DNA of 64,000 nucleotides from Nitrosopumilus sp. GTDB taxonomy: Archaea; Thermoproteota; Nitrososphaeria; Nitrososphaerales; Nitrosopumilaceae. This document shows, in pieces, positions 1 to 64,000 of the stretch. Within the stretch, counting starts at the first letter, position 1; each line of letters starts with the position of its first letter. Under the pieces are notes generated by a model. That model ran no database searches. It saw only the letters and a program-made list of their open reading frames with translations, and was not told where the DNA came from. Position numbers and translations under genes: made by a program. Location: assembly GCA_965206745.1 (NCBI GenBank), contig OZ242220.1:480001-544000 (forward strand), given 5' to 3'.

Positions 1-1844
1 TCAAGTTCCGATAGGATCCACCTGTCTGATGCTGCAAGCTTGCCTGATTCTACCACTGGAAAGCTGGATAGGAACCTTGAGACGTTCCACAGCTTGCTGA
101 GAAACTTTTTAGTCGACTCGATCTTTTGCTCGTTGCACCTGAAATCATATCCGTGATTAACCTCGCTTGCACTCCAAAACCTGAATGTGTCTGCGCCAAA
201 CTTTTCAATTATCGGCAGTGGGTCTATGGCATTGCCCTTGCTCTTGCTCATCTTCATCCCCTTTTCATCCAGCCCGTAACCCATGACCCACGCCTCTGAC
301 CACGGCTTTTTACCTGTCAGCTGCTCGCATCTGAGCAGTGTATAGTATAACCACGTCCTGACGATATCCTTTGCCTGCGGCCTGATTGAGGCTGGATACA
401 CCTTTTTGAAAAACTCTTCATCTTTACCAAACCTGCTGATGAAAAGCGGGGACACGCTAGAGTCCATCCATGTATCAAAGGTTCGCTGCTCGCCTGTAAA
501 TTCTACAGAGTCACACTTTGTACATTTGCTGATGGGGCATTTCTCCTCCCATGGCCTGTAATATCTTCCGGGTTCTGGTACATGCGGCTCTGAGCATTTT
601 TTGCAGTACCATATTGGGATCTCAGTCCCATAGTACCTTCGCCTTGAGATTGGCCAGTCCATGTTGATGGACTCCAGCCAGTTCATCAGAATCTGCTTGT
701 GCATCGGCGGGTGAAACGATATCTCCTCTCCCAGACCTTTTATCTTTGGAACTGATTCCTTTTGCTTTAGATAGTACTCCTCCATCGGAATGATCTCAAT
801 TGGTATCTTGCTTCTCTCTGATACCGGCGTTCTATGAATGATATCCTCTGTCTTTTCCAAAAATCCTCCCGCACTGAGATCTTCAATGATCTTTGTCCTT
901 GCCTGCTTTGGCTTTAGCCCCTCATAACTGCCTGCAGCACTGGTCATCTTACCATCTAACCCTATTGCGACAATCTCTTCCAACTCCAGTTCCCTGAATA
1001 GCGCCACGTCATTTTGATCACCATAGCTGCACACCATTACGGCACCTGAACCAAATTCCTGCTGGGCAGAGTGGTGTGTCCTCAGCTCAACTTCTGCGTT
1101 TGTTATTGGCACGATCACTTTTTTTCCAATGTACGGCGCATACCTTTGGTCCTCGGGGTTTACAATGATCGTCCTGCATGCACAGAGCAGCTCCGGTCTC
1201 GTACTTGCAATTATTATCTCCTTGCCGTCATGTTTCATTTTAAACTTCATGTATACCAGCTTTGTTGCTAGCTCCTCGTAGGCTATCTCTGCATCTGCAA
1301 TGGTCGTACCTGAGACCCAGTCGTAGTTGTTTGGCCTGTTTGCAAGGTATATCTGCCCTTTCTTCCACAAGTCGATAAACGTTGATTGGGTAAGTGCCCT
1401 GTACTCTTTGGAATCTGTCCTGTAATAGTTTGCAAGATCCCCGCTGATACCCAAACTTTTCATGATGAGAATCATCTCTGCCTCCAAGTCGTCTAGTGCC
1501 TCCCTGCACAGGTTCAGGAACTCGCCCCTGTCTGTCTCCCTCATTCTGATGCCGTGCTTCTTCTCTGTGTATAGTTCGACTGGGAGCCCGTTCCTGTCAA
1601 TTCCTATTGGAAAGTAGACGTTCTTGCCTGCCATCCTTGCAGTACGCGCAATCATGTCAATCTGTGAATAGTGTGCAGCAGCTCCAATGTGCCAGGGCCT
1701 GCCTGACGGGTATGGGGGCGGGGTGTCTATGGTATAGTTGTCATTTTGTGGTGTGAAATCATAAATCTTTTCTGCCTCCCACTGCTTTAGAATTCCCTTT
1801 TCAAGTTCGGGGTTCCATGCCTTTTCTGATATTTTGGGTTCCAT
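1..1844 (-). CDS. valS: valine--tRNA ligase (partial; continues past window start)
   Basis: Manual translation from ATG at 1844 gives MEPKISEKAWNPELEK..TIDTPPPYPSGRPWHIGAAAH (HIGH-like motif). A KMSKS motif lies at about 240-255. Absent from the ORF track because no stop falls inside the window. Confidence 0.93.
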   Translation of the reverse strand, partial: MEPKISEKAWNPELEKGILKQWEAEKIYDFTPQNDNYTIDTPPPYPSGRPWHIGAAAHYSQIDMIARTARMAGKNVYFPIGIDRNGLPVELYTEKKHGIRMRETDRGEFLNLCREALDDLEAEMILIMKSLGISGDLANYYRTDSKEYRALTQSTFIDLWKKGQIYLANRPNNYDWVSGTTIADAEIAYEELATKLVYMKFKMKHDGKEIIIASTRPELLCACRTIIVNPEDQRYAPYIGKKVIVPITNAEVELRTHHSAQQEFGSGAVMVCSYGDQNDVALFRELELEEIVAIGLDGKMTSAAGSYEGLKPKQARTKIIEDLSAGGFLEKTEDIIHRTPVSERSKIPIEIIPMEEYYLKQKESVPKIKGLGEEISFHPPMHKQILMNWLESINMDWPISRRRYYGTEIPIWYCKKCSEPHVPEPGRYYRPWEEKCPISKCTKCDSVEFTGEQRTFDTWMDSSVSPLFISRFGKDEEFFKKVYPASIRPQAKDIVRTWLYYTLLRCEQLTGKKPWSEAWVMGYGLDEKGMKMSKSKGNAIDPLPIIEKFGADTFRFWSASEVNHGYDFRCNEQKIESTKKFLSKLWNVSRFLSSFPVVESGKLAASDRWILSEL

Positions 1845-1851
1845 TTTCTTG

Positions 1852-2667
1852 CTATCTTGAGATGTTTGAGATGATGTGGGATCCCTTGTTGTAACCCTCG
1901 TAAATGTATACTCCGACTGCCTCAACGTTTGATGGCATCTTTGGCGCTAATAGCTTGATAATTTCACTTGAAAGATTCTCTACTGTAGCCTCTCCCTCTA
2001 GCAGGTATGTGGTATTCTTTGGAACCTGCAGCTCAAACATTCCCTTTGGTCCCTCAAACCGAATATGATAGTGCGAGTCATCCTCTTTCTGCAGGTATCT
2101 CTTGTTGATGAAAAACTTGTGATCAAATATGTTTACAACCCCCTTGATTATTTTCTTTGCCTCCCCGAAATCCAAGAGAAGGTTGTCCTTCATCTGTCCT
2201 ATCAGCTCGACCATTACGGAGGACGTGTGTCCGTGCAGGATGGAGCATTTCTCGACCAGCGGGAGTATGTGTGCATAGTCAAATGAGAATGACGCATCTT
2301 CTAAAAATATGGAGCCTGTCTGTGGAGTCTTGTCATAAAATACAATGTCCTGCAGCTCCTTTATCTGCGCGACATACTTTGCATGGCCTATTGCCATGAC
2401 CTTCTCTTCTGGACGGTCCTCCTTGATTCTTTTGTACTTTTCAATGTCCTCATCAGTGTCAATGACCTCGATTAGTCCATTTTCTGTCTTAAAGTCAACT
2501 AGGACCTCCTTGCCGTCACTTAGTGCCAGTTTGTGGTTGTACTGGTATTCATGTCCCAGAAAGGTGAGCATCTGCGCTACTGTCAGCTCTGTTCTGGTTT
2601 TGAGCAGGTTTCCCTTTTTGTCGATATATCGGAAATCTGAATCTAAAACTGTGGGACTTGATGCCAT
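1852..2667 (-). CDS. queD: 6-carboxytetrahydropterin synthase (QueD/PTPS family) with extra N-terminal domain
   Basis: C-terminal half has FDYAH..C..LHGH, LLDFG, FDH and TVENL motifs of the PTPS/QueD T-fold. About 115 extra aa at the N-terminus. Confidence 0.8.
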   Translation of the reverse strand: MASSPTVLDSDFRYIDKKGNLLKTRTELTVAQMLTFLGHEYQYNHKLALSDGKEVLVDFKTENGLIEVIDTDEDIEKYKRIKEDRPEEKVMAIGHAKYVAQIKELQDIVFYDKTPQTGSIFLEDASFSFDYAHILPLVEKCSILHGHTSSVMVELIGQMKDNLLLDFGEAKKIIKGVVNIFDHKFFINKRYLQKEDDSHYHIRFEGPKGMFELQVPKNTTYLLEGEATVENLSSEIIKLLAPKMPSNVEAVGVYIYEGYNKGSHIISNISR

Positions 2668-2826
2668 GTCACGTCAACTGACTCTGGATATAATATAAAT
2701 TCACAAGGGCATCTGTGCCGTTATAATGCATATTTTACAATGCCAAAGCCCATGCTGAATACCTTTTTCAGGCGTGAATTGACTCTGATATATTGGGAAA
2801 ACGTAAGGTTTGGGATTAGAATTCAA

Positions 2827-4812
2827 TCATTTTTGATTTTTTTTATTATCTTCAATTTTTTTGTATTCTATAAATTTTTTATGACAAGATTCTGCTTCTG
2901 CATATCTTCCAAGAACATGAAGAGACTTTTTTTTACCATCCCATGCTTTTAAGTTACGATGTTCAATTTCTAAAATTTTGTTAAAACCTTGAATCATTGA
3001 TTCTTCATATTTGCCAAGTTGATACAGTGCAGCGCCTTTATTCTGCAGTGCATCGATATTTGTTGCATCAATAGATAATATTTCATCAAAACATTCATCT
3101 ATTGCTATTTGTTGTTTACCTATCTTTAGTAAGCACACTCCTTTATTATTATAAGCTGCAATGTCCTCGGCATCAATAGATAACATTTTATTCAAAACTA
3201 TGATTGCTTCATCAAATCTATTCATCTTTCTAAGAGAGACAGATTTAAAATCTAGGTAATCTAAATTGTATGGATGATCTTTTATCAATGGATCAAAACA
3301 TTCATCAATTGATCTTTGATATTCTTTCAATGAAACAAATGCAGATCCTTTTCTCTTTAATGCCTGTGTATTTTTAGAATCAACCTGCAATATTTCATCA
3401 AATACTGATATGGCATCTACAAATTTATCTGATGCTGTTAATGTGCCTGCTTTTCCAAATAATGCATCTGTCATATTTGGTTCAAGTAAAAGAACTTGCT
3501 CAAAATATTCTAAAGCCTTATCGTACTGTTTTAATCGACTTAATGTGACCCCCATATTGTTTAGACCCGGAATACTATTTGGATTTTCTTTTAGTATTTT
3601 TTGAAGAATAACTAGAGCTTCATCTGATTTATCTAAATGACCTAGACATACTGATTTGTATTCCAATACACGTAAATCGTTTGGATTGGAAATTAAATAT
3701 TGATCTATGATTGGTAAAACTTCAGCAAATTTCTTTAGTTTTATCAAGGTACTTGACTTGTTAAATAATGCTGAATCATTTAATGGAGATATCATCAAAA
3801 TCTTATCACAAGTCAAAATTACTTCTTCAAATCTTTTTAAATCAAATAATGCAGAACTTTTTTGCATCAATGCTACCATTGAATCCGATTTAATTTCTAG
3901 AGCTTTATTACAATAATCCAATGATTCTTCATATTGTTTTAATCCTGTTAGTGCTTTTGCTTTATTTACTAAAACAAGTTCATCTTGAGGTTTGATTTTA
4001 AGTGCTTTATCAAAATAAACTATGGATTCTTTGAATTCATCGATCTTTAAAAGAGATACTCCCAAATTATTTATTGCATCTATGTTTTCACCATCAAGTT
4101 TAACTGCTTTTTCAAGTAGAGAGATTGCTTTATCATGTTGTCTTAATTCTGACAATGTTGCGCCTAGGTTTGCTAAAATAATTAGATCTTTTGGATCATT
4201 CTTCAATGCTTTTTCATAAAATAATGATGCTTCTTTGAATTGATCCAAATTGTAAAATGCATGTGCAATTTTGAGTAATGCTCCTGTATTATTTGGATTT
4301 TTTTCCAAATACATCTCGTATGATTTTCGGGCATCATCATAATTTTTTGCATTAAACGATACATTACCTTCTTGCAAGTATCTTTGAGATAGAATGAAAT
4401 CTTTTAATTCCTGATCATTTTTATCCATATATTTTTTTAATTTTTTAGTATCTTCCTTAGATTTTTTAACTGCACGAATGGCAAATACTATAGATATCAC
4501 AAGTCCAGCACCACCTAAACTGATTCCCAGTCTATTTTGATCAGTATTTTTTGTATCTGAAATATCTATTTTATCAATAATATTTTTTGAAATTGAATCT
4601 ATTTTTGATTGTAACTTATCCATATTATCTTGAAAATCTTCTCGTTTAACTGCCGAAGATTCTATTTTATCTAATTTTGTTGTTAGTTCTTCATGTTCGT
4701 TTGAACTAATATTTTGTTCTTCTGTTGCATTAACATTTGCTGTTTGAGAAAATGAGGCAGGAATAATTCCTGTTAGAACCGACAAAACCAGAAGAAGAAA
4801 AATTACTTTCAT
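2827..4812 (-). CDS. membrane-anchored tetratricopeptide repeat protein
   Basis: Signal peptide, coiled-coil-like stretch, TM helix (LGISLGGAGLVISIVFAI), then many tandem 34-aa TPRs (e.g. AINNLGVSLLKIDEFKESIVYFDKALKIKPQDEL). AT-rich relative to flanks. Confidence 0.9.
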   Translation of the reverse strand: MKVIFLLLVLSVLTGIIPASFSQTANVNATEEQNISSNEHEELTTKLDKIESSAVKREDFQDNMDKLQSKIDSISKNIIDKIDISDTKNTDQNRLGISLGGAGLVISIVFAIRAVKKSKEDTKKLKKYMDKNDQELKDFILSQRYLQEGNVSFNAKNYDDARKSYEMYLEKNPNNTGALLKIAHAFYNLDQFKEASLFYEKALKNDPKDLIILANLGATLSELRQHDKAISLLEKAVKLDGENIDAINNLGVSLLKIDEFKESIVYFDKALKIKPQDELVLVNKAKALTGLKQYEESLDYCNKALEIKSDSMVALMQKSSALFDLKRFEEVILTCDKILMISPLNDSALFNKSSTLIKLKKFAEVLPIIDQYLISNPNDLRVLEYKSVCLGHLDKSDEALVILQKILKENPNSIPGLNNMGVTLSRLKQYDKALEYFEQVLLLEPNMTDALFGKAGTLTASDKFVDAISVFDEILQVDSKNTQALKRKGSAFVSLKEYQRSIDECFDPLIKDHPYNLDYLDFKSVSLRKMNRFDEAIIVLNKMLSIDAEDIAAYNNKGVCLLKIGKQQIAIDECFDEILSIDATNIDALQNKGAALYQLGKYEESMIQGFNKILEIEHRNLKAWDGKKKSLHVLGRYAEAESCHKKFIEYKKIEDNKKNQK

Positions 4813-4879
4813 TATGTATTCATAATTTGAAATCTTTCTATTTTATAAATTCTGTAATGGACAACGCCTAGAACCGCAA

Positions 4880-5158
4880 TTATTCTAGGGAATTTAGAAT
4901 CTTGGCCAGACTGACATCGTTTTCTGTAATGCCTCCAGCATCATGGGTAGTCAGCTCTACTGTGATCTTGTTGTACACGTTAAACCACTCTGGATGGTGG
5001 TTCATCTTTTCAATCTCCATGGCTGCCCTGGTCATAAAACCAAATGCCTCATTAAAGCTCCCAAACTCAAACTCTTTGTGCAGTTTCTCATTTACGACAC
5101 TCCAGCCTGGCAGACCTACTAGCTTACTGTCAATATCTGCCTGTGATAGTTTCATCAT
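4880..5158 (-). CDS. pterin-4-alpha-carbinolamine dehydratase
   Basis: [25 protein letters not shown] signature. Confidence 0.93.
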
Positions 5159-5232
5159 GCCGTATCTGAAAACAACGTTAAATTAAAAGATTGATTCATT
5201 ACCCTTCCGGAGAGTGCGTGATGTGAGGAATA

Positions 5233-5994
5233 ATGGATGAGATGTGCAAAAAATTACTGGAAAATATTAGCAGCTCCATCTCGCAAACCGTCAGGGAGGG
5301 GAAGATTGGGGTTGCCTTTTCTGGCGGCGTTGACAGCACACTGATTGCCAAGGTCTGCTCGGAGATGAAATATGATGTCACGCTGCTGACCATCGGGTTT
5401 GCCGGTTCCCATGACATGCTGTTTGCAAAAGAAGTCAACGAATACCTAGAGTATCCGCACCACCTGCTAGAAATTGACCCTGAGACATTTGTCGCAGTCT
5501 CCTCCAAAGTCAACCAGACGATAGGCACGGAGAATCTGTCGTGGAATGAAAACTGCATTGCGTTTTACTATGTATCCCAACTGGCAAGCAGCCTGAATCT
5601 TGACACGGTGGTCACTGCAAACGGGATTGATGAATTGTTCTGCGGCTACAATGCGTACAGGGAGGCCTTCTCCGGAGGACAGTCCCAAATTGACAAGGTC
5701 ATGCTTGCCAAGCTGGACAACGAGCTAGACATGATGGAGGCAGTAAACCTTGTCGCATCAGAGTTTGATGTGAGGATACTCCAGCCCCTGCTTGCACCCG
5801 AATTCATCAAGTATGCAAAGACTGTCCCAGTATCTGAAAAGATCCACGACTCTGAGGACCTGTACCGCAAGCACATAATACGTAGACTGGCAACCCAGAT
5901 CAAAGTCCCGGAACTCTCCTGTACAAAACGAAAAAAGGCACTGCAGTACGGCTCTAAAATTCACAAGGCCCTGCTGAAATCCCGAGTAATCTGA
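5233..5994 (+). CDS. asparagine synthase-related PP-loop ATPase (synthase domain only)
   Basis: AFSGGVDS PP-loop, GIDELFCGY, RKKALQYGS. No glutaminase domain. Confidence 0.8.
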   Translation: MDEMCKKLLENISSSISQTVREGKIGVAFSGGVDSTLIAKVCSEMKYDVTLLTIGFAGSHDMLFAKEVNEYLEYPHHLLEIDPETFVAVSSKVNQTIGTENLSWNENCIAFYYVSQLASSLNLDTVVTANGIDELFCGYNAYREAFSGGQSQIDKVMLAKLDNELDMMEAVNLVASEFDVRILQPLLAPEFIKYAKTVPVSEKIHDSEDLYRKHIIRRLATQIKVPELSCTKRKKALQYGSKIHKALLKSRVI

Positions 5995-6084
5995 GATTAT
6001 CTGCCTTTGTTTTCTATATAGTATATGGTACTAGTGTAATCTATGCCTAGAATTTGTAAATACAGTTTTTAGAACCATCTATCA

Positions 6085-7623
6085 ATGAAGACAAAAACAT
6101 CACTACTGATTTTACTTACTGCGCTTACGGCGATCATATCACCGCTGTATGCAGAAGCAGCAATGACACCTGACACACCTGATCCAAGCCAAGAGTTCAC
6201 TATAACTGGGGCAGGGGCGACATTTCCGTTTCCCCTAATTGATCTCTGGAGGGTCGAATACAACAGGGCATATGACAATGTAAACCTCAACTACCAGTCA
6301 ATTGGAAGTGGCGGTGGGATAAAGCAGCATATTGAAAAGACTGTAAACTTTGCAGCATCTGATGTGCCCATGAAGGAGAAGGAGAAGGACCTGGCTCCGG
6401 GAACCTTGCATATTCCAGAATCCATCGGGGGGGTCGTCATAGTGTACAACCTGCCTGAAGTGCCAGATAACGGACTGAAACTGACTGCAGAAGCTGTTGC
6501 CGGAATATTCTTGGGGGACATCACAAGATGGGATGATCCCGTGATTGCCGATGTTAATCCTGACCTGGTCTTGCCTGACAAGGAGATCGTCACAGGGCAC
6601 AGATCAGACGGCTCTGGAACCACCTTCATCTTTACGGACTATCTTACAACTATCAGTCCGAAATGGGATGAGAAGGTAGGCAAGGGCAAGTCTGTTCCAT
6701 GGCCTGTGGGCCTGGCCTCTGCGGGAAATGAGGGCGTTGCAGCAATTGTAAAGTCGACTGAGTATTCAATTGGATACGTTGAACTCGCTTATGCGTTCCA
6801 GACTGGAATGACCTTTGCATCAATTGAAAATTCCGAAAAATCCGCATTCATTGCACCATCTCTGGAGAGCCTCTCTGCTGCTTCAAGCGGCATAGCTGAG
6901 ACACTGCCTGCAACGAAAGACAGCTGGGTGGGAGTCTCACTTGTAAACGCACCTGGCCCAGACTCGTATCCCATAGCAAGTTTCACATACCTGTTACTAT
7001 ACGATGATCTAAAACCGGTAACCAAAAGCAAGGAGCAGGCAAAGGCACTAATCCACATGATCAACTGGATGCTAACTGACGGCCAGGAATATTCGCCAAG
7101 CTTGTTGTACGTTCCACTCTCTGAGAGAATCACAAAACTCGGACAACAGGGACTCAAAGAGGTGACATACGATGGAGAGATTCTCTGGGATGAAAACGCA
7201 TTCTCAGAATCCATGGTCATGAAAGATGACAGGCAGATCTTTGAGGAGGAGAAAGGCGGCTGTCTGATTGCAACTGCAACGTATGGTTCGGAGATGGCAC
7301 CGCAAGTCCAGCTGTTAAGGGAGATAAGGGACAACCAGCTGCAAAACACCGCATCTGGAATGTCATTTATGACCGGATTCAACCAGCTATACTATTCGTT
7401 CTCACCGTACATTGCCGATATGGAGAGGGAAAACCCCGCGTTCAGAGAGATGGTAAAGATTGGAATTACTCCGCTACTGTACTCGTTACACGTGATGCAG
7501 TACGCAGAGTCTGACTCTGAGGTACTGGGGTATGGCATTGGCGTGATAATGATGAATCTTGGAATGTATCTTGCAGCACCTGCAATGCTATTTTATGGAA
7601 TCACCAAAAAATACCGACAGTAA
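6085..7623 (+). CDS. pstS: phosphate ABC transporter substrate-binding protein with C-terminal CFI-box-CTERM-like domain
   Basis: GAGATFP, YQSIGSGGG and RSDGSGTT motifs. C-terminal GGCLIATATYGSEMAPQVQ..TM tail typical of thaumarchaeal surface proteins. Confidence 0.95.
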   Translation: MKTKTSLLILLTALTAIISPLYAEAAMTPDTPDPSQEFTITGAGATFPFPLIDLWRVEYNRAYDNVNLNYQSIGSGGGIKQHIEKTVNFAASDVPMKEKEKDLAPGTLHIPESIGGVVIVYNLPEVPDNGLKLTAEAVAGIFLGDITRWDDPVIADVNPDLVLPDKEIVTGHRSDGSGTTFIFTDYLTTISPKWDEKVGKGKSVPWPVGLASAGNEGVAAIVKSTEYSIGYVELAYAFQTGMTFASIENSEKSAFIAPSLESLSAASSGIAETLPATKDSWVGVSLVNAPGPDSYPIASFTYLLLYDDLKPVTKSKEQAKALIHMINWMLTDGQEYSPSLLYVPLSERITKLGQQGLKEVTYDGEILWDENAFSESMVMKDDRQIFEEEKGGCLIATATYGSEMAPQVQLLREIRDNQLQNTASGMSFMTGFNQLYYSFSPYIADMERENPAFREMVKIGITPLLYSLHVMQYAESDSEVLGYGIGVIMMNLGMYLAAPAMLFYGITKKYRQ

Positions 7624-7644
7624 ACCACAACTTTTTTTATTTTT

Positions 7645-8667
7645 TTAAGATTCTTCTATGACGCTCTGTACCGTCTCATCTATTGCAATCTCTGATATGT
7701 CCCTTGAGTATTCTGCTGTCCTTCTGAGATCCTCTAGAATCAGCTTTATTATCGCAATGTTCTCATCGTGTTTTAGCGAGTCCATCAGTCTCTTCTCCCT
7801 CTCGATAACCTTGGTCACGTTTGTGGCCACATTCTCTGCCATTGTATAGTCTTTTTTTGAGAGTGCCGTGATGGAGTTGTCAAAGACGATGACTGACTCC
7901 CTGCTAATCTGCTCTATCTCTTTTACGATCTTTTTGTTCGTGGACGGTTTCATGTATTTGATCTTTTTGGCAATCATCCCCGCATGGTCTGCAATCCTCT
8001 CCACGCATTTTACCACCGTCCTATACCCCAGGCAGTCCGACGGTTTCTCTATTCCTGAATCCAGCAGGACCTGAACGTTCTCTAGTGCGAGATTCAGGTT
8101 CCTCAACAGGTAGAGGCTGAATCTGTCCACCTCGTCGTCCATCTTGATGATCTCCTCTGCATGCTCCAAATCCAAATCGTTTAGCGCCTCCATGGCTTCC
8201 TCGTGCATGTTCTTGGCAGTTGTATGCATCCTTTTGAGTGCGACACTAAATGACAGCTGTGAGAGCTGTGTCAGTACTTGTAACGTTATCTTTTCAGAAC
8301 TTGCCTCGATGATCTCTGTTCCCATAAGTGTAGTTCTTACCAGATCCCTGATTGCGCCCCTGTGCGTGCTGGTAATTTCTATCCCCTTTGTCCTAATCTC
8401 AATTGTCTTGTAGCCTGAGAGGTATATTGCGATAATCTTTCTCCTTATGGATTCCTTTGAGTCGTTTTTTCCAATTACCGTTGCGGCATTGTTCTTTCTG
8501 ATTTGCTCCCCCTGAAACAGCGTTATTGAGCCGTTGTGATTTTTTACCAGAGTGACATCAGAGTTTTTCTTTAGCTGCAGTTCATCGATCCACTTTTTTG
8601 GCAGTGATACTGTATATGTCGAACCCCCAGTCAACTGGAGCCTTCTGGTCTGTTTTATCTCTGACAT
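7645..8667 (-). CDS. phosphate uptake regulator (AbrB-like N-domain plus PhoU domains)
   Basis: RRLQLTGGSTYTVSLPKKW AbrB-like start; DDEVDR and ERIADHA PhoU motifs. Lies inside the pst cluster. Confidence 0.88.
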   Translation of the reverse strand: MSEIKQTRRLQLTGGSTYTVSLPKKWIDELQLKKNSDVTLVKNHNGSITLFQGEQIRKNNAATVIGKNDSKESIRRKIIAIYLSGYKTIEIRTKGIEITSTHRGAIRDLVRTTLMGTEIIEASSEKITLQVLTQLSQLSFSVALKRMHTTAKNMHEEAMEALNDLDLEHAEEIIKMDDEVDRFSLYLLRNLNLALENVQVLLDSGIEKPSDCLGYRTVVKCVERIADHAGMIAKKIKYMKPSTNKKIVKEIEQISRESVIVFDNSITALSKKDYTMAENVATNVTKVIEREKRLMDSLKHDENIAIIKLILEDLRRTAEYSRDISEIAIDETVQSVIEES

Positions 8668-8805
8668 GTCTTGTAACTATGATGGGACTTTAATTTCTCC
8701 TATTATACTGCTTTTGATCATGATCTATATAGTTCTAAACATCTTTTATACCATACATAATTCATGATCATTTTCAAGATATTCAATAGTTTTCGTTGAG
8801 TTCAT

Positions 8806-9777
8806 GTGGCAGAAAGTCTAGTCAGATCTCGCAGGCCGGTCATGGCTGCAGATAAGATCTTCAAGGTCGGCGCCACGATTGCCGGCTCTTTTGTTCTAGT
8901 TATCATAGTTTTGATGGTATTTCAGCTTGCAGTGGAGTCCTATCCAATCTGGGAGGAGGAGGGACTCGGGTTTGTAATCGGTACTGACTGGAATGCCGCT
9001 GATGGACGGGAGTCATTTGGCGCCCTACCCTACATACTGGGTACGCTTACCACGGCGGCACTTGCCATGCTCATAGGGGTCCCGCTCAGCATCGGCATTG
9101 CAATGTTTGTATCTGATGCGCCGCCAAAGATAGGTGCCCCTCTGGGATTTCTTGTGGAACTATTAGCAGCTGTTCCGAGCATAATTTACGGTCTCTGGGG
9201 ACTGTTTGTATTTAGGACGCACTTTAAGGATCTCATCGAGACCCCGCTTCATGACGCGTTTGGTGACAGCATCTGGCTCTTCTCTGGAACCCCGTTTGGA
9301 TTGGATATCTTTACTGCAAGCATCATACTTGCAATCATGATAATTCCGACAGTCTCCTCTGTTGCACGTGAGGTGATGAAGGCAGTTCCCCAACAGCAAA
9401 AGGAGGCAGCATACATGCTGGGGGCCACAAGATGGGAGATGTTCAAGCTTGCAATCTTTCCGTATTCCAAGACCGGCCTGATTGGCGCATCCATCCTTGG
9501 TCTTGGAAGGGCAGTTGGCGAAACCATGGCAGTAACCATGCTGATTGGCAATGCCACCGGACTCAACGCAATCCCCTCATCCCTGTTCAAGCCAAGTCAG
9601 ACGATGTCAAGTATTATTGCAAACGAGTTTCCCGAGGCATCCCTTGCAGGACTGCATCTTCCTGCCCTGATTGGGGTGGGACTGGTACTGTTGGGAATTG
9701 CAATGTGCATCAATATCGTTGCACATCTTTTGGTAACAAGGATGCTCAAGGTAAAAGAGGGGGCAATAAACAATTGA
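8806..9777 (+). CDS. pstC: phosphate ABC transporter permease
   Basis: ELLAAVPSIIYGLWG, EAA loop (EAAYMLGATRWE), GRAVGETMAV. Confidence 0.95.
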   Translation: MAESLVRSRRPVMAADKIFKVGATIAGSFVLVIIVLMVFQLAVESYPIWEEEGLGFVIGTDWNAADGRESFGALPYILGTLTTAALAMLIGVPLSIGIAMFVSDAPPKIGAPLGFLVELLAAVPSIIYGLWGLFVFRTHFKDLIETPLHDAFGDSIWLFSGTPFGLDIFTASIILAIMIIPTVSSVAREVMKAVPQQQKEAAYMLGATRWEMFKLAIFPYSKTGLIGASILGLGRAVGETMAVTMLIGNATGLNAIPSSLFKPSQTMSSIIANEFPEASLAGLHLPALIGVGLVLLGIAMCINIVAHLLVTRMLKVKEGAINN

Positions 9778-10700
9778 CAAACTTGGAAAAGAGGCAGCAG
9801 TATCGGGCCCTCTTCAAGCAAAACGTGCAGAGACGGTTACTTGTTGACAAGATAGTGCGGCTGATAGTGGTTGCATGTGTGATAACTGCAATAATCCCGC
9901 TTGGAAGCATCCTAGTTGAGGTGTTCAAAAATGGAATTACTGCAATCAGCATAGAGTTTCTCACCGAGGCGCCAGGCTCCATTGGTACAGGAGAGGGGGG
10001 AATCGGGCCTGCCATCCAGGGTACGCTGATCGTCGTGGGTCTGGCAAGCATCATCGGGGTTCCAATCGGGGTCCTCTCTGGAATATTTTTATCCGAGTTT
10101 GGGGATAACAGGCTTGGAAGATCCGTCCGGTTCTTCAATGACGTCTTTATGGAGTTCCCCTCAATCCTGCTGGGAATCTTTGCATTTTTAGTGATAGTCT
10201 TGATTCTGGGGCATTTTTCCGTGTGGGCCGGAGCGTTTGCCCTGGCATTGATCATGTTTCCAATTATAGCTAGAACAGTTGAAGAGTCGCTAAAGATGGT
10301 CCCAGTAACGTATCGGGAGGCGGGAATGGCACTGGGTCTAAAGCAGTGGGTGGTGACCATGCGAATTGTAATCTCTGCTGCCAAAAGTGGGATTGTTACC
10401 GGGGTGCTGCTAGCTGTGGCAAGGATTGGGGGCGAGACTGCCCCGCTGATAATGACCATACTTGGAAGCAGTCTGTTCTTTAGCAGCCTTGATGCCCCTA
10501 TGGATGCACTGCCGTTGAGGATATGGCGCCTCTCACTACTCCCCTATGAGAGTGCACAGATGCAAGGGTGGGGGGCCGCACTCGTACTGATCTTTATCAT
10601 AATTGCAATTAACATCGGGGTGAGGACGCTTGTTCTAAACAAGTCTGAGACCCGCAGATTCGTAAAGATGATTAAAGCAAGAATAGGTGTAACAAGATGA
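9774..10700 (+). CDS. pstA: phosphate ABC transporter permease
   Basis: [26 protein letters not shown]. The likely start is TTG at 9774, overlapping the pstC stop; the ORF-track start at 9432 is inside pstC. Confidence 0.93.
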
Positions 10701-11527
10701 GTACGTTGGCTACAAGACCTGATGTTATGGATAAACAGACTGCACCCCAGGATGTCCCACTTGAGGAGGAAAAGTACAAGATGATCGCAGAAAATGTCAC
10801 CATCTCTTACAGTGACATACCTGCAGTCAAGGACGTCACCATGAAGTTCAAGGAAAAGTCAGTCACTGCACTTATCGGGCCATCCGGATGTGGGAAGACT
10901 ACGTTTCTGAGGTGCCTTAACAGGATGCATGACATGACAAAGAATGCGCGGGTTGATGGCAAGGTGATGATTGATGGGATTGATCTTTATTCAAAGGAGA
11001 TAGACCCGATTTATCATCGGAGAAAGGTGGGAATGGTATTCCAAAAGCCAAACCCGTTTCCGACAATGTCCATCTTTGATAATGTAACTGCCGGCCTGAG
11101 ATTAAACGGTGTGAGGGACAAAAGAATCCTCAACGAGATAGTCGAGGACACGCTGAAAATGGCGTATCTCTGGGATGAGGTAAAGGATAATCTCAAAAAA
11201 CCTGCAGTGGAACTCTCCGGGGGACAGCAGCAGCGACTCTGCATCGCACGAGCCCTTGCAATTCAGCCTGAAGTTTTACTCATGGATGAGCCTGCATCGG
11301 CACTGGACCCTATTGCGACTCAAAAGATTGAGGAGACCATCACAGAATTGAAAAAAGAGTTTACGATAATCATAGTCACACACAACATGCAGCAGGCAGT
11401 CCGTGTATCTGATTATACGGGATTCATGTATCTTGGGGACCTGGTGGAGTTTAGGGAGACAAAGAAACTCTTTACTGATCCAAAGAACGAACTGACTGCA
11501 AAATATGTTCAGGGGCAGTTTGGATAA
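10697..11527 (+). CDS. pstB: phosphate ABC transporter ATP-binding protein
   Basis: GPSGCGKT Walker [23 protein letters not shown]. Confidence 0.96.
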
Positions 11528-12192
11528 TGGCCCGGCTAATTGATCCGTCACTTGAAAAGCTCTCCCAAATCATGGCAGAGATGGGGGATATGGCAATCAA
11601 GTGTATCTCACTGGCAGTTGACTCGTACCTTGACGGCAAGAACACCAACAATGAGGTCCATGACCTCTCTGATCTGATTCGCAAAAAGTACTTTGAGGTC
11701 GAGGACCTGATCTTTGACATGCTGCTAAAGTATCAGCCGGTGGCAGATGATTTCCGGATGATCCGCTCGTCGACTGAGATATCCTATGCGTTCTCAAGGT
11801 TCGGACGGTACGCCTATGACATTACCCAGGTTCGGGATCTGTTCGGGGACATCTCCGAGTGTACAAACGAGCCGCTCATTGAGATTACAAAAAAGGTAAA
11901 GCACATGATAAAGGAGGCAGTCCTGTCTTTTGCAGAGCTTGATGTCAGAAAGGCCGTAAAGATTCAAGAAGACGAGGCATTCATTGACAAAATTTACAAG
12001 GAGAGGCTGCCCAAGCTGATCGAGTCTGAGAATACTAAATGCGCGCTAGCTGAGGCGTTGCTCTTGCGCTATCTTGAAAGGATTGGTGATCATGCGGTGT
12101 TTATGAGTGATGCAATTAATTATATCGTTACTGGCAAGCACAAGCCAAGTGAGAAGAGAATCGCATCACATACCAAACCGTCATCAGAGTGA
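11527..12192 (+). CDS. phoU: phosphate signalling protein PhoU
   Basis: QPVADDFR and YLERIGDHA motifs. Directly follows pstB. Confidence 0.9.
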   Translation: MARLIDPSLEKLSQIMAEMGDMAIKCISLAVDSYLDGKNTNNEVHDLSDLIRKKYFEVEDLIFDMLLKYQPVADDFRMIRSSTEISYAFSRFGRYAYDITQVRDLFGDISECTNEPLIEITKKVKHMIKEAVLSFAELDVRKAVKIQEDEAFIDKIYKERLPKLIESENTKCALAEALLLRYLERIGDHAVFMSDAINYIVTGKHKPSEKRIASHTKPSSE

Positions 12193-12279
12193 AAACGTAT
12201 TTTTAAAAGCGATTTTTTGAGTCTGAAAACTGACAAATGCATAGTAATTCTTTTAACAAGTTAAAATTTTTGTAATTCA

Positions 12280-13381
12280 TTGAAAAAGGTGATTTTATCG
12301 GTTCTTGTGTTAACTTTGATTGTTGCAATGGGTCTCGAGTCTGCATACTCTCAAACTGACAGGGATCTTATACAAGAATGGAAGGAATACGTTGAATCAT
12401 ACAAAGAATATATGGAAAATTATCAAACATGGACCGATAATACTATCAAAAAGCTAGAATCCGAGAACAAAAATCTGAAATTAGAGATTAGCAAATTTGA
12501 ATCAAAACAAAGTCCAACAACCAATGATGTAGAAATCGACAAATACAAAAAAACAATCAAGAATTTAGAATCCCAGATTACAGACCTAGAATCCCAGATT
12601 ATTAAACTAGATTCAAAATCAAATAAAACACCAGATACAATTAAAGAATCTATCACAACATCAGAACCAACATCTAAACATGTTTCAGATATTGCCATTA
12701 ACCTAGACAAATCAAATTATGTTAATGGTGATAAAAATTATTGTAACTGGCAGAATATCGAATTATGATAAACCTGATGTTGTTACTTGGATAAATGAAT
12801 CGCATGATAATAGAGCACAGTCTTCTCCAATTCGATTACAAGAGGTTGTAGAGATTACTTGGTCAGTTAATTCACCTGACAATACCATGTACGTGGCATT
12901 TGGATCATTATTTCCAAATTCTGACGGATCTTTTGAATTTAGTTATGATTGTTGTAATGAATTGTGGAAATGGAATGGATCTTATCTTATTGAAGTAGTT
13001 TACAAAGATATTGCCACTACAAAATCCATCAACTATGTTGGACAAAAATCAACATCTGAACAGATTTCAAATATTGTCATTAACACAGACAAATCAAATT
13101 ATGTTGATGGTGATACAGTTATCCTAACTGGTAAAATACCAAATCATCATGATAAAGCAACTACCCAACTAAGTCTAATAATGACCGCACCTAACGGCAA
13201 CCTTGTTTATCTTGGTCAGCCAGTCGTAAGATCTAATGGCACATTTGAATCTTCCATTTATGTTGGAGATAATCTTCTTAAATCAGGCGGTTACGGTGAT
13301 TACTCTATAACCTTTGACTATCAGAGTGATTTTAACAATAAAACACTACACGCCACAAAAACAATACTATACATCAAATAA
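12280..13381 (+). pseudogene. secreted/surface protein with coiled coil and two repeated beta-rich domains, split by a 1-nt frameshift
   Basis: Removing one A from GATAAAAATT (A5 run at 12733-12737) joins the two ORFs as ..DKSNYVNGDKIIVTGRI.., matching the second repeat ..DKSNYVDGDTVILTGKI.. Confidence 0.75.
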
Positions 13382-13690
13382 TAATTCAAATTCAAATCGT
13401 ATGGGGTGGATATTTTATCTCTCAGCAGAGATGTTGAGACTTGTTGATGAACATGCATGTGATACATTTCACATCAATTCTAAATAAAAACATCATTTTA
13501 CCATGTCACTATCTTAATCTGTTTTTATGATGTAAAGGCTCCAGACTCATTCCATTCATCGTCTGAAGCCATCAATGATGAAAAGGCTTCTTTTCAAAAG
13601 CCACTTCTTATTCTTTTTATCATATTTTAATTTTTGAGACGCCTGGATCCTCACGAATTTTGGGCAGTGTACTGACTGTTCCGTAACTGG

Positions 13691-15052
13691 TCAGAGAAAT
13701 CTCTTGATGGTTCTCTTCACTGATGCCTGCACGTTTCTTATGATTGCAGGTGATGCGCCAAGATGCCTCTCTGCTGAAAATATAGAGTCAATCTCCTTGT
13801 CAGTCAGTCTAGATGTGAATGCCCTGTCGTTTTTTATTGCCTCTATGTAGTAGATTTCCTTCTCGTTTGCCTCAAATGCTACTCGTTGTACGTCCCTGTA
13901 TGCCGCAAATCTCGGTATGCCCTTTTTGATCAGCGCCTCCAAGACAAACTCTGCAAATATCTGCCCCTTTGTAATGGACAGGTTCTCCACTATCCTCTTC
14001 TCGTTTACCATCAGGTTTGAAACTATCCTATTCATGGTCTCTAGCATCTCGTCAACTAGGATGGATACTGTCGGAATCACAAATCTCTCGTTTGCAGAGT
14101 TTGAGAGATCCCGCTCATGCCATAGTGGAATGTTCTCAAATGCAACTGCAACCTGGCTCCTTACCAGCTTTGATAACGATGATACGCGTTCACTTTTAAT
14201 CGGATTCCGTTTCACTGGAACAGCACTGCTTCCCATCTGTCCCTTCTTGAACTGCTCTGCAACCTCCCCTATCTCGGTTCTCTGCAAATTTCTAATCTCT
14301 ATTGCAATCTTGTCAAGCGTTGCCCCAATCAGTGCAAGCTCAAATACATATTCGGCATACCTCTCCCTGGGGATGACCTGTGTTGTAACCTCTGCCGGAA
14401 ACAGGTTCAGTCTCTTTGCCGCCCTCTTTTGAACTTCAAGTGCCCTTGCACCCATCAGCGAGCCTGTACCCACCACACCGAGTGTCTTGCAGATTAGTAT
14501 CCTCTTTTTTATCTCCTCAATCCTCTCAACGTGCTTTGCCATCTCTGCTGCCCAGTTTGCAAACTTTAATCCAAACGAGATGATGCTTGCGTGCTGGCCA
14601 TGTGTCCTTCCCACTGCCGGAATCCTCCCATACCTTACTGCCTTTTCTGCAAGCATTGATGCCATCCTTGCGACCTTTGGCTCAATTATATCTAAAGCAT
14701 CACGCATCTGCATCGAACTGCTAGTATCGACTAGGTCATTGCTTGTAAGACCGTAGTGTATCCATGGCCTTGCATTCTTGAAGCATTTCTCGCTGAGTGC
14801 TTCTACAAGTGCTGCAGTATCGTGATCACTCTTTGCCTCAAGCTGACTGATTCTCTTTGCTGTAATCTTGTGCGACATTGCCGCTCTGCGAATCTCCCTG
14901 CCTACGCTCTTTGAGATCATTCCTATCTCGCTCTGGGATACTGCAACTGCGCCCTCAATCTCTAGCTGATAGTCTATCTTTCTCTGTTCGCTGAAAATCT
15001 CCATCATCTGTTTGGTGCCATAACGGCCGCTATCGATGGGTAGAATTGCCAA
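13691..15052 (-). CDS. purB: adenylosuccinate lyase
   Basis: HYGLTSND, GRTHGQHA, GSSAVPVKRNP and WHERDLSNS motifs. Confidence 0.96.
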   Translation of the reverse strand: MAILPIDSGRYGTKQMMEIFSEQRKIDYQLEIEGAVAVSQSEIGMISKSVGREIRRAAMSHKITAKRISQLEAKSDHDTAALVEALSEKCFKNARPWIHYGLTSNDLVDTSSSMQMRDALDIIEPKVARMASMLAEKAVRYGRIPAVGRTHGQHASIISFGLKFANWAAEMAKHVERIEEIKKRILICKTLGVVGTGSLMGARALEVQKRAAKRLNLFPAEVTTQVIPRERYAEYVFELALIGATLDKIAIEIRNLQRTEIGEVAEQFKKGQMGSSAVPVKRNPIKSERVSSLSKLVRSQVAVAFENIPLWHERDLSNSANERFVIPTVSILVDEMLETMNRIVSNLMVNEKRIVENLSITKGQIFAEFVLEALIKKGIPRFAAYRDVQRVAFEANEKEIYYIEAIKNDRAFTSRLTDKEIDSIFSAERHLGASPAIIRNVQASVKRTIKRFL

Positions 15053-15097
15053 TGCTTTTGGCAGTTACACATCGAAAATAAATCTATTCATGAGTTT

Positions 15098-15313
15098 CTA
15101 TCTTCTTGACTTTCTTACCGTTGCAATCTTTTTTGATGATCTGGCTTCCTTGGTCTTTGCACTTGCCTTGGTCACCTTGCCCTCTTTTTTTATGGGCAGG
15201 GCCTTGAGATACCCCTGCTTGAAGTTCCTCTCATCGATTGCCCAGTCCGGGTTTGCCCTCAGTTCTGCAAGCAGCTGGTCTGCCTTTTGCTTGATTATTG
15301 TCTCGTCTATCAT
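15098..15313 (-). CDS. small hypothetical protein with basic C-terminus
   Basis: ORF fills the purB-rtcB gap; Lys/Arg-rich tail. Confidence 0.55.
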   Translation of the reverse strand: MIDETIIKQKADQLLAELRANPDWAIDERNFKQGYLKALPIKKEGKVTKASAKTKEARSSKKIATVRKSRR

Positions 15314-15402
15314 GACTTTCTGAAATGATTCTGATTATTTTAAAATTATTTTACAAATCTTCTTAGTTTAAATTGGATTGAAAGGACTTTTTACCATTAC
15401 AC

Positions 15403-16851
15403 ATGTCTTCTGGCACGCCAAGAAAAATTGGGGAAAATCAATATCAGATTGATGCTGATTCCAATCTTGGGATGAAGGTTCCTGTGAGAATTTATGCCGA
15501 TGAGCCGCTGATGCAAAAGATGCTCTCTGATAGAACGATAATGCAGGCAAAAAACGTCGCCTCAATTCCCGGAATAGTGGGGCACAGCGTCGTCCTGCCT
15601 GACGGACACGAGGGTTACGGATTTCCAGTCGGCGGAGTGGCTGCCATGGATGCAAAAGAGGGGATGATCAGTCCAGGCGGCGTAGGCTATGACATTAACT
15701 GCGGGGTTAGACTGCTTCGCTCAAATTTGACAGAGGATGCCGTCCGCTCAAAACTAAAGGAGCTGGTCACGGATCTCTTTAGTTCGATTCCGTCCGGTGT
15801 CGGCTCCAAGGGGGCAGTAAATCTTACTCCCTCTGAGCTTGATGAGGTCCTGGTTAGAGGTGTGGACTGGGCAATTGATCATGGCTATGGCTCGTCTGAT
15901 GACGCTGATGTCTGCGAGGAGAACGGCAAAATCGGAGGCGCTGATCCAAACAAGGTCTCTGAGAAGGCAAGAAAGAGGGGAGCACCCCAGCTTGGAAGCC
16001 TGGGTTCTGGAAATCATTTTCTTGAAGTGCAAAAGGTTTCAGAGGTTCATGACGAGGAGGCAGCAAAGAGAATGGGAATAGAGGAGGGAACAATTACAGT
16101 TTTGATTCATTGCGGTTCGAGGGGATTTGGACATCAGGTTTGTAGCGACTACCTTAGGGTCTCTGAGCAGGCCATGGAAAAGTATGATATCAAACTGCCT
16201 GACAGGGAGCTTGCATGCGTTCCAAACAATTCCGAGGAGGGAGAGTCTTATCGGAAGGCAATGTTCTCGGCATTGAATTTTGCCTGGAGCAACAGGCAGA
16301 TGTTAACCCACTGGACCCGAAACTCCTTTGAGCGCGTCTTTGGGCAGTCCGAGTCTGATCTTGATATGAAGCTAGTTTATGATGTTGCACACAATATTGC
16401 CAAGGTGGAGAGACACAGAGTCGATGGACAAGAGCGCAGCTTGGTCGTGCACAGAAAGGGTGCAACTAGGGCGTTTCCTGCAAATCGAGACGAGATCCCA
16501 TCCCGGTACCGTGATCTGGGACAACCAGTCCTGGTTCCAGGTTCCATGGGAACTGCAAGCTGGATTCTGCTTGGACAGCCAAACTCCATGGACTTGAGTT
16601 TTGGCTCTACTGCACACGGTGCAGGCAGGACCATGTCGCGCTCCAAGGCTAGGAGAAACTTTACCGAAGAGGACGTAAAAAAGTCCCTCAATGACAAGGG
16701 CATATTTATCAAGGCACTGACTAGGGACGGGGTCGTAGAGGAGACCCCGCAGGCCTACAAGGATGTTGATTCTGTAGTTAACGTGTCTCATAATCTGGGA
16801 ATTGCCACTAAAGTTGCAAAACTGGTACCTATTGGTGTGATAAAGGGTTGA
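15403..16851 (+). CDS. rtcB: RNA-splicing ligase RtcB
   Basis: LPDGHEGYGFPVGG, GYDINCG, GSGNHFLE, HRKGAT and HGAGR motifs. Confidence 0.97.
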   Translation: MSSGTPRKIGENQYQIDADSNLGMKVPVRIYADEPLMQKMLSDRTIMQAKNVASIPGIVGHSVVLPDGHEGYGFPVGGVAAMDAKEGMISPGGVGYDINCGVRLLRSNLTEDAVRSKLKELVTDLFSSIPSGVGSKGAVNLTPSELDEVLVRGVDWAIDHGYGSSDDADVCEENGKIGGADPNKVSEKARKRGAPQLGSLGSGNHFLEVQKVSEVHDEEAAKRMGIEEGTITVLIHCGSRGFGHQVCSDYLRVSEQAMEKYDIKLPDRELACVPNNSEEGESYRKAMFSALNFAWSNRQMLTHWTRNSFERVFGQSESDLDMKLVYDVAHNIAKVERHRVDGQERSLVVHRKGATRAFPANRDEIPSRYRDLGQPVLVPGSMGTASWILLGQPNSMDLSFGSTAHGAGRTMSRSKARRNFTEEDVKKSLNDKGIFIKALTRDGVVEETPQAYKDVDSVVNVSHNLGIATKVAKLVPIGVIKG

Positions 16852-17267
16852 GTGACGAGGATTCCGAACTAGAGAGGTTAAAGGCAAGCAGGCTAGCTGA
16901 GATGCAAAAGAACATCTCCACACAGCAGACTACTCCTGATCCCAAATCTGCAGACCCCAAACCTGCAGAGTCTGTCCCTGAGAACCCGCGAGATTTACTT
17001 CTCAAAATGCTCGGATTCCGGGGACTGGAGGTGCTGGAGAATGCCGAGTCACAGTTTCCAAGCGAGACTGGAATGATTGTCAAAAAGCTATCCGAACTCA
17101 TCAAGACTGGGGAGATTAGCGAGACACTTGATGGCGGACAGCTGCTGGCATTATTCAGATCAGTCGGGTTGAATGTCCGAATGGCAACAAAGATCAACAT
17201 TGAGCAGGATGGAAAGTTTGTATCCCTAAGTGACAAGCTTGGTAGCAGATCACCTGATGATAAATAA
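16848..17267 (+). CDS. PDCD5-like double-stranded DNA-binding protein
   Basis: DSELERLKASRLAEMQ N-terminus typical of the PDCD5/MTH1615 family. Overlaps the rtcB stop. Confidence 0.65.
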   Translation: MSDEDSELERLKASRLAEMQKNISTQQTTPDPKSADPKPAESVPENPRDLLLKMLGFRGLEVLENAESQFPSETGMIVKKLSELIKTGEISETLDGGQLLALFRSVGLNVRMATKINIEQDGKFVSLSDKLGSRSPDDK

Positions 17268-17443
17268 CAAGTCTTATCTTCATTTCCAGTCCTCTTAGAA
17301 TCTGTCTGAATCTTACCGTTCCATCTTGTTCATGCCCTGATATTCCTATTTTATTTTATAGGGGATGGAAAATCCCAACTCAAACTGTCTCTGCAGAGTT
17401 GAATCTCGGATCACTTTAATGTCTTGTAGTTTGCAAATCTGTA

Positions 17444-18685
17444 ATGGCTAGAAATATGATGCTGATACTCTTCACAGTACTAGCTATCGGAATGATGACA
17501 GTACCTGCATATGCAGAGACACAACTATCCCCACTAAAACAGTTCAACATGGGCATTCCAATAGAGCAAATCTTGTGCAATGAGAACAAAGTGTTGATGC
17601 TGTCCAATTCGGGCAGACCATCATGTATCACTGTTGACACGTCTGTTATTTTGGCAGATAGAGGTTTTTCATTTGTGAATTACCCAGATGAAAAAGCCCG
17701 CTTTGAGAATTCAACAACCACGATCACGTCTTTGGCCCCAGAAGGTGGCCATGTCCTTACGAGTGGATACAGGGCTGATGTTTCATTAGAGTTTCCAAAT
17801 AGCATAAGTGTTGGTGAAGAGTTTGCCATCAACTTTGTAGTTGATCCAAGAACTGATGATATATCAGAGATACTTGATACTGGGCTTTACCCTTATGCTG
17901 GATTTGTGCCAACAGACTTTGAGATTTTGACTGAATTTGATAGTTTGGCAGTTACACGAATTGACAAATATGAACATCATGGAATGTATGAGTACGAGGA
18001 TTTTTTCACTGAATCTATGGTTGACAAAGAAAAAGACATCTTTGTCGGTTCAATAAATCTCAAATTAGATGATGAGATGGTTCATGAATTTGATTATTTT
18101 GTATTTAATGCAGGTCTTGCTTCTGGAAAGTTGATGTTTGAAAAGACAGACGGTGGTGCAATATTATCCAAGGCCGATCCTGGAAAAATTGTTGAGATAA
18201 GCTCAGATGGATATAGAAATAATCCTGTTCCTGATCCTAGCACATTTGATTTTGATGCATACGAGCCTGACAATGCAGTAACTGTTTCTGAACCAACTCT
18301 GTCATGTGCTACATATACTTATCCAGTACGTGATTCAAATCAAGTTTTTTGTACTGCTGAGGGTTGGCTCACGGATCCACATGGAAATGCATTTTGGGAC
18401 AGTCATGGATGTAGCTCTTTTCCATATGGTCCCGAACCTAGCAGTAGTAAATATTTTGGCAATGCAATTCCTTCTGAGATTGTTTGTCCCAATGCAAAGA
18501 AAGAAAATATCAGTTCTGAACGGAGTTGTTTTGAAACTTTAGGATGTACCAGCCAGTGGTTTCCAGACTTGGAGGCGGTACCAACATTCATCTACTGTCC
18601 TGCTGATGCTGGCGTAGTAGATAATGGAAATATTGTTTTTCCAAATTTCACCTGTCATGATGGTGGCCTGTGGAGACTGCCATGA
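17444..18685 (+). CDS. secreted hypothetical protein with Cys-rich C-terminus
   Basis: Signal peptide, then an SPLKQFNMGIPIEQILC..GRPSC module common in thaumarchaeal secreted proteins. Eight Cys in the C-terminal ~130 aa. Confidence 0.75.
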   Translation: MARNMMLILFTVLAIGMMTVPAYAETQLSPLKQFNMGIPIEQILCNENKVLMLSNSGRPSCITVDTSVILADRGFSFVNYPDEKARFENSTTTITSLAPEGGHVLTSGYRADVSLEFPNSISVGEEFAINFVVDPRTDDISEILDTGLYPYAGFVPTDFEILTEFDSLAVTRIDKYEHHGMYEYEDFFTESMVDKEKDIFVGSINLKLDDEMVHEFDYFVFNAGLASGKLMFEKTDGGAILSKADPGKIVEISSDGYRNNPVPDPSTFDFDAYEPDNAVTVSEPTLSCATYTYPVRDSNQVFCTAEGWLTDPHGNAFWDSHGCSSFPYGPEPSSSKYFGNAIPSEIVCPNAKKENISSERSCFETLGCTSQWFPDLEAVPTFIYCPADAGVVDNGNIVFPNFTCHDGGLWRLP

Positions 18686-18940
18686 GTAATTTATTGCAGT
18701 AATAATGAGGTTAAGATGTTCTCATTTTATCAACAGGATCAAGTCATCATTAATCATGACTGCATATTACAGTCATGAAGGACAGACGACCTCCCTGCTT
18801 TCTCCCTGAAACCCTTGGCATGACTGGAATTTCACACTGTAATTTTCGAGTCGTCCCCATGACTGTCGAACTATTTGATTAACTGGATCGTAATTCCCAA
18901 CGAATAGTTTTTTGAATTCAAAGAATCCATATCTCAGTCT

Positions 18941-19276
18941 ATGAGCCGAGGATCAGACAAAGTCCAGTCAAATGTCGTTTTGGAAGTGGGTACAAGAAAC
19001 TATGTAGACGACCTGCTATCGATTAAAAAAGCACTATCACACATAGAGACCCTGGTATCTGCTCATGGATACATTCTGGGTGAACCCTCGCCCAAATTCG
19101 GCTGGACGTTTTTCAAGTTGGCCTTCAAGCCTGATTTACAAAGTGCAGTAGAGAAAAAGTTCTCTGACATGATAGAGAGATATCCTCCAGGTGACAGGTC
19201 TGAAAAGTTTGCAAAATTTATGACAGACTATATACTTTCCAAGGGTTGCAATGTCAGAATAAAGTTGTCTGACTAG
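18941..19276 (+). CDS. hypothetical protein
   Basis: 111-aa ORF whose stop overlaps the rps11 stop; backbone-like composition. Confidence 0.6.
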
Positions 19277-19836
19277 ACTCTTCTTCCTCTCTTTCCACCC
19301 TTCTTTCTGGTGGTGTCGTGAGGTATTGGTGTTACATCGTCAATTCTTCCGATTTTGAATCCGCCCCTTGCCAGTGCCCTGATTGCCGCCTGTGCGCCCG
19401 GACCTGGTACCCTGGAACCGACTCCGCCGACTGCGCGGACTCTGATGTGAAATCCCGTAAACCCTTTGGTCTTTGCAGACTCTACAACTGCATTTGCAGC
19501 CTTCATTGCGGCAAATGGTGATGACTCGTATCTGTCTGCATTTACGTGAATTCCGCCGGAACTGATTGATACTGTCTCCCCGCCTGTAAGGTCTGTCATG
19601 TGGATTATTGTATTGTTATAACTGCTGTAAATGTGGGCAATTCCCCATTTTTCAGGGCCTTCTTTCTTTGTCTCTGGCTGAACCTTTGTCTCTACTACAG
19701 TTTCTACTTTGGCCTCTACTGTATCCTTTGCCTTCTCGGCTGGGGATTCTGTCTCTACTGTATCCTTTGTCTCCTCGACTATGGCCTTTGTCTCCTCGAC
19801 TGGTGCCTCTTGAACCTCAGTTTCAACTTTTGACAA
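19273..19836 (-). CDS. rps11: 30S ribosomal protein S11 with acidic repetitive N-terminal extension
   Basis: [40 protein letters not shown]. Confidence 0.96.
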
Positions 19837-19955
19837 TGTCTGATCAGACCATAAAGGGTTTAAAATACATTGATTTTTCAGACCTGTCTTTGGTTGGGCA
19901 TCCGGTGTATCATCAGTGACTATTCATATATCGCCCCTCAGTCTTAATGCATTAA

Positions 19956-20273
19956 ATGGCATCTGTTCTGTTTTTGGCAATTGGGATCGTGGTTGCAACT
20001 GCACTGGTAGTCTCTGTGGCAATTCATTTTTTAGTGCCGATCGGGGATTTTGGCCTATCCCGTGAGCAGGAATGCCAGCAGATTGCCAATGAAGGGTATA
20101 GGATTCATGCAACGTATCCTGACTTTGATCCTGAAGAACTTCCCGTTGATGACTTTGAACGCCTGATGCATCTAGATGAGATGTGGATCACCAAGTGCGT
20201 TAATGTCCTGCCCATAGAATCCGTATTTGATATTGCAAACAATGTTGAGCGGAACTTTTCTTACGGGGAATAG
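19956..20273 (+). CDS. hypothetical membrane-anchored protein
   Basis: N-terminal TM helix. Abuts the thiL stop. Confidence 0.6.
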   Translation: MASVLFLAIGIVVATALVVSVAIHFLVPIGDFGLSREQECQQIANEGYRIHATYPDFDPEELPVDDFERLMHLDEMWITKCVNVLPIESVFDIANNVERNFSYGE

Positions 20274-21224
20274 TCATTTGAAATGCTTCCAGCCATCATC
20301 TTTCAGCCGGACTAGTTTCCTGTCCCTTTGAACATATACGCCCTTGCCTGAAGTTACAAAACCTATCTCCATGATTGGTGTCTTTAGCAACCCTGCACTC
20401 TTTATGATGGCTTTTCTGTGGCTTGGCCGCACGGTAAATGCAAACTCGTACTCTTCTCCCCCGTTGAATACCATCTCATCCAGACTTGACTTGGTGGATA
20501 CTGCAAAGTCCCTTACATCCTTTAGTGCGGGAGTCTTGGTTATGATAAATCTCTTCTTGCTCTGTCTTGACATCTCATTTAATGTGACAGACAGCCCGTC
20601 ACTTGAATCCATTGAGGATGAAAAATACTTTCTGCCTTTTATCCCAAAGTCCAGTCTGGGTCTTGGCCTGGTAAATGAGTCAGTTGCCCTTTTGATAAAT
20701 GCAGTACTTCCCCTTTTCCTACCTTGAATCATATCTAGTCCTGCAGATGTATATCCGAATGGACCTGTAACAAATATCAGATCTCCCTTTCTTGAACCAC
20801 TCCTTGCAACTATCTTCTCTGCCACTCCAAAGAGGCACACGTTGAAGACTAGCTCCCTGCCCTCGTTTGTATCCCCTCCCAAAATTAAGATGCCAAACTC
20901 TCTGGCTGCCTTTCCAAAGCCGGAGGTGATCTGCCTGACCTCTGATGGTGAGACAGTCTTTGGGAGATTCACTGAGATCATTCCATATGACGGCCTGACG
21001 CCTTTTGAGGCAAAGTCACTTACGCATGCAACGACACTCTTCCTTGCAGCATCAGAGAGTCTCATCTGGGATGGAATGTCCGTGCTTTGCACCATCGTGT
21101 CAGTCTTTGCGACAATCTTGTTTCTGCCTAGGCTGAATGTCTCTACATCCTCTGATACGAACTTGCTTCTGCCAAATCCCTTCTGAAAAGTCTCAATTAT
21201 AGAGGTCTCATCTAATTTCTTCAT
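20274..21224 (-). CDS. thiL: thiamine-monophosphate kinase
   Basis: SDFASKG, ILGGDT, MDSSDGL and GGEEYE motifs. Confidence 0.92.
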   Translation of the reverse strand: MKKLDETSIIETFQKGFGRSKFVSEDVETFSLGRNKIVAKTDTMVQSTDIPSQMRLSDAARKSVVACVSDFASKGVRPSYGMISVNLPKTVSPSEVRQITSGFGKAAREFGILILGGDTNEGRELVFNVCLFGVAEKIVARSGSRKGDLIFVTGPFGYTSAGLDMIQGRKRGSTAFIKRATDSFTRPRPRLDFGIKGRKYFSSSMDSSDGLSVTLNEMSRQSKKRFIITKTPALKDVRDFAVSTKSSLDEMVFNGGEEYEFAFTVRPSHRKAIIKSAGLLKTPIMEIGFVTSGKGVYVQRDRKLVRLKDDGWKHFK

Positions 21225-22506
21225 AACTCTGATTCACCATCTTTATCACATCCTTGACTATTCCTTCACATCTCTCTTGGTTATCTGACTCTGCTGAAAC
21301 CCTGATAATATCTTCTGTATTTGACTTTCTGATTAATACCCAGCTGTCCTCATCGATGATCCCCTTGATTCCATCAAGGGTGATCACTTTGGAATAGTCC
21401 TTTGAAAATCTTGATTCCATCCTTTCAATTATTTTATCATGGAATCCTGAGTCAATCTTGACTTTATCTCTGACCTGACTATACCCCTGCATATAGTTTA
21501 ACATCTCATCAAACTTTGAACCTCCAATCATTGATGTAATGAGACCGCTTGCAAGAATTCCCTCCCTGCAATAGTTAAACTCTGGCAGGATAAAGCCCCC
21601 ACTACTCCCCTCGCCTCCTGCCTGTGCGTCATTTTTCAGCAAGAGTTCTATTACATTTGCCTCGCCCACCTTGGATCTCTGGACGGTTCCGCCCTTTTCC
21701 CTGATGAACTTTTCAACTGCGACGCTGGTATCGACACTTAGGACAAACCTTTTGTATCCAAGCTCCAGTGACTTTGCAACGCCCAGACCTAGTGTGACAT
21801 CCGGTGTCTGCTTTATTCCATTTCTAACTATTACCAGCCGATCCCCGTCGAGATCAAATGCAAACCCAATGTCATTTTTACCAGTAGCTGAGATCAACTC
21901 TGACAAACCATCTGATGTCGGATCCGGACCCCGTGAGCATGCAGAGACATCCTCGTTAATCACCCTGACATTACATCCTATCCTCCTTAGCAGTTCTGGG
22001 GCAAAGCCTCTGGCAGCACCTCCGCCTATATCCACTACAACACTCGGCCTGCCTTCTATGTCCCCTATGATCTCTGCAGCATCCTCTATGTATGATGTTG
22101 GGATGTCAGTCTCAGTACCTACTTTGGTCTTTGGAATATCCTGGTGTTCTATGATCCTGGCAAGCTCATCCTCGTTTATTCCACGTCCTTCAACTATGAA
22201 CTTTATCCCGTTCCATTCCAGCGGATTGTGCGATGAGGAGATTACCAATCCTGCACCATAACTTCTTGCCTCCCTGAATATCACTGGTGTTGGGACAGTC
22301 CCCAAATCAAAGACGTCTATCCCGTTTTTCATCAGTGTGGCACTTGCCGCATCCTTTAGCATCGGGCCTGACAGTCTGGTGTCCCTTCCGATGACGCATC
22401 TTTTTGATTCTATCAGTGCTGAAAAATTATTTGAAAATTCCAATACATCCTTCAAGTTGAGGTCCTCTCCGAATATTCCCCTGATCCCCGAAATTGTTTT
22501 TTTCAT
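21208..22506 (-). CDS. phosphomannomutase/phosphoglucomutase family protein
   Basis: SGIRG, SSHNP phosphoserine loop, FDLDGDR metal loop, GGEGSSG, RKSNTE. Confidence 0.92.
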   Translation of the reverse strand: MKKTISGIRGIFGEDLNLKDVLEFSNNFSALIESKRCVIGRDTRLSGPMLKDAASATLMKNGIDVFDLGTVPTPVIFREARSYGAGLVISSSHNPLEWNGIKFIVEGRGINEDELARIIEHQDIPKTKVGTETDIPTSYIEDAAEIIGDIEGRPSVVVDIGGGAARGFAPELLRRIGCNVRVINEDVSACSRGPDPTSDGLSELISATGKNDIGFAFDLDGDRLVIVRNGIKQTPDVTLGLGVAKSLELGYKRFVLSVDTSVAVEKFIREKGGTVQRSKVGEANVIELLLKNDAQAGGEGSSGGFILPEFNYCREGILASGLITSMIGGSKFDEMLNYMQGYSQVRDKVKIDSGFHDKIIERMESRFSKDYSKVITLDGIKGIIDEDSWVLIRKSNTEDIIRVSAESDNQERCEGIVKDVIKMVNQSYEEIR

Positions 22507-22560
22507 TTAGTCCATTATCGGAAAGGCTTTTTATTAACTCTGATGGATTTACTCAAACGT

Positions 22561-22634
22561 GCCTTGGTAGCTCAGCCTGGTAGAGCGAACGCCTCGTAAG
22601 CGTTAGGTCGCGGGTTCGTACCCCGTTCAAGGCT
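22561..22634 (+). tRNA. tRNA-Thr(CGT)
   Basis: Cloverleaf: acceptor GCCTTGG/TCAAGGC, D-arm GCTC/GAGC, anticodon stem AACGC-CTCGTAA-GCGTT, T-arm GCGGG-TTCGTAC-CCCGT. Confidence 0.93.
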
Positions 22635-22825
22635 CTGATTCATTCTATATCATATTGGCAAATTCACTGGTGTCTTGCAATGGTTGTACATGCTCCTTAA
22701 AATTCGGGAAAACTGCTCAATTGAGGATTTCATGGTGCTCCCGACGGCATTTAATTTGGAGCCTAGAATGTTGCACTGGCAGAGAATGTTAGATCTTAGT
22801 GTATTTTCATCTATTTCAATAGTCT

Positions 22826-23050
22826 TTAGGATGCAGATGGTTTACAATGCTCACAATCTTTGTAATTCATACCATGCTCTTTAGCTAAACGTTGTGCTGT
22901 TTCTGTAGCAGTTTGCATGTCTGGTGCTGTAAACCATTCTGTGGTTGTTGCACTGAGGTCTCTTTCTGTATAGTGACCACAATCAATCTTGTGTATTTTG
23001 ATGTCTGTTGCTTTTAGAATATCATGAAAAATTGCGAACATGTCTGACAT
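22826..23050 (-). CDS. small hypothetical protein, possible metal-binding
   Basis: HxxxC near the N-terminus and CxxC at the C-terminus. Confidence 0.55.
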   Translation of the reverse strand: MSDMFAIFHDILKATDIKIHKIDCGHYTERDLSATTTEWFTAPDMQTATETAQRLAKEHGMNYKDCEHCKPSAS

Positions 23051-23269
23051 ACCATATGAATATCGAACTTGGTTAAAAACTTTGTATTGTGCAAAAAATA
23101 TTGGAATTCAAATCAAAGTTGCACTGATTGCATAACTCGACCCGTTAACTAGATCTGTTCACCTGATTTACTCTAATTGCTACCTAGATCATGGTGATGA
23201 TCCAATAGTACTAACTAAATATGTTGAATTGGTGGAATAAGAGAAAATAATTCTTTCACAATCACAAAA

Positions 23270-23869
23270 TTATTCATGAGATCGTATTTTTTCGATTTTA
23301 TTATTTATCACATCTGTTGTGTCTACCATTTGAGCCATCACAATCAACAAGTAATTATTTTTCCATACTGTGGATTCTCCATCTTTCTTTCTCCATGCAA
23401 TTGAATCTAATGAAATATCATAGTCTAGATGACTCAAAGCATTTCTAAAATCCTTAAAGAATACCTTATTCATATTTTCACTTTTTTCTGTGGTATAGAT
23501 TAATTTTTTATAAATTTTTGTTAAATATGTGCCTAATTGATTAATTTCTGGATCAATTTTTTGAGGATCAATAATTGCTTTAAGATAAGTTTTCAATTCT
23601 TCAGAATTTTCTTGCATATGTGACAAATGAAGTTTTTTGTTGAAAGCAATCCATTCGTTTTCTGGAATGAATGTACCCTTTGATTGTTCTTGATGTTGTA
23701 CTATTTTATTTATGGCAGATTGTTTTAAACGATTAATTTCTATTCGATGTCCGAATTCTTCAGCAATTTGTAACCATTCTGGATTGGGAAATTTTAACAA
23801 TCCTGCATTTTCTATATCTGATAAAAATTCTTCGACATCTCTCCTAGTTTTTGTTGTTTCACTCACCAT
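23270..23869 (-). CDS. hypothetical protein, possibly HEPN-like
   Basis: AT-rich 199-aa ORF containing RNALSH (Rx4H), the HEPN-type motif. Confidence 0.55.
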   Translation of the reverse strand: MVSETTKTRRDVEEFLSDIENAGLLKFPNPEWLQIAEEFGHRIEINRLKQSAINKIVQHQEQSKGTFIPENEWIAFNKKLHLSHMQENSEELKTYLKAIIDPQKIDPEINQLGTYLTKIYKKLIYTTEKSENMNKVFFKDFRNALSHLDYDISLDSIAWRKKDGESTVWKNNYLLIVMAQMVDTTDVINNKIEKIRSHE

Positions 23870-24199
23870 AGAATCTTTGATGATTTAGAAGATATTTGTT
23901 TTGATATGATCTAAATAATTATCTTTTATTTTTTAAAAATGTTTTTGAAATTTGTAATTCTAAGTATGTGATTCTAGTCACAAATGGTGATCTTTTTACG
24001 ATTCCCAGTCAGATAGTGATCTAGTGTGAGCTATCACCATACACAAAATCATCTACAACCAGCACAAAATTTCCTAAAAACCCAATCAAAAAATCATAGT
24101 GTGGGCTGCAAATGCTGTAATTCTCAATTCGGATCCTTGTCAAAATTTGGTGATCTGTATGTCTTGCTTCACAAACAATCATCAAAATAATCTTGGCAC

Positions 24200-24430
24200 A
24201 ACTCAGTCTTGTATCTTCAACTGCTGTACTTGATCTCCCTCCTTGAATCTTTGTACCCACATTGAATACCTTGTCTGAGGAATGCAGCATAGTTCTGCTG
24301 TCTCTTCTATCGTCTTTTGTTTTTCTAATACCTTGTGCACTGCAAACATTCCCTGAGCAACCTTGCTGTCTTTTTACAGAACACACTTTTGAAATCTTTG
24401 TCCAGAGTATTCATAAAATGGATATGATGT
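24200..24430 (-). mobile_element. degraded IS630-like transposase N-terminal fragment
   Basis: Minus-strand fragment DSKVAQGMFAVHKVLEKQKTIEETAEL..WVQRFKEG resembles the IS630 HTH N-terminus and the fragments at about 50.7 and 54.5 kb. Boundaries approximate. Confidence 0.5.
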
Positions 24431-24566
24431 GCAGATCTTTCTAATCCTTGTATGATGACATTTGATATCCAGATTAACTTTTACCTGTCACTATAGTTGC
24501 AACCATGTACAAGATATACTGCGAGCTGAGGACATAAATAATATCCATGATTTGCATGATTAGTAA

Positions 24567-25196
24567 ATGAACAGGCAAAAAATACTAGTCACCTGTGTTT
24601 TGATTGTAATAGCAATATCTGTGACAACTTTGGCAATATCAACATCCGAATCCTCGTATGTTTACACTCCATCAGACATCACAAAAGCAAATCCAAATCT
24701 TACAATGGGTAACGGCTTATTCTCTATGATAGACGATATAGCATATGTAAAGGATGATGTGGTATTGTCATTGTCTGGAACCGTATTATCTGTGGGGGAT
24801 CCTGTGGATTGGACGGATCATGAAACCGGTCATGCTATGGGTGATGTACCCGTAACAATTCAGATAGATGAAAAAGGCAAAAATGAAGAATTACATCTGA
24901 AATTAGACAAGGGTGATGAATTCACATTTCATTTAGGCGGAATATATGAACGAGGCCAATACCATATTTGGAATTTTCAACCTCAGTTTGAAATTGGTGA
25001 AAAAGTTATCGTGCACCTCGGTAAGGATGATCTACTAGGTCCGAATGTAGGTGAGGATAATTACCATGTGGCAATAGGCAAGTTTGGAAAGTACAAAATT
25101 ATTGAAGGAAAGGCATACAATGAAAAACATCCGTTTGGCAAATCCGTAACCGGAGCACTTTATGAAACCCTGTGGTTCTCTTGGTTCCCTTTTTAA
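24567..25196 (+). CDS. secreted or membrane-anchored hypothetical protein
   Basis: N-terminal hydrophobic helix; 209-aa ORF. Confidence 0.7.
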   Translation: MNRQKILVTCVLIVIAISVTTLAISTSESSYVYTPSDITKANPNLTMGNGLFSMIDDIAYVKDDVVLSLSGTVLSVGDPVDWTDHETGHAMGDVPVTIQIDEKGKNEELHLKLDKGDEFTFHLGGIYERGQYHIWNFQPQFEIGEKVIVHLGKDDLLGPNVGEDNYHVAIGKFGKYKIIEGKAYNEKHPFGKSVTGALYETLWFSWFPF

Positions 25197-25769
25197 TTTG
25201 GTGTAATCTGTTTTATTGTATGGCTTGGTCCACCTCGATGATAATCTGTCTCCCCGCACAATCTGGTCTCAATCATACTGTGAAGGATCCAATGCCAGTC
25301 CTCCATCCCAATTCCCCTTTGAACCAGTCTGATCATCAATGCAGATATGATTGCTACAAGTCTGTCATTGTAACCATTCTGATTCCCGCACACAGGCATG
25401 AGTAATTTTATGATCTTTGGCTTTTTTTGATTTTCTCAAACTGTAAATCTAAAGATGATTACAGGTAGAGTCATGCAAAGCATCAAAATCTATCTTTTGA
25501 CCAATCTGCCTATCTCCACTACTACAAATTATCCGGATTACTCTTCAACACCTGCAAATCCACAGATCGCAGATTCAAGACTGTTAGTTTTTTAAAATTG
25601 TAATGACTACTAAGCTGATTCATCCAGGGTTTCAATGTCTATCTCTAGCTCTTTTCCCAAACCTTTCCACCATTTTGTTTGTTCTGTCATGTTCCCCTTG
25701 TAATTTACTTGGAATTGTCCTTTATAGATCTGTCGGTTGATCAACAATTGATCAAATACCGACAATATC

Positions 25770-25967
25770 TCAAGACGATCTAGTTTTCTCTTCCTCTTTC
25801 TTGTTCTTGAACTTTCTGTATATGATTATCATAAGAGTCGCACCGGCGCAACCCCAAAACAGATTGGATGTCCCGTTATCTATCCCATACGGCACAAATA
25901 CCCCCACAAAGCCCAACGTCATTATTGCGACAAGAACCAGTCCTATGATCTCTAATAGTTTTGCCAT
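25770..25967 (-). CDS. small membrane protein
   Basis: Two predicted TM helices and a basic tail. Confidence 0.55.
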   Translation of the reverse strand: MAKLLEIIGLVLVAIMTLGFVGVFVPYGIDNGTSNLFWGCAGATLMIIIYRKFKNKKEEEKTRSS

Positions 25968-26024
25968 CTCTCCACCGATCTACCAGAATCAAAAAGATAT
26001 ATGGTTTTGTAAACAAAGCTATCT

Positions 26025-26237
26025 GTGGACAAATACCTGCTAATAGTCATGATCTTCCTCGTTGTAACCATCCCCATCGCGTTTGTCGAGCCATCTAGCG
26101 GTGATATTCGAGACCGTCCTTTCTTTGAACTGATGTGGATTGCAATAGCGGGAATAATCATCATCTTCCTGTATAATGCCCGCAAAGAGGGAAATGAACG
26201 ACGTGCAGCCAATGCAAAGAGAAGATCCAAAAAATAG
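26025..26237 (+). CDS. small membrane protein
   Basis: Two TM helices and an Arg/Lys-rich tail. Confidence 0.6.
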   Translation: MDKYLLIVMIFLVVTIPIAFVEPSSGDIRDRPFFELMWIAIAGIIIIFLYNARKEGNERRAANAKRRSKK

Positions 26238-26238
26238 G

Positions 26239-26526
26239 CTATAATTCGAGTCCGAATGATTCGGCAATACTTGAAAAGTTCACATAAGAGTCCAGATACT
26301 GCCTGCCTTTGGAGGTAATCACAAATGTGTTTTTTCCATCATACTCTATCTTGTTTATCAGGCCCGCACCAGTCAGGTTCTCCAGGAACTTTGAGAGCCT
26401 TGAATGCGACAGATTTGCCTTTGTGAGCAGGGATGTTGTCTTGATGCCCTCTTGGCCGGACTGCTGGGTTGCATCTAGCAGATCTGCGACAATTTGCATG
26501 CTGGTCCTATACGATGCCATATGCAA
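26239..26526 (-). CDS. winged helix-turn-helix transcriptional regulator
   Basis: YRTSMQIVADLL..KANLSHSRL..L..AGLI..ITSKGRQYL. Paralogue of 59731..60018. Confidence 0.85.
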   Translation of the reverse strand: MHMASYRTSMQIVADLLDATQQSGQEGIKTTSLLTKANLSHSRLSKFLENLTGAGLINKIEYDGKNTFVITSKGRQYLDSYVNFSSIAESFGLEL

Positions 26527-26605
26527 TAATACATCAAACTCTGATATAAGCGTATTACCATCGATTCAGATCAAGATAAATAAGCTCTACGACGATCTCC
26601 GTGCA

Positions 26606-27181
26606 ATGTCTTTGATTCCCTGGTTTGATGACTTTGTAGGTGTCGCATACAGGTACTATGATCTGAGGATGAATGTCGCCCCTTTGTTCACTGACAGAAG
26701 GGATGCGGCATCTCTCTGGTATAATACCATCCATCCGTGGGTTGATCCCTCAATTAAGATCCGTTTCCTGGAGATCGATGACAAGTACTGGTTTATCATG
26801 GGTTCTGATTCGCAGAGACCGTCTACGAATGTCTCCTTCTTTAAGGAACTCTCAAAATCTGAAAACTATGAGCGGTTCAAAAAGGGCCATGACGGCGAGG
26901 CGTACCTGAGACTGGGAATATACGCCGATGAATCCCTTGCTGATGCAAAAAAGGACGCAGTGTGTAGCTGCGGCCATGATGCACAGGATCACGATGAGGG
27001 GGACGGCGATATCTGCCTGTTTAACTCGTGTGACTGCAAGAGGTTTTCCAGCTTTCAACTGACCCTGCTAAAGAAGAAGAAGATAATAACTGACATTAAA
27101 TTTCTAAAGGAAGGTGACATACAGAGTGACCCGCTAGTCTGGAACTGTATCAACGCAAACAGGCTTCAGAAACCGGACTAG
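26606..27181 (+). CDS. conserved hypothetical protein with Cys/His cluster
   Basis: Likely start ATG at 26606 (MSLIPWFDDF); the longer ORF overlaps the wHTH gene. Contains CxCGH..H..C..CxC. Confidence 0.65.
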   Translation: MSLIPWFDDFVGVAYRYYDLRMNVAPLFTDRRDAASLWYNTIHPWVDPSIKIRFLEIDDKYWFIMGSDSQRPSTNVSFFKELSKSENYERFKKGHDGEAYLRLGIYADESLADAKKDAVCSCGHDAQDHDEGDGDICLFNSCDCKRFSSFQLTLLKKKKIITDIKFLKEGDIQSDPLVWNCINANRLQKPD

Positions 27182-27396
27182 TCCAGATCCTTGTTTACCC
27201 TGACATGCTCGCCAGGATAGTATTCGTTGAGCTGCTTTGAGTAGCACTTGCCGCATAGCGTGCCGTCGATATTCCACTCCTCCATGGCCTTGAAACGAAG
27301 GCTTACCTGCTCACTGCAGATTGTGCATTTTTCACTCTTACCCAAAGTGAACCTGCTCTCTTTGTTGGATATAAAAAACATTCCCGAACCGATCAC
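27178..27396 (-). CDS. small zinc-finger protein
   Basis: CTIC...CGKC. The true start is probably downstream of 27396. Confidence 0.6.
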   Translation of the reverse strand: MIGSGMFFISNKESRFTLGKSEKCTICSEQVSLRFKAMEEWNIDGTLCGKCYSKQLNEYYPGEHVRVNKDLD

Positions 27397-27504
27397 GCTT
27401 TGGGAAAAATTATGTTAAATATTACCCGTTTATACCCAATTTGGGTACGTCTGACCAATGTAAACCTCCTGCAAGATTTTTACTTGGTTGGACTGCCTTT
27501 CCAA

Positions 27505-29256
27505 TCAGAACAGGCTCGATGCGAGCTTTTTTAGTGCCAAAATCTCATCTTCTTCCTGCCTTATCTTCTTGTCCACTACCCGGAGCATCGAGTCATTCCA
27601 CACGTGCTGGGAGAAGAAATTGTGCTTGGTGTTGGCAATCTCTATCTCGTCATCCACTACTGTATCCTCAAGAAACTTTGTCACAACGACGTCAGTTATC
27701 CTCAGAATCCTCGAGTTTAGCTTGAAACTGTGAAAGATCGGCTCGAGCTTTCTCACGTCGGTCTTAAAGTCCCCCTTTGACTCTAGAATTTTCTTGTGCA
27801 GGATTCTAAAGTACACTGCGACAAAGAACAGCGTGGCGTATCTCTTTGTCTTGTGTCCGCCCTGCTTTCCGTACTTTAGTGATTTTTTTGCAAACTCTTT
27901 GACCAGATACGGATACAGCAGGATTCGATAGTCGTCCTTGAGGTTGTCGTTGAATACGTCATCATACTTTCTTCCCCTTGGGAGGAACTGTGCAGGCGAG
28001 CTGTACGCTTCAGTCGGCCTCTGCTCAATTCCTGCAACTAGCGACTGTATTGCATCCTTTGCGACGATGACCCTCTTGTGGTTGTCTGGAAGATAGCTGT
28101 TGTATGCAGGGTCCCCCTCGTACTCGCTCTGCTTTGACTTTGTCTTTGTATCAAAGGAGCCTGCCTGAATCTCATAAAAGTAACCGGAATTTTTAAGCTG
28201 CGACTTTATTGACTTGTGAAAGTCCATAAGCGAGACCAGATCCTTTCCCCTGACTGAGTTTTGCGAGTTTCTGTACTTTGTAATGTTGTTCTGCTCCTGC
28301 TCGTCATCTGCCTTGATTATGGTAACTGTCATGGAGCCGTCCATGTTCTTTGTCCTCTTTGAGTGATCCAGGATGGAGTTTGATGTCTGTGCACCGTTGA
28401 CTATTTGTGGTGCGTGCAGCTCTATTAGATTCTCGCCAAGCTCTGCAAAGTCACTTACCACGATGGTTATCCCGTTATTGTAAAAGAAGAACTTGTCGGG
28501 ATTGCTCTGCAATGTCTCCCTCAGACCCTTGTTTACTGTTGTCTTAAACTGCATCCACTGCCTGATGTTTGACTCAAATACATAGTCCCGGTTCTTGCTT
28601 ACAAATTCGGTGAGTTCGCGCAGCTTTAATATTCCAAGGATGGTATTTTCATGCCTTAGCATCCTCTCTAGCTTTATCGATGACTTTTTTCCCGCTGCCG
28701 GCTTTTTTATCCTGTCCCACAGTTTCTGGATTATCACCTTTTGATCAATTATCTCTACCAGGTCATCAGCATAGTCCACCTTTTGGTCAGTAACATAGCA
28801 GCACTTTATCTTTAGGTTCTTCTCCTTTATCTTTGTGACAAGCTGGGCAAGCTCGGGCCTCATCTTTATGACGTCCTTTCCAAGCAGCCTCTGCACGTCT
28901 TCCTTGAACTTTGCAATGGCCTCCAGGGAATGCGATGTCCCGTACTTTGACTGGAAGAGCCTGATGGTGTTGTCTGAAAAGTCCACTGGAAGGTATGCGT
29001 CAATCCCGAGATCGTTTGCCCCATCCAGAATTGCATCTGCTGCATCATCTTCAGTGGCCTCAAAGACCCTTGTTAGAATCCACTGGAGAAAGTTGTTGCC
29101 CTTTTCGACCTCGCTTTTTGAGTTTTGGGCATACTCGTGGATGCTCTCCTGTATGTTCTCTGCAAACCCCTCTAGGGGTGGACTGGAGTTTTTCTGGACT
29201 AGCAGCGTGTGGGAGCCTGGTATGTACTCTAGCAGGCCGTTTCCGTTTTGAGTCAA
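27505..29256 (-). CDS. AIPR family protein
   Basis: DGANDLGID..FQSKY nuclease-like N-domain; FESNIR, FFFYNNGITIV and QIVNGAQTS AIPR motifs. Confidence 0.88.
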   Translation of the reverse strand: MTQNGNGLLEYIPGSHTLLVQKNSSPPLEGFAENIQESIHEYAQNSKSEVEKGNNFLQWILTRVFEATEDDAADAILDGANDLGIDAYLPVDFSDNTIRLFQSKYGTSHSLEAIAKFKEDVQRLLGKDVIKMRPELAQLVTKIKEKNLKIKCCYVTDQKVDYADDLVEIIDQKVIIQKLWDRIKKPAAGKKSSIKLERMLRHENTILGILKLRELTEFVSKNRDYVFESNIRQWMQFKTTVNKGLRETLQSNPDKFFFYNNGITIVVSDFAELGENLIELHAPQIVNGAQTSNSILDHSKRTKNMDGSMTVTIIKADDEQEQNNITKYRNSQNSVRGKDLVSLMDFHKSIKSQLKNSGYFYEIQAGSFDTKTKSKQSEYEGDPAYNSYLPDNHKRVIVAKDAIQSLVAGIEQRPTEAYSSPAQFLPRGRKYDDVFNDNLKDDYRILLYPYLVKEFAKKSLKYGKQGGHKTKRYATLFFVAVYFRILHKKILESKGDFKTDVRKLEPIFHSFKLNSRILRITDVVVTKFLEDTVVDDEIEIANTKHNFFSQHVWNDSMLRVVDKKIRQEEDEILALKKLASSLF

Positions 29257-29290
29257 TTACGCCTTCTGATATGTTATATATTTAGAGGAT

Positions 29291-29725
29291 TTGGTATTGT
29301 GTAATAACTCTGGAAAAGGAGATGATATGATAAAAATAATAATGATAATTGGAATTGTTGCAGTAGCTGTGGTCGGCCTTGCAGCATATGGTTTGTCGGT
29401 GGATATTCCACAAGACCCTAAAGTTGCTGTTACAGGCGATGTCATCATGCCCTCAAAGGCCTCCCGTCCCGGATGCGAGGATGACGACATGTGTTACATT
29501 CCGTCTGTGATTGCAGTTGGTCCGGGGAATACTGTCACCTGGGTAAATGAGGACTCTGCGTTTCACAGTGTTACCTCTGGATCCTATGATGAGCCCACTG
29601 ACCTGTTTGATAGCGGGTATCTGGATCCGCTTGAGCCATTTACCTTTAACTTTGATGAGTTAGGAACCTATGATTATTTCTGCACCCTTCACCCTTGGAT
29701 GAAGGGACAGGTCGTGGTAGGGTGA
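29291..29725 (+). CDS. cupredoxin (plastocyanin/azurin family) blue copper protein
   Basis: VTWVNEDSAFHSVTSG and YFCTLHPWMKG type-1 Cu ligands. Confidence 0.92.
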   Translation: MVLCNNSGKGDDMIKIIMIIGIVAVAVVGLAAYGLSVDIPQDPKVAVTGDVIMPSKASRPGCEDDDMCYIPSVIAVGPGNTVTWVNEDSAFHSVTSGSYDEPTDLFDSGYLDPLEPFTFNFDELGTYDYFCTLHPWMKGQVVVG

Positions 29726-30117
29726 CTCGGAGGATGTCTAAACTCTCTTGGATGATCTTTGCAGAGTGTTATTCTGCTAGAGCACCTGATGAATCATTTG
29801 TTTGGTTTATGATTCAATGCTATGACCCGTTACTGAAGAAAATAGTTTGATCTGATTTTGAAATATAGTTGAAATCCACACGGTATCATTGCATGCAAAA
29901 AAGATGTTACTTGTGATCAATCCAATTTGATGCACTTGTATGATAAAAATTTCTGTCTTTATGTCCAAGACGCATCAAAAAATAATAGAATTTGTTATAT
30001 GATGGCAAGCAAAATTTCATCAGAATGGATCTAGTTATTTACCTTAAACTAAAACAATAAAGACAAGGACAAATTTTTGATTATAACTATAATTCTGTAC
30101 AAATTCCCAGATTGGAG

Positions 30118-30873
30118 TTAATTTTTTATTATGTTTTTTAATTTTGTATTGGACTGACAATTCCACTCAAAATAACTTAATATTCTTTGATTCAATTCTT
30201 CCTTGCTTTGTCTCCATTTTGGATATGCATGCTCTAAAATACTGAGAAATCTTTCGTTATGTTTTCTTTCTTTAAGATGTACTAATTCATGTACAAACAC
30301 ATAGTCTATACAGTACAATGGTTGTTTTGCCAACTCTAAGTTAAGCCATATTCGTTTATCTTTGATATTGCATGTTCCCCACTTTGTCTTCATTTTTTTA
30401 ATTTTAACCTCTTTTACCTTAACTCCAACTTTCTTCTCCCATTTTTTGAGTAATTTAGGAATGATTTTTTCTAATTCATCACGATAAAATTTTTCAAATA
30501 TCTTTTGTTTTTGATAAATTGTTGTCTTTGGTTTGGTTGTTAGTTTAATGGATGTTTTTTTAGTAATCTTGATTTCTGGTTTTTCTTCATTTTTTTGTAC
30601 GGTTAATTGATATTTTTTACCAAAAATGTAATGACTTTCACCGCTAACATATTCTCTTTTTGTCTGTCTTTCTTGCTTTGAAAATCTTTCTTTTTGTTTT
30701 TTTAACCATGTAGCTTTTGTTATGAGAAATATTCTGAGAGTTTCATCATTTGTTGCAAGTGGAACAGATACCCTAATTCTTCCATCCGGAGGATATACCC
30801 CGAGATGAATATTCTTAATGTCTTTTCTTATTGTCTCTATTTGCAAATTAGATATCTTGAATCTAGTAGCCAT
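30118..30873 (-). CDS. M48/YgjP (DUF45) family metallopeptidase-like protein
   Basis: KMKTKWGTC, YVFVHELVH..HNERF. Follows hsdR. Confidence 0.88.
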   Translation of the reverse strand: MATRFKISNLQIETIRKDIKNIHLGVYPPDGRIRVSVPLATNDETLRIFLITKATWLKKQKERFSKQERQTKREYVSGESHYIFGKKYQLTVQKNEEKPEIKITKKTSIKLTTKPKTTIYQKQKIFEKFYRDELEKIIPKLLKKWEKKVGVKVKEVKIKKMKTKWGTCNIKDKRIWLNLELAKQPLYCIDYVFVHELVHLKERKHNERFLSILEHAYPKWRQSKEELNQRILSYFEWNCQSNTKLKNIIKN

Positions 30874-33800
30874 TTTTTGGCTCCTTTATAATCGCAAAGA
30901 TTGAATTTATTGTTCCACCATCTGTAATATTAAATTGCTTTAATGTTTTTTTAACGGCAATGTACACTGTTTTTTCTTTGATCATTGTACCTCTCCAACT
31001 GTCTGCCTTGCTTGCAATAATTGCTTTATCAACTGCTAATGCAATTTCATCATTAGCATTCAAATTATCATAGAGTGCTTGTTTTCCCTTAGAGTCTATA
31101 CTAACAGGATATTTTATATCTCTAGACTGATTTGTTGCTTTCTTGCAAAGTTCTGTAATTTTATCCAGATATTGCTCGTACTTGATAATTTTCTTTTTTC
31201 TTTCAGCAATAAGTTCTTTGAGTAAGATAGACATTCTTTCATAATATTTTGGATTCGTAGGTCTCTCTTCAGTAATTAATCTTCTAACATTGTTTTCAAT
31301 TACTTCAGCAAGTGTGTTTTCGTTTTTACTGATATTTTTTGGAATTTTTGTAATTGTATAATTAATACCTTTTTTTACAATCATTTCAATAAGTGTAAGA
31401 TTATCAAATGCGGATATTTTTTCACTTTCGTTTGCACTAATGTATGTATCAAGTAGATGTCTCATTGCAGGTTCAAATGCCTTCAAATCAATATAATCTC
31501 CACTGGCAAGTTTGATTTCTTGTCTGACTCCAAGATAATGAGTAACCTCTTCTTTGATTTTTAATGCCTCTTTTTTGGTGTACCCTGCAACTGTCATTTC
31601 ATTTGCAAGATTAGAATATGCCCTTAATAATGATGAAGACATTTTGTATAGTGCAACTCTTCTTTGAGCAGTCTTCTTTAGATCAACTTCAGGTGCAAAA
31701 AAGTCAATATAATCGGGTGTTTCTTTTGGTGGTTTGACAGGATCACATAATGCACGAATGTTTTCAAGTTCTGTATCGAGTTTAGTCTTTGCAACTGATA
31801 TTCTATCTTTGAGTATTCCTTTGATATCTACTTTATCGTATCCGTCTAGTGCTTCTGAAGTATAGTCAGTAACTGATTTTTCTAAACTTTTGAAGAGATC
31901 CTTGTAGTCAATGATGTAACCATAGTCCTTGTCATCACCATCTAATCTGTTGACTCTACAAATTGCTTGGAATAGACCATGATCTTTCATTGATTTGTCA
32001 ATGTAAAGATATGTTGCTGGAGGTGCATCAAAACCTGTCAAAAGTTTGTCAACAACAATTAGCAGTTTCATTTGTTCAGGTTCTTTCACAAATTTTTCTT
32101 TGACTTCTCTTTCAAAATCTTTTATCTTTTTACCATCAAGCATTTTTTGATATATTTCATACTTGACAATGTTATCAGTATCTTCATCAAGACTGGTTGT
32201 CTCACCTTTGATAGAACTGATATGTGGATTGTAAGAAGTAATAATTGCACATTTTTTTAATTTATTTTTTTGAAATATTTCATAATATTTGCATGCCTCG
32301 TAAATACTACCAGCAATCAATAATGCGTTACCTTTTCCTGTTAAAAGTCTAGGTTTTGTTTCTAGATCCAGTATAATGTCTGCCACAATTTTTTCTAGTC
32401 TAGACTGTGAACTTAGAATTTTTTGCATTGTTGCCCATTTTTCCTTTAATCTTGTTACTGCGTAATCTGTCAATCCATTTGTCTTTGCTTCAAACCACTT
32501 GTCAACTTTGTCTTTTGATGTTACTTTTTGATCAATCTTCCGTGCTTCGATTTTAAGATCAAGAATTACCTTATCCTTTACAGCTTCGTCATACTTGTAT
32601 GTGTGAATATATCCGCCAAATACGTCCAGACTACTCTTCTTGTCTTTTTTCAGTAATGGAGTTCCAGTGAATCCCACAAACACTGAATTGGGAATGATTG
32701 ATTTCATTGCATCATGCATTTTTCCACTTTGTGTTCTGTGGCATTCATCAACAAAGACGTAAATGTCTCCCTTTACTTTGAAATCTTTTGGAATTTTAGA
32801 AAATATCTCAACAAAGTCATCTTCTTGCTCTGATTGGGTATGATCAAACTTGTGAATTAAAGAACAAATTAACCAAGGTTTTGCATTGTCTAGCTTTTTG
32901 ATAAGATCTCGTCCACTCTTTGTTCTATATATTGTCTCACCAATTCCATAGAATCTTTGTTCTATTTGATTATCTAGTTCATCACGATCGGTAATTATTA
33001 TCACTCGTGAGTCATTGATGTTTTCTCTAATCCACTTTGCAACCCAGATCATAGCGAGTGTCTTACCGCTACCTTGAGTATGCCATATAATTCCTCCTTC
33101 TCTTTTTTTGAGTTTTTTCTGAGTTTCTTTTACTGCAAAGTATTGATTGTGTCGCGCAATTTTCTTTTGACCTAGATCAAATACAATAAAGTCGTGAATT
33201 AGTTCCAAAAATCTCTCTTTTTTGCATAATACAGATAATCCACCATCAAGCTTATTTCTTATTCTAGTTTTTTCTTTCCAATTGAGATAGTATTTTTCAG
33301 AGGTCTCAATTACCCCGTATCTCAACCCTTCAGAATCATTTCCTGCCATGACAAGTTGAATCGTCCCAAAAAAATTACGAATAAATTCTGGTTTCTGGTT
33401 ATCAAGATTCTGTCTGATTCCCTCTGAAACTGAAACTTTACTTCTTTTTAACTCTAAAACTCCAAGAGCAATTCCATTTACATATAGTACAATATCGGGT
33501 CTCTTTCTGTTTTGACCTGCTACTGTAACTTCTTCAGCAATGTAAAAGTCATTTTTTAGAGGTTCTTTCCAGTTGATTAGTTGAATGGTTTGTTTCTTGT
33601 CTTTGATGTTTTCTTTTACTGAAATACCATATCGCAGAAAACTGTATATTTCTTTGTTGATGTGGTATAGACTTTTATTCTGATTTCTTGAAACCTTTTC
33701 AATATGACTGATTGTTTTTTTGATTAAAAAGTCATCATATTTTCCTTTGAGATATTTTGAAAGATATTCTTTTTCGATATTGGTGTTTTCTTCTCTTTTC

Positions 33801-33892
33801 TCCCAATTTCCAAGATATGTATACTTCAATTCTTTTTGAAAAAATTTGATTACTCTATCTTGAGTTTTTCTTTCAATCTGCCCTACTTTCAT
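30863..33892 (-). CDS. hsdR: type I restriction enzyme R subunit (locus 1)
   Basis: RPDIVLYVNGIALGVLELK nuclease motif, HTQGSGKT, DECHR, GFTGTP, LTGFDAP. Confidence 0.95.
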   Translation of the reverse strand: MKVGQIERKTQDRVIKFFQKELKYTYLGNWEKREENTNIEKEYLSKYLKGKYDDFLIKKTISHIEKVSRNQNKSLYHINKEIYSFLRYGISVKENIKDKKQTIQLINWKEPLKNDFYIAEEVTVAGQNRKRPDIVLYVNGIALGVLELKRSKVSVSEGIRQNLDNQKPEFIRNFFGTIQLVMAGNDSEGLRYGVIETSEKYYLNWKEKTRIRNKLDGGLSVLCKKERFLELIHDFIVFDLGQKKIARHNQYFAVKETQKKLKKREGGIIWHTQGSGKTLAMIWVAKWIRENINDSRVIIITDRDELDNQIEQRFYGIGETIYRTKSGRDLIKKLDNAKPWLICSLIHKFDHTQSEQEDDFVEIFSKIPKDFKVKGDIYVFVDECHRTQSGKMHDAMKSIIPNSVFVGFTGTPLLKKDKKSSLDVFGGYIHTYKYDEAVKDKVILDLKIEARKIDQKVTSKDKVDKWFEAKTNGLTDYAVTRLKEKWATMQKILSSQSRLEKIVADIILDLETKPRLLTGKGNALLIAGSIYEACKYYEIFQKNKLKKCAIITSYNPHISSIKGETTSLDEDTDNIVKYEIYQKMLDGKKIKDFEREVKEKFVKEPEQMKLLIVVDKLLTGFDAPPATYLYIDKSMKDHGLFQAICRVNRLDGDDKDYGYIIDYKDLFKSLEKSVTDYTSEALDGYDKVDIKGILKDRISVAKTKLDTELENIRALCDPVKPPKETPDYIDFFAPEVDLKKTAQRRVALYKMSSSLLRAYSNLANEMTVAGYTKKEALKIKEEVTHYLGVRQEIKLASGDYIDLKAFEPAMRHLLDTYISANESEKISAFDNLTLIEMIVKKGINYTITKIPKNISKNENTLAEVIENNVRRLITEERPTNPKYYERMSILLKELIAERKKKIIKYEQYLDKITELCKKATNQSRDIKYPVSIDSKGKQALYDNLNANDEIALAVDKAIIASKADSWRGTMIKEKTVYIAVKKTLKQFNITDGGTINSIFAIIKEPKNGY

Positions 33893-35088
33893 TTCAATCT
33901 AATTTCCCCTGTTAGTAATTTTTGCATCATTCCTTGTTTTATGTTGATGTATTTGTCTCGTTGTTTTTCTAGTTGATTAATTTCTAATTTCATATCAGAA
34001 AAAATTTTCATAATAGAATTTTGTTCATTGATTTTTGGAATTTTTAATTCTAAAAACTGATATTCTGATAACCAGTATCTTTTATGATCTCCTACGACAA
34101 AATCAATTATTTGCATCATTTCAAAAATAAATTCTAAATTTACTTTAGTATTTTTCTTCTTTAATATTTTCATTGCAGAAGATTTGACTTTGAAAGGAAA
34201 AGTTACAAATTTTGTATCCGTAGTAAAATCATCAAAAATTATTACTGGAATATCTTGAAAAATACTACTTTGTTCGTGGGTATATCCCAAAACAAAAGTT
34301 TTTCCTGCGGTTAAAACAGGAATAGAAAAAGCATCATTGTAGTTTGTATCCCTTATCAAATATTTTGTAGGTTGCTCATAATCCAATAATTCTCCAAATT
34401 TTTTAGTGTCCCATTCTCCACTAAACCCTTCTAATCTTTTCCTTCCTGTTAAAAATTCCTGTATTATTCCTTGTTTGATATTTTTTAACTTTGTGATTAG
34501 GCAGTCTAATTGTTTGATTAGTTTATCTGTATCTGATAATGATATTACAATTTTTTTTTGTTCGGTAATATCAGGAATTACAAAAGAAAAATTTACAAAA
34601 TCTTTTTGATAGAGATGAGTTATAGTTGAACCTGCAGTAAGTTTGACTAAAAAATTTTTAAAATAATTTGATAGAAAAAGATAATATAAAAATGAAGATA
34701 AATAACTATTATTTTTAGAATGGATTACAAATATTCCAGTATTTAATGTGGTGGGAAGCGACAAGGAATCTACATAAGCAATTTTTCCAATAGTTCCATC
34801 TTTTGTTACTAGTATATCTCCAATTTTTAGTTGAATATTTCTATCCTGTTCAAATCTTTTTTTGTCAACATAAACACATGTGTCCCAACTAATCTTTCCA
34901 TTTTTAAAATCTGTTCCTGTAACAAGATAGAACTTTCCATGCATTTTATATTCTGCAGTTGTTAGTCCTTGCCATCCTATTCTAGCTTTTAAAGTTGAAT
35001 CATCTAAAATATTTCCTATTTTCCAATCTTCAGGAATTGGTCCAAGTTCTGTTTGTTTGAAACCTTTCTTGATCTTTTGTTCTACCAT
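33889..35088 (-). CDS. hsdS: type I restriction enzyme S subunit (locus 1)
   Basis: IPEDW, EQKKI, KQGIIQEFLTG and KQGMMQKLLTG conserved regions flanking two TRDs. Confidence 0.93.
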   Translation of the reverse strand: MVEQKIKKGFKQTELGPIPEDWKIGNILDDSTLKARIGWQGLTTAEYKMHGKFYLVTGTDFKNGKISWDTCVYVDKKRFEQDRNIQLKIGDILVTKDGTIGKIAYVDSLSLPTTLNTGIFVIHSKNNSYLSSFLYYLFLSNYFKNFLVKLTAGSTITHLYQKDFVNFSFVIPDITEQKKIVISLSDTDKLIKQLDCLITKLKNIKQGIIQEFLTGRKRLEGFSGEWDTKKFGELLDYEQPTKYLIRDTNYNDAFSIPVLTAGKTFVLGYTHEQSSIFQDIPVIIFDDFTTDTKFVTFPFKVKSSAMKILKKKNTKVNLEFIFEMMQIIDFVVGDHKRYWLSEYQFLELKIPKINEQNSIMKIFSDMKLEINQLEKQRDKYINIKQGMMQKLLTGEIRLK

Positions 35089-37484
35089 CTGAATCCCATC
35101 TGCTCCAAATGCTGATCAACTTTTACTGATAATGTTTTCACATCCTCATTTAATTCAGGTAATCTTATCTCATATCTTTCTGCAAGCTCTTTTATTCTTC
35201 CAATTAATGTATGGGAAATATATTCAATTTCTTCATCGATTGAATGATTTATTGAGGCTAGCCACTTATCCTGAATGATAATTTCCTTTATCTCTGGTTC
35301 GTTTAGTTGTTGATATCTCTCTAGCACATCTTTGTTTAGTTTTGATTCTGCTTCTTTGATATGTTTTTTTAGAATTTTTTCTTGTTCTGTTAGTTTTTGA
35401 TATTCGATTAATATTTTTAATTCATCGAAAAATTCATGATCGTTTTCTATCTCTTTGATTCTTTTTGGAATATCTTTTTTGTTTATTTTTTTATCATTTC
35501 TGACATCAATAAACAGATCCTCTTCACCTTGATTATCATCCATTTCCTGCATTTGTCGTTTAATATCGTTCAATTTTTTCTCTAATTCTTCAATTTGATT
35601 TTTTTCTTTTAGAAAATATTTGTCAATTACAACATCTTTTGGAATTAACTCACTATCCCAGTTTATTACCTTGTCTTTTTTATCTTTGATTTCATATATT
35701 ACAACATTCCACCCATTCATTGAAATAAGATATACATCATCCTGCATAGTTTCTTCCCAATATGTCATTAATTTTTGATAGATATTATACTCGTCAATAA
35801 GATCATCAATTTTTGAGAATTTTTCTAGTATGTCTTCAGAAATTATTGAGATAAACTCTTTTGGTTTGGAGCCTATATCCATCTCAATAAATAGAGAATA
35901 ATTGTTTACCTTCCAAGATTCAAATGATTTTTTGAATATTTCTAAGAATTTCTTAAACTCTGTATGTTCAAAGATTGTTGATTTGATTTCTGACTTGTCA
36001 ATATTGAGTTTTAGATATCCTTTTCTGAGTGTGGAGAAGAGTAATTTTCTAATATTTGGATAGACTTTCCAATATTTCTCAAGATCATCAATATCTTTTC
36101 TTGGGATTCCTCCTTTAAGATGTCCTTCGATATCTTGAATGTCTTCTTTTTCTTCGTTGTCAATATATCTGGGAATATTTAGATTATAATCATTTTTCTC
36201 ATCACAAATTTCAGAAATTGGAACTAGTCTTGAGAATTTTGGAATCTCTAGTTGTTTTGTAAATGCATCAACTATCTTGCGAATATTCTTTGCTTGCAAT
36301 CTGTTTTTATTTCCATCCTTGACAAATCCTTCCTTCGCATTAATCATAAAAATACCTTTTCTGCTCTGGGCATTTTCTTTATCTAAAACTATGATCGATG
36401 CAGGAATGCTAGTTCCATAAAACAGATTAGGCGGTAATCCGATTATTCCTTTGATAAATCCTCGATTGATTATGTTCTTTCTAATTTCTGCCTCCACATT
36501 TCCTCTAAATAATACGCCATGGGGTAGAATGATTGCACCCTTGCCAGTACTCTTTAGAGATTTTAAGACGTGTAATAGAAATGCATAATCTCCATTTTTC
36601 TTTGGAGGAATTCCATATTCAACAAATCTATCAAATTCATCATCAGTTTCGTTTATTCCATTGCTCCAAGATTTAAAAGAGAAAGGAGGATTTGAGACTA
36701 TCAAATTAAAAGTCTTGAGTTTGCTATTTTTTTTGAATAATGGATTTGCTATAGTGTTTCCTTGTTGAATATCTGCATCAATATTATTATGTATCCACAT
36801 GTTCATCATTGCCATTGCTTTTGTTGCAACATCGTTTTCTTGTCCGTAAATTGTAATTCCTTTTGGTGTTTCATGGGCTACTTTGAGAAGTAAAGAACCA
36901 GATCCTGCTGTGGGATCATATACAGTTTGATCTTTTCTTTTTATATTACTTGCACCAATAACTTTGGCAATTATTTGAGATACCTCAGAAGGAGTATAGA
37001 ACTGGCCTTTTGCTTTTCCAGATTCTGTTGCAAATTTTCTCATTAAATATTCATATGCGTCACCAAGCAAGTCATCTCCATCAGCCCTGTTTTTATTAAA
37101 ATTTAATAATTTACTTTGAAAAATAGATATAAGATTTGTAAGCTTGTCTACTTTTTCCTTTCCGGAACCAAGTTTGTCTGAATCATCAAAGTCTGCCTCA
37201 TCAATTATTCCACTTAGATCATTTTCTTCTGCAAGTTTTTTAATAATTTTATTCATTCCTTCACCAATTCCAGGTTTGCCCTTGAGTGCAATCATATCAT
37301 CAAAACCTCCACCTTTCGAAATAGTGATGGCAACATCTTTTTGGTTCTTGTACTTGTCAGAGATATATTTTACAAATAGAATTGATAGAATGTAATCTTT
37401 GTATTGAGAAGGATCCATACCTCCTCTAAATTCATCACAACTCTGCCAAAGTTGACTGTAAATTTCACTTTTTTTGATTGCCAT
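35082..37484 (-). CDS. hsdM: type I restriction enzyme M subunit (locus 1)
   Basis: GQFYTP, YDPTAGSGSLL, SNPPFS, GVLFRG. Confidence 0.95.
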   Translation of the reverse strand: MAIKKSEIYSQLWQSCDEFRGGMDPSQYKDYILSILFVKYISDKYKNQKDVAITISKGGGFDDMIALKGKPGIGEGMNKIIKKLAEENDLSGIIDEADFDDSDKLGSGKEKVDKLTNLISIFQSKLLNFNKNRADGDDLLGDAYEYLMRKFATESGKAKGQFYTPSEVSQIIAKVIGASNIKRKDQTVYDPTAGSGSLLLKVAHETPKGITIYGQENDVATKAMAMMNMWIHNNIDADIQQGNTIANPLFKKNSKLKTFNLIVSNPPFSFKSWSNGINETDDEFDRFVEYGIPPKKNGDYAFLLHVLKSLKSTGKGAIILPHGVLFRGNVEAEIRKNIINRGFIKGIIGLPPNLFYGTSIPASIIVLDKENAQSRKGIFMINAKEGFVKDGNKNRLQAKNIRKIVDAFTKQLEIPKFSRLVPISEICDEKNDYNLNIPRYIDNEEKEDIQDIEGHLKGGIPRKDIDDLEKYWKVYPNIRKLLFSTLRKGYLKLNIDKSEIKSTIFEHTEFKKFLEIFKKSFESWKVNNYSLFIEMDIGSKPKEFISIISEDILEKFSKIDDLIDEYNIYQKLMTYWEETMQDDVYLISMNGWNVVIYEIKDKKDKVINWDSELIPKDVVIDKYFLKEKNQIEELEKKLNDIKRQMQEMDDNQGEEDLFIDVRNDKKINKKDIPKRIKEIENDHEFFDELKILIEYQKLTEQEKILKKHIKEAESKLNKDVLERYQQLNEPEIKEIIIQDKWLASINHSIDEEIEYISHTLIGRIKELAERYEIRLPELNEDVKTLSVKVDQHLEQMGFRW

Positions 37485-37489
37485 TTAGA

Positions 37490-38431
37490 TCACTTTTGCT
37501 TTTTACTCTGATATATTTTTTCAATCAAAGGAATTGCTTTTGCAATGTCGTCAAAATTTTTTATTGAAGAGCGAAAATTTCCTATTCCATGATGCCCAAT
37601 GTTTGAAACATCTTTTACAAACTTGGAAGTTTCAAGTAGAGTCATGTCACTTGTGGAATAATTGAGAGTAATTTTGGTTTTCAGTGCTTCTAGTGTACAT
37701 ATTGAAGAACCACCATCTCGTAGATAGTAACCACCATAAATTTTCCTTTGTTTAAACTCTACATCTTCAAATATTTTTTCAATTGTTTTCTTTAACTCAC
37801 CCCACAATTTTTTTATCTCGTCAGTAGGATGCTGATTATGATATTTTCCTGTAAGGTATTCCTCCTCAGTGTATTCTGATAGTCTAATTCTTACTTTAGT
37901 TGATTTTGGAGAATTTGGACTTTGAATTTGAGAATCTCCCATTCGGTTTAGAGTAATTATGTTGTCTTGATATTTTTTTATCTCATAGAGCTCAATAGGC
38001 AGTCCTTGAAAACCACTTGCTCTTTTTTGATATTTTGTGTATTCTTGTGAAATGAAAATTACACGTGTTTCATCCCAGTTGATATCCTTCACATCTGATG
38101 TTTTGTTCATTTTCTTGTTATAGAGCAGAACAAGGTTTTCTTTTCTCTCATGTAGTAATTGATAGTAACTTACCCCTTGATCAATTAGAGAGTAATTTTT
38201 AATTTTTTTGTATTCTATTATGACAAATGATTTTTTTTCAGAATCAAATGCTATAGTGTCAGGTCTTAGATCCTTTATCTGAAATTCAGTCTCAATAAAC
38301 TCTAATTCTGGAAATATTGAATCTAGGTTTTTTTCAACCATGTTCTGAATTATTTCTTCCAAATCAAATGCCTCTTGATGACTTTCTACTAGATTGTTCT
38401 TTTTTGATTGAAAAATTCTCATCAGAATCAA
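37490..38431 (-). CDS. NucS/DUF91-like PD-(D/E)XK nuclease with C-terminal DUF5655-like domain
   Basis: E..IQ..LEFIETEF..RPDTIA..VIIEYK..IDQGVSYY. The C-terminal DVSNIGHHGIG motif resembles DUF5655. Confidence 0.7.
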   Translation of the reverse strand: MILMRIFQSKKNNLVESHQEAFDLEEIIQNMVEKNLDSIFPELEFIETEFQIKDLRPDTIAFDSEKKSFVIIEYKKIKNYSLIDQGVSYYQLLHERKENLVLLYNKKMNKTSDVKDINWDETRVIFISQEYTKYQKRASGFQGLPIELYEIKKYQDNIITLNRMGDSQIQSPNSPKSTKVRIRLSEYTEEEYLTGKYHNQHPTDEIKKLWGELKKTIEKIFEDVEFKQRKIYGGYYLRDGGSSICTLEALKTKITLNYSTSDMTLLETSKFVKDVSNIGHHGIGNFRSSIKNFDDIAKAIPLIEKIYQSKKQK

Positions 38432-39069
38432 AAAAGATATCTATTGTCTCTTAGATAAAGGATCTTATGAAAATCACAATTGCCAGAAAAATTAATCTCA
38501 GTTTTGATGTTAAATAGTCTAAATATTTCGTATGAGATCGTTACTTAAAAAACTAGACATAAATATTTTCAACAATATTGATTCATCTTAACTAAAAGGG
38601 ATAGGTAACCTCATACAATATTTTGATGGAGAAAAATAATCGTATGCTAAGCAAGTAAGAAAAAGAATATCTCCAGTGTAATCTTGTTCATCAAAAAACT
38701 ATGAACATAAATTTATTTTATCAAAAAGAAGATAAAAACACAAGTAAACTAGATTGACGTCGACGATCTCTGATGAATATCTGACATCTTTCTTTATTAT
38801 ATCTGGATTACATGTGGCTGTAATCATCACAATCATGTGAGGGATACATTGCATACGAGACCCAGAGGTTTCTAGTGATCTCCACATGTATGGCATTTGG
38901 GCTGCAGGAATCATAATAATAGTAGTTGCAGGTTGTCAGATACTTTGTTTTTAGTTTTCTGGGATTAGTGTTAGACACAAATTACCATTAATACAAAACT
39001 TGTCTGTTATTGAAATCTGTAATTTTACAACCAAATCCAGCAATGTTTTTCATGAATGTGAAAAATCAA

Positions 39070-39141
39070 AGGTACCCGAGGGAGTCGAACCCCCTTGTAT
39101 AAGCTTTGCAGGCTCACGCATAACCGTTCTGCCAGAGTACC
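39070..39141 (-). tRNA. tRNA-Cys(GCA)
   Basis: Reverse complement GGTACTC..TGAGC-CTGCAAA-GCTTA..GGGGG-TTCGACT-CCCTC GGGTACC T folds as a cloverleaf. Confidence 0.92.
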
Positions 39142-39180
39142 GTTTTAAAAAACACAAAATGAACAATTAAACTCTTTAGA

Positions 39181-39402
39181 TTAGAATTTGCTAAATGACT
39201 TTGAGGCCAGCTTTACATCCTCGCCCTTTACCGTCTTTCTGCCGGCATGCGATGTCATATCGACTGCACCCTTGGCAATATTGTCTGCAATCCCCTCTAT
39301 CACCCTTCGTAGTTCCTCTGCTGACTCGTCGCTGACCCTCTCTGCACCTGCCTTTTTTAGAATCCTGTACATTGCAGCATGTCCCAACTCTGATGATCTC
39401 AT
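39181..39402 (-). CDS. archaeal histone (HMf-like histone fold)
   Basis: [26 protein letters not shown]. Confidence 0.93.
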
Positions 39403-39498
39403 GAATCTTGTTTTGATTTTTTCCGAAAAAGGATAAAGAGTGAAAAAATATCACCAAGGGATCGATTTATACAGACTATCTCAACGATTCATAAAGAA

Positions 39499-40248
39499 AT
39501 GACCTGGTATTTTGATTCCCACATCCATCTCTCTGATTCCCAGTATGCCTCTGATATGGAGTTTCTCTTGATGCAGATGAAATGTTTAAAGATCAAGGCC
39601 TGCTGCGTATCAATGGACTATGAGAACTCGCTGCAGACCCTGGAGCTTGCCAAAAAAAGTGATCTGATCCTGCCCTTTATCGGAATCCATCCAGAGTGCT
39701 CCGGTGACGGACTGGAGGATGTCTCAAGGCTGATTGAGGAGAACCATGGTATCATATCTGGAATAGGCGAGATTGGACTGGATCCTACCTATGTGGATAC
39801 GGATCACACAAGGCAGAGTAAAGTGTTTGAGACTATGCTGATGCTGGCTGAAAAGTTTGACAAGCCGGTATCCATCCATTCCAGAAAGAGCCTTGATGAT
39901 GTCTTTGAAACCATGACCTCATATGATACCAAGCACGCGTTGTTACACTGGTTTGATGGAAGCAAAAAGCAGCTGCGAAAAGCAATGGATATGGGATTTT
40001 TTGTATCCTATGGTCCCGTGATGGTCTATGCCAATGACAAGCAGACCCTGCTCTCAAAGACTGACGAGTCTAGGATTCTTGTAGAGACTGATGGGCCTGT
40101 GAGGTTTTCTAGATGCTTTGAGATGAAGTCTGCACAGGTCAGCTTTATTCCAAGTGTGATATTTTGTGCATCAAAGATACTTGGCAAACCATTTGATGAG
40201 ATGGCATCCCTGCTGGAGTCAAATACAAACTCGTTTCTAGGGGTATAG
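39499..40248 (+). CDS. tatD: TatD family hydrolase
   Basis: DSHIH, GIHP, IGEIGLD, SIHSR, LVETDGP. Confidence 0.93.
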   Translation: MTWYFDSHIHLSDSQYASDMEFLLMQMKCLKIKACCVSMDYENSLQTLELAKKSDLILPFIGIHPECSGDGLEDVSRLIEENHGIISGIGEIGLDPTYVDTDHTRQSKVFETMLMLAEKFDKPVSIHSRKSLDDVFETMTSYDTKHALLHWFDGSKKQLRKAMDMGFFVSYGPVMVYANDKQTLLSKTDESRILVETDGPVRFSRCFEMKSAQVSFIPSVIFCASKILGKPFDEMASLLESNTNSFLGV

Positions 40249-40255
40249 GTTGGAT

Positions 40256-40468
40256 TCATCTGCTATTTTGGATGATCAGCATGTTAAAGTCATGCATGTT
40301 GTCCTGTATTGATAACTCTACTGCCTCTTTCATATTCTCCATGATTTCCCCGTATGTTTGACCCTGTGAGAAAGCATGCAACTCATCGCAACTGCCTATA
40401 AAACCGCCGTCAATCTTATCGGGAGTTATGAGTATGGTGTATGTCTTTTTTTGTACTATTGAATCCAT
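40256..40468 (-). CDS. HicB-family antitoxin-like protein (orphan)
   Basis: YTILITPD..GGFIGSCDELHAFSQGQT..E..ENMKEAVEL. No adjacent hicA seen. Confidence 0.75.
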   Translation of the reverse strand: MDSIVQKKTYTILITPDKIDGGFIGSCDELHAFSQGQTYGEIMENMKEAVELSIQDNMHDFNMLIIQNSR

Positions 40469-40571
40469 GATGTACCGTTTAATCACAAGGTGACAAAATA
40501 AAGTTTTATGATATATTTGGAGACCAATACGATAAAATATTCGAGGAACTGCATCAGATATTGATTAATTC

Positions 40572-41195
40572 ATGACTGAGTTTGATATTGATACAACTTT
40601 ACAGTCTCTATCCCAAATTCGCCCAATTTTTCACAATGAAGCAGATTTCCAATTTGCATTTGCATGGGAAATTCAAAAGCAATATTCAGATTACAACATT
40701 AGGTTAGAATACAAAGTCCCTACATTTGGTAATCGCTATACGGACATATGGATAAACGGCAAAAATCCTATTGCAATTGAATTAAAATACAAGCCAGTTT
40801 CAATGAATCTGCAGCATAATAAAGAGACATTTGAATTGAAAAATCAGGGTGCGGAAGATCTTGGCAGATACGATTTTCTAAAGGATGTTCAAAGGTTGGA
40901 AGAAATTATTATGAAATATCCTGAAACTAGCGCATATGCCATCATGATAACAAATGATAGTCTGTATTGGAGAAATCCGTCAAAACTCGATTCTATTGAT
41001 AAAGACTTTAAGATACATCAAGGTCGAAACATTCATGGCACCTTATCGTGGTCACCAAAGGTAGGAAAGGGCACTACAGAGAACAAGGATCCAATACAAA
41101 TTCATGGCAAATACTGCATGAATTGGCAAAGCTATTCTGACATTGATCAAGAATATGAAAAATTCAGAATGTTATGCTTGCAAATTAATTCATAA
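40572..41195 (+). CDS. putative PD-(D/E)XK nuclease
   Basis: FHNEADFQ..RLEY..TDIWI..IAIELKYK pattern. Confidence 0.6.
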   Translation: MTEFDIDTTLQSLSQIRPIFHNEADFQFAFAWEIQKQYSDYNIRLEYKVPTFGNRYTDIWINGKNPIAIELKYKPVSMNLQHNKETFELKNQGAEDLGRYDFLKDVQRLEEIIMKYPETSAYAIMITNDSLYWRNPSKLDSIDKDFKIHQGRNIHGTLSWSPKVGKGTTENKDPIQIHGKYCMNWQSYSDIDQEYEKFRMLCLQINS

Positions 41196-41251
41196 TTTGA
41201 TACGCCAGTAAAAGCATAATAAAAAACACATATGTAAAAATCAAAAATTAC

Positions 41252-41281
41252 TTGCGTCAATCCTGCAAAAATTTGATTCAA
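41252..41281 (+). repeat. degenerate copy of the hsdS dyad recombination site
   Basis: TTGCGTCAA-TCCTGCAAAAAT-TTGATTCAA. The first 14 bp match the hsdS-A distal site read on the minus strand, and the spacer is again 12 bp. Confidence 0.45.
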
Positions 41282-41334
41282 TCTTGGCTATGATCCTTTT
41301 GGAAGATTCACTTTCTCAGACTCTAAATTATACA

Positions 41335-42255
41335 TTATGATTTTTCGTCTCTGTTGGACATTGCCACATTAAACTGCTTGAATGTATCTTCTGCCATGTC
41401 TCTGATCTTGTCCTGTAATAGCACGTCTCCGTCTAGAAACTCACTGGGATTCACTTTGATTGATATGACAGGATATTTCACACATCTGTCTCTCCCTGGT
41501 TCTAAAGAGACGTTGCCATGTTGATCTAAAACTACGTAACGCGGGTCACGCCGAGTAGGCATTTTTACTGCATCTTCAAACGCATTTTCTAGTTTTATAA
41601 CCAAGTTGCAATCTTGTTTAAAATAACGGTCATACCGTTTATTTCCATATCCTAAAGGTTCATACAAATTGACTGCAGCTACTCTGATACAATGAATATC
41701 CGAAATACTCCATATTCCATGTTTGGTTACAATATATGAGAGAGGATCAATAAATTGAGATTTTTCAGACATTGGAGCTATGCCTATTCCCTTTTTAGTA
41801 TAACCAAGAATGAATGGTTTGCTGTGTCTTGCTACTAATTGTTGTGTGGTAGAAAACGCATAGTCTAATTGCAATCTTCCTTCTGAGAGAAATCGTAAAG
41901 AACCAAATTCGATTATTCCGTTAACCATGCAATCATATATTCTTGGAACCATTTCATCAATGGTGTAATGTATGTATGCAACATTGTCCCAAAATTCTTT
42001 TTTTAACCTCGTTTCGATCTCTTGATCACTCATTGTGTCCTTCCAATTATCATAGATTTTTTGGGGACTCACCCCACATGCAAAGATATGGTGTGGTCTG
42101 TTTTTGGCCTGTTGTATTATGCAGATATTTCCATCTTCATCTTGGCCTATTTCCAATTTCTGATCCAATTCATTACACATCTTTGATGCATCTTCAAGCA
42201 ACAAACGAAATCTGGCATGATTCCATGATGAATCTATCTTGCCATATGATTTCAT
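41335..42255 (-). CDS. hypothetical protein
   Basis: 306-aa ORF divergent from TBP paralogue 1; no recognisable motif. Confidence 0.7.
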   Translation of the reverse strand: MKSYGKIDSSWNHARFRLLLEDASKMCNELDQKLEIGQDEDGNICIIQQAKNRPHHIFACGVSPQKIYDNWKDTMSDQEIETRLKKEFWDNVAYIHYTIDEMVPRIYDCMVNGIIEFGSLRFLSEGRLQLDYAFSTTQQLVARHSKPFILGYTKKGIGIAPMSEKSQFIDPLSYIVTKHGIWSISDIHCIRVAAVNLYEPLGYGNKRYDRYFKQDCNLVIKLENAFEDAVKMPTRRDPRYVVLDQHGNVSLEPGRDRCVKYPVISIKVNPSEFLDGDVLLQDKIRDMAEDTFKQFNVAMSNRDEKS

Positions 42256-42391
42256 ATGATGGTATTTTTTAATATCTTATTAAATTTTTAGTAGAAAAAA
42301 ATCACAATTGAAAAATATGATCAGATAAAGGATGATTCAAACAATGTTGCTTTTTTCAAAGTGTATTAAGGGTATAACATTCAATAAAAGA

Positions 42392-42931
42392 ATGTCACTT
42401 TCAAGTTCAAAACTTAGATCAGAGATAAAAATTCAAAACACTGTAACCACGGCAGATCTCAAGCAGGAGATAAATCTGACATCTTTTAACAAACACAAAC
42501 ATCTTAGCTCAAATCTAGAACTATACAGATGTGGCTATGTTAAAGATGACACCATGACAGGCAGAGTTACCGTCTTTAGAACCGGAAAACTCATCTCAGT
42601 TGGAACAAAAAGTCCAGGGCAGGCAAAAAAAGAGCTAGCCAAAGCATGTAAGATACTACAGAAATACAAGATTGCAAAACCTGTTAAAATTACTCCACAA
42701 ACAAGAAACATTGTATCAAGATTTGACATGAAGAAAAAATTACCAATAGAAAAACTTGCAAGAACACTGCCAAAATCCATGTATGAGCCAGAACAGTTTC
42801 CTGGACTGATTTATAGAATTCAGGGCAGCTGTGTTGCCCTGATATTTGCATCAGGAAAAGGAGTCATTGCAGGAGCAAAGTCAATAGAGGAAACAAATGC
42901 GGCATTCTTTGATGTAAAATCACGGCTCTAG
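42392..42931 (+). CDS. tbp: divergent TATA-box-binding protein paralogue 1
   Basis: Two TBP repeats: IQNTVTTADL..VTVFRTGKLISVGTKS and RNIVSRFD..YEPEQFPGLIYR..LIFASGKGVIAGAKS. Likely start ATG at 42392. Confidence 0.85.
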   Translation: MSLSSSKLRSEIKIQNTVTTADLKQEINLTSFNKHKHLSSNLELYRCGYVKDDTMTGRVTVFRTGKLISVGTKSPGQAKKELAKACKILQKYKIAKPVKITPQTRNIVSRFDMKKKLPIEKLARTLPKSMYEPEQFPGLIYRIQGSCVALIFASGKGVIAGAKSIEETNAAFFDVKSRL

Positions 42932-43011
42932 CATAAAATACAAAAATAAAACAACTAGAACCATATCCTAAAACTATGGCACAAAAATAGAAATTATGCA
43001 ACAAATATCCG

Positions 43012-43935
43012 TTGACTACCTATCCTACATCTAGAGCGACTATCTTGTTTGAGGAGTCAATAAAGTCAAAGTACACCAAAAAGAACTACACGTCACACCT
43101 TAACCAATTCCTGAGATTTGCAGATATGCATTCTGAGAACCAACTGCTGAAAATACCTCATATGGAACTGCAGTACAAGCTAGAAAATTACCTAATAGAG
43201 TTAAAACATACCACAAACCCCAATTCAATATCGTCAAGGTTTCAGGGGATAAAGCACTTTTGTATTATGAACGAGATCAACCTCAACTGGAATATCATAC
43301 ACAAGATGTTCCCGCAAAGACAGAAAACCCAGAGTCTGCGTTCGTACACTTGCAAGGAAATCAGAGAGTTGTTATCTTGTGCAAAAAGTCTGCGTGATAC
43401 AGCCTTGATTCATTTTTTGGCATCGACTGGTGCAAGAATAGGAGTGTTTGATAATGTACTGTCAATGAAACATCTCAGAAAAATATCACACGGTTGCAAT
43501 GCCGTCAAGGTCTATGCAGGACAAGTTGAGGAATATTGGGTTTTTCTTACACCTCAGGCCTCAAGGGCATTGAATGTTTATCACAAATATCGTAAGCAGC
43601 ATGGTGAGATGTTTTGTGAAGACACTCCAATCTTTGCTATAATGAGTGCATCCCATGGACAGCTGGGATGGAGTGGTGCAAGATCTGCAGTATACAGAAC
43701 AGTCTCAAGAAGCAACATAAGACAAGATAAACAAGATAGTAGATATGATGTGCAGGTGGACCACGGATTCAGAAAGAGATTCAACACTATTCTAAAACTG
43801 GATAATTCTGTAAACTATAACATTGCCGAAAAGCTAATGGGACACAAGAATGGACTTGATGGTGTATATCTGACTCCTACTCTAGATGAACTCTTTGTGG
43901 AATTTAGAAAAGTGATGCATAAAATTGAGGTTTAA
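43012..43935 (+). CDS. tyrosine recombinase/integrase
   Basis: Catalytic residues present: STGARIG (R), HGFR (HxxR), LMGH (H), DGVY (Y). Confidence 0.92.
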   Translation: MTTYPTSRATILFEESIKSKYTKKNYTSHLNQFLRFADMHSENQLLKIPHMELQYKLENYLIELKHTTNPNSISSRFQGIKHFCIMNEINLNWNIIHKMFPQRQKTQSLRSYTCKEIRELLSCAKSLRDTALIHFLASTGARIGVFDNVLSMKHLRKISHGCNAVKVYAGQVEEYWVFLTPQASRALNVYHKYRKQHGEMFCEDTPIFAIMSASHGQLGWSGARSAVYRTVSRSNIRQDKQDSRYDVQVDHGFRKRFNTILKLDNSVNYNIAEKLMGHKNGLDGVYLTPTLDELFVEFRKVMHKIEV

Positions 43936-44044
43936 TCTTTTTTCTTTTAATTCAACCATTTATTGATATGGGACTATTTGAATCAAAAGTCCAAATATTC
44001 TTTCTCAAGAAAAGATATAATTTACAGATGAAATTATCTACAAA

Positions 44045-44878
44045 ATGGCAAAACTTATTTGTACTCTAAAAGAATTTACATATTTTATCGATCCAAGAGT
44101 AAGGAATAATGTTGCCACCATGACAAAACGATCAAAAAATCTCCTAGATTACAAATGTCAAAAATGCAATGAAAAAAAAGAATTAGATGCAGCCCATAAA
44201 CATGGGAGCAGCAGACCTGAGATTATTCGTAATGTTTTAAATAATTACAAAACAAATGATGATGAATATGAAATTGATGATTTGCAGAAAATAATCGATG
44301 AAATCAATGTAGCTCACACTCCCATTGAAGATCACTTTATATTTTTATGCAAAACATGTCACCGAGAATACGATTCATGGACACGGAATCTCGTCAACAC
44401 ACAACTTGAAGATGGCAATAGTAAAAAATCCTACAACATACAACCAAATAAATCACAAGAATCAAAGATACTCACAAATCTAGGTGATAATAACAATCCT
44501 GCTGAAATTTTATTCAAGGATGAGACCCGGAGTTGGAAATACAAGCTTGGTTGGACATCAATCCAAAATAGAAAAAATATCGAAGAACTAATTTCTAAAA
44601 TAGAAGCAAATTTTGATTGCTATCCGATTGCCCGCAATTCATGGTATTATTATAAACGAAATGACAACGACAAACAATTCTCAGCAATAAAAACCAACAT
44701 AAATGATTCAGAGATATGTTTTAGAATAGAACCTCTCTCTTTTGACATTAAGGATCCAAGAATAATTCATGGTAAGAGGTGGTTTTTTCCAGAAGGCAAA
44801 GAAAGAAAAATCAAGATCATCCCAGAAAACTATGAATTAATTTTGAAATGTTTGGATTATTCATACAAAATATCTTGA
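44045..44878 (+). CDS. putative HNH-type endonuclease with additional C-terminal domain
   Basis: CQKC..LDAAH....LCKTCH zinc/HNH-like pattern in the N-terminal half. Confidence 0.55.
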   Translation: MAKLICTLKEFTYFIDPRVRNNVATMTKRSKNLLDYKCQKCNEKKELDAAHKHGSSRPEIIRNVLNNYKTNDDEYEIDDLQKIIDEINVAHTPIEDHFIFLCKTCHREYDSWTRNLVNTQLEDGNSKKSYNIQPNKSQESKILTNLGDNNNPAEILFKDETRSWKYKLGWTSIQNRKNIEELISKIEANFDCYPIARNSWYYYKRNDNDKQFSAIKTNINDSEICFRIEPLSFDIKDPRIIHGKRWFFPEGKERKIKIIPENYELILKCLDYSYKIS

Positions 44879-45041
44879 TGTATTATTTCAGATAGAATTA
44901 CCCAATTATCAATTTGAATAGAAGATGAGGTATCTAGTGGATAAATTCAGATTTGTAAAAAATCCTCTAAAAACGAAAATATTGATTAATATTTCCATGT
45001 TGTAGTTGGTTTTTGATCCTAATAGAGAATTATGCTTGTAT

Positions 45042-46340
45042 CTATGTCTCTATAACTTGACCGAACTGTAACTTTATAGTTACAGTTAATCTCATGCATA
45101 AAATTATGATGATTATGAATTGTATACAATTTATTGCGTCAACTCCTGACAGGATTGACGCAATTTTTTGTTGTTCTGGTAGATATTTTGGAACGAGTAT
45201 TAACATTTTTTTAATTTCAGTCTTACTAATTTCTAGAAAAGTTGTTCCATATGATAATCGGATTAGGGTATTTTTATTGTTACATAATAAATAAAAAATG
45301 AATAAATTATCAAATTTATTATTACAAATTATATTTTGAAAACCTTGATTGGTAGATATTGGGTTGGCAGTTATTGCACATTCTCCAATAGTTGCTCTAG
45401 AAGTGAGTAAAATTGTACCTTTTGGTAATAATTTAGCTGAACTATCTTTTAATCCTTTTTCTGTAATCTTTCTTTCAGTATTATTAATGTAAGTTGTTTG
45501 TAACTTTGTAATATCTGTTGGAACCGCCCACAATATATTCCCATTCCAGTATTCTTTATTTTTAGAATTTGGTGTGCCACCACTGACTATTTCTCCTATA
45601 TTATCAAGCTTTGTTATTTTCCATTCTTCTGGAATTTCAATCTCTTTTCTAAATAATCCTTTAACTTTCTTAAACTTTGTATGTCTAATTCCTCTAGCCA
45701 ATAATTCTTGCATCAATCCTTTCTTTAATCGTCCAGCTTTATCCACAACTTGTTGTGTATTTTGTATCAATGCGTCAACATTAGAAAGAATTGATGCAAT
45801 TTTTTGTTGTTCGTTGATAAGAGGTAATAAAATTGGCATAATGGAATATTGTTTTGCATTAACATTGGGTTGAACTCCCCATGTTTGTATCGATAATAAC
45901 CATGCCCAATAAAATTTTGAATGTGTTAAATAAAAAAGAAATTTAGAATCAAGATTTTTATTGTCAGGTTTAAAACGAATTAGATATCCTGCAAATGCAC
46001 ATGTTTCATTACTTTCTTGATGAAGATATGTTTTGCCAACTGTTGCGCCAGTTCTTGCAAATAGAATATCTCCTTCATATAAAATATAATCTTGAGCATC
46101 TTCTTCGGATATTGATTTCCATTCTGAATATCTTAATGTTCCATTATCATTTAGATCTGTGATACGTATGTATCGAGGTAATTTTAGATTTTTTTCTATT
46201 GCTGACACAGATACACCATATTCAGCTTTACCAATACAATTTTCAGATAATGTTGTTTTCTTCCATTCTTCTGGAATCTCCATCACTTTTCCAAAAATCC
46301 ATTTTAGTAACTTGTAACCTTGTCTTGGTTTTCTAGCCAT
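45042..46340 (-). CDS. hsdS: hsdS-A: type I S subunit with two TRDs but no C-terminal conserved helix (probable silent cassette)
   Basis: MARKPRQGYK..IPEEW TRD1, central EQQKIASILSNVDA..KKGLMQELL, then TRD2. After EQQKIASILSGVDA the frame runs into unrelated sequence (INCIQFIIIIIL..). Confidence 0.88.
   Translation of the reverse strand: MARKPRQGYKLLKWIFGKVMEIPEEWKKTTLSENCIGKAEYGVSVSAIEKNLKLPRYIRITDLNDNGTLRYSEWKSISEEDAQDYILYEGDILFARTGATVGKTYLHQESNETCAFAGYLIRFKPDNKNLDSKFLFYLTHSKFYWAWLLSIQTWGVQPNVNAKQYSIMPILLPLINEQQKIASILSNVDALIQNTQQVVDKAGRLKKGLMQELLARGIRHTKFKKVKGLFRKEIEIPEEWKITKLDNIGEIVSGGTPNSKNKEYWNGNILWAVPTDITKLQTTYINNTERKITEKGLKDSSAKLLPKGTILLTSRATIGECAITANPISTNQGFQNIICNNKFDNLFIFYLLCNNKNTLIRLSYGTTFLEISKTEIKKMLILVPKYLPEQQKIASILSGVDAINCIQFIIIIILCMRLTVTIKLQFGQVIET
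45135..45167 (-). repeat. IR2-left: distal inverted repeat, pairs with 56921..56953
   Basis: Reverse complement AAAATTGCGTCAATCCTGTCAGGAGTTGACGCA is 32/33 identical to 56921..56953. The site is itself a near-perfect palindrome (45133..45164). Confidence 0.9.
45699..45812 (-). repeat. IR1-left: central inverted repeat, pairs with 56288..56401
   Basis: 114 bp; its reverse complement is identical to 56288..56401 on base-by-base comparison. Confidence 0.95.
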
Positions 46341-46347
46341 AATTGAT

Positions 46348-46890
46348 TTATTTAAGCAACCCATTTAATCTTTGAATTATCTCAAAAGAGGCAGTGTTTA
46401 ACTCATTTGCAGATTTTGCACCTATGATTACAATTTTTCCTGATGCAAAAACAAGACAGCTACAACTATCCAATCCTTTTACTATCATACCTGGAAATGT
46501 TTCAGGATCATACACTACACCATCCATCTTTGTTGATATGATGTCAATCGGTATTGCTTTACCTGTTGTAACTGTAGCTACAATATTTCTAATCTTTGTT
46601 GATAATGTTACATTTTTTATCATGTTGTGTTCTAACAGATGGAATTTAGATTGGTTTAACTGCTCTTTTGCCCTTTTAATTGACTTTGCGCCAACTGATA
46701 TCATCTTACCACTTAGAAAAATAGTAACACGACCATCCATTTCAGGTATTTTGACATATCCGCATCTACCACCATATATTGCCTCATCATAAATACAACA
46801 AGGGATTTTTACAAATTTTAATATGTCTACTTTTTGCTTTAAATCTGCAGTACATACAACATTGTGAATTTTGGGTTTTAGATTCAACAA
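46348..46890 (-). CDS. tbp: divergent TATA-box-binding protein paralogue 2
   Basis: IHNVVCTADL..VTIFLSGKMISVGAKS and IRNIVATV..YDPETFPGMIVK..LVFASGKIVIIGAKS. Likely TTG start at 46890 or 46887. Ends 7 bp before the hsdS-A start. Confidence 0.85.
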   Translation of the reverse strand: MLNLKPKIHNVVCTADLKQKVDILKFVKIPCCIYDEAIYGGRCGYVKIPEMDGRVTIFLSGKMISVGAKSIKRAKEQLNQSKFHLLEHNMIKNVTLSTKIRNIVATVTTGKAIPIDIISTKMDGVVYDPETFPGMIVKGLDSCSCLVFASGKIVIIGAKSANELNTASFEIIQRLNGLLK

Positions 46891-46954
46891 AACAGAACAC
46901 TTTGCGGCTCTTAAATATCCCTCATTTTTGATAAAATATTTAGATGATGTAAAT
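46891..46954. promoter_or_regulatory. putative compact divergent promoter region between tbp2/hsdS-A and hsdR
   Basis: 64-bp AT-rich gap between head-to-head starts, with TATA-like CTTAAATA and TTGATAAAATATTTA. Inferred from position only. Confidence 0.4.
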
Positions 46955-49900
46955 ATGTCAAAACTATTGGATTTTAATGTAGGTACAGGTGATGAGGCAG
47001 AACAATCAGAGATCCCAGCACTAGAACAGCTAGTCAAAATGGGATATCAATATATTTCAAAAAATGACCTAAAAAGAGAACGAAGAAAAACAACCGAAGT
47101 CTTATTGTATGACAGATTAAATAATGCAATTAAAAGAATCAATCCTCAACTAGATTCAGATGGAATCGATGATGCAGTAAATCAGATCAAAGAAGATACA
47201 TTTCCATTTACATATGATACAATGAATACTAATGAAAAGATTCGAGCTAAATTAATTGGATTGTCTCAAACAGGAGGACTGGAACCAATAACAGTTGATC
47301 AACATGATAAAAACAGGACCATAAAAAAGACTGTAAAACTTTTTGATTTTGATGATATAGATAACAATGATTTTATTGTTACAAATCAATTTGAATTGCA
47401 GGGACTCAAAAATCTAATATATCCCGACATTGTTTTATTTGTAAATGGCATTCCATTAGTTATCATAGAATGCAAATCACCATTTAGAAGAAATTGGTTA
47501 GTTGATGCAGTAGAAAAAGAAAATTTCAATAAATATCGTTCTAGAGGAGCAGGTTATGAAAAACTAATGTTCTACAATCACATTCTAGTTGCAACTTGTG
47601 GCACACAAGCAAGACATGGAACAATATCGTCAGATTTAAATCATTTTCAAAATAGCAGATGGTCAAGCGCATATCCATTAACTGAAAAAGAGATTGAAGA
47701 AAAATTTGGAAAAAACAGAGAACAAGAGATTTTAATTGCAGGAATGCTTGACAAATCCCATCTTTTGGATTTACTAAAAAATTATGTACTTTATCAAACA
47801 GTTAACAACAAGCGAATCAAAATTATTGCAAAACATCAACAATATAGAGCAGTCAGAAAATGTGTTGAAAAAATTAAAACTGCAAACACCAGACAAGGAG
47901 GAATTATCTGGCACACTCAGGGTTCAGGAAAATCCTTTACAATGCTGTGGGTTGCAAGGCAGGCAATAGAATATGATAATTTGCCTCTAGTCATAGTCAC
48001 AGACAGGCGTCAATTAGATAAACAAATCCACACTACTTTTACACAAGTTGGATTCCCAAATCCAATAAAGGCATACAAATCAGCACAACTTGCAGATTTT
48101 ATAAAATCACCAAAGGGTAAAACCATGATGACTACAATTCAAAAATTTGAGGAAATTAGTGAATCTACAGATGAGAAAATTATCGTTCTAGTGGATGAGG
48201 CACATCGGTCACAGTTTGGAATCGATGCAGGTGCAATGGATAAAGCAATTCCAAATGGGATTTACTTTGGGTTTTCTGGAACTCCAATTGATAACAAAGA
48301 TAAATCCGTATATCGAGTATTTGGTGATCTAATAGACAAATATGGATTTGAAGAATCAAAAGCAGATGGTGCTACCATCCCGATAAGATATGTTGGACGA
48401 TTGCCAAATCTCTTTGTCGAAGATGATGAATCTATCGATATCTTATTTGATAGAATTATTGGTTCTGAACCAAACATGACGCCAGAACTAAAAGAACAGC
48501 TAAAAAAAGAATATGTGAATAAAGATAAAATTATACAAGCTCCTCAAAGGATTAAAAAAATTGCATTGGATATTGTAGAGCATTACACTAATAACATTCA
48601 AGATAATGGCTACAAGGCAATGATTGTGGCATCATCACAAGAATCTGCAGTACTATACAAAGAAGAATTAGATCGCCTCAATGCTCCGCCATCAAAAATC
48701 ATCATGGATCAAAGGATTGGCAAGACAGGAAAAGATGGAACAAGTTGGGATGTCCATTATCTAACCGATTCTCAAAAAAGACAAATAGAAGATTCTTTCA
48801 AAAATCCAGATAATGAGATTAAAATTTTGATAGTTGTTGATATGTTGCTAGTTGGATTTGATGCACCGATAGTCAAAGTGATGTATCTTGATAAATCCCT
48901 CAAAGAGCATGCACTACTTCAGGCAATTGCACGTGTAAACAGGTCATATGATGAATGGAAAGAAGAGGGATTGATTGTAGATTATTATGGCATAACTAAG
49001 AATATTCAAAAAGCATTAGAAACTTTTGATCCAAAAGATATCAAAGGAGCTTGGGAATCTGATGACTCGCAACTAGATATACTAAAAATATATCATACAC
49101 AAACAATGAATTATCTCAAAGGATTAGATAAAAACAAACCGGAACAAATCATAGAAGCATTTGAATCCATTGATAAAAGAGAGGCATTTGAGGATTATTT
49201 TAAAAAATTTTCCAAAGTTCTAAATTCACAATTATATAAAACGGAATCATCTCAATACATTTCTGATTTTAAGGAATTGAGTAAGATCAGAGCATTGTTG
49301 AGAAACTGGTATGAGAATCCAAAAAATTCTACTCGAAAATATGCTGTGATGATTCAGAAATTAATTGATGATGCAATAGGAGCAACTGGTGTTTCTGAAC
49401 TTGTAAAACCAATGGAAATAACATATGATAATTTCTTAGCATATGTCTTAAAATTTAAATCTTCAAGAGCTAGAACTGCACTTATTAAAAATAAAGCAGA
49501 GCAAGTGATTATGGAAAATTACTCCCATAATCCAGTATATTATGAAAAATTGCGGGAATTACTTAAACGATTAATCTCAGAAGAAAAACAAAGAAGAGAA
49601 GAGAATGCGGAGTATGTTGATTCAACCATGGAGGAAAAATTCAAGGAAATTTATAATAAAGCATTAGATATAGAAAAAGAAAGAAAAAATCTTGGGTTTG
49701 ATAGAGACATAGAATTTTCAATATATGGATTAATTAAAGAATATAAAAAAGATAAGAATAAATCAATTGAAATTACAAAGAGATTATCTGAAAAAATATT
49801 ACCTGAGACAGAAATTATTGAATGGCATCATAAATTAAGCATCAAACGAAAGATTGAAAAAATCACATATGATATTCTAGATTCATTTGGTATTGTGGAT

Positions 49901-49960
49901 GAAGATATATCAAAATTATCGGAAAAGATTTTAACATTGCTCAATTGTGATAACTTGTGA
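46955..49960 (+). CDS. hsdR: type I restriction enzyme R subunit (locus 2)
   Basis: YPDIVLFVNGIPLVIIECK, HTQGSGKS, DEAHRSQ, GFSGTP, VGFDAP, QAIARVNR. Likely start ATG at 46955 (MSKLLDF). Confidence 0.95.
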   Translation: MSKLLDFNVGTGDEAEQSEIPALEQLVKMGYQYISKNDLKRERRKTTEVLLYDRLNNAIKRINPQLDSDGIDDAVNQIKEDTFPFTYDTMNTNEKIRAKLIGLSQTGGLEPITVDQHDKNRTIKKTVKLFDFDDIDNNDFIVTNQFELQGLKNLIYPDIVLFVNGIPLVIIECKSPFRRNWLVDAVEKENFNKYRSRGAGYEKLMFYNHILVATCGTQARHGTISSDLNHFQNSRWSSAYPLTEKEIEEKFGKNREQEILIAGMLDKSHLLDLLKNYVLYQTVNNKRIKIIAKHQQYRAVRKCVEKIKTANTRQGGIIWHTQGSGKSFTMLWVARQAIEYDNLPLVIVTDRRQLDKQIHTTFTQVGFPNPIKAYKSAQLADFIKSPKGKTMMTTIQKFEEISESTDEKIIVLVDEAHRSQFGIDAGAMDKAIPNGIYFGFSGTPIDNKDKSVYRVFGDLIDKYGFEESKADGATIPIRYVGRLPNLFVEDDESIDILFDRIIGSEPNMTPELKEQLKKEYVNKDKIIQAPQRIKKIALDIVEHYTNNIQDNGYKAMIVASSQESAVLYKEELDRLNAPPSKIIMDQRIGKTGKDGTSWDVHYLTDSQKRQIEDSFKNPDNEIKILIVVDMLLVGFDAPIVKVMYLDKSLKEHALLQAIARVNRSYDEWKEEGLIVDYYGITKNIQKALETFDPKDIKGAWESDDSQLDILKIYHTQTMNYLKGLDKNKPEQIIEAFESIDKREAFEDYFKKFSKVLNSQLYKTESSQYISDFKELSKIRALLRNWYENPKNSTRKYAVMIQKLIDDAIGATGVSELVKPMEITYDNFLAYVLKFKSSRARTALIKNKAEQVIMENYSHNPVYYEKLRELLKRLISEEKQRREENAEYVDSTMEEKFKEIYNKALDIEKERKNLGFDRDIEFSIYGLIKEYKKDKNKSIEITKRLSEKILPETEIIEWHHKLSIKRKIEKITYDILDSFGIVDEDISKLSEKILTLLNCDNL

Positions 49961-50652
49961 TTAAAAAAATAAAATATCTTGATTCTGTGATAGAATATGA
50001 CTTAATCAAAAGTAAACGTAGAAAGACATCACAAATCACAATTACACCTGATAAAATAACGATAAGAACACCAGATACGAAATCTTCAGCAGATGTAGAA
50101 AAAATTGTACAAAAAAAGGCACAATGGATATTTAAAAAACAATTACATTTTATTGGACAAAAAAAACCAGTTTTTTCATTAAAATCGCTTTTACTAATTT
50201 ACGGCAAAAATTACAAAATCAAGATTATTCCCAACAATACGGAAAAAACATGTCTGAATGGAGATGTTATAGAATTTCACATATCACAAAAGAAATACAA
50301 TACAAAGCAGATCAAAGCACAGTATGATGCATATTTGAGGAAAAAAGCGTACGTATTGTTTCCAAAATGGACCAAAGTATTAGCAGAAAAAATTGATGTG
50401 CATCCAACCAAAATCAACATCAAAGAGCTCCGAGGTAGATGGGGAAGTGCTACTGCTACAGGTGCGATCAATCTTAATTCCAATCTGATAAAGGCTCCAA
50501 AAAAGATCATCAGATATGTTATTTTTCATGAATTATGTCATTTTAAAATCAAAGAACATTCACATCATTTTTGGAATCTAATGGGACAACATATGCCTGA
50601 ATATAAGGAATCAATAAAATGGTTAGAAGCAAATGGAATCAAAATCAGTTAA
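49957..50652 (+). CDS. M48/YgjP (DUF45) family metallopeptidase-like protein
   Basis: RGRWGSA, YVIFHELCH..HSHHFW. Overlaps the hsdR stop. Confidence 0.88.
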   Translation: MIKKIKYLDSVIEYDLIKSKRRKTSQITITPDKITIRTPDTKSSADVEKIVQKKAQWIFKKQLHFIGQKKPVFSLKSLLLIYGKNYKIKIIPNNTEKTCLNGDVIEFHISQKKYNTKQIKAQYDAYLRKKAYVLFPKWTKVLAEKIDVHPTKINIKELRGRWGSATATGAINLNSNLIKAPKKIIRYVIFHELCHFKIKEHSHHFWNLMGQHMPEYKESIKWLEANGIKIS

Positions 50653-50689
50653 GATGTATTTTTGATGCTAAAATAGTATGATATCGTCT

Positions 50690-50810
50690 ATTCAAAAACC
50701 AAATACAAAAATGTATTCCACAAAGAAAAAGATAACAAGGTTGTTCAGAAAATGCTTACAATGTACATGGTATTGAAAGAAAAAAATGACATATGAAAAG
50801 ACAGATCATA
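50690..50810 (+). mobile_element. IS630-like N-terminal fragment
   Basis: KEKDNKVVQKMLTMYMVLKEK, similar to the fragments at about 24.3 and 54.5 kb. Limits approximate. Confidence 0.4.
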
Positions 50811-50939
50811 TACTTATGCATTCTTCTGATGGAGTATCCATATGGGTACAAAGAGGATCGTCTTTATGCCTTCGTAGAGGAGAGATCTTCCATGAATTAA
50901 TAGGTCTCCATAGATATCATATACAAAACTTAACAAGAT

Positions 50940-51830
50940 AATGCACCCTAACGAATTTTTGTTCATCAGTTTATCACACATCAAATCTTGACGGAAATAA
51001 ATATGCGTGATTATTTTTACCAGTAATCCAAACACATGTTTTTTAATCATCAGTTAATCATATTGTTAGTTATTGATAATATGAGTTAAAAAAATTACAG
51101 TTCTTTTATTCAATGGCTTCAAGCTACCTGTCAGATTACAAACGATCTTGACCTGCAAATCATATCTCATCACACCACACTACAAAAGACAGCGGCAAGA
51201 ATAAATGAAAAGATACTATACATGGTAATAAAACGATTCATCAATCATGTATATGCAAGAGAAATATTTGGAATTGATATATTTGGAATTGAGACAGGCC
51301 GTGCAATAAAACATTATTCATGGAGGGTTCAAAATCAGATATATATTTATCAAGGCATATCTCTATGTTCTGACATATCAACCCAGATTGTCTGCACTAC
51401 AATTGTAGATAATCACCAGTATCTCATGACGTCAAACATGTTTCTTCATCGCTATCAAAAATACATCCTCACAAATTAGTAAAGCCAATGATACCTGACA
51501 AGGGAATAGGATTCAGAATTAATCCACAAATTGATACTCAGTAACAGCATACATTCTGTAATTCCTGTAAGAAGCAGGACAAACAGGGTCAGCAAGGTAA
51601 AAAAGACATGCAGAAAAGAGATGTATCGAAAATTTGAAAAAGAGACATATTTTCAGAGAAATTAAAAAGAGTTGTCTTTTCGGTAATAAAGAGAATGTTT
51701 GATCAAAGATTCTTTCATGTAATGAATCTTAGATAGTAAAAGAAACACCACATAAAATATTGGTCTATAACTGTCACAGAATATACCTGATCGTAAATTT
51801 AGAGATGATTTCTATATTGTCGATCTAACT
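50940..51830 (+). mobile_element. heavily degraded IS5-family (DDE_Tnp_1-like) transposase
   Basis: Frameshifted fragments in the expected order: DKG.DSELIH, VIPVR, KFEKETYFQRN, VFSVIKRMF, LVYNCHR. Confidence 0.65.
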
Positions 51831-51866
51831 AAATCTATATTACTTGAAGACTATCATAGTTATTAG

Positions 51867-53375
51867 TTGTCAGATAAAATTACCCTTGAAGAATTAAAAT
51901 CTTATCTTTGGAAAGCCACTGATATTTTACGGGGATCTCTTGATCCTCAAGAATATAGACAACCGGTAATGACTGTTCTATTTCTAAAGAGATTAAATGA
52001 TACTTTTGAAGAAAATGTTGAAAAATTAATCAAAGAGGGAAATACACAAAAAAAAGCAGAACAAAAATTTCGACACAAGTTCTATGTTCCAGAATCTGCA
52101 CGATGGCATGTACTATCTGATGCATCATCGAATCTGGGTGAAATAATTGATAATGTCTGTAGAGATATTGAAAACAACGTTTCACAACTAGAAGGAGTTC
52201 TCACCAATACTACATACAATGATAAAAAAAAATATCCTGATGATAAATTACGAAAATTAATTGCACATTTTAATGAACTTACACTAAAGAACCAAAATCT
52301 AGAGAAAGAAGACATCTTTGGAGATGCATACGAGTATTTATTGGAGACATTTGCAGATGAAACAAAAAAGAAAGGTGGTGAATTTTTTACTCCAAGGGAA
52401 ATTGTTCAACTTTTAGTAAACATTACAAAGCCACAGGAAAAAATGAAAATCTCAGATCCGACATGTGGTTCTGGTGGTATGTTGGTTGTGTCTAGAAAAT
52501 ATGTCAAAGATCACAGAGGAAATATCGAAAACATTGTACTTGATGGTCAAGAATCTAATTATGGAAATTTAGGAATGTGTAAGATGAATCTAATGTTGCA
52601 TGGTGTGGAGAATTTTAGAATAGAATATGGTGATACCTTGTCTGATCCTAAACTTATTGACTGTGGAAAATTGAAACAATATGATAGAGTATTGGCAAAT
52701 TTTCCATTTTCCATGGATTGGGATAACTCTACTGCATCAAAAGATCCATACAATAGATTTGGATACGGTATTGCACCAGCCAAAGATAAGGCAGACTATG
52801 CATTTATCTTGCACATACTATCATCTCTAAACGAAAAAGGACAAGCAGCCATTGTCTGTTCACAAGGTGTTTTGTTCAGAGGAGGTGAGGAAGGGAAGAT
52901 TAGAAAGAATATGATAATGGGTAATGGATCAAATAATCTTGCAAATGATGTAATTGAGGCAATAATTGCATTGCCTCAAAAGATGTTCTGGGGAACAAGT
53001 ATTCCTGCTTGTGTAATGATACTAAACAAGAATAAGCCTACAAAAAGAAGAAGAAAAATAATATTCATTTACGGCGCAAAGGATTTTGAGGAGGGAAAGA
53101 ATAGAAACAAACTACGCGATGTAGATATGAAAAAAATTATCTCAGCGTTTGAGAAATTTGAAGATATTGACAAATATTGTCATGTTGCAAATATTGAAGA
53201 GTTGGAGGAAAATGAATTTAATCTCAACGTTCCAAGATATGTTGATATTTCAGAGCCTGAAGAAGATATTGATATTCAGAATGCATGGGATGAACTCATA
53301 GAGATCAACACAGTACAAGAAAAACTGAAAAAACAAGTAAAAACAGATCTCAAGGAATTAGGAATAAAGATCTGA
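51867..53375 (+). CDS. hsdM: type I restriction enzyme M subunit (locus 2)
   Basis: LWKATDILRG, GEFFTP, DPTCGSGGML, ANFPFS (variant motif IV), GVLFRG, NLNVPRYV. Confidence 0.94.
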   Translation: MSDKITLEELKSYLWKATDILRGSLDPQEYRQPVMTVLFLKRLNDTFEENVEKLIKEGNTQKKAEQKFRHKFYVPESARWHVLSDASSNLGEIIDNVCRDIENNVSQLEGVLTNTTYNDKKKYPDDKLRKLIAHFNELTLKNQNLEKEDIFGDAYEYLLETFADETKKKGGEFFTPREIVQLLVNITKPQEKMKISDPTCGSGGMLVVSRKYVKDHRGNIENIVLDGQESNYGNLGMCKMNLMLHGVENFRIEYGDTLSDPKLIDCGKLKQYDRVLANFPFSMDWDNSTASKDPYNRFGYGIAPAKDKADYAFILHILSSLNEKGQAAIVCSQGVLFRGGEEGKIRKNMIMGNGSNNLANDVIEAIIALPQKMFWGTSIPACVMILNKNKPTKRRRKIIFIYGAKDFEEGKNRNKLRDVDMKKIISAFEKFEDIDKYCHVANIEELEENEFNLNVPRYVDISEPEEDIDIQNAWDELIEINTVQEKLKKQVKTDLKELGIKI

Positions 53376-53599
53376 TCAATGATATCTGCTCTATAAATTA
53401 GGAAATATTTTGTACAATTTCAGATAAGACATCAAATGATATCTTTGTTGCATGTAATTGTGTAGTTAATCCTACAACGTTTTTCCATAGGATTCATTTG
53501 CAGGTAAATCAGTTGACGTATGTTGTGGTTTGTTACAGGAAAGAATATTGAGCTGTTGTGTTATGTGTCGTATTTCAGTTGTTATAATCCATGCATCCA

Positions 53600-54580
53600 A
53601 AATATTGTAGATCTAGACTTACGATCAAAAATTTATCTCCTGTTGCAATTATCACCCTGTTGAGATATCGGATAACATCCATGTTGTATCGAACTGTTCT
53701 AAAGTGTTCGGAGATTTTATCCCACATATCACTGTTGGATAATATTCAGATATACACAGATCTCATTTTGCCTGATGTCCACATTTCTCCACTGCATCCA
53801 AATGTGGAGATCTTTTTGGTAGGTAGATCATCTTGATGTTCTTGTCTCTTTTGAGCAGCTCTTGGATATTGTTTGTCAGATGTTGAGGTGTCTTATCCTC
53901 TGTTACTACAATTTTACCAAAATGTCTTTGCATGTCAATGATGTATTTTTCAAATATCTTTATATCAATCAATCATATGTCCTAAAGAATTGCTTGTCAT
54001 CAATTGAAAGTGCACCATACACTGCAACTTTTTGATGCAGTCCAATGTATGGAATCATTATAGATTTCCTTTGATAGATCAGTATTTACATCACGGTGTT
54101 GCGTCATGAATAAAGAAAGATTTGTTTTGACTAGAATAATAAATCTCTTGTGTTTTAGGAATCCAATCTTGTTTTGTGTACGGCGTTGCCATCTGTATAC
54201 TGCCTTACTGTCTTCTCTGTTAATGTATATTCTTCTGGCACATTTAGGGATCCTATTGTATATCTGCATCATCTTGTTGAGTGATGTTATATGCAACGTT
54301 GCATTGGTTTTATGGAATATGTGTTGATATAATTTTGACAGAGTGATCTGCAAATTAGATATCTCATTCATTATGCGGCCAATCTTTCTGCGTTGTATTT
54401 TTGAATGCTTACCATTACGAGAAAGATCCCTGAAGACGTTCATGCTGGCCTCGTTGAATCTTGATATTCATTTGCCTACTCATTCTGAACAACACATAGT
54501 ATGTTGGCAATCTCCTCATACATCACCTTTTTTCCAATACCATGTGAACTATAATCATTCATCTACTGATTAGAATATTT
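53600..54580 (-). mobile_element. IS630-family transposase pseudogene
   Basis: Fragments RDLSRNGKHSKI (HTH region) and GKIVVTEDKTPQH..IYLPKRSPHLDAVEKC (DDE_3 'LP..SP.LN.IE' motif), with multiple stops and frameshifts. Confidence 0.75.
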
Positions 54581-55178
54581 TTTTCCTTGTCACATATTTT
54601 TTTAAATTTTTTATGTTTGGGTTATTCATGTCATACATGAACTGAGATGATCCTTATACTCAGAGTTTTACAAAATTTGATACATGAATGAGTTTTTTCT
54701 CGTCAGTCTAGTCTGATTCTGCGAATCACACTAGCAAAAATCTAACATATGATAAGAGGTAATTTTATATGGAAATATTTTTTCTACTCTGCAAACTGTA
54801 AATATATACGGATGACAATGAAGGCATGTTACAAGAATTCCTGAAGTACAAATTATTCATTTACTTGTTAATCAAACACATAACAACACCAACAGAATCA
54901 AGATCATACCAACTATGTCTAGATGATTTGATGGTTTTTTAAATTATCATGCATAGTTTTTTTAGACATCCTGTCTCCTTTCTTCCATTTCATTTGCATT
55001 CTCGCTCGTATTTTCTTGAATAGTCTTTTGATCTCTGGTATTGCGTAAATTCTTTAGATTTCATTGGTATTTTTGAGGCATATCGTTTAAAAGTTTTTTG
55101 ATTTGATGTGCTACTGATCTATAAGCTTTTTGTTATTTTTAGAGGTGAGTTTATGGGCAACATTGATTTCTTCTCATT

Positions 55179-55742
55179 ATGCAAATTTTTATATCTCATG
55201 CCAAAGAAGATAATCCCATAGTCTACCAAATATTGAAAATGCTAGACGATAATCAAATTCGTCATTGGCAGGATCTAACTCGAATAGATGTAAGTAGTTC
55301 TATTAACAAAGAGATAAACGATGCAATTAGTTCTTCTAGTCATTTTTTATTAATATGGTCAAAAAATGCAAATAAATCAACGTTTGTTCAAAAAGAATAT
55401 AATTCAGCTATTACTCCAGATTATGATTATAAATTAAAGAAAATAATTATAAGATTAGATGATACTCGTCTACCTGCATTATTGGCTGATTTACGATATT
55501 ATAGAATTAGTTCTGATGAATTAGAAAAAACTATGCATGAGATAATTTTTGACATTAAGAAACTAGATAATGAAGATGAAAGACAAAAGAAATTTGATGA
55601 TTATCTAGATGAAAAATTTGACAATATTTTTATTGCAGATCACGAATACAGCACATCATATGCATTAAAAAATATAGATAACAAAACATATCATGAAAAC
55701 ATGCTAAGTTGGGAAGATGTTTTAAATGAGGAAGGAAATTGA
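55179..55742 (+). CDS. TIR-domain protein (TIR_2-like) with short C-terminal extension
   Basis: IFISHAKED, EINDAISSS..FLLIWS.NA.KS.FVQKEY with the putative catalytic Glu. The stop overlaps the hsdS-B start. Confidence 0.85.
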   Translation: MQIFISHAKEDNPIVYQILKMLDDNQIRHWQDLTRIDVSSSINKEINDAISSSSHFLLIWSKNANKSTFVQKEYNSAITPDYDYKLKKIIIRLDDTRLPALLADLRYYRISSDELEKTMHEIIFDIKKLDNEDERQKKFDDYLDEKFDNIFIADHEYSTSYALKNIDNKTYHENMLSWEDVLNEEGN

Positions 55743-57052
55743 AAAAAAGAAATAGATACAAGAGAGTAAAAGGATTGTTTGGTGAATATGAAGAAATTCC
55801 AGAAGAATGGGGCTTTTCAATTTTAAATAAACTAACTTTACATAATGATCAGAGTTCCATCCGAATGGGTCCATTTGGAAGTAGTCTAAAAAAACATGAA
55901 TTATTAGATGAAGGAAAAATTAAAACAATCTGGATTGAAAATATTGTAAATAATGAATTTTCATGGGAATATCAGAAATATATCTCTGAAGAAAAATATA
56001 AACAACTTGGAAATTTCACAGTAAAACCAAATGATCTTCTTATTACAATGATGGGAACTTTGGGAAGAGTAGCTATAGTTCCAAAAGACATCGATATTGC
56101 CATAATCTCGTCACATCTTCTAAAAATTACATTAGATAATGACAAAATGATTTCAGAATATTTGTATTATTTCTTAAAATCAAATTTTGCATTTCGACAG
56201 ATTACAAAAGAATCTAGAGGGATGGTAATGGGAGGTTTGAATACAAAAATTATTAAAAATCTATGGATAATTATTCCAACAATTCTAGAACAACAAAAAA
56301 TTGCATCAATTCTTTCTAATGTTGACGCATTGATACAAAATACACAACAAGTTGTGGATAAAGCTGGACGATTAAAGAAAGGATTGATGCAAGAATTATT
56401 GATAAAAGGAATAAAACATGACCAATTTAAGAAAATAAAAGGATTATTTGGTAAAGAGATAGAGATTCCTGAAGATTGGGAGATCAAGAAAATTAATGAA
56501 ATAGGAGAGATAATAACTGGTAATACTCCATCAACAGATAACCAAGAATATTATGGTAATGAATATTTGTGGGTTAGCCCATCAGATATAAATCAACAAA
56601 AATTTATTGATAATACTAATTCAAAATTATCCCGTAAAGGATTCGAAGTTTGTAGAAGTATACCTAAATATGCGGTTTTAATTGTTTGTATTGGTTCGAC
56701 TATAGGAAAAATTGTAATAGCATCCAAACAAATGTCAACTAACCAACAAATTAATTCAATAATTTGTAAGCAATTTGATCCAGAATTTGTGTATTATCAA
56801 ATACTAAAAAATAATAAATTAATCAAAAACATATCTAATCAAGCTGCAGTTCCAATTTTAAACAAAACAGATTTTGGCATAATTAAAATCATTATACCCA
56901 CTAATTATGAAGAACAAACCAAAATTGCATCAATCCTGTCAGGAGTTGACGCATACATTCAAAAAAATCAAGAATACAAGAAACATCTGGAACTTCTAAA
57001 GAAAGGATTAATGCAAAAATTACTAACTGGTAAAATACGTGTAAAAGTATGA
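55739..57052 (+). CDS. hsdS: hsdS-B: full-length type I S subunit (probable expressed allele)
   Basis: IPEEW TRD1, central conserved helix, IPEDW TRD2, and complete tail YIQKNQEYKKHLELLKKGLMQKLLTGKIRVKV. Confidence 0.94.
   Translation: MKKRNRYKRVKGLFGEYEEIPEEWGFSILNKLTLHNDQSSIRMGPFGSSLKKHELLDEGKIKTIWIENIVNNEFSWEYQKYISEEKYKQLGNFTVKPNDLLITMMGTLGRVAIVPKDIDIAIISSHLLKITLDNDKMISEYLYYFLKSNFAFRQITKESRGMVMGGLNTKIIKNLWIIIPTILEQQKIASILSNVDALIQNTQQVVDKAGRLKKGLMQELLIKGIKHDQFKKIKGLFGKEIEIPEDWEIKKINEIGEIITGNTPSTDNQEYYGNEYLWVSPSDINQQKFIDNTNSKLSRKGFEVCRSIPKYAVLIVCIGSTIGKIVIASKQMSTNQQINSIICKQFDPEFVYYQILKNNKLIKNISNQAAVPILNKTDFGIIKIIIPTNYEEQTKIASILSGVDAYIQKNQEYKKHLELLKKGLMQKLLTGKIRVKV
56288..56401 (+). repeat. 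IR1-right (114 bp)
   Basis: Identical inverted copy of 45699..45812. Contains TTGCATCAA-TTCTTTCTAATG-TTGACGCA (56301..56329). Confidence 0.95.
56921..56953 (+). repeat. IR2-right (33 bp)
   Basis: Contains TTGCATCAA-TCCTGTCAGGAG-TTGACGCA (56925..56953). Inverted copy of 45135..45167. Confidence 0.9.
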
Positions 57053-57194
57053 CTTTGGGAATGTGCCTAGAATGGAAAGATCATCAAAATTCAGAACAAG
57101 ACTGATTCCTATGCCTAGAATGCCAGTTGTATCCTTGGGGGAGCCACAAAACGGGTATTAGGTATAAAATACCCCTTTCCTCACTTGACGATTA

Positions 57195-57680
57195 GTGGAT
57201 AGAATAAAGCGACTCTCATTTGAGGTTCTAGTAGATCACAAATCCAAGTTTGGCGAGGACTTTGCTGATAACAAAAAGGCACTTGATCTGATATCGATAA
57301 TCCGTTCAAAGGGATTAAAAAATGAGGTTGCAGGATATATTACAAAATTTATCAAAAACGAGATTCGTGAGGAGAAGACCAAGCAGGCAAGAATTGAGGC
57401 GGCAAAATCTGAGCAGCAGTTTGAGGAACCATCTGAGGCAGAACTCGGAAATGATGTACCTCAAGAGGCAGATAAAGTGACAACAGATGATAATACAGAT
57501 CAAGCAGTATCTGACATCCCTGATATTACAGAGCCTGCCACAGCAGACACAGCTCAAACAGTACCTGATATCCCTGAGACTGTAGAACCTGCCACAGCAG
57601 ACACAGCTCAAACAGTATCTGAGACTGCAGAACCTGTCACTGAGAATCCATCCGAACCAGTCAAAGAACCTGAATCATAA
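57195..57680 (+). CDS. rps17e: 30S ribosomal protein S17e with acidic repetitive C-terminal extension
   Basis: IKRLS..FGEDFADNKK..RSKGLKNEVAGYITK. The tail has EPATADTAQTV twice. Confidence 0.88.
   Translation: MDRIKRLSFEVLVDHKSKFGEDFADNKKALDLISIIRSKGLKNEVAGYITKFIKNEIREEKTKQARIEAAKSEQQFEEPSEAELGNDVPQEADKVTTDDNTDQAVSDIPDITEPATADTAQTVPDIPETVEPATADTAQTVSETAEPVTENPSEPVKEPES
57530..57636 (+). repeat. in-frame tandem repeat (54-bp period) in the rps17e tail
   Basis: CCTGCCACAGCAGACACAGCTCAAACAGTA occurs twice. Confidence 0.8.
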
Positions 57681-57712
57681 ATTAAATATTATTTCCCAAT
57701 CTCAAACTAGAC

Positions 57713-58483
57713 ATGTTTACTGTAAAATTTGTAGGCGGCGCAAAAAAATCATTCCCATCAGAGTATCTAAATATTGATCAGCCAGAGATGACAATACAAG
57801 AATTAATCACACTATTACCGGATCTAAAGCCTGCTGACACTCCCAAGCTTGACACAGATAACATCCTAATTGCAATTAATGGGGCTGACTCGTCTGCGAT
57901 GGATGGCAGGTCCACAAAGATAAGGAAGGACGATATTGTAAGTATCATACCGCTTATTCATGGAGGCGCATCAAAGAGGATTACATTTGAACTCTCAAAA
58001 AAAATCATACAGGCAGTTCAAATCAAAGGTCAAAAATCAACGACCGTAAAATTCATCGATGAGCTGAGACAGAGACACCCCAGAGTCCGACTACAGGCAG
58101 TATCAAGTGACTTTATTCTAAACCGCTATCACCTAAAAAAGATCATCTCCATATCCTTAGAGTCGGAGAAAAATGACATCCTGCTCTCAAAGAAACTTGA
58201 GATTGACATCCTGATGAGGTTTGCCCTGACTGCGCAGATCTCAAGTGCGATAAAGAATGCCGGAATAAAGCCCAAAACAGACTTTATCATAATTGCAATA
58301 GGCAGCAAACGATATCTGGATTCTTTATACCGTGAACTGATGCCCCTCTCTACCATCATGACTCTAAATAATCATGAATCCCTAAAGAGGCACTTCAAAA
58401 TAACAAAAAGACACATTGACTCGGTCCACTCAAAAGATCCGCTAGCCGACATACTAGTCGAAAAGGCAGCCGTACTATTCTGA
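57713..58483 (+). CDS. ubiquitin-like (ThiS/MoaD/Urm1) domain fused to KEOPS subunit Cgi121-like domain
   Basis: N-terminal VKFVGG..ILIAING..IIPLIHGG (internal GG). C-terminal LEIDILMRFALTAQISSAIK.AG is Cgi121-like. Confidence 0.8.
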   Translation: MFTVKFVGGAKKSFPSEYLNIDQPEMTIQELITLLPDLKPADTPKLDTDNILIAINGADSSAMDGRSTKIRKDDIVSIIPLIHGGASKRITFELSKKIIQAVQIKGQKSTTVKFIDELRQRHPRVRLQAVSSDFILNRYHLKKIISISLESEKNDILLSKKLEIDILMRFALTAQISSAIKNAGIKPKTDFIIIAIGSKRYLDSLYRELMPLSTIMTLNNHESLKRHFKITKRHIDSVHSKDPLADILVEKAAVLF

Positions 58484-58996
58484 GATGCTTCGCTTGGTCT
58501 TTTCAGTGCTCAGTATGTCTGATTTTCTCAGAATCGACACCCCCGTCTTGTTGCCTAGAATCTCAACTAGTAGCACCTTGTCTGGAAAGTCCAGGGACAC
58601 CTTGTTCTTTATCTTACCTGCTACCCTTGTGATTATCTCCCTGCTTGATAAATCAGAGTTCCTCTTCTCGACTGATATCTTATACTCCTCACCCTCCAAA
58701 ATCTGACCTGACAGCTCTCCTGCGCTCTCCTCTATCTCCTCGACTTTTGACTCGATGACCCTCTGTATGGGTATGACCCTTTTGCAGTATCTCACACTCC
58801 ACGGCTCATCAAGGAGCATCTCTTTCATCCTCCTTACGACCTCTATCGGGTCAAGGCTTGTCTTGACAGTCAGGATTCCAGACATGCTAGTAATCGTCAC
58901 CTCGGCATCCGGATCCCCAAACTCTCCCAGGATATCCACAAGCTCATCCTCTGTCTCAGGTTCAAGGTGTCTGGGGCAGGTAACTATAAGATTCAT
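58475..58996 (-). CDS. THUMP domain RNA-binding protein
   Basis: NLIVTC..E, RVIPIQ, YKISVEKR, KVSLDFPDKVLLVEILG. Confidence 0.85.
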   Translation of the reverse strand: MNLIVTCPRHLEPETEDELVDILGEFGDPDAEVTITSMSGILTVKTSLDPIEVVRRMKEMLLDEPWSVRYCKRVIPIQRVIESKVEEIEESAGELSGQILEGEEYKISVEKRNSDLSSREIITRVAGKIKNKVSLDFPDKVLLVEILGNKTGVSILRKSDILSTEKTKRSISE

Positions 58997-59622
58997 GATT
59001 GTAAAATCTCCTCTTTGGTTAAAGAGCCTTTGCGGATTAGATTGATCCCCCCGTTATCGATCTCAATTATCGTTGATTCCCCCTTGCCTGCAATGGTTCC
59101 GCCATCCACAAAGACATCATAGCTCTGCAGACTCTTTAGGCAATCCTCCGGATTCGTATGTGGCAATCCTCCGGAGACATTTGCGCTGGTCCCGACAAGA
59201 AAGTCACACCTTCTTAACAGTTCTAGCGTGCACCTGTGGTCCGGGATTCTGATTGCTATCTTGTCTGTCAGATTCAGTGATTCCTTGATCTTTTCATCTG
59301 TAACCTTTAGAATTATTGTCAGTGGCCCTGGCCAGAATCTCTCAACGATCCTTTTGGCAAGTTCATTAAACTCTGCTATTCTTTGAGCAGCCTCCACTGA
59401 ATGCGTTAAAACTGGAAGCGGCTTTGATGCATCCCTTGACTTGATCCTGTATACCTTCTCCACTGCCACTCTATTGTATGGGTCGCACCCTATCCCATAG
59501 ACCGTATCTGTTGGAAAGACTGCTACTCCGCCCTGGCTGATTATCTGGGATGCCTTCTCTATTCCCTCCCCATCACAACTTACCTTCAACGCATTGGAAT
59601 GATCCCTTTCTTTAATTACCAT
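58993..59622 (-). CDS. L-threonylcarbamoyladenylate synthase (Sua5/YrdC/TsaC)
   Basis: FPTDTVYGIG, KxR..KPL, FWPGPLT, TSANVSG, STII. Confidence 0.93.
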   Translation of the reverse strand: MVIKERDHSNALKVSCDGEGIEKASQIISQGGVAVFPTDTVYGIGCDPYNRVAVEKVYRIKSRDASKPLPVLTHSVEAAQRIAEFNELAKRIVERFWPGPLTIILKVTDEKIKESLNLTDKIAIRIPDHRCTLELLRRCDFLVGTSANVSGGLPHTNPEDCLKSLQSYDVFVDGGTIAGKGESTIIEIDNGGINLIRKGSLTKEEILQS

Positions 59623-59665
59623 TTACATTTGAAAAAGTTTTTAACAGTTCTGATCATTGAAAGGT

Positions 59666-59734
59666 ATGTCATCTGTAAATTACGAGGATAACGACTTTGA
59701 GGATGACTTTGATGACAATCTAGATGAGGACTAG
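59666..59734 (+). CDS. putative 22-aa hyperacidic micro-protein
   Basis: MSSVNYEDNDFEDDFDDNLDED*. BRE/TATA-like GAAAAAG-TTTTTAA at 59631..59644. The stop overlaps the convergent wHTH stop (CTAG). Confidence 0.4.
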   Translation: MSSVNYEDNDFEDDFDDNLDED

Positions 59735-60018
59735 ATGTTCAACCCAAAGCTGTCTGCAAAGTTTGTAAACGTATAGTATGCCTGCAGGAACTCCCTGCCG
59801 TTCTCGCTGATCTTGTACTTGTTTGAGCCCTGGGTGTCATTTTTTTCCAAGAGTCCCTGCGACACCAGGGTCTTTAGTATGCTTGAGATTCTAGAATGCG
59901 GAATGTTGGCTTTTCGGATTAGATATGTAACTGATGCCCCGTTCTCGTCTTGAAGGTCATCCCTTGTTGTAGCTAGAATATCCCCAATTATCTTCATGTG
60001 TGTCCTGTATTCGGCCAT
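59731..60018 (-). CDS. winged helix-turn-helix transcriptional regulator
   Basis: YRTHMKIIGDIL..KANIPHSRI..QGLL..ISENGREFL. Paralogue of 26239..26526. Confidence 0.85.
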   Translation of the reverse strand: MAEYRTHMKIIGDILATTRDDLQDENGASVTYLIRKANIPHSRISSILKTLVSQGLLEKNDTQGSNKYKISENGREFLQAYYTFTNFADSFGLNI

Positions 60019-60138
60019 TTGTACTATTGGTAATTACTCTAATTTCTATGATAGCTCATTGATATTTTCCAATATACAAAAAAGATAAAAGAATTTGACT
60101 AGTTCGTGATTTCTTATGGTTTTGAGCCTGACAGGCAG

Positions 60139-60777
60139 TCATCTCATGTCATCATCGAACTTTATCCTCGTTAACGGCACCTTGCTTACGGGGATGAACA
60201 ATGCTACCAGTCCTGCGATCTTGATAATTATTGATGCCGAATACAGGATTGATCCCGGGAATACAAACGAGTACCATCCGACAAATTCACCCAATGCCAA
60301 CAGTCCCAGTCCCACTGCAACTGAGATTGCCCCCCTGTTCCTGTTTTCAAAGTATGAGAGCATCGTCTCAATTGCACCGTATGCCAGCAGGATAAATGAC
60401 ACGGACCGGAAGATGTGTTCGAGCTGGACAGAGGAGACTAAAAACAGTGGAACTATTCCTACTGATCTAAAGTAGCTGGATTTTGGAAAGAATGATTTAA
60501 TGCTGTGTGAAAATGCGATAAAGAAATATCCGACTGTCTGAATTGCGATTCCCAGTGTCTGAATCCCCCTTTGGGTGTTTCCTATCTTTGTAAAATCATC
60601 TATCATATAGCCGGACCATATGACAAAAAAGCCCAAGCTGATTGAAAAGAATGCGATCGTCAGTCTAAACAGTGTCGGACTTCCCGTGTTCCTAAACCCG
60701 ACATATGACATTATGCCTATTGCAAGTCCTACCAGGAACCCCACCATGTTTAGGATGTTCTCTAACCAAAAGTCCAA
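60139..60777 (-). CDS. polytopic membrane protein
   Basis: About 6-7 hydrophobic helices. Confidence 0.7.
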   Translation of the reverse strand: MDFWLENILNMVGFLVGLAIGIMSYVGFRNTGSPTLFRLTIAFFSISLGFFVIWSGYMIDDFTKIGNTQRGIQTLGIAIQTVGYFFIAFSHSIKSFFPKSSYFRSVGIVPLFLVSSVQLEHIFRSVSFILLAYGAIETMLSYFENRNRGAISVAVGLGLLALGEFVGWYSFVFPGSILYSASIIIKIAGLVALFIPVSKVPLTRIKFDDDMR

Positions 60778-60837
60778 TGATAACTAGAACTGCGTTTAAC
60801 TAATTATTTTAACCTGATGAATCATTACACTATCTTG

Positions 60838-61047
60838 TTAATCCCATTCATCCAGCGAACCTGCAGTTTGGCCTTCAGTACTACTTGCATAGTCCCCCAG
60901 GATATCAGAGTACTTTGCCTCATTGTGGGCAACAAATTTTACGTATTCCCCGTAACTCATGTCAAGGTCGCAAGAGCCGCATTTGACTTCTGAATAGTCC
61001 ATTGCCAGCTCTGCGTTCTCTTTGCATTTTGGGCATTTTATCTTCAT
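60838..61047 (-). CDS. small zinc-ribbon protein
   Basis: CPKC..CGSC. Confidence 0.7.
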   Translation of the reverse strand: MKIKCPKCKENAELAMDYSEVKCGSCDLDMSYGEYVKFVAHNEAKYSDILGDYASSTEGQTAGSLDEWD

Positions 61048-61149
61048 GTCTGTATGTCTCTATGATAATTATTATTGTTTTACATTCCAGCGTCGAATTT
61101 CCTGCCTTTTGAGGCCTATCTTGTTTTCCCTGCAAGTGAATCAGGTGGG

Positions 61150-61270
61150 GAATTCCATTTCAGGATATATCGCAAGTCTAAAAAAACATGATAAACCAAT
61201 TCCTCTCCCAATTGATGAGGAAACTGTGGAAATACATGTCTAAACTGTCCATTATTTCGACAAGATCCTT
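61150..61270 (+). pseudogene. hicB/hicA toxin-antitoxin remnant
   Basis: HicB-like C-terminus ISGYIASLKKHDKPIP..EETVEIHV* overlaps an ATG giving MSKLSIIS (HicA-like start) that does not continue. Confidence 0.45.
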
Positions 61271-61302
61271 TTTATTATATCTCAGGCCACTGGGATTAGC
61301 GT

Positions 61303-62787
61303 TTGACTAGCTTAACATTTCACGGAGGAGTAAATGACATTGGCGGGAACAAGTTTCTAGTCCAAGACAAGGACACAACCCTGTTTATGGACTTTGGAAT
61401 GTCTTTTACAGAGGAGGGAAGATTCTTTTCACAGTTCATGAGGGCCAGAGGCTCCAACGCCCTAGCTGACATGTTCGAACTTGGAATCCTGCCCAAAATC
61501 AAGGGCATGTATCGCCGAGACTATGCCAAGCACGTGGGATTCGGAGGCGATGAGGAGACGGCAATTGACGGGATTCTGCTTACACACGCGCATGTTGATC
61601 ACTGCGCATACATTCCGTATCTCCGCCCCGACATTCCGATTTACTGCTCTGAGGAGTCAAAACTGATCATGCAAAACTTTGATGATACGGGAATCAACCA
61701 GCAGTACCTTACCCTCAAGGAAAAGTTCAAAGTCTATCAGAACAACAAGGGTGACATCAGCCGAGCAACCGGTGAAAAGGTAATGATTCCTCGAACAATC
61801 AAAACGTTTCAATCTGGAAAAGAATTCTCCATAAATTCAGTCAGGGTGGAACCACTGCCAGTTGATCACTCGATAGCTGGAGTACATGCATTTATCCTGC
61901 ATACCTCTGAGGGCTCCATTGGGAACACTGCCGATCTGAGATTTCACGGCAGACGAAGCAAGGATACAGAAAGGTTTGTTGAGAGATGCGGCGAATCCTC
62001 ACTTGACCTCTTGTTGTGCGAGGGAACCCGGATTAACTTGTCAGATTCCAAGACCGAGTATGACGTGGAGACCATCGTTACTGATATTGTAAACAAGACG
62101 GCAGGACTTGCAATCTGTGGTTATCCAATCAGGGATTTGGACAGACTGTTGTCATTTTACGAGTCAGCAAAGCAGTCCAACCGTGATTTAGTGATAGACC
62201 TAAAGCAGGCGTATCTACTCAAACTGTTTTCTGAATCCGAGAATCTGAGAGGGCACTATCCTGCACCAACTGATGCAAACATCAAGGTGTACATTCCAAG
62301 GGGCTCATGGGGACTGATTGACAAGGACCTGGAAAGATTCTCAGAGAAGCAGTTACAGATAGATTATGCCAAATGGCAGAGAGAGTTTTTGGATTATCCA
62401 AACAGAGTGGATTACAGGGACATCAAGGCAAACCAGAAGAACTTTCTCTTCTTCTGCAGTGACTTTAAGTTGCAGGACCTCATAGACATCAAGCCTGATG
62501 AGGGGGCCACATACATCCGCTCGCTGACTGAGCCCTTTGATGCGGAGATGGAACTAAAAGAGGAGCAGGTAAGAAACTGGTTTGTCCACTTTGGCATCAT
62601 AAAAAGAGACCAGGACTGGCACCAGGTGCATGTTTCAGGTCACGGGGACGGCCCCCAGATCAAGAGGGTCATTGACGGGTCCAATGCCAAAAGACTGGTC
62701 CCAATCCATACCAAGCATGAAGGGTATCATAAAAGGCTGCATGGTAACGTGGTATCTGTGAATCAGCATGACTCCATAAACCTGTGA
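61303..62787 (+). CDS. MBL-fold metallo-hydrolase, beta-CASP/RNase J-like
   Basis: GGVNDIGGN, THAHVDH, VDHS, ADLRFHG, LCEGT, HVSGH, PIH. Confidence 0.88.
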   Translation: MTSLTFHGGVNDIGGNKFLVQDKDTTLFMDFGMSFTEEGRFFSQFMRARGSNALADMFELGILPKIKGMYRRDYAKHVGFGGDEETAIDGILLTHAHVDHCAYIPYLRPDIPIYCSEESKLIMQNFDDTGINQQYLTLKEKFKVYQNNKGDISRATGEKVMIPRTIKTFQSGKEFSINSVRVEPLPVDHSIAGVHAFILHTSEGSIGNTADLRFHGRRSKDTERFVERCGESSLDLLLCEGTRINLSDSKTEYDVETIVTDIVNKTAGLAICGYPIRDLDRLLSFYESAKQSNRDLVIDLKQAYLLKLFSESENLRGHYPAPTDANIKVYIPRGSWGLIDKDLERFSEKQLQIDYAKWQREFLDYPNRVDYRDIKANQKNFLFFCSDFKLQDLIDIKPDEGATYIRSLTEPFDAEMELKEEQVRNWFVHFGIIKRDQDWHQVHVSGHGDGPQIKRVIDGSNAKRLVPIHTKHEGYHKRLHGNVVSVNQHDSINL

Positions 62788-62839
62788 TTGGAGCAGGCAT
62801 TCAAGAAAAGATAAAAGGAGTTTGATATCTCCAGTTTTT

Positions 62840-63121
62840 ATGAGTCGTACCTGTACCAAATGTAAAGGTTCAATCCCTGATAATGAGGAACTGGGAATTG
62901 TTGCAGCAAAGTACCCCACATGCAACAAGTGCTGGGCAGAGTGGAAAGAGTACCAAATCATGGTGATGAATGAGATGAAGCTTGACATGTCCATGATGGA
63001 TCACAGAAAACTGCTAAAAAAGCATGAAAAGATCTTTGTCGGTGTGCTATCCCCGGAAGGCGAGGTTATTGATTATACCGATGAGGATAACAGAAAGCCT
63101 GACGAGCCTGCAGGCCTCTAA
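62840..63121 (+). CDS. YggX-like Fe(II) trafficking/oxidative damage protection protein
   Basis: CWAEWKEYQIMVMNEMKLDM..HRKLL resembles the YggX family. Start ATG at 62840. Confidence 0.75.
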   Translation: MSRTCTKCKGSIPDNEELGIVAAKYPTCNKCWAEWKEYQIMVMNEMKLDMSMMDHRKLLKKHEKIFVGVLSPEGEVIDYTDEDNRKPDEPAGL

Positions 63122-63582
63122 AAATTCAGGTGCGTTTTAGCATTCTCTGGTATAACCATCATCATTCGTCTCTTCAAGTTCTCATCCAGATTGTTTACTA
63201 TCTTTTTAATGGTGCTGGCAAGAATCTCCCGCTCGTCCTTCTCCAACGTGAGAAATATCTCCAAAATGCCATCCACGTGAAAGGTGATCAACTTTTGCGG
63301 GGACTGTGCAACCTGTATGATATATGCCGAGAACAGTCCCTCCCTCTGCTCCTCAGGCAATGTCGTCAGAATTTTCAGCCACGTCTTGAATAGCTTGGCA
63401 AAGTTTGGAAATGGAATTGTCGGACCAGCCTCCAGTGCATTGTTAATCACCTCGGTCTTTTCTGATTCTGATAGCGAAAAGAACTCTATCATTCTTTTTT
63501 TAAGAATCGGGTTTCTCAAAAAGTCCGGCAGATTTGCCAGATTGATAATTATGTTTCCTGCAAAGTTCTTGCTAGCCATCAT
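63118..63582 (-). CDS. conserved hypothetical protein
   Basis: 154-aa ORF with backbone-like composition, convergent with the yggX-like gene. Confidence 0.7.
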   Translation of the reverse strand: MMASKNFAGNIIINLANLPDFLRNPILKKRMIEFFSLSESEKTEVINNALEAGPTIPFPNFAKLFKTWLKILTTLPEEQREGLFSAYIIQVAQSPQKLITFHVDGILEIFLTLEKDEREILASTIKKIVNNLDENLKRRMMMVIPENAKTHLNF

Positions 63583-63621
63583 ATTGGACCTGTCGTCGCT
63601 AAATATAAAATCATAGATAAA

Positions 63622-64000
63622 TTGCTCTTTGATGAATGTAGGATAAATTTATCATTTATTTTAAAAGAATCTTATCTTCATAATGATTCGACACAAGATG
63701 ATGCATTGGAAATTTTTTCTATACTTCTGGATAGTGAAAATCATATTATTCGAGAAAAAATTATCTTTTTCTTACTTGCAACATTAGAAGATGAAACAAG
63801 TTAGATGTAAAGAAATTTACTGATAAGATTAAACTCATTTGGATAAAATATCTAAAGAAATCGATAGAGATGAATGGAATCTTCAAATTATAGCAGAATT
63901 GGTAAAATTTTTAGAAAAAAACTGGATACATATTCTACAAAAATCTGTTGAATATTTAGAAAAAATAGTTAAATCCAATGAAAAATATTTAGAATTTAAT
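63622..64000 (+). pseudogene. AT-rich frameshifted ORF at the start of another accessory region
   Basis: A 60-aa ORF is followed by plausible coding fragments in other frames (HLDKISKEIDRDEWNLQIIAELVKFLEK). Truncated by the window end. Confidence 0.35.

What the first reader, a model, noticed from the sequence alone, without database searches (positions are those of the whole stretch)
45133..56953. Two potentially orthogonal recombination-site pairs hidden in the 'IASILSxVDA' codons: same arms, different spacers
Seen: all four repeat copies contain inverted arms TGC(A/G)TCAA ... TTGACGCA separated by exactly 12 bp. The IR1 pair has spacer TTCTTTCTAATG and the IR2 pair has TCCTGTCAGGAG. The left IR2 copy is an almost perfect palindrome, ATTGCGTCAA-CTCCTGACAGGA-TTGACGCAAT (45133..45164). 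Established: tyrosine recombinases bind inverted arms and need matching overlap sequences between partner sites, as with heterospecific lox/FRT sites. Inference: one recombinase could act on both pairs while spacer mismatch blocks IR1 x IR2 events that would give one- or three-TRD products or deletions. The true overlap (usually 6-8 bp) would lie inside the 12-bp spacer.
Basis: partly seen in the sequence, partly recalled or inferred. Interest (0 to 1): 0.85.

Follow-up and report, generated by a model that had tools for sequence, protein, structure and literature searches.

The report
Archaeal hsdS shufflon with coded recombination sites
A Nitrosopumilus restriction-modification locus appears able to swap the DNA-recognition halves of its specificity gene by inversion, at two pairs of 28-bp recombinase sites written into conserved codons, a design well known in bacteria but hardly described in archaea.

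Summary
All four repeat copies carry TGCRTCAA-N12-TTGAYGCA at the stated places, against 0 expected by chance. IR1 is a 114-bp perfect inverted repeat and IR2 a 24-bp one.

The dyad is not a codon by-product:
- Arms match at 7/8 or better in 29 of 35 integrase-linked hsdS sites, 0 of 14 sites in integrase-free genome loci, and 2 of 74 sites on metagenome contigs.
- Synonymous positions in the arms are frozen (Ser TCA 32/32), while the Ser codon in the spacer varies freely.

In 16 inverted pairs from 10 loci, partner identity peaks in the spacer (189/192 nt) although spacers differ between loci. Central and C-terminal spacers of one gene always differ by at least 2 nt.

A Xer-like tyrosine recombinase subfamily sits beside such hsdS genes in 15 of 21 loci.

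Inversion itself was not seen: only assembled contigs could be laid.

This is a new archaeal member of the known invertible-hsdS kind, with an unusually well-defined candidate core site.

The parts
43012..43935 (+). Xer-like tyrosine recombinase (Int, 307 aa). It lies outside both invertible segments.
   Evidence: Pfam PF00589 scores 25.9 bits, below the 27.1 cut-off. NCBIfam XerA_Arch gives E 1.2e-15 and 57.8 bits, far below the equivalog cut-off of 220. R142, H251, R254, H278 and Y286 are invariant in 15 of 15 subfamily members.
45042..46364 (-). hsdS_L: two target-recognition domains plus the central helix, without the C-terminal conserved helix. The ORF runs on into unrelated sequence after 45135.
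   Evidence: Pfam PF01420, E 3.8e-45. Likeness to hsdS_R covers residues 12-410 only. Sequence read.
45135..45177 (-). IR2, left copy. The 28-nt dyad is 45135-45162, with sense spacer TCCTGTCAGGAG.
45699..45812 (-). IR1, left copy (114 nt perfect). The dyad is 45771-45798, with sense spacer TTCTTTCTAATG.
46348..47037 (-). Divergent TBP paralogue whose stop overlaps the start of hsdS_L. It is the probable upstream gene of a TBP-hsdS_L operon.
   Evidence: Pfam PF00352, E 1.8e-30. One of 6 TBP-like genes in the genome.
46871..49960 (+). hsdR. Relatives align from about residue 33-40, so the true start is probably later than the listed TTG.
   Evidence: Pfam HSDR_N, SWI2_SNF2 and T1R_D3
49957..50652 (+). 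YgjP-like metallopeptidase, a conserved companion of hsdR in relatives.
   Evidence: Pfam PF01863, E 3.6e-49
51867..53375 (+). hsdM
   Evidence: Pfam N6_Mtase, E 8.5e-103, and HsdM_N
55179..55742 (+). TIR-domain gene whose end overlaps the start of hsdS_R.
   Evidence: Pfam TIR_2, E 2.3e-18
55739..57052 (+). hsdS_R: the complete specificity gene. It holds the only C-terminal helix of the locus (56954-57052).
   Evidence: Pfam PF01420, E 4.8e-42. tblastn with the tail finds no second copy of this system's tail; the only other tail-like hit belongs to the separate Type I system at 33.9 kb.
56288..56401 (+). IR1, right copy. The dyad is 56302-56329.
56911..56953 (+). IR2, right copy. The dyad is 56926-56953.
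41253..41280 (-). Degenerate fifth dyad. On the minus strand it reads ..IIAKIESNFCRIDASNF*. It is a relic of the second hsdS family (KIESIFxxIDA) that sits beside the same recombinase subfamily in relatives.
   Evidence: compare the C-terminal site of L065

Best explanation
The locus is an invertible Type I restriction-modification 'shufflon' of a Nitrosopumilus archaeon.

Layout. Two hsdS genes point away from each other, with the whole hsdR-YgjP-hsdM-TIR block between them. Each gene has a central and a C-terminal copy of a 28-bp site laid over the codons I-A-S-I-L-x-x-V-D-A.

Proposed mechanism (inferred):
- The neighbouring Xer-like tyrosine recombinase (43012-43935) binds the inverted arms, TGCRTCAA and TTGAYGCA. 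The arms probably reach 2-3 nt into the '12-bp spacer'.
- It exchanges strands in a 6-8 bp overlap inside that spacer.
- Exchange needs identical overlaps. So the central sites (IR1) recombine only with each other, and likewise the C-terminal sites (IR2).

Predicted outcomes (inferred):
- IR1 inversion flips 45813-56287 and swaps the N-terminal recognition domains.
- IR2 inversion flips 45163-56925 and hands the single C-terminal helix (56954-57052) to the other domain pair.
- Together these give four full-length HsdS proteins from four domains.
- IR1 x IR2 events would give one- or three-domain genes or deletions. They would be blocked by 6 mismatches out of 12 in this locus, and by at least 2 in every relative.

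Shown: the site anatomy, DNA-level constraint on the arms, partner-specific spacer identity, class-specific spacer differences, and the link to the recombinase subfamily.
Inferred: binding, cleavage positions, actual inversion and actual orthogonality.
For: 1. Anatomy. IR1 is 114 nt perfect and IR2 24 nt perfect, amid recognition-domain DNA that is 37-43% alike. A 24-nt repeat is too short for efficient general recombination. In S. pneumoniae the 15-bp repeat strictly needs the recombinase PsrA (PMC7096588, passages).

2. Constraint on the arms. Counts are from 32 unique recombinase-linked sites.
- Arm codons: Ile5 ATT 31/32; Ala6 GCA or GCG at all 31 sites with Ala, never GCT or GCC; Ser7 TCA 32/32; codon 12 ends in T 32/32; Ala14 GCA 27/32.
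- Same sequences, outside the arms: Lys4 AAG 12, AAA 11; Ile8 ATC 22, ATT 10; Ser10 TCA 12, TCG 8, TCT 6.
- Ser7 against Ser10 gives Fisher p = 9.5e-7. The sites are related, so this number overstates.

3. Controls. Arms match at 7/8 or better in 29 of 35 recombinase-linked sites, with all at 6 or more. The figure is 0 of 14 in genome loci without the recombinase. It is 2 of 74 on metagenome contigs, both on the 1.4-kb contig L116. Among 30 metagenome sites with the peptide IAS, the left arm is present in 8 and the final Ala in 3.

4. Partner identity in 16 inverted pairs from 10 loci.
- Spacer: 84/84 in central pairs and 105/108 in C-terminal pairs.
- Arms: 92-96%.
- Upstream EQxKI codons: 83-85%.
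- Downstream 75 nt: 80% in central pairs and 32% in C-terminal pairs.
- Across loci there are at least 6 different central spacers.
- Most arm mismatches (10 of 14) fall at positions 4 and 25 (7) or the outermost positions 1 and 28 (3), positions that also vary across sites. The other 4 are at positions 2 and 3 and at one further end position.

5. In 9 of the 9 C-terminal pairs likeness falls away at the 3' end of the dyad. In 8 of them one copy is truncated and runs into unrelated sequence at once. In L057, where both copies are complete, it persists for 13 nt more. The lone copy in L067 also lacks the usual tail.

6. Class difference (duplicate loci and one reverse-read artefact removed by hand).
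- Central and C-terminal spacers differ by 2-7 nt in 18 of 18 family-1 genes (12 loci).
- They differ by 6 nt in 6 of 6 family-2 genes (4 loci).
- Spacer position 5 is T in central and G in C-terminal sites in 16 of 18 family-1 genes (Leu CTT against CTG).
- It is C against T in 6 of 6 family-2 genes. That is Phe TTC/TTT in 5 and Leu CTC/CTT in L065.
- These changes are synonymous.

7. Recombinase link.
- 15 loci were fetched by likeness to Int alone. Of these, 9 hold dyad-bearing hsdS. Three of the 6 without are short pieces or sit at contig ends.
- Over all 21 loci with an Int at 54% identity or more, 15 hold dyads.
- The catalytic R-H-R-H-Y residues are invariant in 15 of 15 members.
Against: - No inversion isomer was observed. 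The two runs that hold the locus are kept only as assembled contigs, which drop minor forms. No joint was seen at IR1 or IR2.
- No near-identical metagenome contig in another arrangement was found. The best match was 69% identical.
- A 12-bp spacer is longer than the 6-8 bp overlap of studied tyrosine recombinases, so the true arm and overlap limits are unknown.
- Three pairs have one spacer mismatch: L066 at position 2, L063 at position 5 and L019 at position 11.
- Dyads also occur without a nearby close Int. G009 (L019) and G352 (L079) carry one elsewhere in the genome. In G353 (L083) the best Int match is only 31% identical.
- Identical partner spacers, and class-specific synonymous bases, could partly come from concerted evolution and shared descent rather than from a requirement.
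- Int scores just under Pfam's cut-off.
- The Int tree does not separate Ints beside the two hsdS families, and it is poorly resolved.
Confidence: 0.6

Rival explanations
1. The sites are real recombinase core sites and the locus inverts, but the spacer difference is not what keeps the pairs apart. Cross events may simply occur and be selected against. Alternatively, partner choice may be set by flanking sequence or accessory factors.
For: In some loci the two classes differ by only 2 nt: L019, L076 and one copy in L063. Half-size hsdS genes exist in L019 and L061 and could be products of cross events. For PsrA, flanking sequence matters (PMC7096588, passages). Class-specific bases could be inherited rather than selected.
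Against: Position 5 of the spacer separates the classes in 16 of 18 family-1 genes and 6 of 6 family-2 genes. Meanwhile other synonymous spacer positions drift. Partner spacers are identical at 189 of 192 nt.
Confidence: 0.2
2. Inversion, if it happens, runs by general homologous recombination across the conserved-region repeats. On this view the dyad and the integrase play no part.
For: IR1 is 114 nt perfect. In S. pneumoniae the long repeats still invert at reduced rates without PsrA (PMC4948785 and PMC7096588, passages).
Against: IR2 is only 24 nt, and in relatives the perfect run around the dyad is often 15-43 nt. Identity peaks on the dyad and not on the longer conserved helix. The frozen synonymous arm positions and the link to Int are left unexplained.
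Confidence: 0.1
3. The integrase belongs to a mobile element that uses the hsdS dyad as its attachment site. The extra hsdS copy and fragments would then be scars of integration rather than a switching device.
For: More distant homologues of Int (30-47% identical) are common and present in several copies: 139 of 301 genomes of the family, a tally that includes 7 unpublished genomes. Lone hsdS 3' fragments lie beside Int pseudogenes in L021 and L022. A HicAB-like pair sits between fragment and Int in L019, L022 and L023. A relic site lies at 41253.
Against: hsdS_L is not a split half of hsdS_R. It has its own start, two different recognition domains and the inverted orientation. The same two-pair inverted design recurs in W, L055, L057, L060, L063, L066, L076 and L077. 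Integration would give direct, not inverted, repeats.
Confidence: 0.07
4. The dyad is a by-product of the Ala-Ser ... Val-Asp-Ala codons and has no function in DNA.
For: The reverse complement of the GCR-TCA-A codons can encode Val/Ile-Asp-Ala, so the peptide permits a dyad. The left arm alone occurs in 8 of 30 solitary IAS sites.
Against: Arms match at 7/8 or better in 0 of 14 and 2 of 74 control sites, against 29 of 35 linked sites. Serine is TCA in 32 of 32 sites in the arm but only 12 of 26 in the spacer. The solitary hsdS in this same window (33889-35088) has no dyad.
Confidence: 0.03

Closest known systems
Streptococcus pneumoniae SpnD39III / cod (ivr) locus with the tyrosine recombinase PsrA (CreX)
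   Same: It is a Type I system with extra hsdS copies in inverted orientation. It has several distinct inverted-repeat pairs (15, 85 and 298 bp) inside hsdS and a recombinase gene in the locus. The short repeat strictly needs the recombinase, and the long repeats contain copies of the short core (PMC4948785 and PMC7096588, passages only).
   Different: It is bacterial. Its silent hsdS copies lie downstream of the operon, whereas here the two genes flank hsdR and hsdM, so 10.5-11.7 kb flips. No dyad with class-specific spacers has been defined there in the passages I read. The recombinase here is a divergent archaeal Xer-like protein.
Mycoplasma pulmonis hsd loci with HvsR (recalled from memory; the primary papers were not seen, only a mention in PMC4948785)
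   Same: As I recall, two hsdS genes in opposite orientation flank the other hsd genes and recombine at two kinds of short sites inside hsdS (vip and sip). One tyrosine recombinase serves them.
   Different: This rests on recall and was not checked here. The organism is a bacterium, and the site sequences are unrelated as far as I know.
Heterospecific lox / FRT sites (lox511, lox2272, FRT3 and the like; established knowledge, recalled)
   Same: The arms are the same and the overlaps differ. Recombination happens only between sites with matching overlaps.
   Different: Those sets are engineered, with 8-bp overlaps and 13-bp arms. Here the sets would be natural, embedded in codons, and the overlap is not mapped.
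Archaeal XerA / dif
   Same: XerA is the nearest named protein family (NCBIfam NF040815, E 1.2e-15; weak PDB match to 4a8e, E 0.18). Its target is also a dyad with a short overlap.
   Different: The score is far below the equivalog cut-off (57.8 against 220 bits). The gene sits in a defence island beside hsdS and not at a chromosome dimer-resolution site.

Membership tests
Invertible (phase-variable) Type I R-M hsdS shufflon | Two or more hsdS genes or fragments in inverted orientation, together with complete hsdM and hsdR | tested here: met
   hsdS_L (minus strand) and hsdS_R (plus strand) flank hsdR and hsdM.
Invertible (phase-variable) Type I R-M hsdS shufflon | Inverted repeats inside the conserved regions that bound the recognition domains | tested here: met
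   IR1 is 114 nt in the central region. IR2 is 24 nt at the start of the C-terminal region.
Invertible (phase-variable) Type I R-M hsdS shufflon | A site-specific recombinase gene in or beside the locus | tested here: met
   Int lies at 43012-43935, 1.2 kb from IR2L. The subfamily is linked to such hsdS genes in 15 of 21 loci.
Invertible (phase-variable) Type I R-M hsdS shufflon | Alternative arrangements coexist in a clonal population | tested here: inconclusive
   Only Logan contigs of the two holder runs could be laid. They show no joint at IR1 or IR2, but contigs drop minor forms. No alternative arrangement was found in metagenome contigs.
Tyrosine recombinase (Phage_integrase, PF00589) | Catalytic Arg, His-x-x-Arg, His/Trp and Tyr | tested here: met
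   R142, H251, R254, H278 and Y286 are invariant in 15 of 15 members. They align to the XerA motifs.
Tyrosine recombinase (Phage_integrase, PF00589) | Score above the family's curated threshold | tested here: not met
   25.9 bits against a cut-off of 27.1, at E 1e-5. NCBIfam Xer models match at E 1e-10 to 1e-15 over residues 13-280. It is a divergent member by motifs, not by the curated score.
Archaeal XerA (NF040815 equivalog) | Score above the equivalog cut-off | tested here: not met
   57.8 bits against 220. It is not filed as XerA.
Tyrosine-recombinase core site (lox / FRT / dif type) | Two inverted recombinase-binding arms | tested here: met
   The 8-nt arms match at 7-8 of 8 positions in all four copies. 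Their synonymous positions are frozen.
Tyrosine-recombinase core site (lox / FRT / dif type) | A 6-8 bp overlap between the arms | tested here: inconclusive
   The arms lie 12 nt apart. The first four spacer bases, TYCT, are conserved in family 1, so the arms may reach inward. The cleavage points are unknown.
Tyrosine-recombinase core site (lox / FRT / dif type) | The overlap is identical between partner sites | tested here: met
   189 of 192 spacer nt are identical in 16 pairs, while spacers differ between loci.
Tyrosine-recombinase core site (lox / FRT / dif type) | The recombinase binds and cleaves the site | not testable with these tools
   This needs EMSA, footprinting or an inversion assay.
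Heterospecific site sets | Shared arms and different overlaps between the sets within one locus | tested here: met
   The sets differ by 2-7 nt in 18 of 18 family-1 genes and by 6 nt in 6 of 6 family-2 genes.
Heterospecific site sets | No recombination between the sets | not testable with these tools
   This needs IR1xIR2 reporters.

The most novel reading that the evidence does not exclude
A dedicated archaeal invertase subfamily reads a 28-bp dyad written into the conserved I-A/E-S-I...V/I-D-A codons of two unrelated hsdS families. Synonymous codon choices inside the overlap act as natural 'address labels'. These are Leu CTT against CTG in one family, and mostly Phe TTC against TTT in the other. 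They would make central and C-terminal sites heterospecific, a natural counterpart of engineered lox/FRT variant sets. A bolder rider is that the divergent TBP paralogues travelling with the cassette serve as DNA-bending accessory factors for the inversion.
Probability: 0.45. Interest if true: 0.72.

Novelty: new member of a known kind. Interest (0 to 1): 0.6.

Why it matters
Invertible hsdS systems are well studied in bacterial pathogens. For archaea I found only passing remarks. My full-text searches returned nothing on Nitrosopumilus or Thaumarchaeota. The largest survey of programmed inversions states that it left archaea out, and it names recombinase target motifs as an open task (PMC9881135, passages).

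This work gives three things:
- A family of such switches in abundant marine ammonia oxidisers.
- A sharply defined candidate core site, with comparative evidence for which bases the recombinase reads and which must match between partners.
- A directly testable claim of natural heterospecific sites.

If confirmed, it would explain how these archaea vary restriction specificity against viruses. It would also offer a small recombinase with two or more orthogonal sites for archaeal genetics.

Tried and rejected
- Direct evidence for inversion. The look-up of sequencing runs failed seven times because the machine was busy and answered. The two runs holding the locus (X5, X6) are kept as contigs only.
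- Read laying showed no joint at IR1 or IR2.
  - One weak joint (52241 to 56802, depth 2, side 20) was discounted.
  - X7 raw reads, about 1 in 100 sampled, gave only 18 partial low-complexity matches and were discounted.
  - X1 holds only short IR2-like pieces from another strain.
  - In X5 one contig begins exactly at 45135 and ends at 45811. That is what a branch at the outer edge of IR2 would give in a k=31 graph, but low depth could do the same. I do not count it as evidence.
- The metagenome scan with hsdS_L found 48 relatives, the best 69% identical. So it gave no same-strain isomer. I used it as a control set instead.
- The genome-contig scan with hsdS_R gave 17 loci.
- The Int tree tested whether Ints beside the two hsdS families separate. 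They do not, and the tree is poorly resolved: 2 of 12 inner branches are well supported.
- tblastn for a second C-terminal tail or further hsdS fragments in the genome found none besides the separate Type I system at 33.9 kb.
- I did not search collections for predicted recombinant junctions, because that would have meant typing joined sequence.
- Supplementary tables of the survey papers (Atack 2020, Huang 2020, Milman 2023) were not open. They might list archaeal loci that I could not see.

Full report
THE LOCUS

The window is G000:C1:480001-544000 of a 1.86-Mb genome in 2 contigs. G350 is listed as 'same genus'. The overlapping piece of its contig, fetched as L070, carries the public title Nitrosopumilus sp..

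Gene order from ORFs and Pfam:
- 43012-43935 (+): a tyrosine-recombinase-like gene, Int
- 44045-44878 (+): an unassigned ORF
- 45042-46364 (-): hsdS_L
- 46348-47037 (-): a TBP paralogue
- 46871-49960 (+): hsdR
- 49957-50652 (+): a YgjP-like peptidase
- 51867-53375 (+): hsdM
- 55179-55742 (+): a TIR-domain gene
- 55739-57052 (+): hsdS_R
- 57195 onward: ribosomal protein S17e, where core genes resume

The two hsdS genes therefore point away from each other and enclose the rest of the system.

CHECK OF THE OBSERVATION

- The pattern TGCRTCAA-N12-TTGAYGCA with up to one mismatch occurs 5 times in the window and never in 100 shuffles.
- In the whole genome it occurs at 6 places, and a reversed-pattern control gives none.
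- IR1 is a 114-nt perfect inverted repeat (45699-45812 / 56288-56401). IR2 is a 24-nt perfect one (45135-45158 / 56930-56953), or 43 nt at 91%.

- hsdS_L has no C-terminal conserved helix. After ...IASILSGVDA the frame runs into unrelated sequence. tblastn finds no second copy of this system's tail. The only other tail-like hit belongs to the separate Type I system at 33.9 kb. The locus therefore owns four recognition domains but only one C-terminal helix.
- The fifth match (41253-41280) lies between genes. On the minus strand it reads IIAKIESNFCRIDASNF*.

IS THE DYAD FORCED BY THE PEPTIDE?

The peptide permits a dyad, because the reverse complement of the GCR-TCA-A codons can encode Val/Ile-Asp-Ala. 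I tested whether solitary hsdS genes with the same peptide show it. There were three control sets.
- The unrelated solitary hsdS in this window (33889-35088) has no dyad.
- Genome loci without the recombinase (L020, L069, L072, L074, L075, L078, L080, L082, L084) give 14 motif sites. Their arms match at 0-5 of 8 positions, even where the peptide is EQQKIASILSNVD[ES].
- 48 metagenome contigs were found with hsdS_L. They give 74 motif sites, mostly EQQKIA[ST]ILSN[VI]D[NSDE] in ordinary hsdM-hsdS-hsdR settings. Only 2 reach 7/8, and both lie on one 1.4-kb contig (L116) whose surroundings are unknown.

Against this, 29 of 35 sites in recombinase-linked loci reach 7/8 and all reach 6/8.

An internal control is stronger, because it uses the same sequences. 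The table gives codon counts in 32 unique linked sites.

| Position | Location | Codons seen |
|---|---|---|
| Ile5 | arm | ATT 31/32 |
| Ala6 | arm | GCA 21, GCG 10, never GCT or GCC |
| Ser7 | arm | TCA 32/32 |
| Codon 12 | arm | ends in T 32/32 |
| Ala14 | arm | GCA 27, GCG 4, GCT 1 |
| Lys4 | upstream | AAG 12, AAA 11 |
| Ile8 | spacer | ATC 22, ATT 10 |
| Ser10 | spacer | TCA 12, TCG 8, TCT 6 |

- Ser7 against Ser10 gives Fisher p = 9.5e-7. That number overstates, because the sites are related.
- The allowed Ala third base (A or G) is exactly the complement of the Asp third base (C or T) at the mirror position.
- So the arms are under constraint at the DNA level.

THE RECOMBINASE AND ITS COMPANY

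What Int is:
- It scores just below Pfam's Phage_integrase threshold (25.9 against 27.1 bits).
- It matches the NCBIfam Xer models over residues 13-280 (XerA_Arch E 1.2e-15), far below the equivalog cut-offs.
- An alignment of 15 subfamily members keeps R142, H251-x-x-R254, H278 and Y286 invariant.

Where its relatives sit:
- Homologues at E <= 1e-10 occur in 139 of 301 sampled genomes of the family. That tally includes seven genomes flagged as unpublished, and nothing else here rests on them.
- Most homologues are 30-47% identical. A tight group at 54-77% stands apart.
- I fetched 15 loci of that group chosen by Int likeness alone. Nine hold hsdS genes with dyads within the piece: L055, L057, L059, L060, L061, L063, L065, L066 and L067.
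- Of the six that do not, L062 and L068 are contigs of 3.2 and 2.6 kb, and in L064 Int sits at the contig end. L054, L056 and L058 are true negatives over 20 kb.
- Adding the window, three loci found by DNA likeness (L021-L023) and two found with hsdS_R (L076, L077) gives 15 of 21.

The reverse is not absolute. Dyad-bearing hsdS genes without a nearby close Int occur in three genomes:
- G009 (L019) has a 63% Int elsewhere in the genome.
- G352 (L079) has a 67% Int on another contig.
- G353 (L083) has a best Int match of only 31%.

A SECOND hsdS FAMILY WITH THE SAME KIND OF SITE

In L023, L055, L060 and L065 the same Int subfamily sits beside hsdS genes of another Type I lineage.
- Their hsdM is about 26% identical to the one here, and the conserved motif is KIESIFxxIDA.
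- They carry TGAATCAA-N12-TTGATGCA, again in a central and a C-terminal version, in inverted pairs with identical spacers.
- The window's fifth site is a decayed member of this family.
- The Int tree does not sort by hsdS family, although it is poorly resolved.
- One recombinase type facing two unrelated coding contexts with near-identical arms is hard to explain by anything but recognition of the DNA.

WHERE THE CROSSOVER LIES

I compared 16 inverted pairs from 10 loci. Identity between partners, by segment:

| Segment | Central pairs | C-terminal pairs |
|---|---|---|
| 60 nt of recognition domain upstream | 37% | 43% |
| 14 nt EQxKI codons | 85% | 83% |
| Left arm | 96% | 92% |
| Spacer | 100% (84/84) | 97% (105/108) |
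| Right arm | 96% | 94% |
| Next 75 nt | 80% | 32% |

- Across loci the spacer is the most variable part of the site. At least six different central spacers occur: TTCTTTCTAATG, TCCTTTGTAATG, TCCTTGGCGGAG, TCCTTTCAGGAG, TCCTTTCGGGAG and TTCTGGCTAATA.
- Most arm mismatches between partners (10 of 14) fall at positions 4 and 25 (7) or the outermost positions 1 and 28 (3), positions that also vary across sites. The other four are at positions 2 and 3 and at one further end position.
- In 8 of the 9 C-terminal pairs one copy is truncated, and likeness ends at the last base of the dyad. In L057, where both copies are complete, it runs 13 nt further.
- This is the pattern expected of a tyrosine-recombinase core site: arms read by the protein, and an overlap that must match between partners. 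The same pattern would also arise if crossovers at the dyad merely homogenise it. Either way, the dyad marks the exchange point.
- Three pairs carry a single spacer mismatch, at spacer position 2 (L066), 5 (L063) and 11 (L019). The deviant L063 copy also has a changed arm. L019 has no Int nearby.

ARE THE TWO PAIRS KEPT APART?

I first removed by hand the loci that duplicate others (L028-L030 and L033-L036) and one artefact, where a near-palindromic site on L116 was read backwards.
- Central and C-terminal spacers of the same gene differ by 2-7 nt in 18 of 18 family-1 genes (12 loci). They differ by 6 nt in 6 of 6 family-2 genes (4 loci). In this window the difference is 6 of 12.
- The most constant difference is spacer position 5. 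It is T in central and G in C-terminal sites in 16 of 18 family-1 genes (Leu CTT against CTG).
- The two family-1 exceptions are the deviant L063 copy and L067, which differs at six other positions.
- In family 2, position 5 is C in central and T in C-terminal sites in 6 of 6 genes. That is Phe TTC/TTT in five and Leu CTC/CTT in L065.
- Position 8 is the next most frequent difference.
- Both positions lie in the middle eight bases, where a 6-8 bp overlap would sit, and the changes are synonymous.
- Other synonymous spacer positions drift. So the constancy of position 5 suggests selection. Inheritance from ancestral central and C-terminal segments cannot be excluded without a corrected test.

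WHAT THE SWITCH WOULD DO (INFERENCE)

- Exchange at IR1 inverts 45813-56287. It joins the TBP-led N-terminal domain of hsdS_L to the second domain and tail of hsdS_R.
- Exchange at IR2 inverts 45163-56925. It gives the tail to the hsdS_L domain pair.
- The two together yield four complete HsdS proteins.
- Int lies outside both segments, so it is never inverted.
- Relatives show variations on the same design:
  - Both copies are complete in G350 (L057).
  - Int lies between convergent hsdS genes in G160 (L066).
  - In G009 (L019), flipping hsdM would alternate a half-size and a full-size hsdS.

WHAT IS MISSING

No inverted form was seen.
- The sequencing-run index answered only on the eighth try.
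- The two runs that hold the locus are stored as contigs, which cannot show minor arrangements.
- Laying them gave no joint at IR1 or IR2.
- One contig of X5 begins exactly at 45135. That is suggestive of a branch there but is not evidence.
- No same-strain contig in another arrangement turned up.
- Binding, cleavage and heterospecificity need bench work.

COMPARISON WITH WHAT IS KNOWN

- Invertible hsdS loci with a tyrosine recombinase and several repeat pairs are established in S. pneumoniae. There the 15-bp repeat needs PsrA and the longer repeats contain copies of it (PMC4948785 and PMC7096588, passages read).
- They have been surveyed widely in bacteria (PMC7394358 and PMC7672463, passages).
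- The M. pulmonis arrangement, with hsdS genes flanking the other hsd genes and two site kinds, is recalled from memory and was not read.
- For archaea I found only general remarks that similar systems exist (PMC4948785 and PMC7672463).
- Full-text searches for hsdS with archaea, Nitrosopumilus or Thaumarchaeota gave nothing specific.
- Milman et al. state that they left archaea out and that recombinase target motifs remain to be found (PMC9881135, passages).

VERDICT

It is a new, archaeal member of a known kind of system, and its recombination site can be read unusually clearly from sequence comparison.
- Confidence that the dyads are the exchange sites of the neighbouring recombinase is about 0.75.
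- Confidence that the spacer difference is what keeps the pairs apart is about 0.55.
- Confidence in the combined statement is 0.6.

Noticed in passing
window 41253-41280: A fifth, degenerate dyad lies between genes. On the minus strand it reads IIAKIESNFCRIDASNF*. It is a relic of the second hsdS family (KIESIFxxIDA) that lies beside the same recombinase subfamily in L023, L055, L060 and L065.
   Followed up: partly
window 42332-42931 (+) and 46348-47037 (-): Two divergent TBP paralogues sit in the cassette, one just upstream of Int and one overlapping the start of hsdS_L. The genome has 6 TBP-like genes, and these two score clearly lower than the three best-scoring ones. TBP paralogues also ride with Int or hsdS in L057, L058, L062, L065 and L106. 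They might be promoter factors or DNA-bending helpers of the inversion. This was not tested.
   Followed up: partly
window 55179-55742: A TIR-domain gene (TIR_2, E 2.3e-18) overlaps the start of hsdS_R by 4 nt. It lies inside the invertible segment, so it would stay upstream of that N-terminal domain in every arrangement.
   Followed up: no
window 30863-37484 (-): A second, separate Type I system lies here: hsdR of 1009 aa, a solitary hsdS of 399 aa without dyads, and an 800-aa HsdM with a long C-terminal extension. The region from about 30 to 57 kb looks like a defence island ending at the S17e gene (57195).
   Followed up: partly
window 45105-45134; L021, L055, L019: About 30 nt beyond the truncated IR2 copy is conserved between this window and three other loci (a motif like TCAAATTATATACAATTCATAATCA). 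It includes a 14-nt palindrome, AATTGTATACAATT, in the window. It could be an accessory site or just shared descent.
   Followed up: partly
window 40256-40486 (-); L019, L022, L023: A HicB-like small ORF lies in the window. In three relatives a HicB/HicA-like pair with a conserved promoter-like stretch lies between the truncated hsdS copy and Int.
   Followed up: no
window 44045-44878 (+): A 277-aa ORF lies between Int and hsdS_L with CxxC...H and CxxCH motifs and no Pfam family. A homologue (48% identical) lies near Int in L056.
   Followed up: no
L055 (G236:C1:1683000-1702999): A nested design. A family-1 IR2-type pair (sites at 1609-1636 and 8583-8610) brackets a whole family-2 Type I system, which has its own two inverted pairs. 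Int lies just outside.
   Followed up: partly
L019 (G009:C1:1138000-1156000): A full-length hsdS without a tail and a half-size hsdS with a tail flank hsdM in inverted orientation. An IR2 flip would turn the locus into a canonical hsdM-hsdS-hsdR operon. No close Int lies within 18 kb, but one is present elsewhere in the genome.
   Followed up: partly
window 45441, 55899, 56707 (run X6): Some contigs match the window only on one side of points inside the recognition domains and carry 220-255 unrelated letters on the other side. They may come from co-occurring strains with other domain alleles.
   Followed up: no
window 57495-57661: Tandem 54-nt (and 45-nt) repeats lie in the 3' part of the S17e-like ORF at 57195-57680.
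   Followed up: no

Follow-up and report, generated by a model that had tools for sequence, protein, structure and literature searches.

What is a gene for a TATA-binding protein (TBP) doing between the specificity and restriction genes of a type I restriction-modification (R-M) system? The question is raised by a locus in the 64,000-nucleotide stretch of DNA analyzed here (the window), in which a divergent TBP gene, TBP2, adjoins hsdS on one side and hsdR on the other. To our knowledge, the regulation of archaeal R-M systems, and the way in which a new cassette spares its host, are essentially unknown, and we know of no documented archaeal case of the helix-turn-helix (HTH) C-protein paradigm.

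Organization of the TBP2 locus

TBP2 occupies positions 46348-46890 of the minus strand, and its ORF translation gives a 180-aa protein with a TTG start; in the homologue alignment, its relatives start at the same place. The TBP2 stop (46348) is separated by 7 nt from the ATG of hsdS-A (46340-46338), and the TTG (46890) lies head-to-head with the hsdR ATG (46955) across a 64-nt spacer. A preliminary description of this DNA had given these distances as 7 bp and about 64 bp, which the coordinates confirmed, and its picture of a gene in an operon-like arrangement with hsdS-A and head-to-head with hsdR agreed with the geometry. Support for the ATG at 46955 came from the homologues of HsdR, whose alignment begins at residue 2. 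Judging from the spacing, TBP2 and hsdS-A are probably co-transcribed. Looking for the locus among sequencing runs yielded no RNA run that contains it, and a bacterial-type promoter/terminator scan, which is not meaningful for archaea, returned no T-tract and no hairpin in the gap between them. TBP2 and hsdR would share the 64-nt spacer as a control region, from which a regulatory effect may be exerted.

The surrounding type I R-M set is intact, with hsdR, hsdM and hsdS all present as open frames according to Pfam. On the minus strand, hsdS-A (45042..46340; Methylase_S, 3.5e-45) encodes a specificity subunit with two TRDs. The genes hsdR (46955..49960; HSDR_N, SWI2_SNF2 and T1R_D3) and hsdM (51867..53375; N6_Mtase, 8.5e-103, and HsdM_N), for the restriction and methyltransferase subunits, lie on the plus strand, and the end of hsdR is overlapped by a gene for a YgjP-like metallopeptidase (49957..50652, plus strand; PF01863, 3.6e-49). 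Further along the plus strand, a TIR-domain gene (55179..55742; TIR_2, 2.3e-18), also matched by the PADLOC TIR models, overlaps by 4 nt the start of a second specificity gene, hsdS-B (55739..57052; Methylase_S, 4.8e-42), which is oriented opposite to hsdS-A. Beyond hsdS-A there are two more plus-strand genes, coding for a second divergent TBP (TBP1, 42332..42931; Pfam TBP, 2.5e-35) and for a tyrosine recombinase (43012..43935). The latter is a weak, XerA-like match, below the cut-offs of both Pfam Phage_integrase (25.9 versus 27.1 bits) and NCBIfam XerA (1.2e-15), and is a candidate invertase/integrase of the island. The locus lies in a low-GC acquired island (27-36% GC, versus 41% for the genome).

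Parts of this layout recurred elsewhere. The window HsdR is 64% identical to that of locus L011, which is likewise divergent from its TBP gene and where the TBP>hsdS order is found with a 4-nt overlap. The hsdR-YgjP pair was present in L011, L013, L014 and L030, and L040 also has a TIR gene inside its hsd operon.

Upstream of TBP2, 15-35 nt from the TTG, we found a 21-nt box on the minus strand (46906..46926; aatgagggatatttaagagcc), which from its sequence is a candidate BRE/TATA-like promoter of TBP2 itself. L009, the closest orthologue, has an identical box equally far from the start of its TBP gene, although its flanking genes differ. The box occurs once in the window. Its 16-nt core was also found once there (0.73 occurrences being expected by chance), and no shared operator was found.

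TBP2 is an intact, selected TBP paralogue with a rebuilt first repeat

TBP2 matched both repeats of the Pfam TBP family (PF00352) with an E value of 6.9e-31 and a score of 106.4 bits, the cut-off being 22.9. Its AlphaFold2 model was confident (pLDDT 93.4, pTM 0.85), with an order of strands and helices symmetric between the two repeats. When the model was compared with the PDB using Foldseek, 43 of the 44 matches at E ≤ 1e-3 were TBPs (TM 0.81-0.89), with 1mp9 at the top (TM 0.88). The predicted structure thus has the saddle fold, a ten-stranded sheet plus four helices, and superposes on solved canonical archaeal TBPs (1mp9, 1ais and 2z8u) with TM values of 0.84-0.89 and an rmsd of about 2 Å.

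Four aromatic residues, Y39, F58, F132 and F148 (TBP2 numbering), were invariant in 33 clade members; we take these to be the DNA-kinking positions known from the yeast and human TBP structures. In an L-INS-i alignment, Y39 coincided with the canonical Phe of "FPG," and this Phe-to-Tyr change at the first kink position may alter binding. The second repeat retains the stirrup motif Y[DE]PE.FPG, and the C-terminal stirrup is presumably the contact for TFB/TFIIB, as in 1ais and 1vol. Over the same 33 members, which are 43-80% identical, 16 columns were invariant. We compared the repeats at the canonical positions conserved at ≥90%. In repeat 1, 11 of 44 such positions were kept and another 11 were fixed to a different residue, whereas repeat 2 kept 14 of 52 and had none fixed to a different one. 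Such a pattern argues for a new function and not for decay. Repeat 1 has been rebuilt around the clade signature YGGRCGYVK, and repeat 2 remains canonical-like.

The repeat-1 signature that the preliminary description had reported as common to TBP2 and TBP1 (RCGYVK..M.GRVT.F..GK.ISVG.KS) is real. The two proteins are 43% identical over 169 aa, and the tree placed them in separate old subclades (SH-aLRT 95 and 100), the TBP1 subclade comprising nine rows with an SH-aLRT of 100. They are therefore not recent duplicates, in agreement with that description. Relaxed selection, which the same description had entertained, did not appear: dN/dS was 0.10-0.27 over six pairs with dS < 1, and 0.17 between TBP2 and its L009 orthologue, indicating purifying selection. 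TBP2 is an intact and selected member of a distinct clade of archaeal TBP paralogues.

These data bear on the idea that TBP2 is a decaying duplicate without function, to which its TTG start and its scores below the cut-offs of all 10 NCBIfam TBP models (at best 94.5 bits versus 181) might be ascribed. TBP1 also falls under all 10 cut-offs. Decay is contradicted by the intact frame, the low dN/dS values and the invariant columns, as well as by the confident fold and the promoter box kept with L009, and we consider it hardly credible.

TBP2 lies between inverted hsdS repeats

HsdS-B is 39% identical to HsdS-A, with a central block of 38 aa that is identical. At the DNA level, the central conserved regions of the two genes form an exact inverted repeat of 114 nt (identical at alignment columns 49-162), with its left arm at 45699..45812 in hsdS-A and its right arm at 56288..56401 in hsdS-B. 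The genes share a second repeat of 43 nt (91%). The layout of shufflon-type hsdS genes, with inverted copies, long identical repeats and a nearby recombinase, was present, and inverted hsdS pairs were also found in L011 and L013. Since TBP2 is located between the 114-nt arms, it belongs to the segment that would invert. The placement "inside the invertible segment" claimed earlier thus stood as regards the position between exact repeats, and the inversion itself was not seen. The contigs of sequencing runs X1-X3 contained no strand-switch joint over 44000-58000 and ended at both repeat arms; in particular, the Logan contigs of X1 and X2 broke at the right arm. An assembly would be expected to break at a repeat in this way, and the contig ends are therefore uninformative about inversion.

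The layout predicted for an inversion through the central repeat agrees with the sequence, in that the A1 half would still be preceded by TBP2 and the B1 half by the TIR gene. A tie of the TBP to the switch did not survive comparison with relatives: those of L014, L018 and L030 belong to type I operons containing only one hsdS, that of L013 is outside the invertible part, and other members are found beside type II, IIG/L and III systems. The conserved feature is thus the company of a TBP and R-M genes, and not a partnership with one hsdS allele.

The TBP clade is linked to R-M genes in many archaeal genomes

A neighborhood survey was performed on the branches of the clade. In the thaumarchaeal branch (CGY; 39 non-redundant loci, with flanks limited to the available sequence), an hsd gene was found in the available flank at 27 of 39 loci and within 500 bp at 23. 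Where at least 2 kb were available on both sides, the proportion was 13 of 15. Control loci of canonical TBPs gave no hsd match in 26 (0/16 + 0/7 + 0/3 from the own genome). In the bathyarchaeal-type branches (VAY/CAY), 17 of 21 loci adjoin R-M or related genes, which included type I, II, IIG/L and III systems, BrxL (BREX), McrB (McrBC) and a DUF559 endonuclease-like gene. The TBP-hsd linkage therefore recurs in many genomes and is not a peculiarity of this one, a prospect that the preliminary description had raised. Relatives of TBP1 are also R-M-linked (L050, L058, L071 and L103).

The TBP gene had no fixed place with respect to R and M, being first, last, between, divergent or convergent. 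The order hsdM>hsdS>TBP>hsdR was found in L014 and L030, and its hsdS>TBP>hsdR part on the short contig of L029. TBP>hsdM>hsdS>hsdR was the order in L018, L043 and L050, Mod>Res>TBP in L032, and TBP>REase in L087 and L100. An independent genome sample added hsdR>hsdS>hsdM>TBP (G476) and an Eco57I/MmeI-like gene at most about 600 bp away from the TBP (G291). Members without a nearby R-M gene were L010 (a DUF5655/PDC-S18 gene only), L019 (CRISPR-Cas), L102, L105 and L150.

The company kept by some members could mean that the TBP is an autonomous defense-island gene that acts alone and merely clusters with R-M genes, for example, as a back-up or decoy TBP maintaining defense transcription or blocking viral promoters during attack. 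The CRISPR-Cas neighborhood of L019 and the lone DUF5655/PDC-S18 gene of L010 would fit, as would the KwaB-like (L009), ApeA-HEPN (L013), BrxL (L054), McrBC (L024, L091) and Mrr (L014, L088, L100) neighbors and a distribution as rare and patchy as that of defense genes (see below). Against this, R-M genes are by far the commonest neighbors, an hsd gene is no more than 500 bp away at 23 of the 39 CGY loci, the TBP genes are embedded very tightly in R-M operons, overlapping the adjacent gene or lying 3-50 nt from it (between hsdS and hsdR, or after Res or hsdM), and no PADLOC model matches TBP2 (or TBP1). We regard autonomous action as unlikely.

Since TBPs bend DNA sharply, TBP2 might alternatively be a structural or DNA-bending cofactor, comparable to bacterial IHF or Fis, of the R-M complex or of the recombinase inverting hsdS. 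Homologues of the window recombinase (63-73% identity) adjoin TBP genes in L009, L011, L013, L020 and L104, three loci including the window have inverted hsdS pairs, and the new conserved surface of repeat 1 could be a protein contact. Yet the recombinase was near only 7 of the 39 CGY loci, which led us to downgrade its involvement; the recombinase panel matched none of the VAY/CAY loci, where other integrases were recognized by Pfam at L087 and L097; and only one hsdS is present at many loci. Because the linked enzymes (types I, II, IIG/L and III) are mechanistically unrelated, they are also unlikely to share a physical need for the protein. A prediction of the HsdM-TBP2 complex scored 0.00, which is no verdict and counts neither way. 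Overall, a bending cofactor seems quite improbable.

Distribution of the clade and host factors

The divergent clade was detected in 6 of 151 Nitrosopumilaceae genomes, including none of the nine same-genus genomes in this family sample, and in about 5 of 401 genomes of the phylum. HsdR was encoded in 21 of the 151, only two of which (G000 and G063) also have the divergent TBP, and the type I systems without it include HsdRs 52-57% identical to that of the window. That most type I systems manage without such a TBP speaks against a controller. The 26 loci that a scan of IMG/VR viruses brought up had identities of 23-36%, and the clade was not found with the patterns used.

The own genome encodes three canonical TBPs and six TFBs, all six TFB genes being located elsewhere in the genome and none in the island. 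This normal multiplicity, together with the canonical second repeat and aromatic residues, could make TBP2 an ordinary alternative general factor for global regulation, like the TBP paralogues of haloarchaea or Methanosarcina, its R-M neighborhood being incidental to the island. Such a reading is at odds with the absence of the clade from the nine same-genus genomes sampled and its rarity in the family, with the low GC content of the island and with an R-M adjacency that recurs in distant lineages and is missing from the 26 canonical TBP loci, and we find it very improbable.

A proposed controller of R-M cassettes

The association with every R-M type points to a generic role at the level of expression instead of a part in one enzyme. 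The reading that we favor, with a probability of about one half, is that TBP2 is a functional, R-M-dedicated promoter-binding factor with a controller-like role, belonging to an R-M-borne TBP clade. In such a scheme, TBP2, which has retained the DNA-kinking saddle and a second repeat that faces TFB, would bind promoter DNA, probably at a variant box, and with a host TFB would start or tune transcription of the adjoining R-M genes. It would thus be an initiation factor, or "controller," private to the cassette. We infer DNA binding, TFB use and a regulatory effect. Besides the type I systems that lack such a TBP, the failure to find a shared operator, the members with no R-M gene nearby and the location of every TFB gene outside the island count against this reading.

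More broadly, the data suggest that in archaea a general transcription factor has been converted to the private use of R-M defense systems. More tentatively, and with the odds somewhat against it, there may be a dedicated class of "R-M TBPs" with a re-engineered first repeat, spread horizontally through Nitrososphaeria and Bathyarchaeia, that are private promoter factors or controllers for type I, II, IIG/L and III cassettes and the archaeal counterpart of C proteins, derived from a general transcription factor. In the window, TBP2 would then set the timing or level of hsdR versus hsdS/hsdM from the 64-nt control region. A TBP clade of this kind would be the first instance of a defense system taking on a basal transcription factor as an accessory specific to its module. 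Our full-text searches turned up no publication that connects TBP with R-M genes; "TBP" and "TATA" had no occurrence in the main texts of PMC6563490, PMC12988326, PMC3632139 and PMC4158269, and PMC3597702 mentions neither Thaumarchaeota nor methyltransferase. The clade also offers a natural TBP variant with half of the saddle rebuilt, which is a probe for TBP asymmetry and the evolution of promoter choice, and a repeat-1 motif that is a simple marker for R-M and other defense loci in archaeal metagenomes.

Comparison with known systems

Canonical archaeal TBPs share with TBP2 the saddle, aromatic residues at all four kink positions and, in repeat 2, the NIVA, Y.PE.FPG and L.F.SGK motifs. TBP2 is 25-29% identical to the solved TBPs and about 30% to those of its own genome. 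In repeat 1, canonical EQFPGLVFRL becomes IYGGRCGYVK and MVCTG becomes MISVG, among the 11 fixed differences. Canonical TBPs are universal, whereas the TBP2 clade is rare, island-borne and R-M-linked.

Haloarchaea and Methanosarcina have extra TBP/TFB copies per genome, thought to direct promoter subsets. These paralogues are lineage-wide and have canonical repeats, and we know of no reported link between them and R-M genes. By comparison, the TBP2 clade has a patchy distribution, has moved horizontally and keeps to R-M cassettes.

Phase-variable type I loci of bacteria combine inverted hsdS genes with a recombinase. The window resembles them in its inverted hsdS pair with 114-nt and 43-nt repeats and a tyrosine recombinase 1 kb away, but differs in the extent of the segment that would invert, 10.5 kb with hsdR, hsdM, the TIR gene and the TBP gene in it.

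Bacterial C proteins are small DNA-binding proteins whose genes accompany R-M cassettes of unrelated enzyme types, from within or alongside, and frequently adjoin the gene for restriction. They are Xre-type HTH dimers that recognize defined C-boxes and act on bacterial RNA polymerase. The TBP genes are similarly placed in or next to R-M cassettes, preceding hsdR (L014, L029, L030) or the REase gene (L087, L100) or, in the window, diverging from hsdR. The fold of TBP2 is nonetheless that of a TBP and not an Xre-type HTH, so it is not a member of the C proteins and is at most a functional analogue. Bacterial C genes are more regularly upstream of R, and the variable gene position of the TBPs counts against the controller reading.

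Thaumarchaeal integrative-conjugative elements carry TFIIB homologues (Krupovic et al. 2019, PMC6563490). These elements are likewise thaumarchaeal mobile DNA with its own general initiation factor, which there is a TFB and not a TBP, in a context of conjugation and ParB genes. By analogy, C proteins and the sigma or TFB genes of mobile elements would be the closest parallels to a TBP2 that acts as a controller.

The divergent TBP gene lies between hsdS-A and hsdR in a low-GC island

The preliminary description placed TBP2, a divergent TATA-binding-protein paralogue, in an apparent operon with hsdS-A and head-to-head with hsdR, and every point of its sequence observation was confirmed. The gene (46348-46890, minus strand) has 180 open codons from a TTG start, and its product matches the two repeats of Pfam TBP (PF00352, E = 6.9e-31). 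Seven nucleotides separate its stop (46348) from the hsdS-A ATG (46340), a gap with neither a T-tract nor a hairpin. Its start is 64 nt from the hsdR ATG (46955), and alignments of HsdR homologues begin at residue 2 counted from this ATG. TBP2 relatives have their start at this "KPKI.NVV" position as well. A longer ORF reaching 47037 was rejected, as it crosses the hsdR start and lacks homologue support. The odd repeat-1 signature is shared with TBP1, the second divergent copy (42332-42931, plus strand), at a pairwise identity of 43%. TBP2 and its closest orthologue, L009, have different upstream neighbours but an identical 21-nt BRE/TATA-like box, 15-35 nt ahead of the start codon. With this spacing between the candidate box and the TTG, the transcript may be leaderless or have a short leader.

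The window corresponds to C1:480001-544000 of the host genome. The GC content of the 30-58 kb region is 27-36%, against 40-47% in most flanking bins (41% for the 1.86-Mb genome), which marks it as an acquired island. It holds the only two type I systems of the host genome. The first (30118-37484, minus strand) is complete by Pfam, with hsdM (800 aa), hsdS and hsdR, and is accompanied by a YgjP-like gene. It is preceded by a DUF5655 gene (37490-38431, minus strand) matching the PADLOC candidate PDC-S18 (1.1e-76); DUF5655 homologues also adjoin divergent TBPs in L010, L011, L039, L046 and L052. The island further contains a tRNA-Cys (39070-39141, minus strand) and TBP1, whose repeat-1 motif is DLYRCGYVK and which lies 80 nt from a downstream tyrosine recombinase gene (43012-43935, weak match). 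Past the recombinase, the Pfam-based gene order is hsdS-A(-), TBP2(-), hsdR(+), YgjP-like(+), hsdM(+), TIR gene(+) and hsdS-B(+). Four ORFs of 147-306 aa (40572-41195, 41335-42255, 44045-44878 and 54000-54443) had no Pfam, NCBIfam or PADLOC match, and the first three had no tblastn homologue (E ≤ 1e-5) in 13 related genome loci.

The central conserved regions of hsdS-A (45699-45812) and hsdS-B (56288-56401) share an exact inverted repeat of 114 nt, and a second repeat (43 nt, 91%) lies near their 3' ends (45135-45177/56911-56953). Two full-length inverted hsdS genes with such repeats and a nearby tyrosine recombinase constitute a shufflon-like design. Two MAG loci of Nitrosopumilus, L011 (9058-9204/14457-14603) and L013 (9078-9272/15452-15646), share this design, again with repeats at central and terminal positions. 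The predicted 10.5-kb inversion, hsdR and hsdM included, could yield four specificities, and TBP2 was correctly located inside this would-be invertible stretch. No inverted form was seen among the assembled contigs, which end at both repeat arms, a break to be expected in assembly. It had also been proposed that the switch changes the partner gene of the functional HsdS. The geometry stood, since after the predicted inversion through the 114-nt repeat the A1 half of hsdS-A would retain TBP2, and the B1 half of hsdS-B the TIR gene. The TBP as a specific part of the switch did not, because divergent TBPs also accompany single-hsdS and non-type-I systems.

The TIR-domain gene (55179-55742, plus strand) and the beginning of hsdS-B share 4 nt. 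In the metagenome locus L040, a TIR gene (5750-6334) separates hsdS from hsdM, and L097 has a TIR-SLOG gene nearby; TIR and type I genes may be a recurrent pairing. The 1.2 kb between the YgjP-like gene and hsdM (50653-51866) contain no long ORF. Here, contigs assembled from three sequencing runs (X1-X3) diverge from the reference at two points (50978 and 51023), and their 255-nt loose ends are identical. This points to a polymorphism, either an insertion/deletion or a mobile element. At the hsdR/YgjP junction (49694-50004), one X1 contig swaps 309 nt for 21 other letters; with a depth of about 10 versus 439, the sequenced population contains this form as a minor variant.

TBP2 keeps the TBP fold and has a divergent first repeat

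The AlphaFold2 model of TBP2 (33-row alignment; pLDDT 93.4, pTM 0.85) showed a symmetric arrangement of strands and helices of the TBP type. When the model was compared with the PDB using Foldseek (E ≤ 1e-3), TBPs made up 43 of the 44 hits, with TM scores of 0.81-0.89, an rmsd of about 2 Å and 25-29% identity. At the sequence level, a search against solved TBPs recognised chiefly repeat 2, and TBP2 fell below the cut-offs of all ten NCBIfam TBP models (best 94.5 bits vs 181). Sixteen columns were invariant among 33 members of 43-80% identity: Y39, C43, Y45, K47, V55, F58, G61, K62, S65, N102, V104, Y127, P129, F132, F148 and G157.

We have aligned 38 divergent members with 19 canonical Nitrosopumilaceae TBPs and 39 further relatives. 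The canonical repeat-1 "QFPG" aligned with "IYGG" of the divergent members, so that the four aromatic kink positions are all kept (Tyr, Phe, Phe, Phe); the kink and stirrup residues are those that we take to have these roles in solved TBP complexes. Among canonical positions conserved at 90% or more, repeat 1 kept 11/44 and had 11/44 fixed to another residue, the corresponding values for repeat 2 being 14/52 and 0/52. These counts show that repeat 1 was rebuilt and then frozen, with the TFB-facing half staying canonical-like.

Relaxed selection, a possible outcome foreseen in the preliminary description, was not seen, the Nei-Gojobori dN/dS of TBP2 versus L009 being 0.17 (dS 0.61). The other five pairs with dS below 1 gave 0.10-0.27. 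That TBP2 is a decaying gene seems to us highly improbable.

Divergent TBPs accompany restriction-modification genes of all types

A scan of species-representative genomes yielded 13 divergent-TBP loci, which were annotated with Pfam (145 ORFs) and tblastn with the window's proteins. Type I genes lay within 8 kb of the TBP in 7 of these 13 named-genome loci, extending the linkage beyond the host genome. The order was hsdM>hsdS>TBP>hsdR>YgjP in L014 (Nitrosotenuis), TBP>hsdM>hsdS>hsdR in L018 (Nitrososphaeraceae) and, as in the window, TBP>hsdS with divergent hsdR in L011. L013 carried an hsdS pair, hsdM and hsdR, with the TBP outside the invertible part, and hsd genes were nearby in L012, L009 and L015. 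CRISPR-Cas stood beside the TBP in L019, and L010 had only the DUF5655 gene.

Metagenomes added 80 loci, and removing those with a TBP >90% identical to one kept left 80/93, which were grouped by repeat-1 motif. In the CGY group, the thaumarchaeal branch, an hsd gene was present in the available flank of 27/39 loci (within 500 bp in 23/39), many contigs being only 1-3 kb long, and in 13/15 loci whose two flanks each measured 2 kb or more. Pfam analysis of further CGY loci (31/69 ORFs scanned) revealed a type III Mod>Res>TBP order in L032, nearly a duplicate of a locus that had been counted as lacking hsd, and an MmeI-like gene preceding the TBP in L058.

Named database members of the VAY/CAY groups (683 clusters at E ≤ 1e-20) were labelled Bathyarchaeota or Nitrososphaerota archaeon. 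We considered the 21 loci in which one flank reached 2.5 kb or more; of their 132 ORFs no farther than 4.5 kb from the TBP, 59 were scanned, the larger and nearer being chosen. Methyltransferase, specificity or restriction genes were found in 15/21: type I (L064, L083, L097), type IIG/L (L060, L077, L099, L086), type II (L084, L087, L096, L100), type III (L080) and others (L065, L088, L091). Beyond these, L054 had BrxL and L051 a DUF559 nuclease-like gene; nothing recognisable appeared in 4/21 loci among the ORFs scanned. In L091 (4486-6435), a TFIIB-domain gene lies downstream of a VAY-type TBP in the same orientation, and the two are bracketed by an McrB-like gene and an Eco57I-type methyltransferase. 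Together they may constitute a private TBP/TFB pair, complete in itself, at a defence locus.

A quick IQ-TREE phylogeny (LG+G4, 98 rows, SH-aLRT support only) included 74/80 non-redundant loci, those with an internal stop or <150 aa being dropped. Divergent TBPs formed one clade apart from the 19 canonical TBPs (support 100), the root being provisional with an outgroup of Nitrosopumilaceae only. The thaumarchaeal CGY group had a support of 97. TBP2 and TBP1 fell into separate subclades (26 rows, 95, and 9 rows, 100), in agreement with the earlier view that TBP2 is not a recent duplicate. The TBP1 relatives are also R-M-linked, through TBP>hsdM>hsdS>hsdR in L050, the MmeI-like gene of L058 and, in the newly fetched L103, an adjoining hsdS>hsdM>hsdS; another newly fetched relative, L104, adjoins the same recombinase as TBP1. 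Two further newly fetched divergent loci (L102, L105) had neither hsd genes nor recombinase.

Sixteen canonical TBP loci (15 genomes, 8 kb on each side) gave no match to hsd, recombinase or other panel genes. The host's three canonical TBPs are far from any hsd gene and, like its six TFB genes, lie outside the island; an ordinary global TBP paralogue is an improbable identity for TBP2. Also outside the window, each half of a 173-aa frame (C1:384808-385329, plus strand) weakly matches TBP (27.8 and 21.2 bits). The frame lacks both FPG motifs and may encode one more TBP-fold protein, if a very divergent one. When 401 genomes of the phylum were searched with a profile, 16 gave matches at E ≤ 1e-30, and ten regions from nine of these were examined. 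Seven were canonical, with no hsd match. The three divergent ones showed hsdR>hsdS>hsdM>TBP (G476), an Eco57I/MmeI-like gene and a PLD-helicase close by (G291), and a housekeeping context (G221).

Divergent TBPs (at least 111 bits; canonical TBPs at most 72) occurred in 6/151 Nitrosopumilaceae genomes (G000, G039, G028, G146, G063 and G078) and in 0/9 same-genus genomes; the unpublished genome G077 gave a canonical-type match and no divergent one. HsdR was present in 21/151, together with a divergent TBP in only G000 and G063, which makes the TBP an optional accessory. As related loci are not independent samples, counts are given without P-values.

Proposed role of TBP2

We propose that TBP2 would act as a private promoter-recognition factor or controller for expression of the R-M cassette, and we give an R-M controller or initiation factor a probability of roughly one half. 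A role in cassette expression, not in the mechanism of one enzyme, is favoured by the retained saddle, aromatic kink residues and TFB-side stirrup, by the newly fixed surface on the other half and by the association of the clade with R-M of every enzymatic type. A DNA-bending cofactor is a doubtful candidate, somewhat less so than a global paralogue. The controller reading has weak points: the position of the TBP relative to the R and M genes varies among loci, most R-M systems have no divergent TBP, and a shared operator, sought within the window with the TBP2 box, was not found. An autonomous defence-island gene is the alternative that we regard as unlikely, though less so than the bending cofactor.

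TBP paralogues and R-M accessories or controllers are both known kinds of protein. Full-text literature searches found no description of a link between TBP and R-M genes, PADLOC has no model for the divergent TBP, and term look-up found no R-M-linked TBP in the main texts of archaeal defence and mobile-element surveys and a TBP-superfamily paper. There is a substantial chance that R-M-linked TBPs represent a new regulatory principle for archaeal R-M systems. In function, the role proposed for TBP2 would be analogous to that of bacterial C proteins, and also to that of the TFB genes that thaumarchaeal conjugative elements carry (PMC6563490).
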